Shown: positions 1 through 64,000 of the stretch, in pieces
Layout of the letters: each line of letters starts with the position of its first letter
Numbering within the stretch: position 1 is the first letter of the stretch
Assembly: GCA_946965045.2 (NCBI GenBank)
Contig: OX337237.1
Location: 2,232,001-2,296,000 of the forward strand
Reading direction: 5' to 3'
Length of the DNA stretch: 64,000 nt
Source of the DNA: Epithemia pelagica
Lineage: Eukaryota; Protista; Bacillariophyta
Made by a program: the position numbers and the translations under genes
Notes under the pieces: model-generated
Seen by the model: only the letters and a program-made list of their open reading frames with translations
Databases searched by the model: none
Told to the model about the DNA's origin: nothing

Positions 1-120
1 ACATCTAGTGCTGATGCCAACACATAGTGTTGTTTTTTCAGTGTATCTTCTCCCAAACAGCAACAAAAGGGAATAATCATCTTTGCATCCTGGAAGCTGG
101 AATAGAAAGCACACCCAATC

Positions 121-1142
121 ATGGAGTATGCTGTCAACTATCTTACAGGCTCCTTTCCGTACTCCGCGGAGTACTTGAATCTCGGTATGGCGTTGGAAGG
201 GGCCATGACTGTGCGACGGGGAATAAACAAGGAGCGAAAGTTACACATGTTCCATGCATTCATGATATCCGTTGTTGCCGCATTTGGGGGTGGTATTTTC
301 AACAGGATATGGATGGGACAAGTCAGTGGGATTATCTCAAACGATCTTTGTATGGGGTCTTGCATCATTGCCTTTGTATTGGTCAACCTGATACCTTTTG
401 GATTCCAAGTATTTGAGTTCTTGCCCGTCAATGTTGTCATTATTTCTTGTGGGCAATTGTTTCGTTCCACCGCAATTCCTGTTTTTGTCAATAGCGCTTT
501 CTTAGCATTCCAAGACAAACCCTCCGCCTACTACCCAATACCAGTGTTCGGCCCTATTATCTACGCAACATTGCTTGGAAATATGGGAGCTTTCCTCTTG
601 AAAGGATTTGAAAAACACATCGAGAATGGTATGCCTTGGCCGATTCAAAATGGTACGCACGACATGTTTACGGGCTCTTCTACAAAGGAGTTCCACCTCC
701 TCTGCATTTTCAACTCTGCAAATCGGATTACTCACATGATATAACAGGCATATTCTGTGCTTCGTTTTACCACTTTTATGTGAATGATAGAGAGGGGCCA
801 ATTGGACAATTGCTGCGACAATATGTTCCACTGGCATCCATGTTGAATATGACCGATGAACTGTTTGCTGCCGTTTTTGTATCGTTGTTTATGCAGATTA
901 CGGGAATTCTCAGAATGCCCGAGTTTCTCGGACCTTCCTTCTCTCCCTTTTCGGGCTACATTATTAGTCCATTTATGGACCTGTCTACTTGGAATGTAGG
1001 AAAGGGAGAAACAGAATGCGCAAAGCATCAAGAAGCAGAAAAGAAGCGGAAAAAGAAGAAGAAAAAGAAAAGCAAAAGCGGCCCGGACACAACCGTACAC
1101 GCTAGTGGAGAAATGGTGGCGGAAACTAAGAAAGATGTCTAG
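121..1142 (+). CDS. TRIC (TMEM38)-like multi-pass membrane cation channel; 2 exons (121-652, 748-1142)
   Basis: Hydrophobic ORFs 121..744 and 636..1142 join across a GTACGC...ATAACAG intron (653-747) to read QNG|IFCASFYHF. AAFGGGI and LLGNMG glycine motifs resemble TRIC channels. The C-terminus is poly-Lys. Confidence 0.55.
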
Positions 1143-1443
1143 AAATCATGTGTAGAGATTATTCAATATGATGTCTGGAATCAGTCTTTTTCCCACACCC
1201 AGGTTACGATGTTGTGGATCTGGAGTGAGTACTCCTACCGTATTGTACATTCTTCCATGTACTTCTCTAGAGGAGTAGGAGCAAGGTTTAGCTCTTTTGT
1301 TGGGGTAGGTGTAGTGATGGTAGATTTCTCTCGGGACTGAAAATCTTCTTCCAACGCCCTTCGCAGGCAGTTGACAATGGGATCTGGACTGTCGAAGGCA
1401 GCACGACAAGCGAGATCCAATTTTTATAAGAAGAAGCACAACA

Positions 1444-2332
1444 ATGGCAAACTTCGGTGAATTGGTGTTAGTGTTGGGAGATTTGCATATCCCACAACGT
1501 GCGTCCAAAATTCCAGCTCCTTTCAAACGCATGTTGGTTCCCAACAAGATGCAGCATGTCGTCTGTACTGGAAACTTGTCGGCGGAAGACTATGCTGAAC
1601 TGCAGTCATTAGCTCCCAACGTCCATGTTGTCGCCGGAGATGTTGATGTCTCTAGTTTTGACGCAGGGCATCAAGATGCATCTGGTTATTACACGAACAA
1701 TACGTCGCCATCTTTTCCCGAAACTTGTGTATTGCAAGTCGGAGCCTTTCGAATGGGTGTCATCCATGGACACCAAATCATTCCATGGAATTCTCGTGAA
1801 TCAATAGAACGGATGAGAAGAAAACTAAATGTGGATATACTGGTCACAGGACATACGCACCAAAATGAAGTCTCGGTGCTACAAAATGATCTTCATTTTC
1901 ACATAAACCCCGTAAGTCAATTATGAGCGTAGTACTTGTGCTCTTGTGAAGACGGTCCATGGAACTGTTGCTGGTAGTAGCAGGGCACAGGATACTTCAA
2001 GTTGCCTTTTCGTGCCCACATTCATGTTCTTAATGAAAACTTTGATTTGCATTGCGGCTCACTTCTTCATACAAATCCACTCTCGATCCATCTACTTTGA
2101 AATACAGGGATCTATAACAGGTGCATCTTCCGCATTGGTAGAAAAGGAAGTCGTTCCGTCCTTCATTTTGTTGGCTGTACAAGATACTAAAGTGGTGTGC
2201 TATGTTTACGAGTTGGTGAATGACGAAGTACAGGTCTCAAAGACAGAGTTTGCCAAAAAAGCATCCACTTCGAGTTCCGGTGGAGAGCCCGACTCGGCCA
2301 ATGCAGCGCTCATGGCATCTCTTTTGTCCTAG
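1444..2332 (+). CDS. VPS29: Retromer subunit VPS29; 2 exons (1444-1911, 2108-2332)
   Basis: LVLVLGDLHIPQRA, MLVPNKMQHVVCTGNL, HGHQIIPW and VDILVTGHTH motifs. Intron GTAAGT(1912)...ATACAG(2107) restores the conserved INP|GSITGA. Confidence 0.93.
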
Positions 2333-2576
2333 AGTAAGGCTCATGGTCTGTTTGAAGTCACTAATTACAATGACACGCCTTTTGCCATAGTTACTATGAT
2401 TCTGTCCAAAACATAGTCACATTGAGCAGTTTTCCAGAGAAAAGGACTAACTCCTATCGACTCCCACGAGAGGAATCATATGACAAGTATGACCAATTGA
2501 AGATGACGAGCTCCAGTTGTGAGCTTCCGTTGTAGGTTGTTTGACCTTCGTCCAAGTAAGCCATCCTAATTGAGCT

Positions 2577-3296
2577 TCATCGTTCTTTACTGAATCCTCC
2601 ATATGCTTGTGCACGTTTCGGTATCTTCGGTTTGTTGTCGTTTCGGTATTTTTCGTCGTTATCGTCCACGACCATGCAAGTTTCCATCAAAAAGAGTATA
2701 CTTGCAACAAAGACAATCAAGAATAGTACAGCATACCCGGCCACTAGACGAACGGGTGCTTCTTCTTTCCAATTGTACTCAACAACAAAGGTATCTGGTT
2801 GATAATTGTACTTGGAGTAAGCCTTGTCGCTCAAAATAACGGAATGAATCATACCGGAACCAGATTTGGAATAGACAAAGGTGATGACCAATTTTTGCAA
2901 TTGTAAGCCCTGATAATTTTTGAATGGTACGTATTCCACGGTTCTCAATCCATCTTCAAAGTAGATATTGAATCCATTGGCTGTTGATGTCTTTTTCATA
3001 CTGTTTGCAGAGTCACTCTGTTTCTTTTGACTTCGGCTCCAATCATCTTCGCCATCGCGGTTGTTGTCGCGGCGGAATTCAACCTTGGTGGATATTCCAA
3101 ATTTAGGCATTTGATTCCGGAGTGCAGTCGTTGCTTTGTTCGATTGTGAGTTAGATGCGGACAACCCCAACGTAAAGGACAAAGGCGAAGAACCGGTTGT
3201 GTCTAATTGAATGGCAGTATCCACGGCATCTCCAACACGATATGCCTCCACAACCACCTGAGTCAACATGACATAGCACAAGACTAAGAACCACAT
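2577..3296 (-). CDS. Hypothetical type-I membrane protein (signal peptide, luminal domain, one C-terminal TM)
   Basis: Part of ORF 2577..3545. The ATG at 3296 gives MWFLVLCYVMLTQVVVEA|YRVGD (signal-like); TM segment LVAGYAVLFLIVFVASILFLM is followed by a basic tail. Confidence 0.65.
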   Translation of the reverse strand: MWFLVLCYVMLTQVVVEAYRVGDAVDTAIQLDTTGSSPLSFTLGLSASNSQSNKATTALRNQMPKFGISTKVEFRRDNNRDGEDDWSRSQKKQSDSANSMKKTSTANGFNIYFEDGLRTVEYVPFKNYQGLQLQKLVITFVYSKSGSGMIHSVILSDKAYSKYNYQPDTFVVEYNWKEEAPVRLVAGYAVLFLIVFVASILFLMETCMVVDDNDEKYRNDNKPKIPKRAQAYGGFSKER

Positions 3297-3562
3297 CAAT
3301 GACACTGAGGCATTTGGTCTATGACCCTTTCTCCTTGCACCTATTTTCGATTCAAGGAAGTAAGATTCATGAGATTTACCGGTAGTGTGGTTGTTGCAAA
3401 CCAGCGCCATGGTAGGGTGGTTTATGATCGGACAACGGAAATCTGAAAAAGAATTAAGGGGTATAGTGGCCAATGCCCCTTTATCGACGATGCGCCACCC
3501 TAACTTTATACTCATAGTCTTCCACCCCATTTTTTGTTTTGACAACCATAGACCAAATCACC

Positions 3563-6500
3563 ATGGCATCACGGCCGACACCGTTTTCAATTGCATTTTG
3601 TGGATTGATTGTTCTTCACTACAAAGATGCAGACTTGAAAGAATCTAGTGGTCGCGAATCGTTCTCTCCACTATATCAATCATTAACGTTGAATGACAAC
3701 GAGAACAATGACATCCACAATGTGACGTGTGAAAAGAACGAAAATGACGAAGAGGACGACACCAGTGACAAGATGACAAATACAGCCATCAAGCGAAAAA
3801 CTAAGCGGCAGCACCAAGAGTCTGTGGAATCATTTTTGCAGGAAATATTGTTCCATCAAGGGCGAATCGACGCGGACAACCGTCCAGTCACTGAAGCAGC
3901 ACACGACAAATCGAACAAAGTTCTTCCCCAATGGGCATACACAACGGATAGCAGCATTTGTGAATTTGTCCTGGCCTTATGGAACCGAGTCGTAGGCGGT
4001 GGGTTATCGCAGGACGGTGAAGGCAAACAAATTGTATCTTCATATTTGGAATGGTTAAGGTAGGTGTTTCCAGTTTTGTGTTTATGGAGGGGATGCGAAG
4101 AAATTACCACTTGCTGGATAAAGGAGTATTTCTCTCATTTTGTTCTGTATTTTTTATACCAATGTACCTATCGATTGGCTGTTCTTCTTTACCGAACCAT
4201 CAACAACAGAATGGCATCGTCTTCTTTGGATGCGTTGATGGACTTTATGGTCACCTTGCAACAAAGTGTGACCAATGCCCTTCCTTTAATTGATGCAACC
4301 AGTGTCAGTGGCAGGTACATCCAATCCGTGTGTTGTTTAGGCTTTGCAGAATTGAGCTTTTCCGAAACAGCTCGACTTTGGAACCATTTTCGTTCCCAAG
4401 TGAACGAGGCTATCGCTGCAATCGAAACTAGGGAAACCAATAACGACGCGAGGGCTGCTGTTTGCACAAAGAACTTTGAAACGAAAAGTCGTACCAACGA
4501 CGAATGGTCTCTTTCCCATGATCAAATGGAGAATCTGTTACGGCACGAGTGCCATCGCTCGGGCCCAATGGACGAGTTAGCAATGACAGAAGATGGGATT
4601 TCACACGTCCTCCAGGACCATCCAGAACTTCCCTCTGCACATTTTTTGCGCTTCCTACATTGCCTTCGTTCGAAAGAGCGTGTCGGTGCAATGGATGCTC
4701 TGCATGCGTATTCAGATTATGTATTGATACGTCGCCGTCATAACCATTCGTCATCCTCAAACACCTTGACACCAGGTTGCGGCGAAGAGAACCGTAACAT
4801 TGCTCTTGAACACCAGCAGATATTGCAGTTTGCGGCTATTTTGCTCGCTGGATTACACTACGAAACGGGAGATGTCACCTTGGCTCGATTGGCCACGGAC
4901 GAAGCCGTTCGTGTCGCGCAACAAAGCCACGCTGATGCCACGGCCTGTGTTGCCTATAGTCTTGGATGGTTGTCCCAAACCACGACAGGTGCAAGTGTCT
5001 TTGCTGCTGCAGCGTCCATTGCTTCAGAAGAGTGGGGTAGAAATGATTCCAGCCTAAGTTATGGTAATGCTCGGGAATGGATGGCTCGTTGTGTGGAACG
5101 ATCCGTAGAAGGTAATTTACGATCTCTCGTGGCTGGGGCCAACCTATCACGAGTTCGACAGCTCTTGGAAAACTCGTTGCTCCTCATGAGCAACCGTAAT
5201 CGCGGGCTTGCCGGAATAGGCTCCCCCGGAAGCAATGCGGTTGTATCGGGTTCCTCTCCATCGTCACCTTTTGCTGTCGTTCAAACAGCTTGGTCCTTGT
5301 TATCTGCTGCAGCTTCTACGGAGAGTACCGAAACAGCGGCTGCTTCCGCTCATTTCAATCCCCCCAACGATCGACCCATGAACATGATGCACTTAGATCA
5401 CTCTCAGGATGCCTTGAGGATCTTGGCACAACAACGTGTCCTCATGGCAGCTGTTTGGGATGCCTACAATCAACCTTCCTCTTCTGGTTTGGCTTCTTTT
5501 CTCGCACTATTGCTCTCAAGTTCGCCCATTTCACACCCATCTCGCCCGCTACAACTAAAACAGGGACAGCCAGTCCATGTAGACAAAATGGACCGAGACA
5601 TGAATGAGGTCGATAACTGTCTGTTGTCACCCAGTTATGTGGCTACTTCAATTCAAAACGTCGCTCGAACCGCCCTGTATGGATCGGAACAGACGGTTCT
5701 GCTTGGATGGTACAATTGTCGTTCTAAGGAGAGAACCGTTATCAAGGATTCCGCTTCGACCTATGACTGTGATTGTGTCTATGGGAAAGCCGTTCTGCAG
5801 ATATCGCACTTACGGAGAGTCTTTGGTGTTCTTCCGGACGATTCCTCTGTAATTCAAGAGACTGCTTTGATTTTGCATGAGTGGGCTGTGCGGCGGGGCG
5901 ATTTAATGGATGCTCAGGCCTGGATGCGGTTCATGCTCAGCAACATCCACCCAGGGATGGCGAATAATGCTCAAATCCAGATTGACGTCCGTATCCAGGA
6001 AAGTCTTCTTCTATCTGCACAGAAAAAGTGGGATGAAGCGACGCATATTCTAAAAGAACAATTACATGTATGCAAGATGATTGGGTTTCCGACACAAACA
6101 GCTTGGGTCTTGCTGAGGCTTGCCTATCTCTTGATTCAGTCTTCTGCGGACAATGAAATGCAGCAGGAGCTTTTGTCCAATGTAGTTAACGCACTTCCGT
6201 TTCTTTTCGAGTGCTTGGAAGTTTGCGACGAACACGGAATGGATGGACTTCATGCAGTTGCCATGTCAGTCTTGGCGCAAGTCCATGTCCGCATGGCGCG
6301 TTATGATTCTGCAATTGCCATCGTCGAAGCTGTCCTTCCCAAGGTCCTTCAACAAGGACACGTTTGGTTCCAGGCAGAGGTCTACTTGACACTGGCCAAA
6401 GCCTATCTCATGCGCCTCAAACGTCTGAACAAGGCTGACAGCGTTAAGAAAGGCAAGTCTCTCGAAAGAGTGAGAAATGTTTCTAGTCTCCGCACGAAAC

Positions 6501-6799
6501 AACAGGAATCAGTTTTGAAAATGGCGATTCAGGCTTTATCGCAAAGTGAAGAGCTGTTTTCGCGTTGCCAAGACGGCATGAAATTGAAAGAAGTTTGTTA
6601 CCTGAAGGCTCACTCATGGAACATGATGCCACAGGCAACGAAGGAACGAGAAGAAGCCTCGCAGAGATTTCTTGCTGTGTCGAAATATTTGGGTGAAGCA
6701 ATTCGTACACGCCCGTCAACAGTGTCATTTGAAAATGCATTGCTTGCAGGTGACCAGCTTATGAAACTGGACGATTTGGCTCTGCGTTGCTATGTCTAA
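3563..6799 (+). CDS. ANAPC5: Anaphase-promoting complex subunit 5 (TPR-like); probable intron 4060-~4210
   Basis: The APC5-domain signature AMDALHAYSDY...FAAILLAGLHYETGD...ATDEAVRVAQQ...CVAYSLGWL is present, with a TPR-like helical C-terminus. ORFs 3539..4063 and 4064..6799 are in the same frame; a GTAGGT...CAACAG intron removes the stop (LEWLR|MASSSLDAL). Confidence 0.8.
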
Positions 6800-7263
6800 G
6801 ACAAGGCATTGAGACAAAGTTCTCTGCCGCAAGCACGGGGAAGCTTCTCTTACCGGAGATATCGTCAAGGTCAACGAATTCATTGGCGCTCGTCTGTTCT
6901 TATCCATTGATACAGTAGCCTTGACCGTCAAATCACGGGACCTTGAGTTGTTTTGACAATCAGCATCGACGACAGCTAGTTAGATCGTAGTGTGTTGCCT
7001 ATGTTGCCTGGCGGACAAGAGCGACGTCTGTTAGGGTAACACAACGCCTTTCCCTTTGACTGACACGCATGTTGAAGCAAAACATCACCAGAGCAGTCAC
7101 GTGATTCTTCTATGCGAACAGGTCCCAGACATACTTCGTGCGGTTGGCACATGACAGCACAACAGACAGACGGCCATCACAAACCATATCATACAAGTAT
7201 GTCAAACTATTCGGAATCTATCAAGCACGTTCTAAATGTGAGGTTTTCCCAGTATTTTGGCTA

Positions 7264-7884
7264 TCACAAATCCATATCGAAAATGCCTTGCTCGTCACTG
7301 GAATCGAAAGCAGCTTCTGGATGAGAATGAGTCTCAACCTCAAAGCCTGTTATTGACCATTCATCGGTAGTGTAACCCACAAAGTCTTCAGGCTTCTTCC
7401 CAGGTTCTTGAGGTTCCGTGTCTTGCGGAATCAGGGGACAGAGATCTTGTGAAACAACAGCAGGGTACACTGCTTGATTAGGGGAATGAAAGAGATCATT
7501 TGTAAACGGTTGTGCGTAGTCTCCACCCTCCACAATGGTAGGCGCGTTGTCTTCGTATCCCATCTGGCGATGGCGCTCTCGGAGGCCGTTGACCATGCGG
7601 TAAAACATACGGATTTCCCGTTGTTCTGCAGCCACTGTGTCCATGTGAAGCTGGATTTCGGACGGCGTTCGATCGATGTGAGATCGTGGAAGAGGTATAT
7701 TCGCTGACCGAACAGAAGCACCTGAAACTCCCAATTCCTCCATTGTATCCGCTATGGATTCCGTTGGCGAGCTGAGCGGATAATTTCTCGAATGCACATC
7801 AACTTCACATTGGTAATCCACTTCCTTCATCTCTTTGACTTCAATTGCGTCTAGTGCGAGGGTCAGCTTTTGCGTGTGTATCAA
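7264..7884 (-). CDS. Hypothetical acidic protein (start codon uncertain)
   Basis: 206-codon ORF with a helical core (AEQREIRMFYRMVNGLRERH) and acidic tail (EQGIFDMDL). The ORF opens on TTG, so the true start is an internal ATG or an upstream exon. Confidence 0.5.
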   Translation of the reverse strand: MIHTQKLTLALDAIEVKEMKEVDYQCEVDVHSRNYPLSSPTESIADTMEELGVSGASVRSANIPLPRSHIDRTPSEIQLHMDTVAAEQREIRMFYRMVNGLRERHRQMGYEDNAPTIVEGGDYAQPFTNDLFHSPNQAVYPAVVSQDLCPLIPQDTEPQEPGKKPEDFVGYTTDEWSITGFEVETHSHPEAAFDSSDEQGIFDMDL

Positions 7885-8430
7885 TTAAGCATACTCAATG
7901 AGAAAAGACGCAAGATTCGACCATGTTCAATTCCCTGAATGGGCGTATTGTGGGCTCATTGGTTTTCCGTGTTTTCCGTTTTGCGAGGAATGAATTTGAG
8001 ATGGGAGATTTTAGATTTGACATCAGATGTCAAAAAATGCAAGTATCACTATAGGGTCAAAGAGTAGAAGAGAGATACGGAGTATCTCGAAAACAGTAGT
8101 GTTCAAGACTATGGAGACTACTACTTGGTTCTTGGTGACACTGACACGCTTGGTGAAGTAGAGGCGTAAAGAGCTACACGTCAGACGTAACAGTTGAATA
8201 AGAACAGAGGTATCTTTCCGACTTTTCTGTCACATGAGTGTCAGATGTCAGACAACAGAATAGTACAATATAAGGAAGATTCATTTCAGACATTCAGCGG
8301 ACATTCTCTGGAATGCATAGCTCTTTCTACGAGTACTCGACATACTACAGTACGAGTAAAGAGAGATTATTGACTATTGACCCTCTATATTGACCCTTGC
8401 GCTAGCTAGAATAGTAGGAGTAGCTAGCTA

Positions 8431-10363
8431 CTCCCTCTGGACCGTATTTGTGGAACGCGCGACCAACGAGTAAAATTAGTCGCCTTAATACATCACGTAG
8501 ACCCTGGTACAAACCTACGGGGAACTGGCCGGCTCATTCGGAGTCGAATTTTAGAGATGAACATACCACGAGACACGTGCCTAAAACTCATCCTAGTCTT
8601 CAACACCAACTCCCCATCGGTATGAACGCTCATTTGTCTCCCTCCACCAGCCACACAAAACAAACAACACGAACAAACAAACCCTTCCTAATATCAAATG
8701 CTGTCCTATGGTGACAATCAATGGCCGTAGCCCCTGGCCGCCTCCTGTCTCACTTGGAGGTCGGCCAGGTATTCAATAGATATACTAGTGTCATTAGGAG
8801 TCTATATGCAAATTGTTGTTTGAAGGATGTGAGTAGGCATCGGTCACCTCCAGAACAAGGGGGAGCTCTCCTCTCCTTTCAAGTGCTTCCTTGCTCATAT
8901 GGGGAATTGCATAATCATTGCCACCCTCCTGCTCAATAATGCAATTGAAACAAGATTGTAATGTCAGCCAGGTATGATTCAGTTTTTCTCTTGGGTATTC
9001 CTCGTAGGCTTTTTGAACTCCTTCAATCAACAGCTTCTCATCCGATCCAACAATCAAACTATAGCTTTGGATTGCTCGAAAGAAACCCAAGTCGCATATA
9101 TTAGTGTCTGGGCTGTTGGCTGCCTGTGTGTAGAACTCTGCATTGATTCCTTTCTCTTTCATTGCCTTGAGAAACTCAACAAAATGTGGATCATTCTCCT
9201 CAATGTGGCTTTTTGCACCGTCTTGTTGAAGTCTGATTTTCCTTCTGTTCCTGTCCCCTTCAGGTCACTTACATAGAATAGCTTCCATCAATTCTTCCAT
9301 CAGTAGGTCCCTGTACACCTTTCTTGTGATTGTCTGGTTTTTCCACACGCGGGTGCCCTTTGGCCTGTTCACGGAAGAGCGTTGCGCCGGAACCCACTTT
9401 CCAACAGGCCAAATGCCAAGCTTTCCATCCCACCAAGCATTCATAGAAGGCACAAAACGAGGTCGGGCGACAGCACATAGGAACATTACCTTGGTGATGT
9501 GTGATTTGTGTTTACATGACCGGTATGGCTTTGGTTCATCATCCGTTAGCAAGAAACGCTGTCCGTCGCGCGACACATGAAACCATTTTTCGTCCAAATG
9601 AATCAAATCCATCATATCCTGGTACTCACCGGGCTTAGTCTTACTGATAAAAGAAGTTGCCATGAGGTATCTGGACAGCTTGTTTGTTTCTGTGAGGTAT
9701 GGACGCAATGAGTTGGTGTGAGATTTCAGAATGCCTCTTTCTTTCCATCGTTGCACAGTTCCCTTGCCAACATCCAACTCGGCGGAGAGTTTTCTCTGTG
9801 TTGTTCGACGAAGTAGAGGGATTGATTTAACGGCCTCCCTAACGATCGGAGACAAATAGATACGCTTTCGTCCGCGCCTGCAAGCCTTGGATCGCATTTC
9901 TGGTGAGTTAATTACGCCCGACACACGAGTCAGCTTGGCACGCGCCCAAAGTTTACTTATAGCGGATCTGTGAACACCAAATTTTTTGGCGACATCTGAA
10001 ATGGCACCATGAGGAAGCTTGCCATTTTTAGCCACGGCCAGGAGAAGCACCATGGCACGTCCACGGTCTTGGGGACGCATTTCCCTTCTCTTTGGACCCC
10101 CCTGGGCCTCCCCTAGAAGGGCTGGGTCTTGAAAGGAGTCAGGGGGCATGAACCGGTACGGCAAAGTTCGACAAGTTTTTTTGGTGTGCTTTAGTTCCCT
10201 CGTATGGCTCCAGAAATGAGAGATCGAACATACAAATTATACATGGAAATGTAGGTCTTGGAAAGACTGACCGATCTATACAATTTTTAGTATAAACGGA
10301 CATAAGCCCGTAAAATTACAGTATTTTTTTTCAATTCGCGACACAATTTCGGTCCAGAGGGAG
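8431..10363 (-). mobile_element. Tc1/mariner DNA transposon, plant/oomycete DD39D-like clade, 1933 bp
   Basis: Left TIR CTCCCTCTGGACCG (8431) and right end CGGTCCAGAGGGAG (ends 10363): 14 bp perfect, ~28 bp imperfect. TA lies on both flanks (8429-30, 10364-65). Internal transposase present. Confidence 0.93.
8794..10164 (-). pseudogene. Mariner transposase with one in-frame TGA (9267-9265)
   Basis: N-terminal HTH (ISDVAKKFGVHRSAISKLW), then LDEKWF, QQDGA and NSPDTNICDLGFFRAIQS. ORFs 9265..10164 and 8794..9162 are one frame joined through ILCK*PEG (KWP expected). Confidence 0.85.
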
Positions 10364-10532
10364 TATGACTAATGATTATGGAGCTATGGGCGTTCCTACT
10401 CCTACCTAGGAGTAGTTCCAAGGTCGATGTTAATAGCGACATAGTTGGCCCATTAGGGGACGACAAGGACGCAGAAAAAAGAATGATTTACCAAGATTTC
10501 AGCCTCAGGTTGGATGGATAAAGGCCAATATG

Positions 10533-12903
10533 CTAAGTCGCCTTGGCGAGTTTCCGCAGTTCACTGTCCAATAGCCTTGTTTTTTCGATAGCTCCCATTG
10601 TTTTCCATGCACCTTCTCCCGCCATCTTTTTCGCATTGAGCATCGCCCTTGGCATGAGTTTCATTTTTATAGCTGGGTCGACTTCAAACGTCTTGTCATC
10701 CTCGTCATCCTCGTCTTCATCGGGCATTTCTTCGTCGTCCTCCCACTCTGTCTGTGGCTCGCGAACTTTTCGAAACTTCACAGCACAGTACAGTCGACTG
10801 ATATCCCATTCGTCTTGCGATATAGAACCGTTGTAGTTCAAGACTTTCATACTATACAAACTGCTGTGAGCTGCGGCGTTTTCCCCTGGATCCTTACGAT
10901 TCTTGAAAAATTCGTGGAAGTTTTGTACATATTCGAGTTCCAATCCAACTTCCTTGCCAAGGGACTCAAGCACTGGAAGCGGAGTCAACCACTCTGGCTG
11001 TATTGAAGTTACGATATGGGAGAAGGTGAGGAAAAAGCATTCTCAGGAAATAAAAGTTTCAGAAACGTACCAAGTTTACGGCGTCTCCAACACCTGCCCC
11101 GTGATCCGCACCTTCCACGAGAGTGAAAGTGTATTCCAGACCAAACAAGTCCTCAGAAATTCCATTGCTTTGGGGTTTACTCTTGAAAATCTTGGCCACA
11201 ATTTCAGGCTCGAAACGAATCCGACAAGCACCTCCTCCGACTTTGATTTCCAAAGGTTCCCTCCCATTGAGGTTATCGTTGTCATGAAAATGAAGATCCG
11301 CCCCGAGATTCATCAAATGGCCAATGACGACTCTCGCATCAATTGTAGTTGCAATGAGGTTCCCGCCTACTTCTAGCAGCTGGCTGACAGTGTGGAAGAA
11401 GCGCCGAGCACGTTTTTGAGAGGACATCATGTAGTGGATAGCAAATTGTATGGAAACGACATCAAACATTTGATTTGGATTGATCCCCCCTCCTCGCTCC
11501 ATCTTGAATTCTGGTGGTGCCGATGTATGTTCTGGTTCACCTTGCAGCGACCATGTCAATAGTTTTTGCATGAGTTTTTGCTTTGGCGACCGCAAACGCC
11601 CTGGAACATCATGACCTAAATCGGCACAAGTGAAGGTGCACTGTTTCAGTCCACGATGTCGCATTCTCCTTGCTCGAATCGCAGCGTCTTTCAATGAACC
11701 TCTCGCAACATCACTTCCCACGTAATCCTTGATCCCCCTCGAATGCAGGATCCATTTTCCCAGGTCACCCCCTTTCCCACAGGCTAAATCCAAAATTCTC
11801 AAGGGACCACCCATTTTCTTCCCCGATCCCTTCGTTTTCGGGTCTAACTCTTGAATTTGTGTTGCCTTGACCCAGCCATTGAAGGCGCGCATATGATATA
11901 ACTGAGAGTCCGCCCGAGTGTCAAGGTTCCGAGTGAGACCGGAATAAAAAGCATCAGCTGCCGCTGCGCCGGTGTCGGCATGAAACTCTTCCTCCTCATC
12001 TTCTTCGCTTTCTCGTTTCCGTTTCAGATCTTGATTTCCAGTTGTCTCACTGTTGTCCCAACCACTGCCGCTAGGGTTGTTGTTGTCATAGGAATATGCA
12101 TTTCCCGAGTCTGGTGGCTGCCAAGAAAAGGCGTCGCCACCTCCATCCGTTCCTTCCGCGTCTGGGGGTTGCCACAAGCCACCAGCGTTCGAGGAATCAT
12201 TTCCCGAGGTTGGTGGTTGCCACAAGTCGCCACTGTCTTGCGGGGATGATGGTTGCCACATTGGTACACCGGAAGATTCTTCTGATTTGGTCTTAGCAGA
12301 CGATTTGGAACTGCTGCTTGCAAGATCTCCCATTAGATATCTCTTGACCTCTGATATGTTTCCCACAAAACAGGAACAAAAGAAGTCTTCCTTATTGTAT
12401 TCGTCGGAACCTATCGGGTCGATTGGTTTGATCATTCCAAATCGTTCCAACTTGTCCTTGGCCAAGATCGCCACCATATTATCTTTTCGTAGCTGTTGCA
12501 TAAATTGGGCGAACGATGAAGAATTTTTTTTATGCTTGGGTTCCAATCTTTTCATATGGTCTTTATCACCTCGTCGAACGCCCAAGGTGCTTCGATGGAG
12601 ACAATCCGGAACTACATCCTCGTCGTCGCTCACAAGTCTGCGTACCACCGGCATGGACAAGTCGGCGAAACCAACAATCGAGAGTTTTCGACTCAATCGT
12701 TCTTTTGGCGCATCGTTGTAGGAATACACAAAGGCGAATGGCTTGACATTGGCGGGCGGCTCCTGCAAGGCATGAAAAAAGGAGGATGTGGTGGAAAGGT
12801 GCAACTCCGTGGCATGTTGCAAGGAATCTTCGGGAGAAAGTGATTGCGGGTATTCGACATCATGCTTCGACGCGGGTTCTTCTATCGGATACGAATAAGG
12901 CAT
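10533..12903 (-). CDS. RNMT: mRNA cap guanine-N7 methyltransferase with long N-terminal extension; intron 10998-11070
   Basis: MRAFNGWVKA, SAM motif ILDLACGKGGDLGKW, FDVVSIQFAIHY and GGNLIATTID. The GTACGT...ATACAG intron joins AVNL|PEWLTPLP. Confidence 0.9.
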
Positions 12904-13157
12904 CGATTAATTGCTTGTATCCCTTTTCACCTGCATGGAGGTGATGCCGAGATCTTGGCGTTAAGTCAATGTCATGTTGAGCGATCGCGAGTCGCGAGAT
13001 CAGACGTGCACCGCACATCGGAGGAAGTAGGGAGTGGAGAGTGGAGACAGAAAAGTTACGTCAAAACTGGGGGTGGGAGAAGCTTCAATCGTATGTGCCC
13101 CCGTCATCGGCGGTTTATGTTTCAATCACATAAACTCGTTACGACAACCGACTCACG

Positions 13158-14717
13158 ATGACCGAACCACAAGGAACGGCACCATCAGGCAGGACCGCTC
13201 CCTCTGTTGTTCCTCCTGTTCCCGCTGCAGCCTCCTCATCCACAGCAACGACAGGTGGTGGTGCACCGCCGCTGCAAGCAGCGCCTACGGATGCCGTCTT
13301 GATATCCAAGTTGACAGCCCAAGTGAAGAAACTGACCGAAGCCAATGGCAAGTATAAAAACTTGTTGAAACTAGCAAAAGAACGCATTCAACAACAAGAG
13401 GAAGACATTGAAGAGCTTCAGCAAAGTAAAAATCAGTTGGAAGACCAGTTGAAGCACGCCTCGTCTGGATCCTCCTTGTCCAACACCAATAACACCACCG
13501 CTTCCAACGCTGCAGATGTGGTGTCACTGGACGATGCCTTGAGCGAAAGAGGAGATGCGGCAGATGGAGGATCCTCTGCCATTCTGAACATTGTTCGTGT
13601 ATGTCAGCGTGTCAAAGTTCCCTCTGTGGGGACTGAATCAAGAACGAAATCATCAGCAGGAGAGGAGATTTGGGCCTTGATGGAGATTGAGCAGCAATCA
13701 CCACTGGCGCAACAGCAAGGGCTTGATGATAGCTCCAATCGAATCATGCGAAAAGAATGGAAACGTTTCGATACCGAAGCACAGCTACAAGACTTTATTC
13801 GACGTGATACAGGGGAACCGCTTACGCTGCCACCGTTTTCGCTTACACCCGAGCAATCACAAAAGGTCCAAAAGGATGCCAAACTGGAAGTTGCGGCTGT
13901 GACGGAAGAATTTAGGCGATTCCGCGTCAAATCCGAATTGGCTCGGAAGCAAGCCGATTCGCATATTCGAGACTTGCAAACGGCACACAAACAATCGGCC
14001 GCACAACGTATCGAAGGCGGAGGAGACGATCCGACCCGGTCCATAATCCCCAATGACCATTCCTCGTCCTCTTCATTGCCTTCTCCATCGCTGTCAGTGA
14101 GCCTTGGTAAGAATGGATCACCTGGACGTCGACAATTGGTCGATTCCAGTCAAGTGGAACAAATGAGAGCGGAACTGGCTTCCCAAGAAAACTATTGGAA
14201 GGAAGCCTACAACACCCTTATGGAGGAAAACAATGCCTTAAAATCATCAGGATCGGAAGCTCTGCTTGCATCTCAGTGGAGACAACGATACGAGCAAAGT
14301 CAACAAGAAAAACAGAGCTTGCTATTTCAACTGGATCAATTAAAGAATTCTGATGACAGTCAAAATAATTACGAAGCCAAGTATCGCGATCTTAAGGAAT
14401 CCTTTCGATTGTATCGCAAAAAAGCCAAGGAACTTTTTGATACCACATCTCCTCCTCCTCCCACTCCAACGACACCTGGTATGGAAGGTGATGCATCCTC
14501 GTCGTCGTCGTTGCTGCTTCGAGCGGCCATGGTTCATGGTTCGGCGGATGCCAAACTGGACTATTTGCGCAATTTAATGGTCAATTACTTGACGGCCGAG
14601 GCCGATGTCAAGAGTCATATGGAAGGGGCGATTGGAACTGTCCTGCAATTCAGCACGGAAGATGTGGCTCGAATTGAAAAGAAACGTGCCGAAAACGAAT
14701 CCTGGCTATTTTATTGA
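13158..14717 (+). CDS. Coiled-coil golgin with C-terminal GRIP domain
   Basis: 519-aa ORF with long heptad-rich segments. The C-terminal KLDYLRNLMVNYL...MEGAIGTVLQFSTEDVARI and aromatic end (WLFY) match the GRIP pattern. Confidence 0.8.
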   Translation: MTEPQGTAPSGRTAPSVVPPVPAAASSSTATTGGGAPPLQAAPTDAVLISKLTAQVKKLTEANGKYKNLLKLAKERIQQQEEDIEELQQSKNQLEDQLKHASSGSSLSNTNNTTASNAADVVSLDDALSERGDAADGGSSAILNIVRVCQRVKVPSVGTESRTKSSAGEEIWALMEIEQQSPLAQQQGLDDSSNRIMRKEWKRFDTEAQLQDFIRRDTGEPLTLPPFSLTPEQSQKVQKDAKLEVAAVTEEFRRFRVKSELARKQADSHIRDLQTAHKQSAAQRIEGGGDDPTRSIIPNDHSSSSSLPSPSLSVSLGKNGSPGRRQLVDSSQVEQMRAELASQENYWKEAYNTLMEENNALKSSGSEALLASQWRQRYEQSQQEKQSLLFQLDQLKNSDDSQNNYEAKYRDLKESFRLYRKKAKELFDTTSPPPPTPTTPGMEGDASSSSSLLLRAAMVHGSADAKLDYLRNLMVNYLTAEADVKSHMEGAIGTVLQFSTEDVARIEKKRAENESWLFY

Positions 14718-15358
14718 GAGCGACCGTGTCAACCTCCCTTGCAATAACCGTGTATTGCAACTGATATCGGACAATCGTACTGGGACAACCGCAAACTCAC
14801 GAGAGAATCTGGAATTGGGAGAAGAAAGTGCCAAAGGGTTTGTGTCATAAGGACCCCACGTACAAACAGAGTGGACACAGACGCACTTATGCGACCTACA
14901 TCACGCTTCCTCCCTCTGCAAAAATGGTCCTCATACCAACTTTGGCGCAGTGAAACTGTGAACAGAAAAGTTTTGTCAGAACAATAGAAATAGGGATAAC
15001 GAAATGGTTTATTCTTCTACATTATTTATAGAATGCATTGTCATCGGAAGGTGGAAGAATGTAAAACGAATGCATGAAGTGAATGGAAACTGCAGGGGTT
15101 GGAGCTGCGTCGAAAGAAGCAAGGCGGTCCAGAAGGAAAATGCTAGCATGATGATGTTGGTATCTTGGTATCTTGTCGACTGAAACACGACGCGAAAGCG
15201 CCAGACAGAACGACAAGAATGGATCTCCAGAATACGAAAATTGGATGAATGACATGATATCGGCATGGAGGGGGGGGAAGAGAGAAAGTGCTGGGGATGG
15301 TGCACAAAGGTGGCCATGTCATTGTCAACGACATGAGTTGTGTAAGTGTGGTTGTTCA

Positions 15359-16540
15359 TCAATGGCGTCGATAATCCATCATGCCGGTACTTTCCGAGTA
15401 GTTCATCACCACTTTGGAGTCGTATTGTGGAAATACACTTGCCAAATGTTCCGCCCGCCATCGTTTGATGCGTTGCGTGTAGGGTTTGATTCCCAAATTT
15501 TCCAATTGCGCTCGACTAAATTGCAAACACAATAGGACAAAGGAAATTTGACCCAAGGGTGGCTCCATCCCTGCCATCATGATTCGTGTAATCCGATACG
15601 TGCCATGGCAGGAAAAGAAAACAAACAAGAAAACCAGAGTTCCGTTAGAGAACGTCACCAACAGGTACTTTCCAAAAGGTAGCAGAAAAAGGGGGCGAAA
15701 AGACAATAATCGACACTTACAATTCCATGTCCATGCTCCAACCTCCAGCCAAGTTTCCAAATCTTCAGATTCTGGTACATCCGTGGTGACATATCTTTCA
15801 TTGAACCATTCAGCAGTCATTTTATTAAAACAAAGAGGAAAGGAAGCCAGAGCTGCTGTCAGCGCAACAGCAATTCCAATTTTGTAGGGCAAGGACAAGA
15901 GATACTGTCCTTCCTGATTCTTGGCGGCAATGGCGGCAAAGGTTTTACAGGCTTCGTCGTACGTCACATTGTCCACCGTCATTATGTGTCGTTTCAAAAT
16001 TTCTTTGCGCGCTTCATGGTCCCCCAACTCTCCCAATACTACCAAGGTGGGATTGTCCATTTCTTCCATGGAAATGGGCATGGAATGGACACCTTCCAAA
16101 CTGGGTTGTCGGATTTTGCGAGGATGATTGGACGGTCGACGACGATAGGACGACGATGTGCGCAATCGTCTACGGCGTTCCGGTATGGGGGGAACAATCA
16201 AGGTGCGTACCGAACCTCCCAACGCTGGCTGCACCAACGACAGTCGGGTGGGTTGGGTTGTCACAGCGGTCCAGGATCCAACACAACTCAGTGTAGTTGA
16301 TGTAGCCAATGTGGGAGAAAAGGACGAAGCCTGTCGCCATTGTGAAATGGGATGAGAAGGCCGTCTTGATGTACTAATCGCCGTACCATTCGGTTCTCTT
16401 GTCGTCGTCTTTTGGTGCTGTGGAACAACAAGGCCGGAGGTGGTGTTCGTCAACGAGGACAGCCATGCATACTTGCTACTGCCTTGGTTCGTCCACGGCC
16501 CCTTTCTACCGAACGTCGACACGGCAGCGTTGCGCAACAT
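15359..16540 (-). CDS. Conserved hypothetical membrane protein, possibly organelle-targeted; intron 15571-15720
   Basis: 393-codon ORF. Removing GTAAGT...GGCAG (150 nt) gives LEVGAWTWN|WMEPPLGQISFVLLCLQF. The N-terminus is Ser/Thr/Arg-rich and presequence-like. Confidence 0.65.
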   Translation of the reverse strand: MLRNAAVSTFGRKGPWTNQGSSKYAWLSSLTNTTSGLVVPQHQKTTTREPNGTAISTSRRPSHPISQWRQASSFSPTLATSTTLSCVGSWTAVTTQPTRLSLVQPALGGSVRTLIVPPIPERRRRLRTSSSYRRRPSNHPRKIRQPSLEGVHSMPISMEEMDNPTLVVLGELGDHEARKEILKRHIMTVDNVTYDEACKTFAAIAAKNQEGQYLLSLPYKIGIAVALTAALASFPLCFNKMTAEWFNERYVTTDVPESEDLETWLEVGAWTWNCKCRLLSFRPLFLLPFGKYLLVTFSNGTLVFLFVFFSCHGTYRITRIMMAGMEPPLGQISFVLLCLQFSRAQLENLGIKPYTQRIKRWRAEHLASVFPQYDSKVVMNYSESTGMMDYRRH

Positions 16541-18459
16541 TGTGATCTCTTATTTCTCTCTTGCTTTCGTTGCGACAAGAGTACAAATTTCAAATGTCTA
16601 CAAATAACTTGGTGTCCGTCGTCTTCGTGTTGGCAACGAAGAGAAAGAGATTACGTGGATTCAAAATTTTTGAAATAATGATGAACCGAGCCCGCCGGCA
16701 CTTTCAATGTAGCTAACGGTAGCTACTCCTCCCTCTCAACTCCAGCTCCTCCAGGTCGCTACCGAAAGAAACTCTACAAATGTTTGATTTCTCGTACTCC
16801 TGCTAGGATTAGCTACAAATGAAAGCTCTCTGGTTGCCATTGTGTTCTCTCCACTAACACTTTGAATTGGCCATGGCCACAAACGAATAGTATCTCTGGC
16901 GGTGGAACACGCTGCAGTCGAACATGTCATCTTTCCGTCTCTCTATTGCAACACAACGAAAGACGAATGACCAACAAACTTGTAATGAGAAAAAGATCTC
17001 GTTGGTCCTATAGAGCCCAAACTGTAAGCACGATCATTCTTCCTTGTCCTCTTCGAATGCCTACATCGGATTTTGACCACTCCACCTAAACATGGCTTTG
17101 TCCAGCGGAGAGAAGAAAGGGGGGACCAGAAACGTCGAGTTCGTGTTGTTGCCAAGGTACAATTTTTCTCTCGCTGCATCCGTGGAACACCAAATCAATG
17201 GATCGAGATCCGACTACATTGTGTCTTGTGGTACTCCAACTTGTTTATGGACCATGTTGCCCTCCCCAAACGGTGGATTGTCGATTCGAGCCAAGCGTGA
17301 CAAGACAGAACAAGCCAGCTCTGCGCGGGATCGACAAAAGAAAGCCCAAGTTTCGCATGCTCCTCCATACGCGTCAATGACTGCAGTACCACGCATTTGG
17401 GCCAAACACACGCTGGACCAACGGGGTCGTTTTCAAACGACCAGCATCTCTTAGGACCAGAGCATCATGACAACATTGGGCTACCACGGTCCGTGTATCA
17501 GTGCACAGACATGAGGCGAAACTGTCAAACAGATAGGTCGTCGTGCCTCTTTGAGCAAGTGGACCAGAATGAAAAAAACTCAATGTAAAAAAGTCTCAGT
17601 TCTTACCTCAAGACCATGATGAGTTGACCTTCCCGTCTGTATTTCGGCTCTGCCACCAACCAGACCAGTGATTCGTTGTGGTGATTCACCCACTCCTAAT
17701 GATCTTCCCATTTACTTGTCTTCGACTAAACTTCTTGATAGTTGCACCATTCATCAAAGTATTTGTGTATGGTTCGGTGTCCATGAACTGACTGGTGGCG
17801 TTCCTTGCTGTCCTGTTCGATGCCATTCGTCAAGTTCATCCTTGTTTCAGTATTGGCATCTCCATGTGTCTCGGTCACTTGGTCATTTCACTTGATAGTT
17901 CTCGAGTGCTTGGCTTTCACGATTTCCACGCAAGACACTTGCTGTAATTCATGTAGAGGAAGGAGTAAGGGAGCCACATCACGGTGTTGGTTGCTATTAC
18001 GCATATGAATGACCTTTACGCGGAAGGGGGAGAGAGAAAGTGTCTAAAACCAGGAACAACATTCCGAAGTGCTCAGACTCTAGGTAGGTGTCAAATATCC
18101 ACACACAAACTCTCGTCACTTCTCTTTGAGTTGTATGTTGTGCTTGGTTGGATAGGAGGACATCATGAATAAGGTCTGCTTCTCGTCTTGGGAAAGGCTG
18201 TTTTTTTATTGGGGGAACTTGGGGGACACTGGAATCTTGTTGGACCTACCTCTGACCTATTCCTCATACAAAAAAAGGCTGTACTACCTAGAGTAGTATT
18301 GATGCCACAAGAGTGAACTATGACCTATGACCGTGACATGTGTATATTGCCCCTGCTCCTGATCGTAAAAGTACGAGTACGAGTACTCGTACGAAGTACA
18401 AACCAAACAGTAATCAGTACGAAGGAAGTACAAACCAAACAGTAAGAGTACTCGTAGAG

Positions 18460-18487
18460 AGTTGGAAGTTGGAAGTTGGAAGTTGGA
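18460..18487. repeat. 7-mer microsatellite (AGTTGGA)x4 in a TACGAG-rich tract
   Basis: Read directly: agttggaagttggaagttggaagttgga. The upstream 18368-18455 tract has gtacga repeats and a duplicated aagtacaaaccaaacagtaa. Confidence 0.85.
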
Positions 18488-18600
18488 AAGTCAAAGCAAA
18501 AGAAAGACACTAAGAGAAGTATCAAGAAAAAATCAAGAATCAAATGAAGTCGGAAGTCGCAGTCATTCGTCATCATCAGTCATCATTCATCATCTCATAA

Positions 18601-20000
18601 CCCTCGGTATCAGTGTCCACTGCTTAGCTGTTTTTTGTCTGTGCCACCTTCATAGGTTCCCAGGTGGACACAGACAGAAAATTTCCTTTTTGACGCAAAT
18701 GGAAATGACTAAATTGCAAATTGGCACGCATACCCAGCTGGAGTTTTCGCAGTTCATGAAACTGACGCATGCCCAGCAAGCGGCCCTGCGTGGATGACGG
18801 TTGCAGAATGCGCCATCCAAATTCCAAATCCCCCATAAAATTACACAAAGGCCATCACCCACAATGGCATGGCATGAATTGTCACCTTTCATGCAGTTGA
18901 GGTAAGTTTGAACGTACAAAAATGTCTCCATGACAACATCAGCTTTTGAACTGTCATTCTAACTTCTCCCTCACACTTGTATTCGTTTTTCTCTTCTGAT
19001 ATTCAACATTCGACAACTGTCTCTCTCTCTGTCCACTTCATTGAGAGTGAATGTTTGTACCTATGGAATGTCAATTCTCCATTCGAGCCTCGGCTTAAAA
19101 TTGGAGACCACATAGAGCTTCTTTCTTTGTATACTACTCCTAGGAGTTTCTATCAGAAGTTTATTTCCTATCTTATTGATTTTGTAAGATCGTGCGTGTT
19201 ATTGCCGTGCTTTCAACCACCATGACACTCTGGTGAAGGTTTGGGGCCATCTTGAAGCAACTGATCGACTCTGTGATCTACGAAGACTAGTTTGAGTAGG
19301 CCTAGTGGCAACAAGCTGCCTTAGTTTGTTTTCATCTCTAGGTCTATGTACTTGAGTATCCGACACACAAAGAAAGGTTCTTGATCTGTGATCGACATGG
19401 AGATGGACTAAGCGAAGCACAATGATGAGAGTAAAAATCCATGCTACAAAGATAAGAACACAACCAACATTCAAGGAGCACTACGATTAGAGCAAGGAAA
19501 AGTTGTGGCAAACGGCCTACAATGACTTGTCCTCCGTTTGATTGCGACAAAATCAAAGGAGCACCAACCATCAGCATTAACAGGGACAAAGATTAATGAA
19601 ATAACGTGTGAGAAAACTAGGCAGGACATGAAAGAAGCTAAGAGACAAACAACAAGCAAGAAGAGAGAAAAACCAACCAAAATACTGCTTCAGGTCGCAA
19701 GGCTTCAGAAAGAGCTCGCTTCATGGTCAATGTCGAATGTCGATGCTTTTGACACCGCGTGAGATTTTTGTGACGAGACGAGAGTCGTGTGAAAGGATTC
19801 CAAATTTGAATCGTGGTCACGGTCACAGGAAGATGCTAACCGCCAACTGTCACTTGCACGCCGGCATTTCCACCAGGACGAGGAACTATATTGGTGAAAA
19901 GGACAGACGAAAAGTGAAATTTTCTGTCTGTGTCCACTTGGGAACCTGTGAAGGTGGCACAGACAAAAAACAGCTAAGCAGTGGACACTGATACCGAGGG
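18601..20000. mobile_element. Non-autonomous TIR element, 1400 bp, with 85-bp TIRs and CCC...GGG ends
   Basis: 18601-18685 (CCCTCGGTATCAGTGTCCAC...AGAAAATTTC) is the reverse complement of 19916-20000 with 2 mismatches. No long internal ORF and no obvious TSD. Confidence 0.8.
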
Positions 20001-20288
20001 ATCCCTTACTCGTATTGAGTTGAATCACAATTGCTTGGTGGCTCCTGATGACTGGGCACTGGGCACTCGTACAATACGAGTACGAGTACTACCTCGTAAC
20101 ATTGGCCCCTCCAGTTTCCAGTGTGACCAATAGTCATTTTTCACTATTGCCCTTCATGACCAGCTATGTCAGTCACTAGTAGTGTACTTTGAACTAATTT
20201 TGCGTGGTTCGCGAAAAAACCCTTTATCCACATCATATCTCTTATCATAATTTTCGATCGACTGCTTCTAGTAAACGAAGGAGGGAAA

Positions 20289-23200
20289 ATGAAACTCGCA
20301 ACGCTGCTTTTCAGCGTTCAAGTCCTGGGCCGGTGCTGGTTCACCAACGCGTTCCTCCGTGCTGGCAACTCAGAAAGCTTTGAACGGGAGCTATCGTCTT
20401 GTGGCGGATGGGATCAGAGTTGTTGTTCAACATCGCCGTCTGACAGACAATGTTATGATCGAAACAAGGTGGCTTGTGACGCATCATCTTCTTGTACAGC
20501 ATGCGGAGGAAAAAATGAGCAATGTTGCGACAGTGCGGATGGTCCGACTTGTGACGCGTCCTTTTACTTTTGCAATGCGAACAACATTTGTGAAAAATGT
20601 GGTTGGTGGGGTTCGAAGTGCTGCCCTCAACCAGATGGTAGCTTGGGATGTCTTGACAAGAAACATCATATTTGTAACCTTACGTCGACAGAGTGTGAGT
20701 CCTGTGGTGATATTGGCCAGTTTTGTTGCGATAGCGACAAGCCGTGCGACTCTTTGTTTGCTACTTGCGATCCTAGCACCAATAAGTGTGTCTCTTGTGG
20801 TGCGAACAATGAAGACTGCTGTGAGGACTCGCTGGGAAATCCTTTCTGTGAGGATAATATCAGACGACGTTGTGTAGGCCACGAAAATTGGCTCGGAGGT
20901 GCACCGGGCACTTGCATGAACTGTGGCGGTGAAGGTGAGCCGTGCTGTGTACACCAGGGAGCGCCCACATGCGAATCATCCTATTTATTTTGTAATGCTA
21001 CAAGTGATCTTTGTCAAGACTGTGGTGGTACTAATGAACCATGCTGTCCTAGTGGAGACACGAGCATGGTGGGAACATGCAAGGATCCTGGCTACACAAC
21101 TTGCTTTCCGGACGGCGTTGGAGGTGGTGTTTGCAGGTCATGTGGAGGGACTGGGCAACCATGCTGTGATGCTGGTAGTTGTGATTCCCATTTTGGTGTA
21201 TGCAATAGCACATCATACTGCGAAGAATGTGGAAAAAAGGAGGGCCAGCCATGCTGTGATGGAGATACTTGCCGAGACACCGGTAATCTCTCATGTAACA
21301 CGACCTCGGCTCAGTGCGAGAAGTGTGGTGGCCCGGGTGAACTTATTTGTACTGGTTTGGGAATCCGAAAGTGTGACACTGAGTATGCGTACGAATTGAA
21401 TGGAATCTGTCATCCATGTGGGGCTGATGGTGAGGAATGTTGTCCCGGCAACAACGAGTGCCAGAAGACAGGTTCAGCTTGCATCCCTAACATGGACATC
21501 TGTCATCCGCTTCATCTTCATCCTTCTGCCAGTCCTTCGGCAGTTCCTTCGTCTTCTCCGTCAAGCTCACCTTCGGAGACACCGACAATATCTGCTGCGC
21601 CTAGTGCAGTGCCATCTGCAACTCCGTCGTTTCAGCCAAGTGTCAGCCCAAGTAGTTCCCCAACCCTATCTATGGTACCAACGAATACTCCTTCGCTTTC
21701 CATGTCCCCGACACTGATCCTCTACATTGACTTTCCAAATGTTATGGACACGTGGGAAACAATTGCCCCATCAATTTTGACTATTGCGAAGAGTGATGCT
21801 GGTGTCCTTGGCAGGATTGTTCTGGTCAATGGCGATGATTGGGTTCCTGTTGTGCGAAGTTATGATGGAGGCGAGTGGCATCCATATGCTGGTACTTTTG
21901 CTGGTATGTCTGTGACGTGTACTCCGACGGACTGTTCATTTGAACTTGACGATCCCGTGGAAGGAGTCTACAAGTTGGGAGCAACTCGAGGATATACGTT
22001 GACCAATGACGAAGTAGCTGCTCGCTTTTTTGAATCTACAACTTTTGGAATGCCCATCAGCGGTATTACCGCCTTGTCGAGCCAGCTACTTGCATCTTCC
22101 CGAAGGCTATCTTCATCTTCCAACTCGGAAGATCCGACGTTTGCATCCTGGGTCTCCAACCAAATGGATGAAAGCGTCACGCCTATGACCTCTCTTCGAC
22201 AATTTTATCGGATGCGCACCAATGGTAAGAACATGATACGGAAACCGGAAGTACATGCCAAATTAATACCTCATCGAGTTACTTGCTTGGTGGCTGGCGC
22301 AAAACAGGTATATTTGAAGGATCAGCTTATATTGGCGGCGTAACATACCCTTGCGATGAATCAACCACTTACAGGCGCTATGCATTTACTGTGAAAGACT
22401 ACGAGAAAATTGCGACTGTCTCGAAACCCACCAACAATCCTACTTGGAGGAAGATCGAAATTGACGGTCGCTTGGTCACTATTGTTCAGGGTAACATTAC
22501 GGTGGATGGTGTTGAAAATGAAATTGATGATGGACCGTAAGTCATTGATGCAATTAAATTGTCAAGTCTCTCCCTGACTCACACCTTTCGCCATACTACT
22601 ATTGAAGTTACAAAATATGTCGACGACCAGAACACTTTCTCACAGGGGACGTCAAGTTCAAAATTGGTAACAAATGTAAAGAAGTATCATTCAACGGTGT
22701 AAAAGGAAATCCACCAGTTGACGTGACGGGAGAAAATGTAGTTGAAATTCAGCTTAATTCAACATATGCTCAGCCAATTGACGAAGCTCTCTATCAAGGC
22801 GAGACACAAATGCTCACGATCATGCAAGCGTTGACACATGCCGAGTGCGAAGCTGTACCCCCGGCACATGGAATCGTTCCCGTTGTGTTCGCTGTGTACG
22901 ATGGACAATCGTTTGTTCACACTCCACGATTCAAATTGTCAGATAATACGTTGTCGTCTCCATTGATTGATGGTGGGGGAGCAATCGTTGCCACCACGAC
23001 CGGTGCCTCGTCAGACCAAACTGCAAGGTGTGCCAATGTCGCGCGAACCTACCTCAATGAGGATTCATGTTTCCTCAGCAGTGACAATGTGACCTGCGCG
23101 GTTGAGGAAGCACAAAGCAAATTGGTCTGTGGCAGTCCAAATGAAGTATCGAATGAGCTGACTCTTGGTGGAACACAGCTTAATGGTGCATTCGATGCAA

Positions 23201-26200
23201 AAACAAGTTGGGGTGGCAAGTCCAGCGGCTTCACTTTCCGTACTTCAAAACAGGAAGTTTGGACTAGTGCCGTTCTTTCGGCTCAGGATCAGTTACGCCA
23301 AAAGGTTGCTTGGGTACTTTCGCAAGTACTGGTTATCAACACTGCCGAAACAGGTCGAGACTACACAGAGCAGTACTTGAACTACTTCGATATATTTGTC
23401 AAGCATGCCTTTGGAAACTTTCGCGATGTCTTGAAAGAGGTTTCTTACAGCCCTCTAATGGCTGAGTTTCTTTCTTATCATGGATCGAAATCAACGGCCT
23501 ACCATTGGGATGATAAAAAGATTGTCTTGTTTCCAGACGAGGTACGTGAATGTTTCCTTTTTGCTTGTTGCTTGCCCTCGTCCCCGGCATCTCAATGTCG
23601 TCTTGTCCGTACTTCAGAATTATGCTCGTGAAGTCATGCAATTGTTTACTATAGGACTTGTCGTTTTGAACGAAGATGGTACGCACACGGAGGGAGCAGG
23701 AAACACATACACGAATGATGATGTAAGTTTGATGCTTGTTTTTGTCGCAACATAATTCAACGAGCTCACGACAAGACTCTTCTAGATATTGGAGTATTCT
23801 CGAGTCTGGACTGGTTTCTTTAAGCAGTCCATGCGTGGTAACATAGAGGCGGGGAAGTGGAACAACTTCATTGATCCAATGAGAATTCGAGCTGACTGGA
23901 GAGATGTACTTCCCAAAATGGTGAGTGTTCAATGGCTCAAAATAGTTGTATGACCCGGCTTCTGATCTTACCATTCGCGATTCCAATCACAGGGGCTGCA
24001 AGGAAAATATATCGGAGAGGGTTATCCTTTGTGCGCTGACTTGCCCGCTCAGCATTTCTTAAAGGCTGGAGCTGTGTACCGCCTCTTAGGTTATACTTCT
24101 TATCCAGAGCTACAAGAAGAACAGGACCGCGAAGAATGGGTTGGGGTTGGGGACAATGATGTTAAGCGATTCAGCGCTCCTTCCCAAGGAGGTCTGTACT
24201 CTCACCTATGTAATTACGATGGTGTGAAGTGCGATTATGCTGCCACTGTCGTACTTCCTCATGACCTGACCTGTACCCAAGATACCGAGGAATGCAAGAT
24301 TGATTCGCCTCGAACTGTAGAAGTGGAAGAAGGCATTTTCTATGAATACATCCGACCGGCGTGTGCAAATTTGGCCTTCTATGAGAATCCCAAAAAGATC
24401 AAGATGCGTCACGGAAGCTCCAGAACGTACATGTGTGCAGATCCAAGAACCGAAGACGCCGGGGCGGTTTGCTGTAACGACGACTTGACGAAAGCCTATA
24501 GATACGACACGTATCTTGCAGAACGTGTCACCTTTGAAACTGCACAGGCACGATGCGACGCCGATTCAACAAGAACCATGTGCTCACATAGTACAAGTGT
24601 GAGGGATTGCAATAAAGTTGGAAAAGGACCTTGTTCTGGTGACCCTTATTTTTGGACCACTGAAACCTGTCAACTCCAAGTTAAGATTACTTCTGACCGC
24701 AAAGTTGCCATCGTTCACAATGTGCCTTCCGAGTCAACCCCTGTCACTGATCATGTGAGCGCCGAAACAATGACATTCTTTCGCGTTCACTGGGATGGCA
24801 AGATCGACAATTTGCTTAACAACTGTAACGCCGCGGAGGCGTGTACAGCCGTACCTGATGGATGTCTGTGCGATGTATTCGCAGCCGAGGAAAAAGCTTT
24901 CGATAGCTCCACACCTCCATCCAAGGATGACGTATTATCGCTACCGTATGGTGCATTTGTGCCCAGCCAACTCGGACAACCTTCTCTTGTCTCGGGAAGG
25001 AGTGATGTTTGGGTCTATGGTGGAGACTATTCCAAGGAAACGGTCTTTGAAGTGGTCAATGACCACACTGGCAAGGTTGAGAGAAGAAAGAACATGCGCT
25101 CAACGGTGTCACTGACCGTGTCACCGACTGAAACACTATCATTCCGCACTCCGGTTCATATTATGAGCCTTGCCGAAGAGAACGAACGTGATGCAATTTA
25201 CGAAACGGAGGCGGCGCTTGATCAATATTTTTACCACACCAATACCGCGCCCTTCCTTGCTTTCCGGTTCGCACAACGCTTTGGAATATCAAATCCCACG
25301 CCTACCTACATCAAAGCAGTTGTTCGTGCGTTCAAAACCGGAAACTACACAAGTGGTGGCCAGACTTTTGGAAGTGGCGAGTATGGAGATCTCGCGGCCA
25401 CCTTCGCCGCTGTAGCGCTCCATAGTGAAGCAACGAATACACTTTTGGAAGCAGACCCTGTACATGGATCCTTCCGAGAACCCTTGCTCAAATTGATTCA
25501 GTTGATGCGGACACTGGAATTCCAACCTGTGAGTGGGGCTCCGATGGTCAAACTAAACGACGACCTTGATAAGACAATCCGACAAATGGCATTTGAAGCA
25601 CCCGGTATGTATCAAATCACGATAGTCGAAACTCGGAATACTCCATACTTTCCTTGCTCACTTTCTCTCCTTCTCCAGATGTTTTTTCATACTTCCACCC
25701 TCACTTCCGGCCCACTGATATCAATGGCGACGTAAGTCTTCAGAGATCTGAAAGGAATGAAAATCGATGTGACCTCTCACTCTTGTCTTTCTGACTTTCA
25801 TTATTCTAGTCATCGATTGTATCTCCGGAGGCTCGTGTGTTGAATGCACCAGAAATATTTAATGCTGTGAACGGTTTTCAATCCCTTTTCAAGTACGGCT
25901 TAGTGGAATGTTACACCGGGTATGGCTACACGTTGACCGCAGACGGAACTGTCGGTGAGAAATGTTGGAGGAAAGACGTTGGAGATTACCTCGGAAGTTC
26001 AGGCCACTTGACTGCACTTTCGGGCAGCACACTTAATTCCAGCGAAGTGATTGATAGGTTGAATCTGCTGATGACAAGTGGCAGACTGAGTGATACAAGT
26101 CTTGAAATCATCAAAACGGCGTACGAAGCAGAGTTTAGCACATCTGGCGATCGCAAATTGGCAACCATTAAAGCCCAGCAGTTGATTTCCACAACTCCTG

Positions 26201-27537
26201 AGTTTCACACCACTGGTCGAATGACTCCCAACAACAACACCCGTACAGATCTTATCATCCCCGATCCTACTGGAAAGCCGTACAAGGCTGTTGTTTTCTT
26301 GATGCTCAAAGGAGGGTGCGACTCATACAACATGATTGTTCCCACTGCTTGCAACTCGTCTGATCTAGATACTCAGTATGACGATATCCGGGGCAACCTC
26401 AAACTTTCTGACAAATCGAAAGTGATCAACGTCACAGGGCACTCGTGCCAGCAGTTTGCTCTTCATCCGAAGCTTTCTACGGTACGGACACTCTACAACG
26501 GAGGCGATCTTGCTTTCTTCCTCAATACCGGAGTTATCAATGCCCCAAGTAGCAGCTCGAACTACAGCATGGTTACCGACACAAGATTGTTTGCACACGA
26601 CACGATGCAAGAAGAAGCCAAGCGCCTTGACCCCATGGACGTGGGGGTGGGCACTGGGGTATTGGGGCGACTTTCAGATGCTCTGGCCAAGCGAGGGTAC
26701 CAGCCTAGCTCAATTTCCATTGATGAGTCGTCTATCGCCGTCACTGGTACAACTGGAACGGCATTGTCCCCAACGATTGTTGGTCGTGATGGAGTGGCGG
26801 AATTCAATAAACGACCTTCGGGTGAAGCAGACATTCGGACCGAAGCAGAGAAATTAAACCGCGGTCACGTGATGTCTTCAAGTAACGTTTTCGGCGAGCT
26901 TTGGTCGGCCCGTCTCAGCCGAGCTCTTTGGGAGAGCGACACGCTGAAAGCCCAAATGGACGCAATTACTGACTTGTCAGAGACTCCGGATGAAAATCTG
27001 GCCGAGAAATTTGAGACCACTCTTAAGCTTATGATGACGAGAGACGAACGAGGTGCGGATCGCGACGTGTTCTACGTTTCAATCGGTGGTTTTGACACCC
27101 ACAATGATATGGAAGACAGGTTGAATGACCGCTTCGCAGAACTCGACCTCAGCCTCGAATATTTCAAAGATAATCTCCAGACTAAAGGGTTATGGGAGAA
27201 TGTAACCATTGTCACCATTTCTGACTTCGGTCGCACGCTCTCTCCGAACAATGGTGAAGGCAGTGATCATGGCTGGGGCGGTAACTACTTTGTGGCTGGT
27301 GGTAGCGTTGTGGGTGGTCAAGCTCTGTGTGAATATCCTTCTGACCTGAAACCTGGCGGTGGTTGGAACGTTGGCCGAGGTCGTATTATGCCAGGATGCG
27401 CCTGGGAATCAATGTGGAGTCCAATTGTTGAATGGATGATGGATGGAAACATGACTGCGACAGAGCGCTCTGACATTCTTCCCAATGCCGAGAACACAGG
27501 TACCAAACTCTACGAAATGTCTGATTTGTTTGTATGA
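20289..27537 (+). CDS. Large secreted protein: signal peptide, ~11 Cys-rich repeats, Pro/Ser/Thr linker, DUF1800 and DUF1501 domains; multi-exon
   Basis: CG-x-x-G/N-x-x-CC repeats at ~20400-21500. DUF1800-type motifs: QLRQKVAWVLSQ, NFRDVLKEVSYSPLM, PDE|NYAREVMQLFTIGL. DUF1501-type motifs: LKGGCDSYN, LFAHDTMQ, GGFDTH, ISDFGRTL, SDHGWGG. ORF pieces are separated by GT-AG introns (donors near 22225, 22518, 23542, 23724, 23921, 25604, 25732). Confidence 0.8.
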
Positions 27538-28107
27538 TCTGAGTCCGTTTCCCACTGATGGCGTTTCCTTGCCACCATGTAGCAATAATTCATAATTAAC
27601 AAATCAAGTATCGAAAACAACATGACCAGTGTCATCATTGTAGTCCCGTCCAAGTCCCAGCCTTGGCATTTGCACCGTCCTCGGAGTCCAACAAGCCATT
27701 GGTACGGTCAGTAGATTTGCTGGTCCCCCGTGGTCAGGAAGCTTTGAAGTGTGTCCTCCCACACAATTTGTGAAGTTCTGAAACTCTCCAGCGACAACTC
27801 CTGACTGTCGCCATGGCAAATGATGGCGGTGGGTGTTGATGATTCAGACTTTTTTGTTTGCAAAAATGCGACCAATGTACCGACTACCGACTGACGAGAT
27901 TGCGCCATGGGACTTCTGACTTCCACACCCAAACGAATTACGAATACAAAATACGAGCAAGATTTACGGACGACATCCATATTGGAGTACGAGTACACGT
28001 AACGTTGACGTGTACACGTAAGATGTACCACACAAAGGATTCGTTGCCTCCATTCATTTTACGGATCCATTTGGGCAGCACCATCACGTCGACAAAGAAG
28101 AACCAGC

Positions 28108-28557
28108 ATGTTGCAGTTTTCACTTTGTGATTTACTTCTTTTACAAGCTTTGGGTGATTATGTGGTTGGATACACGTTTATATTTGCACCACATGAACTG
28201 TTCCCCGGACTCCAGGAAGCTGTGGACTGCGATATATTTTGCCAACATGCCTTTGAATGTTTTGGATTCACTTTCTTCCTGTGGTCAACCATGGTTGCTT
28301 TGAAGCGGCACGATCCCACTTTCCAATTAGCCAATATCGCCTACAATGTGACATGGTCTTCCTACTGCGGCTTGTTTTTCTTGACCAATGGCAAAGGATG
28401 GAGAGGTGTGACGGCTGTGTCAGATGGCGCATGGGGTGCACCTCCCGCAACGGTACACTTTGTGTTTACCATTCTTTCGCTCGTGACCTACATTCGCTCG
28501 CGCAAGGCGGATACAGCTGCTGCTGCGTCGATGACTAAGGACAAGTTACATGCATAG
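28108..28557 (+). CDS. Small ~4-TM membrane protein, tandem paralog A
   Basis: 149-aa hydrophobic ORF sharing FAP, HAFE.FG..FF.W, LKRHDPT and TNGKG motifs with the ORF at 29205. Confidence 0.75.
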   Translation: MLQFSLCDLLLLQALGDYVVGYTFIFAPHELFPGLQEAVDCDIFCQHAFECFGFTFFLWSTMVALKRHDPTFQLANIAYNVTWSSYCGLFFLTNGKGWRGVTAVSDGAWGAPPATVHFVFTILSLVTYIRSRKADTAAAASMTKDKLHA

Positions 28558-29204
28558 TACGATGCAATCGAGACGTCTGGTGGTGCTATGAAGCAAAGTC
28601 CCCTGAGATAGAAATTTCTGCTCCTCACTTTTATGAATGGTGTGGATTGGACAAGGACAAAACACGTTTCCATGAGAGTGATCTAATGTCCGATTCTTTA
28701 TCCCCTAAACAAAATACATCTAGATGTCACTCATCACACTGCCATTGCCTTTCCATCAGAGATAAGAGCATCTGGGAAATGGAGTACCGTCAGTACGTGT
28801 TTCAGAAATGCCAGGTTCCAGCACATTTCGAGATGCCTACTAGTATTGTGGGTGCTGCTAGGACGGTCCGTCGGAGAATGGCAGCCCATGGTCATGGTGA
28901 TGCGAACAAGATGACACCCCCAAGGAAAACCCAGAAAAGATAGGAGAGTATCTAAGAAAATTATTGGTCGCGTTTCGCGCTACATAGTTTGCGCGACCGA
29001 GGAAACGGGAGGAAGACACAACACGGTCGCTGTGCGGTGTTTCAAGAGAATGACGTCTTACTGGATCTTCGAAGATACCATCGCTACGAACAAGAGTGTA
29101 TCCATATCGATATCGTCGGAACACTTGGTCGAAACAACAACCCCCGTCAACAACCAAAAACCAAAAGAGCAAGTACCACGCACACTCTCCAAAACATTCG
29201 AAAG

Positions 29205-29618
29205 ATGGTGGCCCTTGCTGATGCTCTTCTTCTTCAAGTCATGTGGCTTTCCGCCGTTGGTGTCAGCTTTGTGTTTGCACCCCAGTCGTTGTACGAGGGC
29301 GTCGAGGAAACGATTGAACCTGGATTCACCAGCCACGCCTTTGAAAATTTTGGTATTTCTTTTTTTCCGTGGTCTATCTTGATCATTCTGAAACGACATG
29401 ATCCAACGATTCAGGTTATGAATTTCCTCTACAATATGGTTTGGTTTGTCTATTTGGGAAACTACTTGAGGACGGACGGAAAAGGCTTCCGAGAAGCTAC
29501 AGCCTTGTCGAGCGGGTCGTGGGCTCTTCCTGCCACGATGTTACATCTGCTGTTTGCACTTGTTTCCATTGTGGCATTCTCGCTTTCTTCGTCCTCAAAG
29601 AAGTCCAAGAGCTCCTAA
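29205..29618 (+). CDS. Small ~4-TM membrane protein, tandem paralog B
   Basis: ATG at 29205 within ORF 28989..29618 gives MVALADALLLQ...HAFENFG...LKRHDPT...TDGKG, colinear with paralog A. Confidence 0.75.
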   Translation: MVALADALLLQVMWLSAVGVSFVFAPQSLYEGVEETIEPGFTSHAFENFGISFFPWSILIILKRHDPTIQVMNFLYNMVWFVYLGNYLRTDGKGFREATALSSGSWALPATMLHLLFALVSIVAFSLSSSSKKSKSS

Positions 29619-29853
29619 TACTGCTTGCGTGCTGGATCAAGTTTCTTGTCATTCTTGTCCGTGTAGGGGTGTCAAATTCGCTACTTAATGAATTCGTTTA
29701 ACCTACGTACCTGCATGTTTTGACTCAATAGGAAATAATCTTAGAATAAAGAGTGATCTTTTGCTCGTGCGGTTCTGTACAAAAGTTACTAGGAGTACAA
29801 ACTGTGATCCATGCTACGAGGGACTCTTCATGTTGACGACAACGACCAGCAAG

Positions 29854-29949
29854 CTATGAATGGTCTCATCCGGATGCCGTAACATATTGCTGAACTTGCA
29901 ACTATGAATGGTCTCATCCGGATGCTGTCACATATTGCTGAACTTGCAA
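29854..29949. repeat. 48-bp tandem duplication (2 copies) just 3' of ASCC3
   Basis: ctatgaatggtctcatccggatgc(c/t)gt(a/c)acatattgctgaacttgcaa occurs twice with 2 mismatches. Confidence 0.9.
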
Positions 29950-30009
29950 CGGCGATTTCAATCCCAAACAGGTAACTTCGGGCGTTAGCTTCTGCAGTAC
30001 CGAAACCGT

Positions 30010-33000
30010 TTAGGACAGCTTCTCTGGGAACGAAACCGTTGTTTCAAAGTCCAGGCCCCGTACTTCATTTATCATCACCTTGGCAATCAGTTTTCCAGAT
30101 CCACCAATGTTCTTTGCCGCGTTGATATCAAAGGTGATTTCTTTGGACAGGGCCCACGATCCGTGTCGAGTGATGGGAATCGTCATTCTCGACAAAAGCA
30201 TTCCTTGTTCAAAAGTGCCGAGCAAGATCGACAAGGAATACTCAGAGGCAGGTGCATCTCGCCCACTCCACTTTCTGTCATCTCGCTTAATTTCCAGATC
30301 GATTCGGACTTTTCCATTTGTTTTTCCACTCTGGCTATCAACAATATTTGATACAGTGACGTCTTTGATAAGAACAAGTGGCATGCTGTAGAGAACATCC
30401 ATTGCATACTTCAAGTGTTCCGTCCCATCTTTCGAATGACCATGAAGTTTGTGTAGAAGCTGCACCACATCTTTCTCGTCACGGCGGCGCATGTCAACCA
30501 AAGTTCGTATCATGTCTTTACCTGGCTTTCCACCAGTTCGAATACGGTGAATTACGCGAGCAGAGAGGCGTAACTGAACAAGAGGGTCAGAGTTTGGATG
30601 TGTTCGAGACGTCCACACCTGGCGCAAGTGAACCATTTCCGTCATGAGGTCTAATGAACCCTGTGCCACATCATCGGATGCAATGAACTCCATTGCTGCC
30701 ATGAGACGAGGAAGGTTCTCCACGATCGATTTTGTGTCGTTGACGTAATCACTAATGGGAAGTCTCGCATTCTCTAGATAGGCTTGCACAATCAAGAATG
30801 CCTTTGTATGTGGATCCGCAAACACGTCGGGATCATGGCGTATATTTCTATCATTTGAAGACAACAAACTCTGTGTATCCGGTCCCCACATCAGCTGTCC
30901 ACTTAAATCTTTGTTGAGATGCTCTTCATTGTGCCGAACAGGAAGTTCGTTGAATTCACTAAGAACGAGCTTTCAGTCAGTATGCAATGAAAACGAAATT
31001 GCCCGTGTGACATTGGCGGATGTGAACTTACTGAGTAGAGCATAGGGTGTAAAGCAACCAAGCGCATGACAATTCCTCAACTTGTTGCTGCCGGGCAACT
31101 GGCATAAACCCATCTTGTGATGAAGCACTGGAAGCTGGGGTCTCTTGATTTAACAATCCTGATATCATTTTATGACCCTCGCGGAGACCAAGGAGCATTT
31201 GTCTTGGTGTTCGATGGTCCAAATAGTAACTGCAGGAAGCTAATCCAAGAGTCGTCGGTGATAATTGATCGCCATCACTGACGTCGATACAACCGTGATT
31301 TTGGAGGTCTTTCAGCGTGTCTTTTACTTTGTTCTGAAAATGAGATTCAACGTGTTCGTCACTCCCAGACTCGACTCCATAATACGAAGGGTTTGCTTTG
31401 ACCCTTCGCGCATAGAATGTCCATGTCAAGTACCCAATTGCTTCATGCAGGGAACTTATAGTTCCACCGGCGATTTCTGCGTTGAGATTCTCCCTTAATC
31501 GCTCAGCCAGACGTGACTCAAGAGGAAAAGGTTTGTAAAGAAACTGCTCTGTGGTTTAGAAGATTTCGTGCGATGTACTTAGAACAACTGCATGAACTCA
31601 CATTTTTAAGGAAAACTTTTTTGTCGTCCACACACATGACCACGGCTTCACCTAGGTTATCAAAGCCAGGACGACCGGCTCGGCCTGGATAAAAGACGAG
31701 AGAAAAACAAAGCGTTAGCTGATTTCTAGAGCAAGGTCATGTCAGTAGCGCTGCTTCAAATACGAACCAATCATCTGTAGGATATCCGTTAGAGGGTAGT
31801 CCACGTATCGCGAGAGTTTTCCATCAAAGTACTCAGTTCCTTTCACCTGTTAAAGTGTTCAAACAAATATGAATCAGACGCAAAGTATTCAATCATCAAG
31901 AAGACCAAGGAAACACTTACAATAACCAGACGAGCGGGAAGATTGACACCCCAAGCCAGAGTGGCAGTTGCAACGAGAACTTGAATGTCACGTTTAAGAT
32001 AAAGTCTCTCCACAATGTCCCTATCGTGTGCGGATAATCCTGCATGATGTAAGCCAACACCAAACGTAATAGTGTGGCGGAGAGATTCATCTTGTATCGT
32101 TCCAGCAATCGATTCAATGTACTCTTCGGAGCATCCCAAGAAGCGTTTCGGAGATTCATCACTGGCAGCGTGGGAGATAATGTCAAAAGCTGTCAACCTC
32201 GTCTGTCGTCGTGAGGCCACGAATATCAAAGCCGGCTTATCAGGAGAGTAGTCCTTGATCGCGGCATAGCACGGCTTGTTCATAGTCGCCATTCTCGGAC
32301 AGTAGTGCTTCCCAGTGAATCCTTGAACGTGGACACGCGTTGGAACAGGGCGAACTGAGCTTCGAAAATTGTACATTCCTCTTCCTGATTTCATACTGTG
32401 GCTCTTGGTGTCAATGCCGATCCAGTCTGCCAAGTCCAGCGGGTTTTCAAGCGGTGTCGAGAGGCCTACGAGCCGAACAAACTCACTGGTGGGTGACTCT
32501 CCGTTCTTGCTTGATAACGAGGAATCCTGCTCCTGTAGAAGACGTGAGATGTATCGGGTTCGGCTGACTATGGCCTCGAGGACAGCACCGCGTTCCTCTC
32601 CGACGAGATGAACTTCGTCCATGACCAAAAGTCGAACTCTTTTGACAAAGGCTTTTCCGTTCAATGCATTACTGTTTTGCGAAACACCGGTAGTTCCTTT
32701 CCATCCTCGTGTAATCAAATCCCATTTTTCCGGAGCTGAAGTAAACGTGTCAGAGGTCAGAGGTCATAGGGCAGGAAACCGAGGGAATATGTAGCACCAC
32801 CCAAAGCATTCTCGTACAATTTCAACTAGACTTACTGCAAACAAGGATATCAGCTTTCTCCAGCACTCCTCGGTCGTGATGGGTGTCTCCACTTAACTCC
32901 AGGACTTTCCAGCCTAGCGGCTCTTGTCCGAACTTTGTTTGCCACTCTTTCAGTCTTTCTCGGGCTAAGGATTTCAGAGGAGCAATATACACACAAATTC

Positions 33001-36000
33001 CGTCTTTTGGGTGAAGTCGCTTCATGCGCAGAATTGCGAGCTCACTGACTATAGTTTTGCCCGATCCCGTGGGGGCTCCCAGAAATACAGGGGTGTCCGT
33101 ATGGTACAATACATGAAAGAGTTGCGTTTGGATAGGATTGAATGTGTCGAACTTTTCCGAGTACAGAGATTCATACCTGGAATCCTGAAGGGCGGTTGTC
33201 GGAAGAGGAGTCAAATCTTGAAGATTTGTTTCAGGGCGTTTCTTACTTGGAATGACAATCTTGTCAATAGAGACTGGCAACAAGTATTCCGCCCCGACCC
33301 AGCTATCACTCACAGCCCGGATAAAGTACTGACTGGGAGCTTGCTCAAACACAGGAATCGGTATATCCAAGACCAATGGCTCCTCGTGAGAAGAATTATG
33401 ACGTCGTTGCGAGAATACTATTGTTTCATGATGATACATTTTCGTTGTGCTTCCATCTTCAATCCACAACCAAAAGGATTGCGCACCTCCATGCCATCGG
33501 CGGTTCCAATCGAATGATGGGACAATGGTAAGATGAAAGTTGAACACCTCCGAGGTCACTGGCTGTACCTTACAGGTTATCTCGAGATTGGGAATCCATC
33601 GAACCAGTCGTTGAATTTTTTCGCCTCCGCCTTTCTGATTCGTTTTGGCAATCTGTCCAACTTCACGGGGATGCACGTCCAACAATGACAATGCCGTTGC
33701 AAGACCGTCCGATGACCTGCTACTTCTTGAGTTGTTTGCGTGTAATTCAATGCTAGAAAGTTGTTGCTCTTTCAATTCATCACCGTGAAAATGACGCAGA
33801 GGAGATTGAAACCACCAAATTTGATTGTCCACACTCTTTGCTAGCCGCAATAATTTCAACGCCGCCGCACCTTTACCATCGGCGGTGCATAATTCAAACA
33901 AAGAGCGGGCGATACGGCCGGCATTTGCAGCCACGTAGTTCATGTCGGAAATAAGCGTAAAACCCTTGATTTTGTTCGAAGTTTTCGAAATATAAATTTG
34001 AATCAGAATGAAAGCTTTGTCCACCGGGCCTGTGACGAGACTATGTCCATCATCATCCAAGCCTGCCCCTTGCAATTTTATGGGACATTCTCTGGCATGC
34101 AAACTACCCAATTCTGATAGCTCCTCTTGTCGCACTTTCATGTTACGGAATTCAGTTGCCGAACAAACCAGTTTGAGCAGAAAGGCGTCCGACACAGCGC
34201 TATCTGGCATTGATATCGCTCCTCCATGCTCTCGTAGCTGTTGCTCCCGTTGCTGTTGGGATTTAAGCATATCGTTGAAAGTTGCAATGCTTTCGGCTTG
34301 AATATAATAGTGAGCCGCAACCTTGCCTTTGTACGCCATTGACAAGTTTCCCGTGTCTGTATGATGACGGATCATTTGATTCTGTTCCAGTTGCCTGGCA
34401 GCTTCCGAAATGAGTTTTGTGCAATGACGTTGCAAAGAGGGATCATCGGTTTTAGCATCATGCGAGATCCCATACGCCAACGGATTTCGCATCATTCGTG
34501 TGTACAAATATGTCTATAAAGTATCAATCATAGTCAGTGGGACAATCAAAGGAGTTGACACATCGCAACTTCAAACTCATTGTCTTACATAGGTGAGCCA
34601 CTTGGCCCCTTCGGCAATTGTCGTGACAGTTCCCCCGACGATTTCCGCATTCAAGTGATCGGGAAGCTGTCGAATGAAATTGGATTCAATGGGGACTGCT
34701 CTTACCAACTTATTCAAATACTTCGGAAAAGCCTCAGCCGATGTGATTAAAGTGGCTTCACCTGATGTGTCAAACTGTGGACGTCCGGCTCGACCTACAG
34801 AGAAGTAAGTGAGAATGAGATCGCTCTAATTCATGTTTCCTCGACAGATACAGACAGTCTGACCTACGCACCGAAGATTTGTTGAACATCCAGAATACTC
34901 AAATCAACCACACCACCCTTTTCTGGATTGTAAACGTCTGTGCCTTTGATTATGACAGTATGGGCTGGGAGATTGATTCCCCAGGCAAGCGTTGCCGTAC
35001 AACTGGAGGCAGGAAAACAACAGCTGAGAATCCTTGTCACTATATATTGCGACCATCCTCGACCACGCCATCATGGAGCACGTACCATAATACTTTGATA
35101 GCTCCATCGTAGAACATTTGCTCGGTTAACTTGCGGTCATTCCTGAGCATACCTGCATGGTGAATACCCATTCCATTATCAAAAAGATGCTTCATCTGTG
35201 GGTTACGAGCATTTTTCTGAACGCGCTCTGCATATCGCGCATGCATTTTTGCCAACTTGGAATCTTGTCCTTGGTCCTTCGTATCAGCGTGCTTGACTAC
35301 AAAATACCGATCCAACAGTCCTTGAGCCGCCGCCAACTCGGCCAGTGCGTTGGCCGTATCGCTGGTACCCTTTCGCGAATGAACAAAGACCATGACTTGA
35401 TAGCCACGTTTTAATGAATCCAATACAGAATCAAAACATACTTGGTTCATTTTCTGTTCCTTGATCCGTGGATCCTTGGTTCCTGGTGTCGAAACGCCCA
35501 CAAATGTTTGAATCAAAGGTACTGGTCGATGTTCCGGTCCAAAAAAGAAGGTTCCCTGTGGTGGTGCTTGTAGGAATTCCGCCACATCTTGGTAATTCGG
35601 CAAAGTGGCGGACAAGGCGACAATCCGTGTTTGTCTTTGTCGACGTTCAACCAATCGATGCAGCCGGGCAACGACCGATTCAATTACGGCTCCTCGGTCG
35701 TCGGCCAGTAAATGGACCTCATCAATAATGAGCAGTCCGCATTGAGTCCCCAAGGCCGTGTCATCTGTCGATTTCCGTGTCACCACATCCCATTTTTCTG
35801 GAGTCGTGACGAGAACATGAGCCGATTCGGCCTCTGCTCGCGTGAGTTGCATATCACCTGTCAATTCCCGAACAATGAGACGCGAGGACTCCAATTTGGA
35901 GGAAAACTTTTCCACCACTTCTTGGGCCAAAGCTTTCATAGGAGCAATGTACACCACTTTGGTTCCTGTTTCCAAGACATCGCGGTCATTGTTGCCGCCG

Positions 36001-37332
36001 CCAATTAAGCCTACATCTCGGAAATGGGCCACGACTGTCAGCAACGCCACATTGGTCTTGCTGAACAAAACAAATCGAGAAATTTCATTCCATCAAGAGA
36101 CACAGCTATGAGTGCAATGTTACGAAGAAGGACCACAAGCCATTTCATCCTTGACAGACTTACCCGGCTCCTGTGGGAGCGCACACCATCAAATTGTCTC
36201 GTGAATGAAAGGCTTTCTCGAAAACAGTAGATTGCATAGGATTTAGGGAAGTCGTACCGGTAAAGACTCGTCGTTCATCCGCCGTCAGTAGGTTACTTAA
36301 TACCAAGCGAGGGTGCAATTTGGATTCATCTCGTTCTTGCGGGGGAATGATAACTGTTTCGTGATCGTCATAGGTTTCATGAATGGTACCACGAGGCAAT
36401 CCGCGTTGATCGTAGTACTGTCGAGATCCTTCCGGCAAAAGAGATTGCTGCAATGCCTCTAAATCCAGTGCTGAAGAGGTCATCAAGCCACCGGGCCCCA
36501 GTGGTCTTGTATCCAAGTTTCCAAAGGCCGAGGAAGGATCGCTCCCATCTTGGTACTCCTCTGGAACCAAAGCACCCGCTTCCTTGGCACGTTGCCAAGC
36601 TTGTTGGGCCCGTTTCTGTGCCTTTTCCGCTTGTTTCTGGAATTCCTTGGTACTAGCCAATCCAATGGTGTGGGTCCGACTGGCTGCTCCACTTGCTCCA
36701 CCACCAAGAGCGGCTTGAGCTTCCACTTGCGCCAAGGTGGCCAACTCGGAAGCTTGTTGCGCTTCTTGAACCAAGTAGGTTCGCCGTTCTGCACCCACAT
36801 CCACCACCTCATTCTGGTTACTTGGAGGAGGTTGCGTATATTGCCGCAGCTGTGTTGCCGTAATGTGGGTGGCAATTTCCGACATGTGTGGTAACAATTG
36901 TTCAATGGTGGCCAAGGCTGCTTCAGAAAATCCCAACACATTGAAGAGCGCATCTTGTTGTTGGGCAGCCGCCATATCTGAATCTAAGGCCGACTGGTGC
37001 TGAGTCGCAATCTCCCAGACTTGCTGCATCAAATAGTCCGTTCCCAGTTCGGAAGATACTCGTTCCAACAAGGAATGCAGCCAATCAACGGAAAACTCTG
37101 GAGAGGAAGTTGAACTAGATTCACGGATGTTGCTGTTGTCAGATACGTTTGCGGTCTTCTCGGAAGTGGCTGCTGTTGCCGCGGCCAACAATGGTTGCAC
37201 GTTTCTAAGGGCAAGAGCCAGTGCCTGTAGGGCGGACTGGAGCGGTTCACCCGAGTCCATATCGTGGTGGTTAAGTGTGATACCACCAGCCGCATCGTCT
37301 CGCCGATCCAGTTCCTCCAATATGGCTTCCAT
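30010..37332 (-). CDS. ASCC3: ASCC3/Slh1 Ski2-like helicase with two helicase-Sec63 cassettes; multi-exon
   Basis: Cassette 1: CAPTGAG|KTNVA (intron 36061-36163), [24 protein letters not shown]. Cassette 2: [55 protein letters not shown]. An intact second cassette favours ASCC3 over BRR2. Confidence 0.88.
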
Positions 37333-37789
37333 GATACTTTTTCGTTTTAGAGACAGTGAGTTTATGTGTATTCAAGATTGTTTTGATATAGAGATACGTT
37401 CGTGTTTCTTGGACCATGGGGGTATGACTTGACGGTGCGGGTCTGTGAGTGATGAGCGGTTATTACACGCGTTTGGGTCGCGTACATCGCATGCTTCAGC
37501 GGAGCCTCGCCGCGCTCGGTACTCTCTTCCCCGCGAAAGCGAGTCCTGCGTGCCAGTACCAATACCAAGGCCAACTCTGGCCGAAGTGTAATCCACGGTC
37601 GGTCGTTTCAAGAGCCGTCACGCGCGCTTTCTCCGAGTTGCCTCCATCTCACTCTGACTCGTGCTCACAAAACTTTACAAGAGAGTTCTGGAATAACCAC
37701 CGAGAGAAGCTGATTGTCATCCAGGAACGGGAAAGACAAAACAAATCAATGTCACCTTGCTTCTGTCAACAAAGGAAGTGAACCACTAA

Positions 37790-37971
37790 CTCCATACCAG
37801 ACTGTGTAGGTAGTTCGTCTCACATTTTTATACTACAGTAGGAATTTTTTGTACGACCGGGAAGTAGTTTCGTGCGAGTCGCGCGGTTTCCCTCTCGTGT
37901 GTGACACTTGTGTGACACTTTGTGACATGGCTTCCAGGAATTTCTCACTACCTACACAGCTTGATATGGAG
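37790..37971. mobile_element. MITE-like element A (182 bp, 24-bp TIR)
   Basis: CTCCATACCAGACTGTGTAGGTAG versus the reverse complement of the right end CTCCATATCAAGCTGTGTAGGTAG (3 mismatches). TAA on both flanks; absent from copy 2. Confidence 0.65.
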
Positions 37972-37982
37972 TAAGTTTACTA

Positions 37983-38152
37983 CTTCCCTGTGTCTGGCCG
38001 TCCTCTCGCGTCGGGCGCGCCCGGCTTGTCGGGAGAATGACTCGACGGGCAATTGTCTTGTCGGGCGTGCGCCCTCCTCGACCATTGCCCTCCTCGTCAT
38101 TCTACCCTCCGCGCCGGGCGGTCCCTCCTTGAAAGGACTCGACACCGGGAAG
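37983..38152. mobile_element. MITE-like element B (170 bp, GC-rich, 12-bp TIR, TA flanks)
   Basis: TA|CTTCCCTGTGTC ... GACACCGGGAAG|TA; absent from copy 2. Confidence 0.55.
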
Positions 38153-38216
38153 TATTAATACTACCTCGTGAGATCGTTTCGATTGGTGCAGAGACAATCA
38201 ATAAAGAAGAGCAAAG

Positions 38217-40075
38217 ATGAGACTCTTTCGTCCTCAGGGAAATCGAATACGGAGTCAGTTCGCATTCCTTCCTCCCATGGAATGGACCGGGCTGTATTCT
38301 CTCTGGATATGTTTCGCACTGTGGGGAACAAGAACGGTAACTGAGGCAGTCCAAGTTCTTCCTCGAGGTTGCGGTGGTTCCATTCACCATGTGCGCATTG
38401 CTGTGGGACCCGATCCTTCCACTTCCATGATTGTCAGTTTTGCCAGTATCTCCAGTCGTTTCGTAAAAGGAACCATTTCCCCCGTGGGAGGAGTCCGTCT
38501 GGGAATCTCTTCCGACGAATTGTCGACTGTGTATATGGAGGAGGACAAGGGCGGTCTTTCAGCCCGTTGCTACAACGTCACCACCTTGAAACGCGGATTG
38601 AGCAACGATGAAAGTAACCGTACTTCGACCGTGTATTGGTCTCCTTTTTACCACCATGTTCTGATTACCGGACTTGAGCCTTCAACTAAGTATTACTATC
38701 AGCCCGTCTTCCAAGCCAATCGAGAAGAATTTCAGAGAATCTACGGGTCAAGCCTTGCTTTGAACAGTCTCCGTAACACCGACGGCACAATTCAAGGAGA
38801 AACGAAACGACCGGTACCCTCGAAATACTCTCCTGCAAAGAATGGAACCATAGAAAAAGAGGGCTTCCGTGGTCGCACTCTTCGGCGTCAATTGCTTCGT
38901 TGGGGTCCGTACGATGGATCTGCAAGTGCATGTCCGTCAAAGGAGAAGATCCGTTCCTTTCAAACAGCCCCCTCTCCTTCTTCCTCGGTTTCAGCAACAT
39001 TTGCAGTACTGGGTGATTTGGGCCAATTTCCTCATTCCCAACTAACCATGGAGGGCGTGCTGCATTGGAAAGAAGACATTGATGCCGCCATTTTGGCTGG
39101 TGATATTGCCTACACCGGAGAGGACCACCGACGATGGGATACATTTTTGGACTTTCTGGACGATTACATGGCCTTTGAAGCTATACCAGTATGTTTTGTT
39201 CTTCTCATATTTTACCCGGCTGTGAACCATGTGCCGCTTCAACATGGTAAGTCTCACTCTTCCCGTTTTTCTCTTTCCAGCTCCAGATCTGTCCAGGAAA
39301 TCATGATATTGACAAGTACGAAACGTCCGATCAAATTTTCTTGGCGTACGAGACACGATTTCGTATGCCTCATGTGAAGCCTCCGCAACTGGGCACTTAT
39401 CAAGGTCCCGAGGGAAGACTCAACATGGAACAGCCTCCATACCCGCTGCCCTATGAGTACGGAAACTCATACTACTCCTGGAAATATGCTAGTGCTCACT
39501 TTATTATGGTTAATGCATACGCTTCCATGGATCCAGGATCCCAGCAACGGCATTTCATCGAAACTGAACTTCAACGTGTGAATCGCAACGTTACACCGTG
39601 GGTGATTGTCGTGATCCACACACCCCTTTATAACACTTTTGGTTTGCATCTGAAGGATCCACAAATTCTCGCGGCAAAGGAACATTTGGAACCACTGTTT
39701 GTCCAATATCGTGTCAATATTGTCTTTTCGGGTCATATTCATGCGTACTCTCGATCGCATGGCGTGACTTTCGACAAGCTTGATCCCAAGGGTCCAGTTC
39801 ACATCACTGTTGGTGCCGGTGGTCGAAAATGTGAAGCCCCCTTCCGAAATCGTACTGCCGAAGAATGGGTGGCTGTGCGCGATGCCACCATGTACGGCTT
39901 TGGCATGTTGCGAATTCACAACTCTACCATTGCCGAATGGGATTGGATTCACACGTCGGCCACGGACGATGATCGAAAGTACAATCAAGTCTCTGGGGCT
40001 CCGGAAGAGCATTTGGATCCGGGACGGCCAGATCATGTGTACATTGTCAACCAGTATTTTTTGCAACACGAGTGA
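38217..40075 (+). CDS. Purple acid phosphatase, copy 1; intron 39189-39280
   Basis: All five metal-ligand blocks are present: GDLG, GDIAY, GNHD (restored by splicing IP|LQICPGNHD), VVIH, GHIH. FN3-like N-domain and signal-like MEWTGLYSLWICFALWG. Confidence 0.92.
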
Positions 40076-40341
40076 ATATTCCCGCATGCTGCACGCCCTT
40101 TTTTCAGAACAAGTGAACAAACTTTTCAACGGCCATGAAGGGCTCATTAATCAAACTGTTGTATTCTGATTTGTCAAATCGACCATTCTGTCGAAACGAA
40201 ACCACAAGATAGTGGAATTATGCTCGAAGTAACGCTATTAAAGTCCCTCTTAGTACATTTACGCGTATGCGACTGGTTTATGAAGACTTCCGGTCTTCCG
40301 ACTTCCGATCGACAAACAACGGTCGAAAATTCGACTCCACT

Positions 40342-41246
40342 TCAGGAAGTTTTTACAACTGGTACTTCCGTGGTCTGCACAACGGGAAATTCGGATGCAG
40401 TTGAGAGGTCATTGTGACTGCTTGACGTTTTCGGGACATTCAGGTGCTTCTTAGCCTGCTGGTAGCGTTGCTTGGCTTCTTCCATTGCTACCATGGCTTG
40501 TTCCAACGATCCAGCGGTATTCTTCTCCTTCTCGTGTTCACGACTCTTCTTGCTACTGTGGTGGTGGCTGTGATGATGAGAATCACCGTCGTCGTGTTTC
40601 TTTTTGTGATGGCGGTGAGAGTGCTGTTCACCGTCTCGCTTATGGTGGCTGTCTTTATGATGTGATCGTTTCTCAGTACTACTTTTCGCTTCATGAAGTT
40701 CACCACTTCCATCATCGTCCAAACTTTCACTGACATCACGGCCGCCTTTTGACGTCTCATCCTTGGATATTTTGCTCGTTTTTGCAGCCCGCATACTTCG
40801 TTCGCTGTGTTGTCGATGTCCTCGGAGACTTCTCGTGCTCTGACTTCGATGATGTCTCATAAGTCTGAAACTGCTTTGACGAGGAAGACTAATGCCACCA
40901 TTCTGCGATGAGTTCTTGTCATGGCGGCTGGAACTAGCCTTGCTGTCATCGTCATCGTCTTTTCCGCCACCGAGGCTTTGGCTGCTATTCTGACGGGTCA
41001 AAAATGCACGTGTCTGTCGAAGATTAAGAGGTTTGCTGTTGTCTTCTTCACCGCCTCCTCCCCCACCGAGACTTTGACTGCTATTTTGACGTTTCAAAGA
41101 CGCACGTGTATGTCGACGATTTGTATGGTTGTCGTTACTGTCTCCGCCGCTACCAAGGTTGTGACAACTATTTTGACGGTTTAACATTGTGACCCCGTCA
41201 ACAAGGCGACCGCGTGCACGTCGTCGTGGATGCTGACTCTGTCTGG
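40342..41246 (-). pseudogene. 5'-truncated copy of the Ser/Arg/His-rich gene, fused in frame to retrotransposon RT
   Basis: Near-identical to the last ~300 codons of ORF 55481..57880. Identity stops at 41246, beyond which the same ORF continues into RT sequence. Confidence 0.85.
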
Positions 41247-42705
41247 TTGTTTTTCGTTTATCCAACAATTCTTGGACTTGTTTTGTCCAGCCGACCTTCT
41301 TCTCATACGGGAGGCGAAGAAGGAGTCGTCTGGTGTCAATGGTCCAGCCGAGAACACGTTGTTCTTCGACTGGGGCGCCCTCTGCTTTCAGTTTGTCATC
41401 TTCTAGCATTGCTTTGCGGGTGATGGGTTCGTCGTCGGCGAGAGGTCGAGTCATAAGATGGACAATCAACGGAACGATGCATGGGCAGCGATGAATGTTC
41501 TCTTCAGTGGCCAGGAACAGTTGGATCATGTCATCTAAATAACAGTCATGAAATCCGTGGGGATGAGGAGGAACCATGACGGCTAGTTCTTGTGCTTGTG
41601 CAATGGGAATGTCTTCGGATAGGAATTGGGGCGGGCCAATGCCTGACTGAAGTGGGGAGACACAACAATCAGGCGTCCATTCTTGGAGATCGGCAAGATC
41701 ATTGCAAAGATCTGTCCCGATTTCGGAAACGACGGAAAACTCGGCGGGGTTGGCGGAGGCTCCGAAAGTCAGTCGAAGGTTCAGATGGGCGAACAAGTTT
41801 GACGGGTCGATGGTGATATTCCTGGCGGCCACTTCGCCGTCGCCATGGATGCGACGATAGGCCGATGCCCAATCGAATTTACTCAACAAAATCTTCTCGG
41901 TGGGGTGGTGCCAGCGTAATACAACAATTTGATGAATGATGCGATCAATGCAATGGCCCATCACGAGGTCAATTAGCTGTTCCTGATCGATGAGGTCGTT
42001 TGTGGAGGGACAGAAACCGAGAGAGAAGGATTGGTCATGGGTCAAGCGGTCTTTGGGAATCAGGTCGCCGTGAGCGTCGATTCCCAACTGGTGAGCCACT
42101 CCCATCGGGCTGATACGACTATGTTTGATCGATTTTGCACAGCTAAATGTGATTGGGAGGGAGTAACCACGAGAGGCATCCTTTAGCAAGACTTTGGTCA
42201 GTGCCTCAGGATTCTTCTTTCCTGAGGCATGGTTTCCATACTCAAGGATTGCGTCGTTCTCAGCTCGCCGTGCGGTCTCATCTTCCACAGCTGTGAGGGG
42301 GTAGGAGACGCCGTGAGAGATAATGGACTTGAGGCGAGGCCAATAGGGATGGCCTGCCAGTAAGGGCTCCAAGACTCCGGCTGGCCGGAATTCGGATCCT
42401 GGGGAGATGACCGAGTATGGATAGGCGTCAAGGAGACGCTGCATGTCCATATCATATTCATCAATCAACCGTGAGTTGAATTCAGCGTTAGCGACAGCGA
42501 CTTCATCTGGATGAATGTCGTGGCGAAACGGGGAATCGTGTGGTGTATCTTGCTCAGTCTGGGAGATGGCAATGATGACATCCAACGATAGGGGATGGCT
42601 TTCTTGACGGAGTGCCGGAGGGAAGAGTCGGTTCGGGAAGATCTTGGGTACATCGTTCGGGAGGTAGGGCTTGGGATCATCATACTTGGGGAAAGGACGG
42701 GGCAA
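41247..42705 (-). CDS. Reverse transcriptase portion of the chimeric 787-aa ORF (40342..42705)
   Basis: Motif A (FDWASAYR), B (TFGASANP), C (YLDD) and D/E (VLGW) are followed immediately by host-derived RQSQHPRRR. Confidence 0.85.
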
Positions 42706-43371
42706 TAGTCTAAACTCACCTTATAGTTGAACATCCGCGTTTCGAGCATCTTGTAGTCGTTTCACATTCCGGCGGAGAGGGCGTCCCGAGAAGTCAGATC
42801 CTTCAATCGCAGATTCGCTTCCTGGAAGAGAATTCTGGATTTGTGAGGATAGATTTGGGGGAAAATGGTCGGTGGTCTTGGGGGTCGTGTCAAGGGTAAG
42901 GAAACTTGAAGGGCGGAGAGCCGAATCCGAAGGGGCTGGGATCAACGAAAGCGAATCGGAAGGGGATAAAGTCTTGGGGATAACTGGAGAAAGCGAAGCC
43001 GGCTGACTTGCATCAAAAAGTCGAATCTTGTTGAGAGATCCACAGTCCGTTGGAAAACGCACATGTGGAGTCGTCGTCAAAAGATTTGTCTTGGGGAGAA
43101 TTTGTCTATGGATCGCAGCAGCACAAGCATCTGGATGCCGTGTGTGGTTTTGAGATGGTTGATGGGGAAGGAAGGGATTTTCTGTTGAGGGAATGGATGG
43201 GATGTCATGGGATGACGGGGAAGCGAGAGGTGGAAGAAACGATGGAACTATTATCGGAGCAGATGAGTGAACTATGGGGAGACGATGGGAGAAGTCAACG
43301 GGTTGACTGTCGACGTTCGGTGGTCCAGGAAGGGGAGATGTGGAGGAAGTGACAATCAACCCTTCATGGCG

Positions 43372-46182
43372 TCAAGAACTCTCATACGCTGTGCGATAGA
43401 AGTTGTCCATCTCGGTCTTCTTGTTGTGTTTCGCTGGATCGTCGTGACAAAAGCTGCATTTTGTACCCTTCTTGCAAAATCCTTTTGAGAAGAGAATGTT
43501 GCAAAAAGGAACAGTCTTGCCGTCTTTCTCGATTAATGGCATGTTCTCCAAGATATGAGGAGGGAAGATCTTCGGATAGGACTTGTTCTTGGGTAAGCGC
43601 CAATTTGAGGGGGAAGCGAAAGTCGCAGCACTCTTGGGGAGTGAGGATTCCTGATTTTGCTTCTTGTTGGAACTGCTTGGGTCATCAGAGTTGGAAGATC
43701 GTTTCTTATTGCCTTGTTTTTGTTGTTGGGCATAAAATTTTGCTTGTAAGGCCGCAGGTAAGCCGCCTAAGGGAGCACCCAACTTGACATTGAAGATCAG
43801 CCAATTGACACGTTCTTCTAATTCATCGAAGGCAACGTCAGAGAGAGAAGAGGCTGAACTTAAAGATCCAACAAATTCTTGTATGGCTTCGTCGAGACCG
43901 AAAAGCATCTGACCGTAAAGGAATTCGTTGGCGGAACTCAACATTTTGGCCATGATTTTCGTACGATTGCCATGGAAAAAGTTCAAAAACTTGAGGATTT
44001 GATTGCATATCATGGAGGTGGGACCGCAAAGGCCTTTGGCGCAGGCCCAATACGAACGCAATTGTTTCTCAAACTCGTCTTCGGTACGTGGAAAGAACAG
44101 GTTGTGGTCCGAATAGAGTTGTTGCATATCTTTACTCTGTTTCATCTCGTTGAGATGACAGAGAGAGGCGTCGTGAATTTGTTGTCGTATATTCTTGTCT
44201 AACGTGTGTGAAGAGTCAATCCCTGGAATCGCGTACGGATCAAAAGAGAAAGGGCTGAAGCCTCCGGGAGAGGCTTCAGATCGCCAGCGCAAACCAAGGC
44301 GTTGGATCACCGTGCATTGGCCGAGAAGAATCGTGCACACGTTGTCCATGGGGTCGAAAACTTCTGCGACAAAAGACTCGAAAAAGGTTGCCGAGTTTTT
44401 CGATTTCCAAACTTTCTTCACAACATCTGGGAGATCGGTGGGAAGAGAGGTGAAAGATCTGTCAATAACTCCCAAGCGAAGTTGTTTTTGGGCTATCTGT
44501 GGCATATCTCGGAACATACTTTTTGATTCGGGTGAAGTAATGTCGTCTTCGTTCGAAATCTTCTTCTGGGAACCAACTTCACGGAGGCATTTCGAAATTA
44601 GAAACATCTCTGGGGAAACAAAATGCTCGATGCCTTCATCGTCAATCATACGAACACCATTGGTGGGACGAGGTGGGTCGTTTGAAGATGGAAAGGAACA
44701 ATCAACCTGGGGCGGAGAAGTTTCTTGAGGAGGGGTGGTTGTAGTTTCACTTGGATTGGGTGACGAGTCGGGGGACGGAATTATTTCGGGAAAGACTCGG
44801 TGGCGATGATCCAACAATGTTATGAATGCAGATTCGGTGTCCTTTGGGATGTTGGGAATGACGATGCGAGAAAGTTCAACTTGAGAGCGAGTGGTCATGA
44901 CCCAAAGAAAGCGAAACATGTGTTCAAGTGCAGAAAGAAAAGGAAAATCAATCTGCATGCCTTTGAGTTTCGTCTCCAGCGGCATATCGGGCGAGTGGGA
45001 CCACCAGTGCTTGAGGGTCAACTCATACAAGTTGGCAGCGATGTCTTCAAACGAAAAGGAAGAGTCAACTCGGGCTGGATTCATGTACTTGATCATCATT
45101 CCGGCAAAGGCAGGAGGAATGAGACAAAGGTTGGAGTAAGTGAATCGGTCTGATTCTTTGGCTTCAGAGGAGGGAACGGGGTTCATCTTCTTGAACTGAC
45201 TCCCATCGAAAAAGAAGCATGGGGTCGAATCTTTGCCTGGAGGCAAGTCAAGTTTTCCAACACATTCTTCGAGGATTGCCGAGAAGGATGGGACGTGCTT
45301 CAGGGTCTCTTCTTGGAGGAGAGATGAGATATCGTCGACGTCAATCTGGATGGGAGGCGCATCAAAGGAGGGACGATCAAGAGCGAAGAATTCGATCGAC
45401 GGGTTCACCAAAGTACCACAATCCACTGGACAACAAAGATTATGGAAAATCATGGGACGGCCGGAACGAGAGGATCCAAGAAAGGCCAACGAATTGGTCT
45501 TGATCTTAGCAGAGATCCAAACATGAAGTTCTTCAGGAGTCGATAGGCGGATGAAACTTGCTTGGAGCTGTGTCCAAAGGGAAAGGTCGCGAGCAAGAGA
45601 GATGTGAAAAGGAGTCACAAAGGAATCACACCAATCAACCGGGGCAATCGTTGCAACATTGTCTAATGCCTTGGGGAGAGTCTTGGCCGAAATCAGATGG
45701 AAGTCGTCAGCGAAGTAAAGTTCGAAACGACGAGCGACTTCAATATCGGACTTGGACAGAATGGAAGAAGGAGAGGAGCGATTCGAAGCGGTAGCTGTCG
45801 AAGGACTCTTGTCTCCTCCACCGCCAACAAGAGAAGAGAGAACGCCATCATTCGATTTGGCTGTACCACCCGTGGGGGAAGGAGGAGGCGGAGGAGGCGT
45901 ATCGTCAGAGACAGAGATCTTGGACTTGATCTGGTCGATCTTCTTCTTCTTGGCTTGGGAAGCGGCAACGAGAATCTCCTGGAGTTCAGAGTCCGAGAGG
46001 GCACTGTAATCCACATCCTCAAACAATCCACCATCAGACTTCGAGGCAAAGGCGGAGGGTTTCTGGTCCTGCGAATCATCGGGCTGAGAAACGACGGGCG
46101 GCGAACCTCCAGAGGCGGCAGACGAAAGGGGGATCGTCGGCGACTCCGTGTCGAAGAAAGGAACAGAATCCTTAAAGGTCAT
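43372..46182 (-). CDS. Retroelement ORF1 (gag-like) with C-terminal C-x8-C-x5-C-x3-H zinc finger
   Basis: 936-aa ORF containing CNILFSKGFCKKGTKCSFCH, directly upstream of and in frame with the RT. Confidence 0.7.
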   Translation of the reverse strand: MTFKDSVPFFDTESPTIPLSSAASGGSPPVVSQPDDSQDQKPSAFASKSDGGLFEDVDYSALSDSELQEILVAASQAKKKKIDQIKSKISVSDDTPPPPPPSPTGGTAKSNDGVLSSLVGGGGDKSPSTATASNRSSPSSILSKSDIEVARRFELYFADDFHLISAKTLPKALDNVATIAPVDWCDSFVTPFHISLARDLSLWTQLQASFIRLSTPEELHVWISAKIKTNSLAFLGSSRSGRPMIFHNLCCPVDCGTLVNPSIEFFALDRPSFDAPPIQIDVDDISSLLQEETLKHVPSFSAILEECVGKLDLPPGKDSTPCFFFDGSQFKKMNPVPSSEAKESDRFTYSNLCLIPPAFAGMMIKYMNPARVDSSFSFEDIAANLYELTLKHWWSHSPDMPLETKLKGMQIDFPFLSALEHMFRFLWVMTTRSQVELSRIVIPNIPKDTESAFITLLDHRHRVFPEIIPSPDSSPNPSETTTTPPQETSPPQVDCSFPSSNDPPRPTNGVRMIDDEGIEHFVSPEMFLISKCLREVGSQKKISNEDDITSPESKSMFRDMPQIAQKQLRLGVIDRSFTSLPTDLPDVVKKVWKSKNSATFFESFVAEVFDPMDNVCTILLGQCTVIQRLGLRWRSEASPGGFSPFSFDPYAIPGIDSSHTLDKNIRQQIHDASLCHLNEMKQSKDMQQLYSDHNLFFPRTEDEFEKQLRSYWACAKGLCGPTSMICNQILKFLNFFHGNRTKIMAKMLSSANEFLYGQMLFGLDEAIQEFVGSLSSASSLSDVAFDELEERVNWLIFNVKLGAPLGGLPAALQAKFYAQQQKQGNKKRSSNSDDPSSSNKKQNQESSLPKSAATFASPSNWRLPKNKSYPKIFPPHILENMPLIEKDGKTVPFCNILFSKGFCKKGTKCSFCHDDPAKHNKKTEMDNFYRTAYESS

Positions 46183-46459
46183 GATGAAAAGGCAAAGGTA
46201 GAGGCTGAAAGCAAAGTAAACTAGCTAAGATCGTTGCGATCGTCTTGAACTCGTCTTTAGGCCTGCAAGAATGCTGGAATCCAGAAGAGTGAGCTCTTCT
46301 CAAAACATCGGCACCTTTGCATTCGGTCATTCGAATCGTAGAGTCCGAGGGATCAAAATCGGATGCTCGCCTCGCGACGAGGCGGTGCAGTCGCACCTCG
46401 AATGTCAGTCGCCGAAGTCTGTCCAGCATCGGCCACGTCACTCCACATCAGTACAGACA

Positions 46460-46622
46460 TGCTAAAAGTTCGCTTATCAGAAAAATTATACACTCGTTAT
46501 ATGAAATCTACCCTGATCCACAGGTGGGAGTCTTACACAGCTCCTACCAAAAGCGGCCACATAGCCGGGGTAGTTTCGACACATTTGTCATGCATTGCCA
46601 AATATCGGCCACAATTTCAACA
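46460..46622 (-). repeat. 3' LTR of Copia
   Basis: tgctaaaag...tttcaaca, direct repeat of 53012-53174. Confidence 0.95.
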
Positions 46623-46763
46623 CTCCTCTCAAATCAACCTTGCCGTTGCAATGTTGAGTTGTATCCGCATTGTGGTCTTGTTCATTCCTAGGTGGTTCAC
46701 TCCATGGCTACATCCACCTCCATCCAACCAAGTGGTTCCGTTCATCCGTACTCCACTTATCAA

Positions 46764-49700
46764 TCATTCTGTACCAAAGATGTGATGGAGCAAATTTCGA
46801 ACGAAGCCTCGTCTCTTCTCCCCATTTGGTAAAACCTTCGTCAATAGGTCGGCTTCATTGTCATGAGTATTGATGTAGGTCGTTCTCCATTCATCCCTTG
46901 CCACTCCTTCTCGTACAAAATGATATGCAATGGACTGACTCTTCTTCTTCAGAGCTGAGTCCGGTATTGTTGTGTTCGCCAACACTGACTGATTGTCACC
47001 ATAGATGAGGCTTGGACCGTCGCACGGTATTCCAAGCATTCTCAACTTGTATCGTAGTCCTCGTAGATACTCGCAGCATTGTTTCATCGCTATAAACTCT
47101 GATCCAAAAGATGAGGACTCGATAGACATTTGTTTCTTGCTCCACCAATATACCAGTGCCGAATTTAGATAAACTAGGAACCCTGTTCGAGATCGTCTAG
47201 AAACGGTGTCAGAGGCATGATCAGCATCAACCTTGGCACGGACGACGAATCCCATTCCTCGTGGCTCTGGCATATTGGGAGGGAGCTCTTCCTTGCCATC
47301 GATATGGCCAAACTCTGAAGCCGTCCAATCCTTTTGCTCGAAATCGGCTTCATTCACAATGGGGTCGCTTGGATCGTACACGAGCTCCGCATTGTGGAAC
47401 TTCTTGAGGTATGCAAATACCTGCAAGACTTGTTGCATGTGTCCTTCCCTCGGTAGAGCAAGATGGGAGGACAAGACAGATACCTCCAGGCAAATGTCAA
47501 CCCTACCCAATTCCACGATCCACCTCAGGACACCGATGAGGGACTGGTAGTAGGAGGCATCCGATGGCGTTAACTCCGGGGAGACATCGAGTTCTGCCCG
47601 ATAACTTGTTTTCATCGGTGTATCTGCCTTGCTTGGCAGCGTCCATTTCTTATTTTCCCCTTTTACCAGGTGGTCCTCCACATTCCTTACAGCGGCTTGC
47701 ACATACTGTGAAGAGCTGAAGGCCCATGCCTCTACTCCATTCTCAAGCACGACCTTGCGTACTTTTCCACCAAGGTATATACTCGGAGGACCAACCGACT
47801 CCTCTTTCAACTCAAAATATCTACCAATCTCCTCACGTAGTATTTTCTCAGCCCTCTCGCCAATCGCCAGGGCATCGTCAACGTAGAGTAGAACATACTC
47901 GTAGTAGGGTGTGCCGTCGGACTTCTCCGCTGGTCGCATCCACACATCCGGATCCGCCGGACAGGATTGAAAACCAAGATGGCTCATGCAAGATCTCAGA
48001 TGATTTCTAAAGTCCTTGCCAGCGGTTTTCCCTCCATAGAGTGCCCGATGCACAAGCGCAACCTTGCCCACGTTTTCTATCCCAAACTCAGGGCCACATA
48101 TAATGTAGTCCCTCCTTGACGATGGCGCCTGCAGATAAGCATTTCGAATGTCTGCGGCGAATACATCCAGTCCGTTTAAGGCGGCGTACGTGAACGCTAT
48201 CCGCACGCTCTCTCTGGATACTACACCGGCGAAGGTCGACCCCTCAGGGTCCGGTGTCTTGTGTCCATCAAGGACCCACCTGGCCTTCCTCGTGAAATCC
48301 ATCTTCACGTCCCAGACCAGGTGTCCGGTTACCAGATGCCAACCATTTGGCGCCTTCTCTCCTGCGTCCAAGATCTCAAAGGCAATTCCGACATTATACA
48401 TCTCTTTTGCCAGAGCCTTCATCCAGAAATCATTTCCGTTCTTCTTGTCGAGTTCCTTCGCATGCTCAACACTTGTGGGTATTTCTATCCCATACTTGTG
48501 CCTTATCTGTCGGGCACGTGTCTTCAACGCCGATATGATGGCATCCCTCCTCCTTAGTGTCGACTTGGCCCACCAAAGAAAGGCTGGCTCATCATCCAAT
48601 CCGCGTGCCACCGCAAACTCGGCCGTTTCAACGGGGTATGACTCCTTCATGTCTGCCAATCGTTGCCAAGATTCGGATTCATCCTTCCACTTGACTAGCA
48701 GCCACCATCCTCTGGTGGTCTTTCTCATTCTCCGTCTGCCGCGTCTGTCGTAGACGTATTTGTCATGTTTCGGGACGGCCAGGGCTTCATCCTTCCTCCA
48801 GTCGACTATTCCTTCCATCAGTCGCAAATGGTTTCCATCGGTGTCGACCTCGGCCAACATGCCCTCAGCAATGACGTTGGCAGCATATTCCCTTACTTGT
48901 CCATCCATGAACTCAACCTCGTATAGAATGGAATTGCTGTATGGATCGTCGTGATACTTGCCAGTTGTTTTCCCATCAGCACCAAGGGCTCTCCTCTTAA
49001 CCACTCCCTTACTGATGTCGTCGCCAATTTGCATTTGGACTTCGGCGTTGATCATTCGGTCATAGGCAGGACATTGGTTCAGGAGCTTGCCCGTGCTGTT
49101 GACGGTGTCTTCTATGTCCGGAGTTGTAAATTGAGGTTGTTCATCGTCCTCATACGGATCATAAAATTTGTCGTCGTCGTTGGAAGGAGGTGGTTGTATG
49201 GAGGTGCCATGCCTCCTCTCGATCAAAGCTGTGAAAGCTTCACGCTTGGATCGTTCGCTGGCACTGTGCAACTCGGCAGTGTGTAGGGGTCGGACAGACC
49301 GACGTGGGACAACGTTGCCATTTGCTTTGAGCACCCACTGTGCCATGGCGTTGCCCTCCCCTCGGGCAGGTCCCAAAACCCTCCCCAAGACTTCCTGGTT
49401 GTGGGGAAATTTGGCTGTGTGTTCTCGGAAATAACACCATTCATACCACGCAAATTGCCCAATGCTAGAAATGTCTCCATCGACGCCCAAGGTTGCAGTG
49501 TGTGGGTTCGTCCCACGGACTGTGATGTAGTCACGAGCAGTGAGGTTATAAATCCTCACTCTCCTCTCCAGACAAAAATCCCAAAACACAAGGGGTGAAT
49601 TGGTTTCTCGCATATCCTTGCGAACGGCCTCTTTGGTCAGCTTGATATACAGCTCGGCCTTGTTCGCCCACGGTGTCCCTTCCTCGAGAGCACGGAGAGT

Positions 49701-51341
49701 GGTTCCTATGTCGTTGAGGAACACTCGCATGTCAGCACTTATCTGTTCTTTTGACATATCACACACAATAGCATCTGGCGCCCCAATTTCCTTGGCAAAC
49801 ATCTTAACTGCCATGAGCACCTCGGATTTACGTTTCATTGGTACCACATGCATGAAACCTTTGTCAGTGACGAATAGCTGACAGCACGTGTTACCTCTCG
49901 AGGACTTGCCCCCTTTCTTGGTAGCAAAGAAGGTGTCCATATAAAAATATTCCTCGATACGGCGATATCGCAACATCCGATCGTTGGTCCCATAATTTTG
50001 AGACAAGGTTGGGTTGGTCGGTCGTTGACCATGCTGGGTCGTAATTTCGATCGTCCTTTTGGCATCATCATGGCTGATACGCCAGACCTTGGACAAGTGT
50101 TCAGCATCGATGCCACGCGACTTTCCAGCTTGCACCCCAGAAACAAAGAATTGATCCCAATCCATTTCGTCAATTTGTTCCAGGTCGATGTCCTCTTCCT
50201 CCTCACTATCTTTATGGATATCTGCATCGCTGTCGTCGTCGTCGACCGTCTCCACAAGATATTCGGAGGCCTCTGCCACCGTTGTCGCACCAATGGTCAT
50301 GGCCTCATGTCCATGCACCATCCTTTCCTCCATTCTGAGAGCCATGAGTGACTCCACAAGGACTGACGACACATTAGACAGATGGAGACTCACGTCATCA
50401 CATGGTTCAATCTTGGCATCTCCTCTCTTCTCTTCCATGTGGTATTGCCAATGGTGGTTTCGGGCACATCCCTTATCCACTATAAAGGCTTCCATTGATG
50501 ACACTCGATAAGCTTTATCATTTTCTCCGTCTGGTAGGTCCTCGATCATAACCCTTACTTGGTCTTTCTTTTCCTTGATATTTCCTTCCCAGTCCATGAT
50601 GCTAGCCTCGTTTTGCTCATATGCGTCTGAGTGAGGGTTCCATTGGTTCGGTGTTAGGACATATACATCATGTCCGGCCAGCAGATCGTCCTCAGTTGGC
50701 ATATTGGTTGAGAAATAAGAGAAGACTCCCCATAGATTTAGAGGGATCTTGAATCCAGTCGTTGGAAAGATTATTGCATGGTCGTCCGTCGTTGGGTCGT
50801 CCGTGTGGATCTTGGCTCGTTCGTTGACCTTGATCCCAGCTTCTCGCAACACGAACGGAGGGATGAGATTGTTGGCCATTGCCACCACCCGAATAGCATT
50901 CAGAATGACTAACAAGAAGGTCTTCCCACTGTAGGGACAATCGTAGCGTACAATTGCATCAACCAATTCCGCCTCCATAGACTTGTATTGCGGAGTGAAC
51001 GGACTGACGTCGACCTTTTTTCCAGAGTTGTTTATTACATACGCATGCCGTCCGACGACGGGCATGTTTGCATGGCTGTCCAGTTCGGTGCGGTGACCAC
51101 CAACATGATCTTCCATGTCGGTCATTTCTTCATCATTGCTTGCCGTTGCAGCCGCCACTGCAGCGAAATAACGATTAGGAATTTGAAATTTAGACTTGCA
51201 CATGCATTCGCATTTGCCTGGGTCCCCAAATTTAGACTTGCACATGCATTCGCATTTGCCTGGGTCCCACTGTTTGACATCCGGCTGCAATACCTCACCT
51301 CCTCTCAATGATGAGGAAATGATAGGTATGGCCGGACCCCG
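46764..51341 (-). CDS. pol: Copia pol polyprotein (protease, integrase, RT, RNase H), uninterrupted
   Basis: ELDSHAN (protease). YMDTFF, IVCDMSKEQ and NKAELYI (integrase). KARWVLDGH, DIRNAYL, RALYG and LYVDD (RT). DADHA, SSFGSE, GDNQSV and EADLLTK (RNase H). Same frame as gag after a single TGA. Confidence 0.95.
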   Translation of the reverse strand, partial: RGPAIPIISSSLRGGEVLQPDVKQWDPGKCECMCKSKFGDPGKCECMCKSKFQIPNRYFAAVAAATASNDEEMTDMEDHVGGHRTELDSHANMPVVGRHAYVINNSGKKVDVSPFTPQYKSMEAELVDAIVRYDCPYSGKTFLLVILNAIRVVAMANNLIPPFVLREAGIKVNERAKIHTDDPTTDDHAIIFPTTGFKIPLNLWGVFSYFSTNMPTEDDLLAGHDVYVLTPNQWNPHSDAYEQNEASIMDWEGNIKEKKDQVRVMIEDLPDGENDKAYRVSSMEAFIVDKGCARNHHWQYHMEEKRGDAKIEPCDDVSLHLSNVSSVLVESLMALRMEERMVHGHEAMTIGATTVAEASEYLVETVDDDDSDADIHKDSEEEEDIDLEQIDEMDWDQFFVSGVQAGKSRGIDAEHLSKVWRISHDDAKRTIEITTQHGQRPTNPTLSQNYGTNDRMLRYRRIEEYFYMDTFFATKKGGKSSRGNTCCQLFVTDKGFMHVVPMKRKSEVLMAVKMFAKEIGAPDAIVCDMSKEQISADMRVFLNDIGTTLRALEEGTPWANKAELYIKLTKEAVRKDMRETNSPLVFWDFCLERRVRIYNLTARDYITVRGTNPHTATLGVDGDISSIGQFAWYEWCYFREHTAKFPHNQEVLGRVLGPARGEGNAMAQWVLKANGNVVPRRSVRPLHTAELHSASERSKREAFTALIERRHGTSIQPPPSNDDDKFYDPYEDDEQPQFTTPDIEDTVNSTGKLLNQCPAYDRMINAEVQMQIGDDISKGVVKRRALGADGKTTGKYHDDPYSNSILYEVEFMDGQVREYAANVIAEGMLAEVDTDGNHLRLMEGIVDWRKDEALAVPKHDKYVYDRRGRRRMRKTTRGWWLLVKWKDESESWQRLADMKESYPVETAEFAVARGLDDEPAFLWWAKSTLRRRDAIISALKTRARQIRHKYGIEIPTSVEHAKELDKKNGNDFWMKALAKEMYNVGIAFEILDAGEKAPNGWHLVTGHLVWDVKMDFTRKARWVLDGHKTPDPEGSTFAGVVSRESVRIAFTYAALNGLDVFAADIRNAYLQAPSSRRDYIICGPEFGIENVGKVALVHRALYGGKTAGKDFRNHLRSCMSHLGFQSCPADPDVWMRPAEKSDGTPYYEYVLLYVDDALAIGERAEKILREEIGRYFELKEESVGPPSIYLGGKVRKVVLENGVEAWAFSSSQYVQAAVRNVEDHLVKGENKKWTLPSKADTPMKTSYRAELDVSPELTPSDASYYQSLIGVLRWIVELGRVDICLEVSVLSSHLALPREGHMQQVLQVFAYLKKFHNAELVYDPSDPIVNEADFEQKDWTASEFGHIDGKEELPPNMPEPRGMGFVVRAKVDADHASDTVSRRSRTGFLVYLNSALVYWWSKKQMSIESSSFGSEFIAMKQCCEYLRGLRYKLRMLGIPCDGPSLIYGDNQSVLANTTIPDSALKKKSQSIAYHFVREGVARDEWRTTYINTHDNEADLLTKVLPNGEKRRGFVRNLLHHIFGTE
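51186..51268 (-). repeat. 42-bp in-frame tandem duplication encoding (W/G)DPGKCECMCKSKF twice
   Basis: aaatttagacttgcacatgcattcgcatttgcctgggtccc starts at 51186 and at 51228. Confidence 0.95.
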
Positions 51342-52964
51342 TCAGGCTTGCTTCGCCTGTTTAAGGATCGCCTGGAGGGTGGTAGATTTCTTAGGTGGTT
51401 GTGGATTGGCGGTAGAGGGTGGCGGAGGGAGAGCCAACTGTGATTGCATGGTGGCTTGAACGATAGAGGCAATTTGAGCCTGCAAATCATTGGCCTGTTC
51501 CTCCTCCTCTGCCTTTTGAGCAAACTTCTTGAGCTCGTTTGCCACTACAGATGCCAATTGGCGTTTAGCCCACTTGGCTTTGCCATTCTTCCCACTATTG
51601 GGTTTTCCGTCGCCATTCTTCTTCTTCGGCTTTGACTCGCGCCAGAGTCGAAGTTCATCCTTTTGGGCATTGGTGAGTTTGTCGTACTCAGCAGGGGTGT
51701 GGTACCGAAGATGCACACCTGTTTTCCCAATGCTTGTTTTCTTTGGTTGTGTAGTGGTTGAGCCTACCTCGGCCGTCGTCGGTGCTTGTTCATCATCTGC
51801 CTCGACGGACGAAATCTGAGCTGCACTTCGTTTATTGTTACTCGCTGCGGCCCTCTTCTTGGCCACCGGATCATATGGTAGCAGATGGGCAGCGGCAGAT
51901 TCAAAATTGTTTCGCATGCCATTAGGGTCATTGTCCGTTCGGACACTTGCCATGGCTGCTTGGAGTCCGGCATCAGAACATTGGATGCCTTCCAATAGAT
52001 AGCCAACACGTGTGTGCTCGTTGGGCAGCTGGTAAGATACGTGTTCAGCACATTGCTGCATAGAAACATAAGCATTTCGATGCTGTGCGATGAAACCCTC
52101 GAGTGGAAAACTGCTTTGTCCTTTCCATACACGTTGGTGGAGGAGATCGTCTTGTCGTTTGATCTCTGCCTCCCACTTATCCTGACCAGCATACTGACTT
52201 GTAAGTGCCATCCAGGCACCTCGACCATCTTTTCCTCGCTGATAGGGCTTGATGGATGCCGCATACGTCGTCCCTCTAGTTGCTTCCTCGAGGTGGTAGT
52301 ATACTGCCGCATTATCTTCACGGTACAATTCATGGTCATGGGATGCACGCGCCACAAGTTCAACTTCAATTGAGCCATACTCCGTCGAATGGGGCTTATT
52401 GGCTGCTTGTGCTGGCGGTACAACTGGAACATCCACCTCTTGTCTGGTGACATAAGCTAGAGGGATTGTTCTCACTCCAATCACACGATTGAGATAATCT
52501 TGAAAGGCTTCGGTCCATTTCATGATTGGCAGCGCCTTGCTGATCTTGGGAGTCTCGGGTTCATCCCCTTCCTTCCGTGACTTCAATGCCTTCCACTGTG
52601 ACTCAAAATTCTTCATGACCTGGGTCCAACGCATGTTGTTTGCTGTCATGTCACGCCCAACAGTATTGTAGTACCTGACCAGTTCGCATGCCACAGATAG
52701 GCGATGCTGGGATTTGGCACCAAAAACAAAGGATGGTGTAGGGATTGTTGCTCCAGCGGCCGCACCAGGGGTTGGGTCTGGAATCCTTCCTCCCGGTTTC
52801 CTGAGATTGTCCGCTACTTGCTGGAGCGTATCCTTATCGAAGTCGGCTAGGTCGGAAAGTGTCGTGATTCCCTCAACTTGAAGTTGAGTTACAGTAGCCT
52901 GTGGGATGCCCATTTGGTCGGCATCGCGAAAGAAAGATGTCGTTTGGGCAGCAGTTAGTACCAT
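51342..52964 (-). CDS. gag: Copia gag
   Basis: ATG at 52964 (MVLTAAQTT...). Contains GVRTIPLAYV, DGRGAW and LRYHTPAEY motifs; no CCHC knuckle seen. Ends in TGA at 51344-51342. Confidence 0.88.
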   Translation of the reverse strand: MVLTAAQTTSFFRDADQMGIPQATVTQLQVEGITTLSDLADFDKDTLQQVADNLRKPGGRIPDPTPGAAAGATIPTPSFVFGAKSQHRLSVACELVRYYNTVGRDMTANNMRWTQVMKNFESQWKALKSRKEGDEPETPKISKALPIMKWTEAFQDYLNRVIGVRTIPLAYVTRQEVDVPVVPPAQAANKPHSTEYGSIEVELVARASHDHELYREDNAAVYYHLEEATRGTTYAASIKPYQRGKDGRGAWMALTSQYAGQDKWEAEIKRQDDLLHQRVWKGQSSFPLEGFIAQHRNAYVSMQQCAEHVSYQLPNEHTRVGYLLEGIQCSDAGLQAAMASVRTDNDPNGMRNNFESAAAHLLPYDPVAKKRAAASNNKRSAAQISSVEADDEQAPTTAEVGSTTTQPKKTSIGKTGVHLRYHTPAEYDKLTNAQKDELRLWRESKPKKKNGDGKPNSGKNGKAKWAKRQLASVVANELKKFAQKAEEEEQANDLQAQIASIVQATMQSQLALPPPPSTANPQPPKKSTTLQAILKQAKQA

Positions 52965-53011
52965 GGTGATGTAGTTCACTCGAAAAATCGGAACGAATGG
53001 GTCTGATAAAC

Positions 53012-53174
53012 TGCTAAAAGTTCGCTTATTAGAAAAATTATACACTCGTTATATGAAATCTACCCTGATCCACAGGTGGGAAATTTACACAGCTCCTACC
53101 AAAATCGGCCACATAGCCGGGGTAGTTTCGACACATTTGTCATGCATTGCCAAATATCGGCCACAATTTCAACA
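53012..53174 (-). repeat. 5' LTR of Copia
   Basis: Direct repeat of 46460-46622, followed on the - strand by GTTTATCAGACCCA (candidate PBS). Confidence 0.95.
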
Positions 53175-53179
53175 GACAA

Positions 53180-56100
53180 GACTCGTGGTCACAAAACTAT
53201 ACAAGAGAGTTCTGGAATAGAAGCTGATTGTCATCCAGGAACGGTAAAGACAAAACAAATCAATGTCACCTTGCTTCTGTCAACAAAGGAAGTGAACCAC
53301 TACCTCGTGAGATCGTTTCGATTGGTGCAGAGACAATCAATACAGAAGAGCAAAGATGAGACTCTTTCGTCCGCAGGGAAATCGAATACGGAGCCAGTTC
53401 GCATTCCTTCCTCCGATGGAATGGACCGGGCTGTATTGTCTATGGATATGTTTCGCTCTGTGGGGAACAAGAACGGTAACTGAGGCAGTCCAAGTGCTTC
53501 CTCGAGGTTGCGGTGGTTCCATTCACCATGTGCGCATTGCTGTGGGACCCGATCCTTCCACTTCCATGATTGTCAGTTTTGCCAGTATCTCCAGTCGTTT
53601 CGTAAAAGGTACCATTTTCCCCGTGGGAGGAGTCCGTCTGGGAATCTCTTCCGACGAATTGTCGACTGTGTATATGGAGGAGGACAAGGGCGGTCTTTCA
53701 GCCCGTTGCTACAACGTCACCACCTTGAAACGCGGATTGAGCAACGATGAAAGTAACCGTACTTCGACCGTGTATTGGTCTCCTTTTTACCACCATGTTC
53801 TCATTACCGGACTTGAGCCTTCAACTAAGTATTACTATCAGCCCGTCTTCCAAGCCAATCGAGAAGAATTTCAGAGAATCTACGGGTCAAGCCTTGCTTT
53901 GAACAGTCTCCGTAACACCGACGGCACAATTCAAGGAGAAACGAAACGACCGGTACCCTCGAAATACTCTCCTGCAAAGAATGGAACCATAGAAAAAGAG
54001 GGCTTCCGTGGTCGCACTCTTCGGCGTCAATTGCTTCGTTGGGGTCCGTACGATGGATCTGCAAGTGCATGTCCGTCAAAGGAGAAGATCCGTTCCTTTC
54101 AAACAGCCCCCTCTCCTTCTTCCTCGGTTTCAGCAACATTTGCAGTACTGGGTGATTTGGGCCAATTTCCTCATTCCCAACTAACCATGGAGGGCGTGCT
54201 GCATTGGAAAGAAGACATTGATGCCGCCATTTTGGCTGGTGATATTGCCTACACCGGAGAGGACCACCGACGATGGGATACATTTTTGGACTTTCTGGAC
54301 GATTACATGGCCTTTGAAGCTATACCAGTATGTTTTGTTCTTCTCATATTTTACCCGGCTGTGAACCATGTGCCGCTTCAACATGGTAAGTCTCACTCTT
54401 CCCGTTTTTCTCTTTCCAGCTCCAGATCTGTCCAGGAAATCATGATATTGACAAGTACGAAACGTCCGATCAAATTTTCTTGGCGTACGAGACACGATTT
54501 CGTATGCCTCATGTGAAGCCTCCGCAACTGGGCACTTATCAAGGTCCCGAGGGAAGACTCAACACGGCACAGCCTCCATACCCGCTGCCCTATGAGTACG
54601 GAAACTCATACTACTCCTGGAAATATGCTAGTGCTCACTTTATTATGGTTAATGCATACGCTTCCATGGATCCAGGATCCCAGCAACGGCATTTCATCGA
54701 AACTGAACTTCAACGTGTGAATCGCAACGTTACACCGTGGGTGATTGTCGTGATCCACACACCCCTTTATAACACTTTTGGTTTGCATCTGAACGATCCA
54801 CAAATTCTCGCGGCAAAGGAACATTTGGAACCACTGTTTGTCCAATATCGTGTCAATATTGTCTTTTCGGGTCATATTCATGCGTACTCTCGATCGCATG
54901 GCGTGACTTTCGACAAGCTTGATCCCAAGGGTCCAGTTCACATCACTGTTGGTGCCGGTGGTCGAAAATGTGAAGCCCCCTTCCGAAATCGTACTGCCGA
55001 AGAATGGGTGGCTGTGCGCGATGCCACCATGTACGGCTTTGGCATGTTGCGAATTCACAACTCTACCATTGCCGAATGGGATTGGATTCACACGTCGGCC
55101 ACGGACGATGATCGAAAGTACAATCAAGTCTCTGGGGCTCCGGAAGAGCATTTGGATCCGGGACGGCCAGATCATGTGTACATTGTCAACCAGTATTTTT
55201 GGCAACACGAGTGAATATTCCCGCATGCTGCACGCCCTTTTTTCAGAACAAGTGAACAAACTTTTCAACGGCCATGCAGGGCTCATTAATCAAACTGTTG
55301 TATTCTGATTTGTCAAATCGACCATTCTGTCGAAACGAAACCACAAGATAGTGGAATTATGCTCGAAGTAACGCTATTAAAGTCCCTCTTAGTACATTTA
55401 CGCGTATGCGACTGGTTTATGAAGACTTCCGGTCTTCCGACTTCCGATCGACAAACAGCGGTCGAAAATTCGACTCCACTTCAGGAAGTTTTTACAACTG
55501 GTATTTCCGTGGTCTGCACAACGGGAAATTCGGATGCAGTTGAGAGGTCATTGTGACTGCTTGACGTTTTCGGGACATTCAGGTGCTTCTTAGCCTGCTG
55601 GTAGCGTTGCTTGGCTTCTTCCATTGCTACCTTGGCTTGTTCCAACGATCCAGCGGTATTCTTCTCCTTCTCGTGTTCACGACTCTTCTTGCTACTGTGG
55701 TGGTGGCTGTGATGATGAGAATCACCGTCGTCGTGTTTCTTTTTGTGATGGCGGTGAGAGTGCTGTTCACCGTCTCGCTTATGGTGGCTGTCTTTATGAT
55801 GTGATCGTTTCTCAGTAGTACTTTTCGCTTCATGAAGTTCACCACTTCCATCATCGTCCAAACTTTCACTGACATCACGGCCGCCTTTTGACGTCTCATC
55901 CTTGGATATTTTGCTCGTTTTTGCAGCCCGCATACTTCGTTCGCTGTGTTGTCGATGTCCTCGGAGACTTCTCGTGCTCTGACTTCGATGATGTCTCATA
56001 AGTCTGAAACTGCTTTGACGAGGAAGACTAATGCCACCGTTCTGCGATGAGTTCTTGTCATGGCGGCTGGAACTAGCCTTGCTGTCATCGTCATCGTCTT

Positions 56101-56385
56101 TTCCGCCACCGAGGCTTTGGCTGCTATTCTGACGGGTCAAAAATGCACGTGTCTGTCGAAGATTAAGAGGTTTGCTGTTGTCTTCTTCACCGCCTCCTCC
56201 CCCACCGAGACTTTGACTGCTATTTTGACGTTTCAAAAACGCACGTGTATGTCGACGATTTGTATGGTTGTCGTTACTGTCTCCGCCGCTACCAAGGTTG
56301 TGACAACTATTTTGACGGTTTAACATTGTGACCCCGTCAACAAGGCGACCGCGTGCACGTCGTCGTGGATGCTGACTCTGTCTGG
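53180..56385 (+). repeat. Segmental direct repeat, copy 2
   Basis: See copy 1. It starts 5 bp from the Copia 5' LTR end and continues into the intact low-complexity gene. Confidence 0.95.
53356..55214 (+). CDS. Purple acid phosphatase, copy 2; intron 54328-54419
   Basis: Near-identical to copy 1 with all ligand blocks intact. Amino-acid differences seen: YS/YC, IS/IF, ME/TA, K/N, L/W. Confidence 0.92.
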
Positions 56386-57880
56386 AATGCTGGTGCTCCG
56401 AACCATTGTCGTCTACACCCATGCTGGCAGATTTAGGTACAAGCTTTTTGGGTTTCTTGATTGAGTCATCCGCACTACTTGACCCAAATGGCTCACTGCT
56501 TCTTCTCAACATTTTGTTCGTGTTCGATGTATGACTCATCACTTCAAAAGGCGATGAAGTTGATTGGCCCCCTCCTCCACTATTATCTTTCGTGCTTTCG
56601 TCTTGTGGCTCCTTTTCTGGATCCGCAAAATCACCAAAGTCCGTGCTGTTGTAGAAGGATTTCCCCATGGTACTGCTGCCGAATGCAAAGTCTGGAAAGT
56701 CCTCTGCAAAGTCACTTTGCTTCTCTTCCCTTTGAATCCAACTAGGCCGTTGCCCATAGACCTCACCAGCACCACCGCTTTGACGCTGTGAATGACTGGA
56801 ATAAGACACGGCCATTGTGAAGGGTGCGCTGTTGCGTCTCATGGTCGTTGAATGTGCCTTGTGATGTTTCGAAGATGATGAGGATACAGAGGTTTCCGCT
56901 GCTATTGACCCTTCGGCAATCGAGGAACCATCGTCATCTGCCGTAGACTTGCGGCTATTGAATCGTGCGCTCTCAGTCCTTCGAAATTGAACAGCCTTGT
57001 CATCGGGGAATTCTGGTTCCGGAAAATCGGATAGACTTTCAATATGCTTTCGACTCGACCGCTCAGGCCGTTCTGATTCCCCAGCTAACAAAAAGCCGCC
57101 GCTTTCATCCGCCGCCACTGCCGAAAGAAAGTTGCTTTCTTTGGCAGATAAGCGATGGCTTCCTCGATGCCTACTGCTTCGGCCACTCTTGGACGAAACT
57201 TGACTTCCACGAGTGGCTTTGGAGTCATCATCGTCGTCGTAGCGGTTGCTTCCCCTTCGACGACGACTGTGACTAGTGCCCTGGTGACGATCCGTGCCAT
57301 CGGCCGATCGTTCCTTGGTTTTGCCACTATTGCTCATAGCGGCAAAAGCATCGTCCAATCCACGATTGCTCCCTCGTCGCTTACTCGCAACCACTGGTTC
57401 TTCGGCACTACTGGAAGCACCAGTCTTTGAAGATGTTTCGGCTCCATCTTTTTTCTCCAGTTGACGACTGCTGCTACGACGATGGTAGTGATGCCGTTTT
57501 TCCGAACTCTTTTTACGTTCGGTTATGGCTGTCGCACTGTCACCCATGGTAAACGACGAATTCATGCTCAAGGAGGAACTTGTTCGAGCCCCTGTACTCG
57601 CTCGTCTTTGCTTTCTGCGTGAAACAGACTTTTCCACATGGGTGACATCCGAAGATGACTCTAGTGGAGTTTTATTCTTCTTTTTGTTGGATGATGAGGA
57701 TGATGATTCGAAAGGAGCTGACACATTCTCAAAAATGTCCGAGTCCTCCGAATGCCGAGTCGACCCTCGTCCTTTGGACTTTTTCTTGTCATCTGACTTT
57801 TTCTCATGGTGGACAGCGGTGTGCTTTCGACTGCTCCTCGAGTCCTCACCATGACGAGTTTCTACGGATGCGGCGGCCAT
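55481..57880 (-). CDS. Intrinsically disordered Ser/Arg/Lys/His-rich protein with short C-terminal coiled coil
   Basis: 799-aa intronless ORF with RQNSSQSLGGG repeats, many RRxS motifs, a His-rich tract and SLEQAKVAMEEAKQRYQQAKK. Confidence 0.75.
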   Translation of the reverse strand: MAAASVETRHGEDSRSSRKHTAVHHEKKSDDKKKSKGRGSTRHSEDSDIFENVSAPFESSSSSSNKKKNKTPLESSSDVTHVEKSVSRRKQRRASTGARTSSSLSMNSSFTMGDSATAITERKKSSEKRHHYHRRSSSRQLEKKDGAETSSKTGASSSAEEPVVASKRRGSNRGLDDAFAAMSNSGKTKERSADGTDRHQGTSHSRRRRGSNRYDDDDDSKATRGSQVSSKSGRSSRHRGSHRLSAKESNFLSAVAADESGGFLLAGESERPERSSRKHIESLSDFPEPEFPDDKAVQFRRTESARFNSRKSTADDDGSSIAEGSIAAETSVSSSSSKHHKAHSTTMRRNSAPFTMAVSYSSHSQRQSGGAGEVYGQRPSWIQREEKQSDFAEDFPDFAFGSSTMGKSFYNSTDFGDFADPEKEPQDESTKDNSGGGGQSTSSPFEVMSHTSNTNKMLRRSSEPFGSSSADDSIKKPKKLVPKSASMGVDDNGSEHQHSRQSQHPRRRARGRLVDGVTMLNRQNSCHNLGSGGDSNDNHTNRRHTRAFLKRQNSSQSLGGGGGGEEDNSKPLNLRQTRAFLTRQNSSQSLGGGKDDDDDSKASSSRHDKNSSQNGGISLPRQSSFRLMRHHRSQSTRSLRGHRQHSERSMRAAKTSKISKDETSKGGRDVSESLDDDGSGELHEAKSTTEKRSHHKDSHHKRDGEQHSHRHHKKKHDDGDSHHHSHHHSSKKSREHEKEKNTAGSLEQAKVAMEEAKQRYQQAKKHLNVPKTSSSHNDLSTASEFPVVQTTEIPVVKTS

Positions 57881-58585
57881 GAGTGTCTTTGTTTCGTAGT
57901 GGATCTCTGTATGGGAACAATTGGTGCACGATGCGTTATGGTGAGTCTCCGTCTCGTCCCTTCAGCAAGCGTGGCTCCGTCTCAGGTATCACTCGCTGCT
58001 GGAGGACAAACAACCTCTCTCTGTCGGAGGATCAAAGAATTTTCCGAGTTGTCGCTATATCGAACGGAGCAACACAAGAGAGAGGTGGGACAGTGCTGAT
58101 GCACCCAAGCAAAAACTGCTCCCCAATGGGCAGTATACGAGTAGGCGGGAGTGTGCAATGGGCAAGCAGTGGGTCTTAATTATTACTTACGTAAATGACT
58201 CTCGAAGTACAGAATCACAATAATAATTATATCCAGTCATTGAAAGGGAATAATGGAGTGTCAGTGGTGCCGGGTAGCGGACATTGGGATTCTGGATGGG
58301 AGAACGAAGGACAATCTTATCCTCCCGTACTTCGACTCCCGATTAACCACACCAAGTTTTTTAATCCGGTCGCTCTTCCCGACCAACATGCCACATGATC
58401 AAGAACAGCACTACGAATCTCATATTGCTCATAATACAATTATCATCTTGCTACGAGTCTACGTCTACGAGTACCAGAAGAGAGAGGTTGGTTATTGTTG
58501 ACGTTGTGCTCGGGAGATCTTTGATCGCGTCGCTCTTCTCCCTACCCGATTCCATAGTACTCATAATAATATTATTATATTCCAT

Positions 58586-58637
58586 CCGGCGTATCCGGTA
58601 TCCGGTCTGGAGTCTGGAGTCTGGAGTCTGGAATCTG
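58586..58637. repeat. 7-mer periodic tract (TATCCGG)x2 then (TCTGGAG)x4
   Basis: Read directly from the sequence upstream of the low-complexity gene. Confidence 0.8.
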
Positions 58638-59188
58638 ACGCTGGACCTTGTCATTTACGAGCACGAGAACGAGTTACCCCCTAGCAGGGGCGAGTGGCGG
58701 AATCCCGCCTGAGTCGGAAAAAAGAGGCATTCCTATTCTCACCACCACGGTACTCCATCCTCACTCTTCCAAAACATCGCACCACAAATCATTCCCACTG
58801 CGTTCATCAACCTGATAACACTATATTAAAGTACTTAACCAACACTGGGGGGGTGGTAAGGCCCCCCACCCATTCAATCCCGTTTAGGGAGGGATCCGGA
58901 ATCGCGCCGCCTCCAGATTCTGAACAATGCACGTCTGCTGTGGGCGAGCGTGTATCCAACCAGTGAGCCATTCTCCTTTTACTCGAAATCTCTTCGCAGT
59001 AGTACAGTAGTCAGTTGCTCTAGGGTGCCACCCCCCAGCGCCCAACTTGGAGAAACAGCCCTCCAATCTTCAACAGTCAAGCTGACAACAACAAGCGACC
59101 TGTACATGTACCACTAGGTAGTACAGTCGAGTCTTCACCCCGTGTGGTCGTTTCTTCCATATCTTATCATCCATCTCACTCTTCATTC

Positions 59189-60768
59189 TCACATCATCTC
59201 CGAAAATCTAACCAAAGCTTCCACCGATGCCTTTGCATCGGTGTATCGCTCCACCATGGTCATTGATGGTAAGATTCCTCGACCTCTCAAATGCTTTCTC
59301 CATCGATTGTTTGCCTCTAACACTTCTGTCGGTATCCCCCGATTCTGCGCCTCTGTTGTTGCGCCTCTTCTCAACGATCGTCGGACACTGTATGCTTCTT
59401 CAATCTTTGTTGTGTCCGAGATCAACTGAGGAAATCGGTGTTGGATTCGCTTCCACAGATCGTGAAACAACACATCCAAGTCACCCACCGAAGCTCTCGC
59501 AATTTGTCCTTTACGCTTCTTTTTTACCCGAAACAACGGGCCCGTGGTCACTTGGACTGCGTCCCAACTCCTGATGGCTCTTTCAAACCACACTCGCACT
59601 TCAATCCCAGAGCTTGTCTTGTCTGCCAAGAGATGAATATATATTCTGAATGTTCCGTTGGTTTGCTTGAAGCGACCCGCGAGTGCCAATGGTACGTGTT
59701 TCTTGCGAGGGTACTCGAGTCCTTCCTCCCAATATTTTCTCTTAAACCGATGTCGATCTGGGGAATTTCTTCTCCCCTCAAACCTGCTACGAAGCCAGCC
59801 ACAATCAACGCTCCTGTCAAAGCTACCTCTCTTTTGCGCACGCCTTGCAATCCACCTCGCCATTCATCCTCCAAGATGGAGAGTCCTGCCTTGACTTCGT
59901 CCAACGTTGTCGCCTGGTCTGGAATCCAGACATCACCCATCCTCCGATGACAACCAGTCATGAAGCGTTTATACCAGTGGGAGTTTGTCGGGCTCTCGCT
60001 AAAGAACAAGCCGCCTCTCTCCCCATAACCAACGGTCGCCAAACCTGTTCCCCCCGGAAGGGTGTGGTAAAAATTTGACACAGCCGATCGCACCTTCCGA
60101 GCTGTCTCGAACTGAATGCGACGAGCGTTGCGGCCCGGGTTCATTGTCTTCATGAGCATAAGGCAGGCTACATTGAGTCCTTGTTCGTTTCCGATGGGGC
60201 ATGGGCCTCTTTGCGGCAAAGGCTCTTCCAAACCCATTGCCTCACCAGTCTCGACGAGTCCCTTCACCTCCAGCCAATTTTTCTCTACCGTCGTCCTCTC
60301 ACGTGACCAAAACGCACCCAAGATCGCTCTTCTGATACAGAGCAGCAGTAGTTTATCCGCTTCTTTCTGCTCATTCGGGAATCGTCCCTGCAAGTTGAAG
60401 AAGCTGCATTCGTCGCACTGGAAGGTCACCATCAAATCATCACCAATCCGCGCCTCCTGAAAACGCATCTCGTCGTCAGCCATCTCGCCGTGCAGCTCGG
60501 TATCCAACAACGCATCATCCAAGTCACCTGCCTTGTATACAGGGAACTTGTCCTCTGCCAGTTGACAGTAACACCTTGCATGCCATATACCACAACACGT
60601 TCTACTCGTCCCCCTTGTACTCCCAAAGTTGGAGCAAACAATCCCGGACAGCGGTTGGACCGGATGTCCACAGTTCTTGCAATTCCCCGTCCACTTTGTC
60701 CAATAGCGTCTTTTTTTGTTTGACCTGCCAAGGTTGACTGTAAAGAAAGGGGCAAACAAAAGCAACAA
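59189..60768 (-). pseudogene. Tyrosine recombinase, frameshifted near 59740
   Basis: ORF 59548..60768 (up to GLRGEEIPQIDIG) and ORF 59189..59863 (from RKYWEEG to RSLRRGAT...ERY) overlap in different frames. The 5' end overlaps the RT-RH-MT ORF. Confidence 0.82.
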
Positions 60769-63700
60769 TCAAAGGTTCGTGTTGAGACTTGCTCCAAAGA
60801 GTGCTGCCAACGGGCACAGTAAACACAAAATCCGCCACTTTGCCCAATTTTTTTCGCCAACGGTTGGTCATCAGAGCAGGGCAAGCAAACACGTGTCCGG
60901 TTCGGGTTCTGATGTGCCGAGCTTCACACAATTGGTCGACGGCTACATCCGCAATAGCGGGAGGTGGCAGCCATATGAAATGATCTTCCTCGAAAGCTTG
61001 ATCAAACCAATCCTTGGTATCGAGTTGCTTCCACGAAAGAAAAGGTGTGCAGCTTTTTAGCCAGTCTGTCAACCCACTTTGGCGCTCTTCTGCGGTCTTG
61101 TTGAGAGGGACATACAGCAACATGTCCCCTCCGGCCATAACTCCTGTCATCAAATCACCTCGGGACAGACCATCTGTCCCTTGCTCAATCATTCGTGTTC
61201 CAGCCACCCAGATCACTCGAACAAAGACTTTACCCAACATTTCAAGTCGCTTCGTTCGCAAGACCAGTTTGTACAAGAGCGGCGTTGAAGATGTTCCTCT
61301 GAAGAAGGCGGATTCGGCGGTCAAGTTGTTGGTGAACATAAAAATTTCAGCTCCTTTTGGTATGGTGCCGTCCTTCACAAGCGCCTCTAGCCTGAGAACC
61401 AGGTTGTACAGTTCCCTATAATTTGAGGACCTCCCTCCGTATGCCCGAGTCCAAAGTCCGTGTTCGGTTTCTACAGTTGGAGAACCATAGATCCAAAGCG
61501 AGGATCCAAAACCTTCGCCAGATGCATCTCCAAAAATGATTGCCACCTTCGCTCCCTTTCTTGGACGAGCGAGAATCTTTGGCGGTGTCTCATCCTTAGT
61601 CAATTCACTCAAGGCCGCCACATCGCTCGCAAATCGTGGAGCCGGCGATACTTCCTTCGGTGGAGCCTCTTGGTTAGATACTTCGCTCACTTTTCGCTTT
61701 CTCCGATCTTTCTCTGGGAGTCGCCAACCTTCAGCATCTCTATCGGATCGCCAAGTTTCTAAGGTCAAGTGTATCCCTTTAAGGTAAGGGACCATTGTGT
61801 CGAAAGTCAACGAAACGTACACCAAGAAACCTCTAACTCGCTCCAATTCTTTTCTATTGATCTTGCCGCCTGTCGCTGCCCATCCCTTGAGCGTGTTGAT
61901 GTGCGCCCTGGTCTTGTCCCACCGTTCTTGTGATACTGTCTTATATACGTCGCCATTTTTGTCAGTTCCTACCACCGCTCCAGCCCATGCACCAGGAGTC
62001 TTGCTGGGAGGTCTGCGTTTTCTGACTGCATCCTGCAATCCAAAATAGGCAGCTCCCTTGGCCATCTTACTTGTGGCCGCCCAAGCCTCCTCCTCTGTCG
62101 GTGCCGTCTCCCTCAAATCATCTACATAGGGATGAACATCCGCCGCAATTTCACCATTGTCTCGAATTTTGCTGATCCAAGGTACACTTGGATCATAATC
62201 GGCGTCTCCTGGTAATTTCAAGCGGACGTCCACCCAACCAAACACGTTGCTTGGGTCTAACCTGTCACCAAATGTAATTCTCTTTACTCTTTGCGCATTC
62301 TGAGTGGCTTGATAGGGTGATGTGGTTAATCCCATGGCACATCGCGTCCATGCCTCCCACAGTCTCGTTCTTCCGAATCGGTTCTTTAACTCTTCTGGAA
62401 ACAAGTCTGTGATATCTATGCCCGTGTAGTGTCTCAAGTCTGGATGTAACCAGAAATTAAGAAACATTTTGCCGAAATCATTGTCGGCTGACCATGTTCG
62501 CGACTCTACAGTCCGTAACATGGAATTTACATTTCCAAGGCCAAACCACGGAGCGAACAAGGACGCATGCAATCCGCTTTTGGTTCCATCATATACCATA
62601 CGGATGTCTTCCTCACCTTTTGGTACCGAGAAAAAACTCGTAAGTGATTTGATCCCATCCGTTGGTGCAATGTATCCCCGCGTCCTAACCTTGGTGAGCT
62701 TCTTTTTCTCGAAAGCTCGTTGCTTCTCGTCTGGATTAGCCTGCTGTCTCATCGGTACGAAGGTGGCTTTCCAATCCACATCGGCTCTATGCCATCACGC
62801 ATCTCGCGGAGCCATTGGGCATCGGGCATCCTCCAAAAGAATGGTGAGGATCCTTTGTCCCAATCCCACCATGATGCCTGAGAAGCGTGGATCAAAGCAC
62901 TCAGACCCGCCTTGAGAGTTCGCTCTCTTAAATCATCATCGTCTCGAAATCGTTGAGATCGAAACCACAACCAAAACTCTGAGCAAACCAAACGCTTCCA
63001 ATATCTCAGAGCTCCTCGCCGGATGATCTCGAGGGCTTTGATACACTTTGCCTGTTTCTTCACATCTTGAATCTGCAACTTGCTGCAGATGCGATCGTCC
63101 CACAGGTAAGTAGGGATTTCTGCGTCATCCGATTTCGTCGCCTTCAAATTTCTATCCTCACGTCTCTCCTCAACATTCAATGAACCAACTCCTTCTTCGC
63201 TGTCAGGTGCGGCATACAAAGCATCTGCATCTGTCATTCGCAATCCTTCGGAGTCCAATTCATCCCGTTGAGAACTTTCGTTCCGATCCAACGTCCCATC
63301 CGCCTGATTTCCATCTACCTGTTCATCTTGTTCGTGATCACCACTCATCCATTCTCGCAAAGCTAGGGCAATCTGAACCCTCGCCTTGAATGGCACCACC
63401 AATTCATCAATCCAACAATTCAACTCTCGTTGTGAAGCCCTTTTGTGCAATTCCGCGGGAAAATCAAGGGCTATGGCCAGTTCTTGAGGAGCGAAACGAC
63501 GTCGAACATATGAGGTCATTGCAAAAACACTTGGCATCGTATGAACCCGATGTCTGTCCTTTTTCCAATTCATTTTCCGATCCATCACGTTCACGCCTTC
63601 CTTAGTGGGATCATAGTCCCTCGGCGCTGAGCATTCGCTCCCATTGATGGTTGGATCGACCACTCCGCTCATTGTTGTCCTTTCCAATCCTGGCTCCACA

Positions 63701-64000
63701 AAGTCCCTCCAACAATCTGCAAAACGACATGAACCTTCCTTTCCCACCACGCGCTCGGCCAAATGAATCAAACATTCCTGGGTGGTGACTCCGCCCAGCT
63801 CATTGTGCCGGAGACGAATTAGCGTCGTGTTCCACCCCGAACCTTCATCGCCATTGTACGGTCCTGCTCCTTTCCGTCCACCGATCCAACAAACCACTCG
63901 AACCGACTTCATCGTCCACACCGGATGACTAGGCCCGGGTGCTAATCCCCCATCGAAGAAGACAATATCCACTTCCGGACGGTTGTCCCAAGATTGCGGA
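60602..64000 (-). pseudogene. Pol-like polyprotein, frameshifted near 62750, with an RNase H D-to-N substitution
   Basis: ORF 62749..63972 (open to the window edge) ends GKPPSYR*, and the RT frame resumes at RQQANPDE...KVRTRGYI. FTNN stands where FTDN is expected. Confidence 0.82.

Follow-up and report, generated by a model that had tools for sequence, protein, structure and literature searches.

The 787-codon open reading frame (ORF) described here is most likely no gene but arose incidentally at the junction of a structural rearrangement. It is located on the minus strand of a stretch of 64,000 nucleotides from the diatom Epithemia pelagica (the window in the following), where the 5' part of a retrotransposon is joined to the duplicated tail of a host gene. 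The fusion is regarded as a by-product of the rearrangement because its tail belongs to a genomic duplication of 3.6 kb, which carries another whole gene. Most likely it is a scar of end-joining that is in frame by chance. Transposon-associated duplications that create chimeric ORFs are a known kind of event. The locus provides a clean and dated example, in which a rearrangement duplicates a whole phosphatase gene, spares the parent gene and sets the tail of this gene in frame with a transposon. As a candidate new gene the fusion matters little, because it is most likely untranslated and catalytically crippled.

Chimeric open reading frame and junction

A preliminary description of the locus had reported one ORF of 787 codons, which switches in frame to the last ~300 amino acids of a neighbouring gene and takes over its stop and 3' UTR. 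The ORF was recovered from the ORF list, and the switch was confirmed by alignment to the gene at 55481-57880 (Table 1). Codons 1-486 are retroelement pol, and codon 487 (ACC, Thr) spans 41247/41246. With the exception of four substitutions, residues 488-787 are those found at 500-799 in the 799-aa parent; on the coding level five differences were counted, four non-synonymous and one synonymous. The host 3' flank is carried along downstream of the stop of the fusion, as seen in the self-comparison of the window. The junction peptide reads ...DKRKTT/RQSQHP.... The tail, previously described as His-rich, is indeed rich in Ser and His as well as in Lys and Arg, and it is basic (pI 10.1), because the parent protein has such a composition. 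For this parent no Pfam family was obtained, and a homologue search was blank, with a low-complexity query and a word-limited search. The description as one ORF has to be corrected. Its start is a mechanical TTG, five codons past a private TAA that truncates pol.

On the upstream side, the window is 99.2% identical over 5,213 bp to the full-length element copies on contig C18, and the match stops at 41246. At the junction the element reads ...AAAACAA/CTTTCG, the host ...CAGCATT/CCAGACAG and the chimera ...AAAACAA/CCAGACAG. The alignment to a full-length element, proposed earlier as a check for microhomology, gave 1 nt shared at the join. Since a coding exon of the host was broken, the pol frame continues as host frame. 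The correct frame was a 1-in-3 outcome, and the caution of the preliminary description on this point was apt.

Table 1 Features of the window that bear on the chimeric ORF, in window positions
Feature	Position	Strand	Remarks
Host copy A1	37656-41246		Host gene tail (minus) and whole purple-acid-phosphatase gene (plus, 38217-40075)
Chimeric ORF, 787 codons	40342-42705	minus	TTG start mechanical (ORF lister), first ATG at codon 86, stop 40342-40344
Duplicated last 300 codons and stop of host gene 55481-57880	40342-41246	minus	Self-comparison, translation
Breakpoint	41246-41247	minus	Element ...AAAACAA/C to host C/CAGACAG, one shared C (41246)
Element-derived part of ORF	41247-42705	minus	Residues 219-705 of pol, counted in the full-length copy
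Private nonsense codon TAA(-G) in pol	42721-42723	minus	TTA (Leu) in four sister copies
N-terminal 212 codons of ORF2 (pol)	42721-43359	minus	Separated from the RT part by the TAA at 42721-42723
Element ORF1, 936 aa, gag-like	43372-46182	minus	C-terminal CCCH finger, intact; ends with TGA-C 43372-43374
Element 5' terminal repeat A1 (nt 2-244)	46217-46459	minus	100% identical to the A repeats of sister copies
Ty1/Copia LTR retrotransposon	46460-53174	minus	163-bp LTRs (5 differing bases), gag 51342-53045, pol 46764-51308
First 5 nt of X (TTGTC)	53175-53179	minus	Parted from the remainder by the Copia insertion
Host copy A2	53180-56385		Continues into the remainder of the intact host gene; second phosphatase copy 53356-55214
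Intact parent gene, 799 aa	55481-57880	minus	Low-complexity; except for the duplicated tail, present once in the genome

Classification of the retrotransposon

The retrotransposon part of the fusion belongs to an element named X in this study. According to predicted folds and layout, X is a tyrosine-recombinase (YR) retrotransposon of the Ngaro type with canonical fold and layout, and its family is unannotated. A complete X of ~8.06 kb consists of A1, a gag-like ORF1, an ORF2 for reverse transcriptase (RT) and RNase H, a recombinase ORF3 and B1-A2-B2. In the full-length copy used as reference (L018, C18:883000-892500), ORF1 has 936 aa with a C-terminal CCCH finger, ORF2 (1,122 aa) follows in frame behind a TGA, and ORF3 has 452 aa. 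Two split direct repeats occur twice each, in the order A1...B1-A2-B2; the copies of A (244 nt) are 100% identical and those of B (178 nt) 97%. The model of ORF3 (pLDDT 80) has Cre recombinase as best Foldseek match (E 2.6e-7, probability 1.00), and the expected residues R187, R336, W359 and Y367 show little or no variation. ORF2 is filled by RT and RNase H in its model; the remaining 224 N-terminal and 122 C-terminal residues are of low complexity and rich in Ser, Pro and Thr. A methyltransferase gave no Pfam match in ORF2 or ORF3, where Pfam also misses the RT.

Ngaro elements (DIRS order) are defined by the structure A1-[ORFs]-B1A2B2 and by a YR replacing the integrase, without a methyltransferase (PMC8547959, PMC4157794). 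The sister full copies of X agree with them in the gag-like ORF1, the RT/RNase H ORF2, the Cre-like YR of ORF3 and the repeat order. Three differences were found. The RT and YR of X are too divergent for Pfam, and truncated copies of X bear flanking host duplications. Furthermore, the window copy comprises only the first 5,214 nt, with element repeat A1, ORF1 and ORF2 up to codon 705; RNase H and ORF3 are missing. To our knowledge, flanking host duplications are not expected from YR integration. The earlier statement that the element's own 5' region lies upstream of the chimeric ORF was borne out by the terminal repeat A1 and ORF1 located there.

At least 80 RT matches of the X family were obtained in this genome (60.5 Mb, 23 contigs), and its relatives number hundreds in diatoms and metagenomes, none of them annotated. 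The transposon families of the window match diatom proteins from Cyclotella, Fragilaria and Epithemia. A very large family of RT and recombinase proteins in diatoms and ocean metagenomes is invisible to Pfam. In the literature, definitions of Ngaro were found, and nothing on diatom elements of the X family or on truncated copies with duplications.

Reverse transcriptase domain and position of the break

The RT was assigned by structure only. No usable Pfam result was obtained for the ORF or its RT part, for ORF2 in full length, for ORF3 or for the host protein, with RVT_1 missing the RT, and a profile search against PDB sequences returned a single low-complexity match. The AlphaFold model of ORF2 residues 225-1000 (pLDDT 90, pTM 0.90) matched the RTs of foamy virus, CaMV, MMLV and Ty3 in Foldseek with a probability of 1.00. 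A VIA Z of 14.5-15.5 was obtained for this model against MMLV and HIV RT. The Asp of motif A and the YLDD (Y-x-D-D) are invariant across the element family and intact in the ORF.

For mapping of the domains, known RTs were aligned to the model with VIA. Fingers and palm of MMLV (40-278) align to model residues 97-458 or thereabouts (Z 14.5, rmsd 3.2-3.5). With the thumb added, MMLV 40-364 and HIV-1 1-318 span 98-585, and HIV-1 RT 1-554 aligns to 98-724. The first RNase H strand corresponds to 589-596 and holds the invariant catalytic Asp594; the RNase H of the full-length reference copy has the invariant residues D594, E639, D667 and D719. The last element-derived residue of the chimera is model residue 481, equal to ORF2 residue 705. 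On this model the break is placed inside the RT thumb, ~105 residues before RNase H. Retained in the chimera are the N-terminal region, the fingers, the palm and, of the thumb, helix 461-477 alone. The thumb helices at 482-495 and 502-531 are missing, together with linker, RNase H and recombinase. The preliminary description had claimed a complete RT core and a join exactly where RNase H should begin. With regard to the core, YLDD is intact as claimed, and so is the motif A Asp, but most of the thumb is lost. The claimed position of the join is about 105 residues off, at 481 as opposed to a first RNase H strand at 589-596.

Duplication of host DNA

The truncated X is bracketed by a direct duplication of 3.2-3.6 kb with 99.3% identity. 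In the self-comparison of the window, 38160-41246 is repeated at 53299-56385 (99.29% over 3,087 bp). Further out, 37656-37792 matches 53180-53306, and the copies differ there by a 10-bp indel and a 375-bp insert, a repeat insertion at 37793-38167 that is found in host copy A1 only. Host copy A1 continues into a unique left flank with a helicase gene. The duplicated phosphatase has the domains Pur_ac_phosph_N, Metallophos and Metallophos_C.

The duplicated segment is genomic DNA, not cDNA: it spans the host 3' flank, the opposite-strand phosphatase gene and intergenic DNA. This decides about a chimeric retrocopy, for which RT would have been primed on the host mRNA, would have switched template to the element RNA, and the hybrid cDNA would have been integrated. 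Such an origin could account for the join of the two sense strands, element and host, in one orientation and with hardly any microhomology. However, no poly(A) is present, and the host side runs on for 3.6 kb through all these regions into the flanking helicase gene. The duplicated segment extends beyond any processed transcript, by which a template-switch retrocopy is refuted, and we consider its probability as practically nil.

An error of the assembly was also considered, with two haplotypes, one transposon-bearing and one empty, strung in tandem, so that the duplication and the RT-host junction would exist in no chromosome. Host copies A1 and A2 differ by 0.7% and indels, like the 0.3-1.5% between allelic contigs elsewhere in the assembly. 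In ENA, the assembly has alternative haplotigs for other loci (98.5-99.7% identity, with hemizygous X insertions), but no separate allele is on record for this locus. Nevertheless, we regard such an error as improbable. The join connects unrelated sequences with 1 nt in common within a 2.06-Mb contig without Ns, and an overlap-based assembler requires reads spanning such a join. In a wrongly resolved haplotype bubble, breaks would be expected where the boundaries are homologous and not inside the RT. Moreover, a sister copy on ctg1330 repeats the design of a truncated element plus duplication with a 16-bp repeat, which is impossible as a haplotype mis-join. The sole other record of the locus, ENA ERZ21939226 ctg1359l, contains both host copies and represents the same assembly, because it is 100% identical over 22 kb.

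Order of events

The truncated X is interrupted by a Copia element with the 4-bp target site duplication (TSD) TGTC (46456-46459 and 53175-53178). A related Copia on C18 likewise has a 4-bp TSD, CCTC. The TGTC repeats nt 2-5 of X. Along the minus strand, the host gene's 5' part is followed by host copy A2, TTGTC, Copia, X nt 2-5,214, host copy A1 and the left flank, in this order. The Copia is a later, simple insertion into X because its TSD falls within the first five nucleotides of X. Thus, the exact 5' terminus of X formerly abutted host position 53180. Before this insertion, the host part with copy A2 and the 5' part of X would have been joined to copy A1 and the left flank. The Copia 5 nt into X, the 375-bp repeat in host copy A1 and the TAA in pol would have been added later.

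Translation and selection

Five near-identical copies of X were compared, namely the window copy, two on C18 and those on ctg1330 and ctg1147. From 46182 to 41248 the element frame of the window contains two stops, the TGA-C at the end of ORF1 and, further downstream, the TAA-G. The TGA-C is in frame with ORF2 and probably the normal gag/pol boundary of the element, because it is identical in all five copies; read-through may take place there. TAA-G is a strong stop context. It is private to the window copy and cuts pol after 212 codons.

Transcription of the fragment may occur, because ORF1 and element repeat A1 are intact. On transcripts starting in this repeat, the first ATG of the ORF (codon 86) is ~3.9 kb into the transcript, behind the 936-codon ORF1. 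With the mechanical TTG, this ATG, the TAA-G and the TGA, no usable start without an upstream block was found. The fusion also contains no complete functional domain, with one helix left of the thumb and RNase H absent.

Among the five copies, 27 sites are private to the window. In the RT part, six private substitutions are synonymous and one is non-synonymous; the ratio had been 8:1 against only two copies. After polarisation with outgroup copies of 74-76% identity, two of the seven were ancestral and one was ambiguous, which leaves ~3-4 synonymous to one non-synonymous substitution, at tiny counts. From these sequence comparisons, the synonymous skew could hint at constraint, and it equally fits divergence in an active lineage before the insertion.

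The preliminary description had proposed a newborn chimeric gene. In this case an RNase H-less RT with a basic, disordered tail would be transcribed from the 5' repeat of the element or an internal promoter, translated and have some activity, for instance by binding nucleic acids or by interfering with the element family as a dominant negative. The 787-codon frame is open with YLDD and the motif A Asp intact, element repeat A1 and ORF1 are preserved upstream, the native 3' flank of the host gene stands downstream of the basic tail, and few private changes of the RT part are non-synonymous. In contrast, the private TAA-G stands five codons upstream of the ORF in addition to the TGA of ORF1, and the first ATG comes late, at codon 86 and after the 936 codons of ORF1. 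The RT lacks most of the thumb and RNase H, and the tail has changed by four non-synonymous to one synonymous substitution in comparison with its parent. Cluster look-ups gave no homologue of the fusion protein, which was a cluster of one, and no other strain or species. An in-frame join is expected in one of three cases. The proposal is also weakened by the nature of the element as a YR retrotransposon, by the genomic duplication and by the lack of a convincing selection signal. A newborn functional gene is therefore judged highly improbable.

Fusion genes of transposons and hosts are known, as for SETMAR, and chimeric genes arise at duplication breakpoints. The present ORF is similar in that a transposon enzyme domain is in frame with a host coding sequence by a duplication that leaves the parent intact. 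It differs by the truncated enzyme domain, by the upstream stop that blocks the element frame and by the presence of the fusion in one assembly only.

Formation of the junction

The preferred reading is a rearrangement with an incidental ORF. The broken 3' end of X is joined with a microhomology of 1 nt to the interior of the host gene. The topology corresponds to a very long target duplication (~3.6 kb) or equally to a tandem duplication with X as filler. We infer end-joining and not recombinase action as cause, because both joints are blunt or have 1 nt of microhomology. Two routes would lead to this arrangement. Either a 3'-incomplete linear copy of X was captured at staggered or unequal breaks, or an X-bearing homologue was joined unequally with an X-less homologue.

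A tandem duplication of the host segment plus the 5' part of X, starting from a full insertion, was ruled out. Host copy A1 is followed by the empty site, with no X remnant.

The divergence of 0.7% between the host copies suits the unequal joining of homologues. It equally suits divergence since an older event.

Truncated sister copies and a possible insertion route

Two of the five near-identical copies of X are truncated at the 3' end. Their 5' ends are intact, and host duplications flank them. Besides the window copy this is the copy on ctg1330 (L026), which has an exact 5' end and is truncated at ~nt 6,525. It is flanked on both sides by the 16-mer GTATTGTAGGTCAGTG, and the allelic site in this genome (L030) is empty. 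The host duplication of 16 bp is defined relative to this empty allele. The copy thus repeats the architecture of the window copy on a small scale, which speaks for a biological process. At the full-length copy on ctg1147, no flanking duplication was found.

The replication intermediates of YR retrotransposons are poorly known, and the pattern of the truncated copies bears on the question how these elements reach the chromosome. We tentatively propose a recombinase-independent route for Ngaro-type elements, although we consider it rather doubtful. Linear copies with incomplete 3' and exact 5' ends would be end-joined into staggered or unequal breaks. The target duplications could then be variable in length, with 16 bp for the copy on ctg1330 and ~3.6 kb in the window. 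If this is true, a single event of this kind could both double a whole gene and fuse RT to host sequence in frame, and the fusion could serve as raw material for new genes.

The capture of retroelement cDNA at chromosome breaks is known, e.g. for Ty1 in yeast, as are tandem duplications with filler DNA. These cases resemble the present one in the partial retroelement between host copies and in joints that are blunt or share 1 nt. In contrast to them, the element described here is a YR retrotransposon, of which the 5' portion with the exact 5' terminus was kept, and the duplications have lengths of 16 bp and ~3.6 kb.

Element X and its neighbours

Neither the reverse transcriptase nor the tyrosine recombinase of the Ngaro-type family X was recognised by Pfam (ORF2 and ORF3 of the C18 copy L018; window 60602-62779), although the folds predicted for both proteins by modelling are canonical. 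The family is abundant in diatoms and metagenomes. Elements of this kind will escape automated annotation. An in-frame TGA-C between ORF1 and ORF2 (43372-43374 in the window) is kept in all five near-identical copies, namely the window copy, L018, L019, L025 and L026. This conservation is consistent with programmed read-through.

Two of these copies were compared with their allelic sites. The 3'-truncated copy at L026:4577-11127 is hemizygous; its 5' terminus is exact, and 16 bp of flanking sequence are duplicated. The allele without the insertion (L030:6064-6074) also differs at this site in small tandem repeats, TATTG and TAGGTC. The full-length copy at L025:3682-12439 is nested in an element of about 715 bp with terminal inverted repeats of about 31 bp, TACTCCCTCCTGCTCGAAATTAT..., which is also absent at the allelic site (L027, around position 1503). 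The end sequence of this enclosing element occurs many more times across the genome.

For two of the five copies a Copia-type element was located 0-22 bp from the 5' end of X, in the same orientation. This closeness may reflect a targeting preference. The target duplications of the Copia family are 4 bp long (window 46456-46459 and 53175-53178; C18 copy, L017/L014).

Host sequences

The intact parent gene at 55481-57880 encodes a protein of 799 aa, rich in Ser, Lys, Arg and His. No Pfam family was assigned to this protein, and a word-limited search among 5.8 billion proteins detected no homologue. It looks like an orphan gene.

The two copies of the host duplication, A1 and A2, differ at 22 positions, ten of them concentrated in a 5'-terminal segment of the phosphatase gene that is 276 bp long (38204-38479 and 53343-53618, respectively). 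The spectrum is unusual, with transversions accounting for 15 of the differences. Furthermore, a short repeat bordered by ACTAACTC and ACTACCTC lies immediately upstream of the phosphatase start codon in A1. At least 60 copies with 94-99% identity are found in the genome, some as head-to-tail dimers, and the repeat is probably a young non-autonomous element.

Position of the short repeat in the window
Feature	Length	Position	Remark
Short repeat	375 bp	37793-38167	In A1 only, without counterpart in A2
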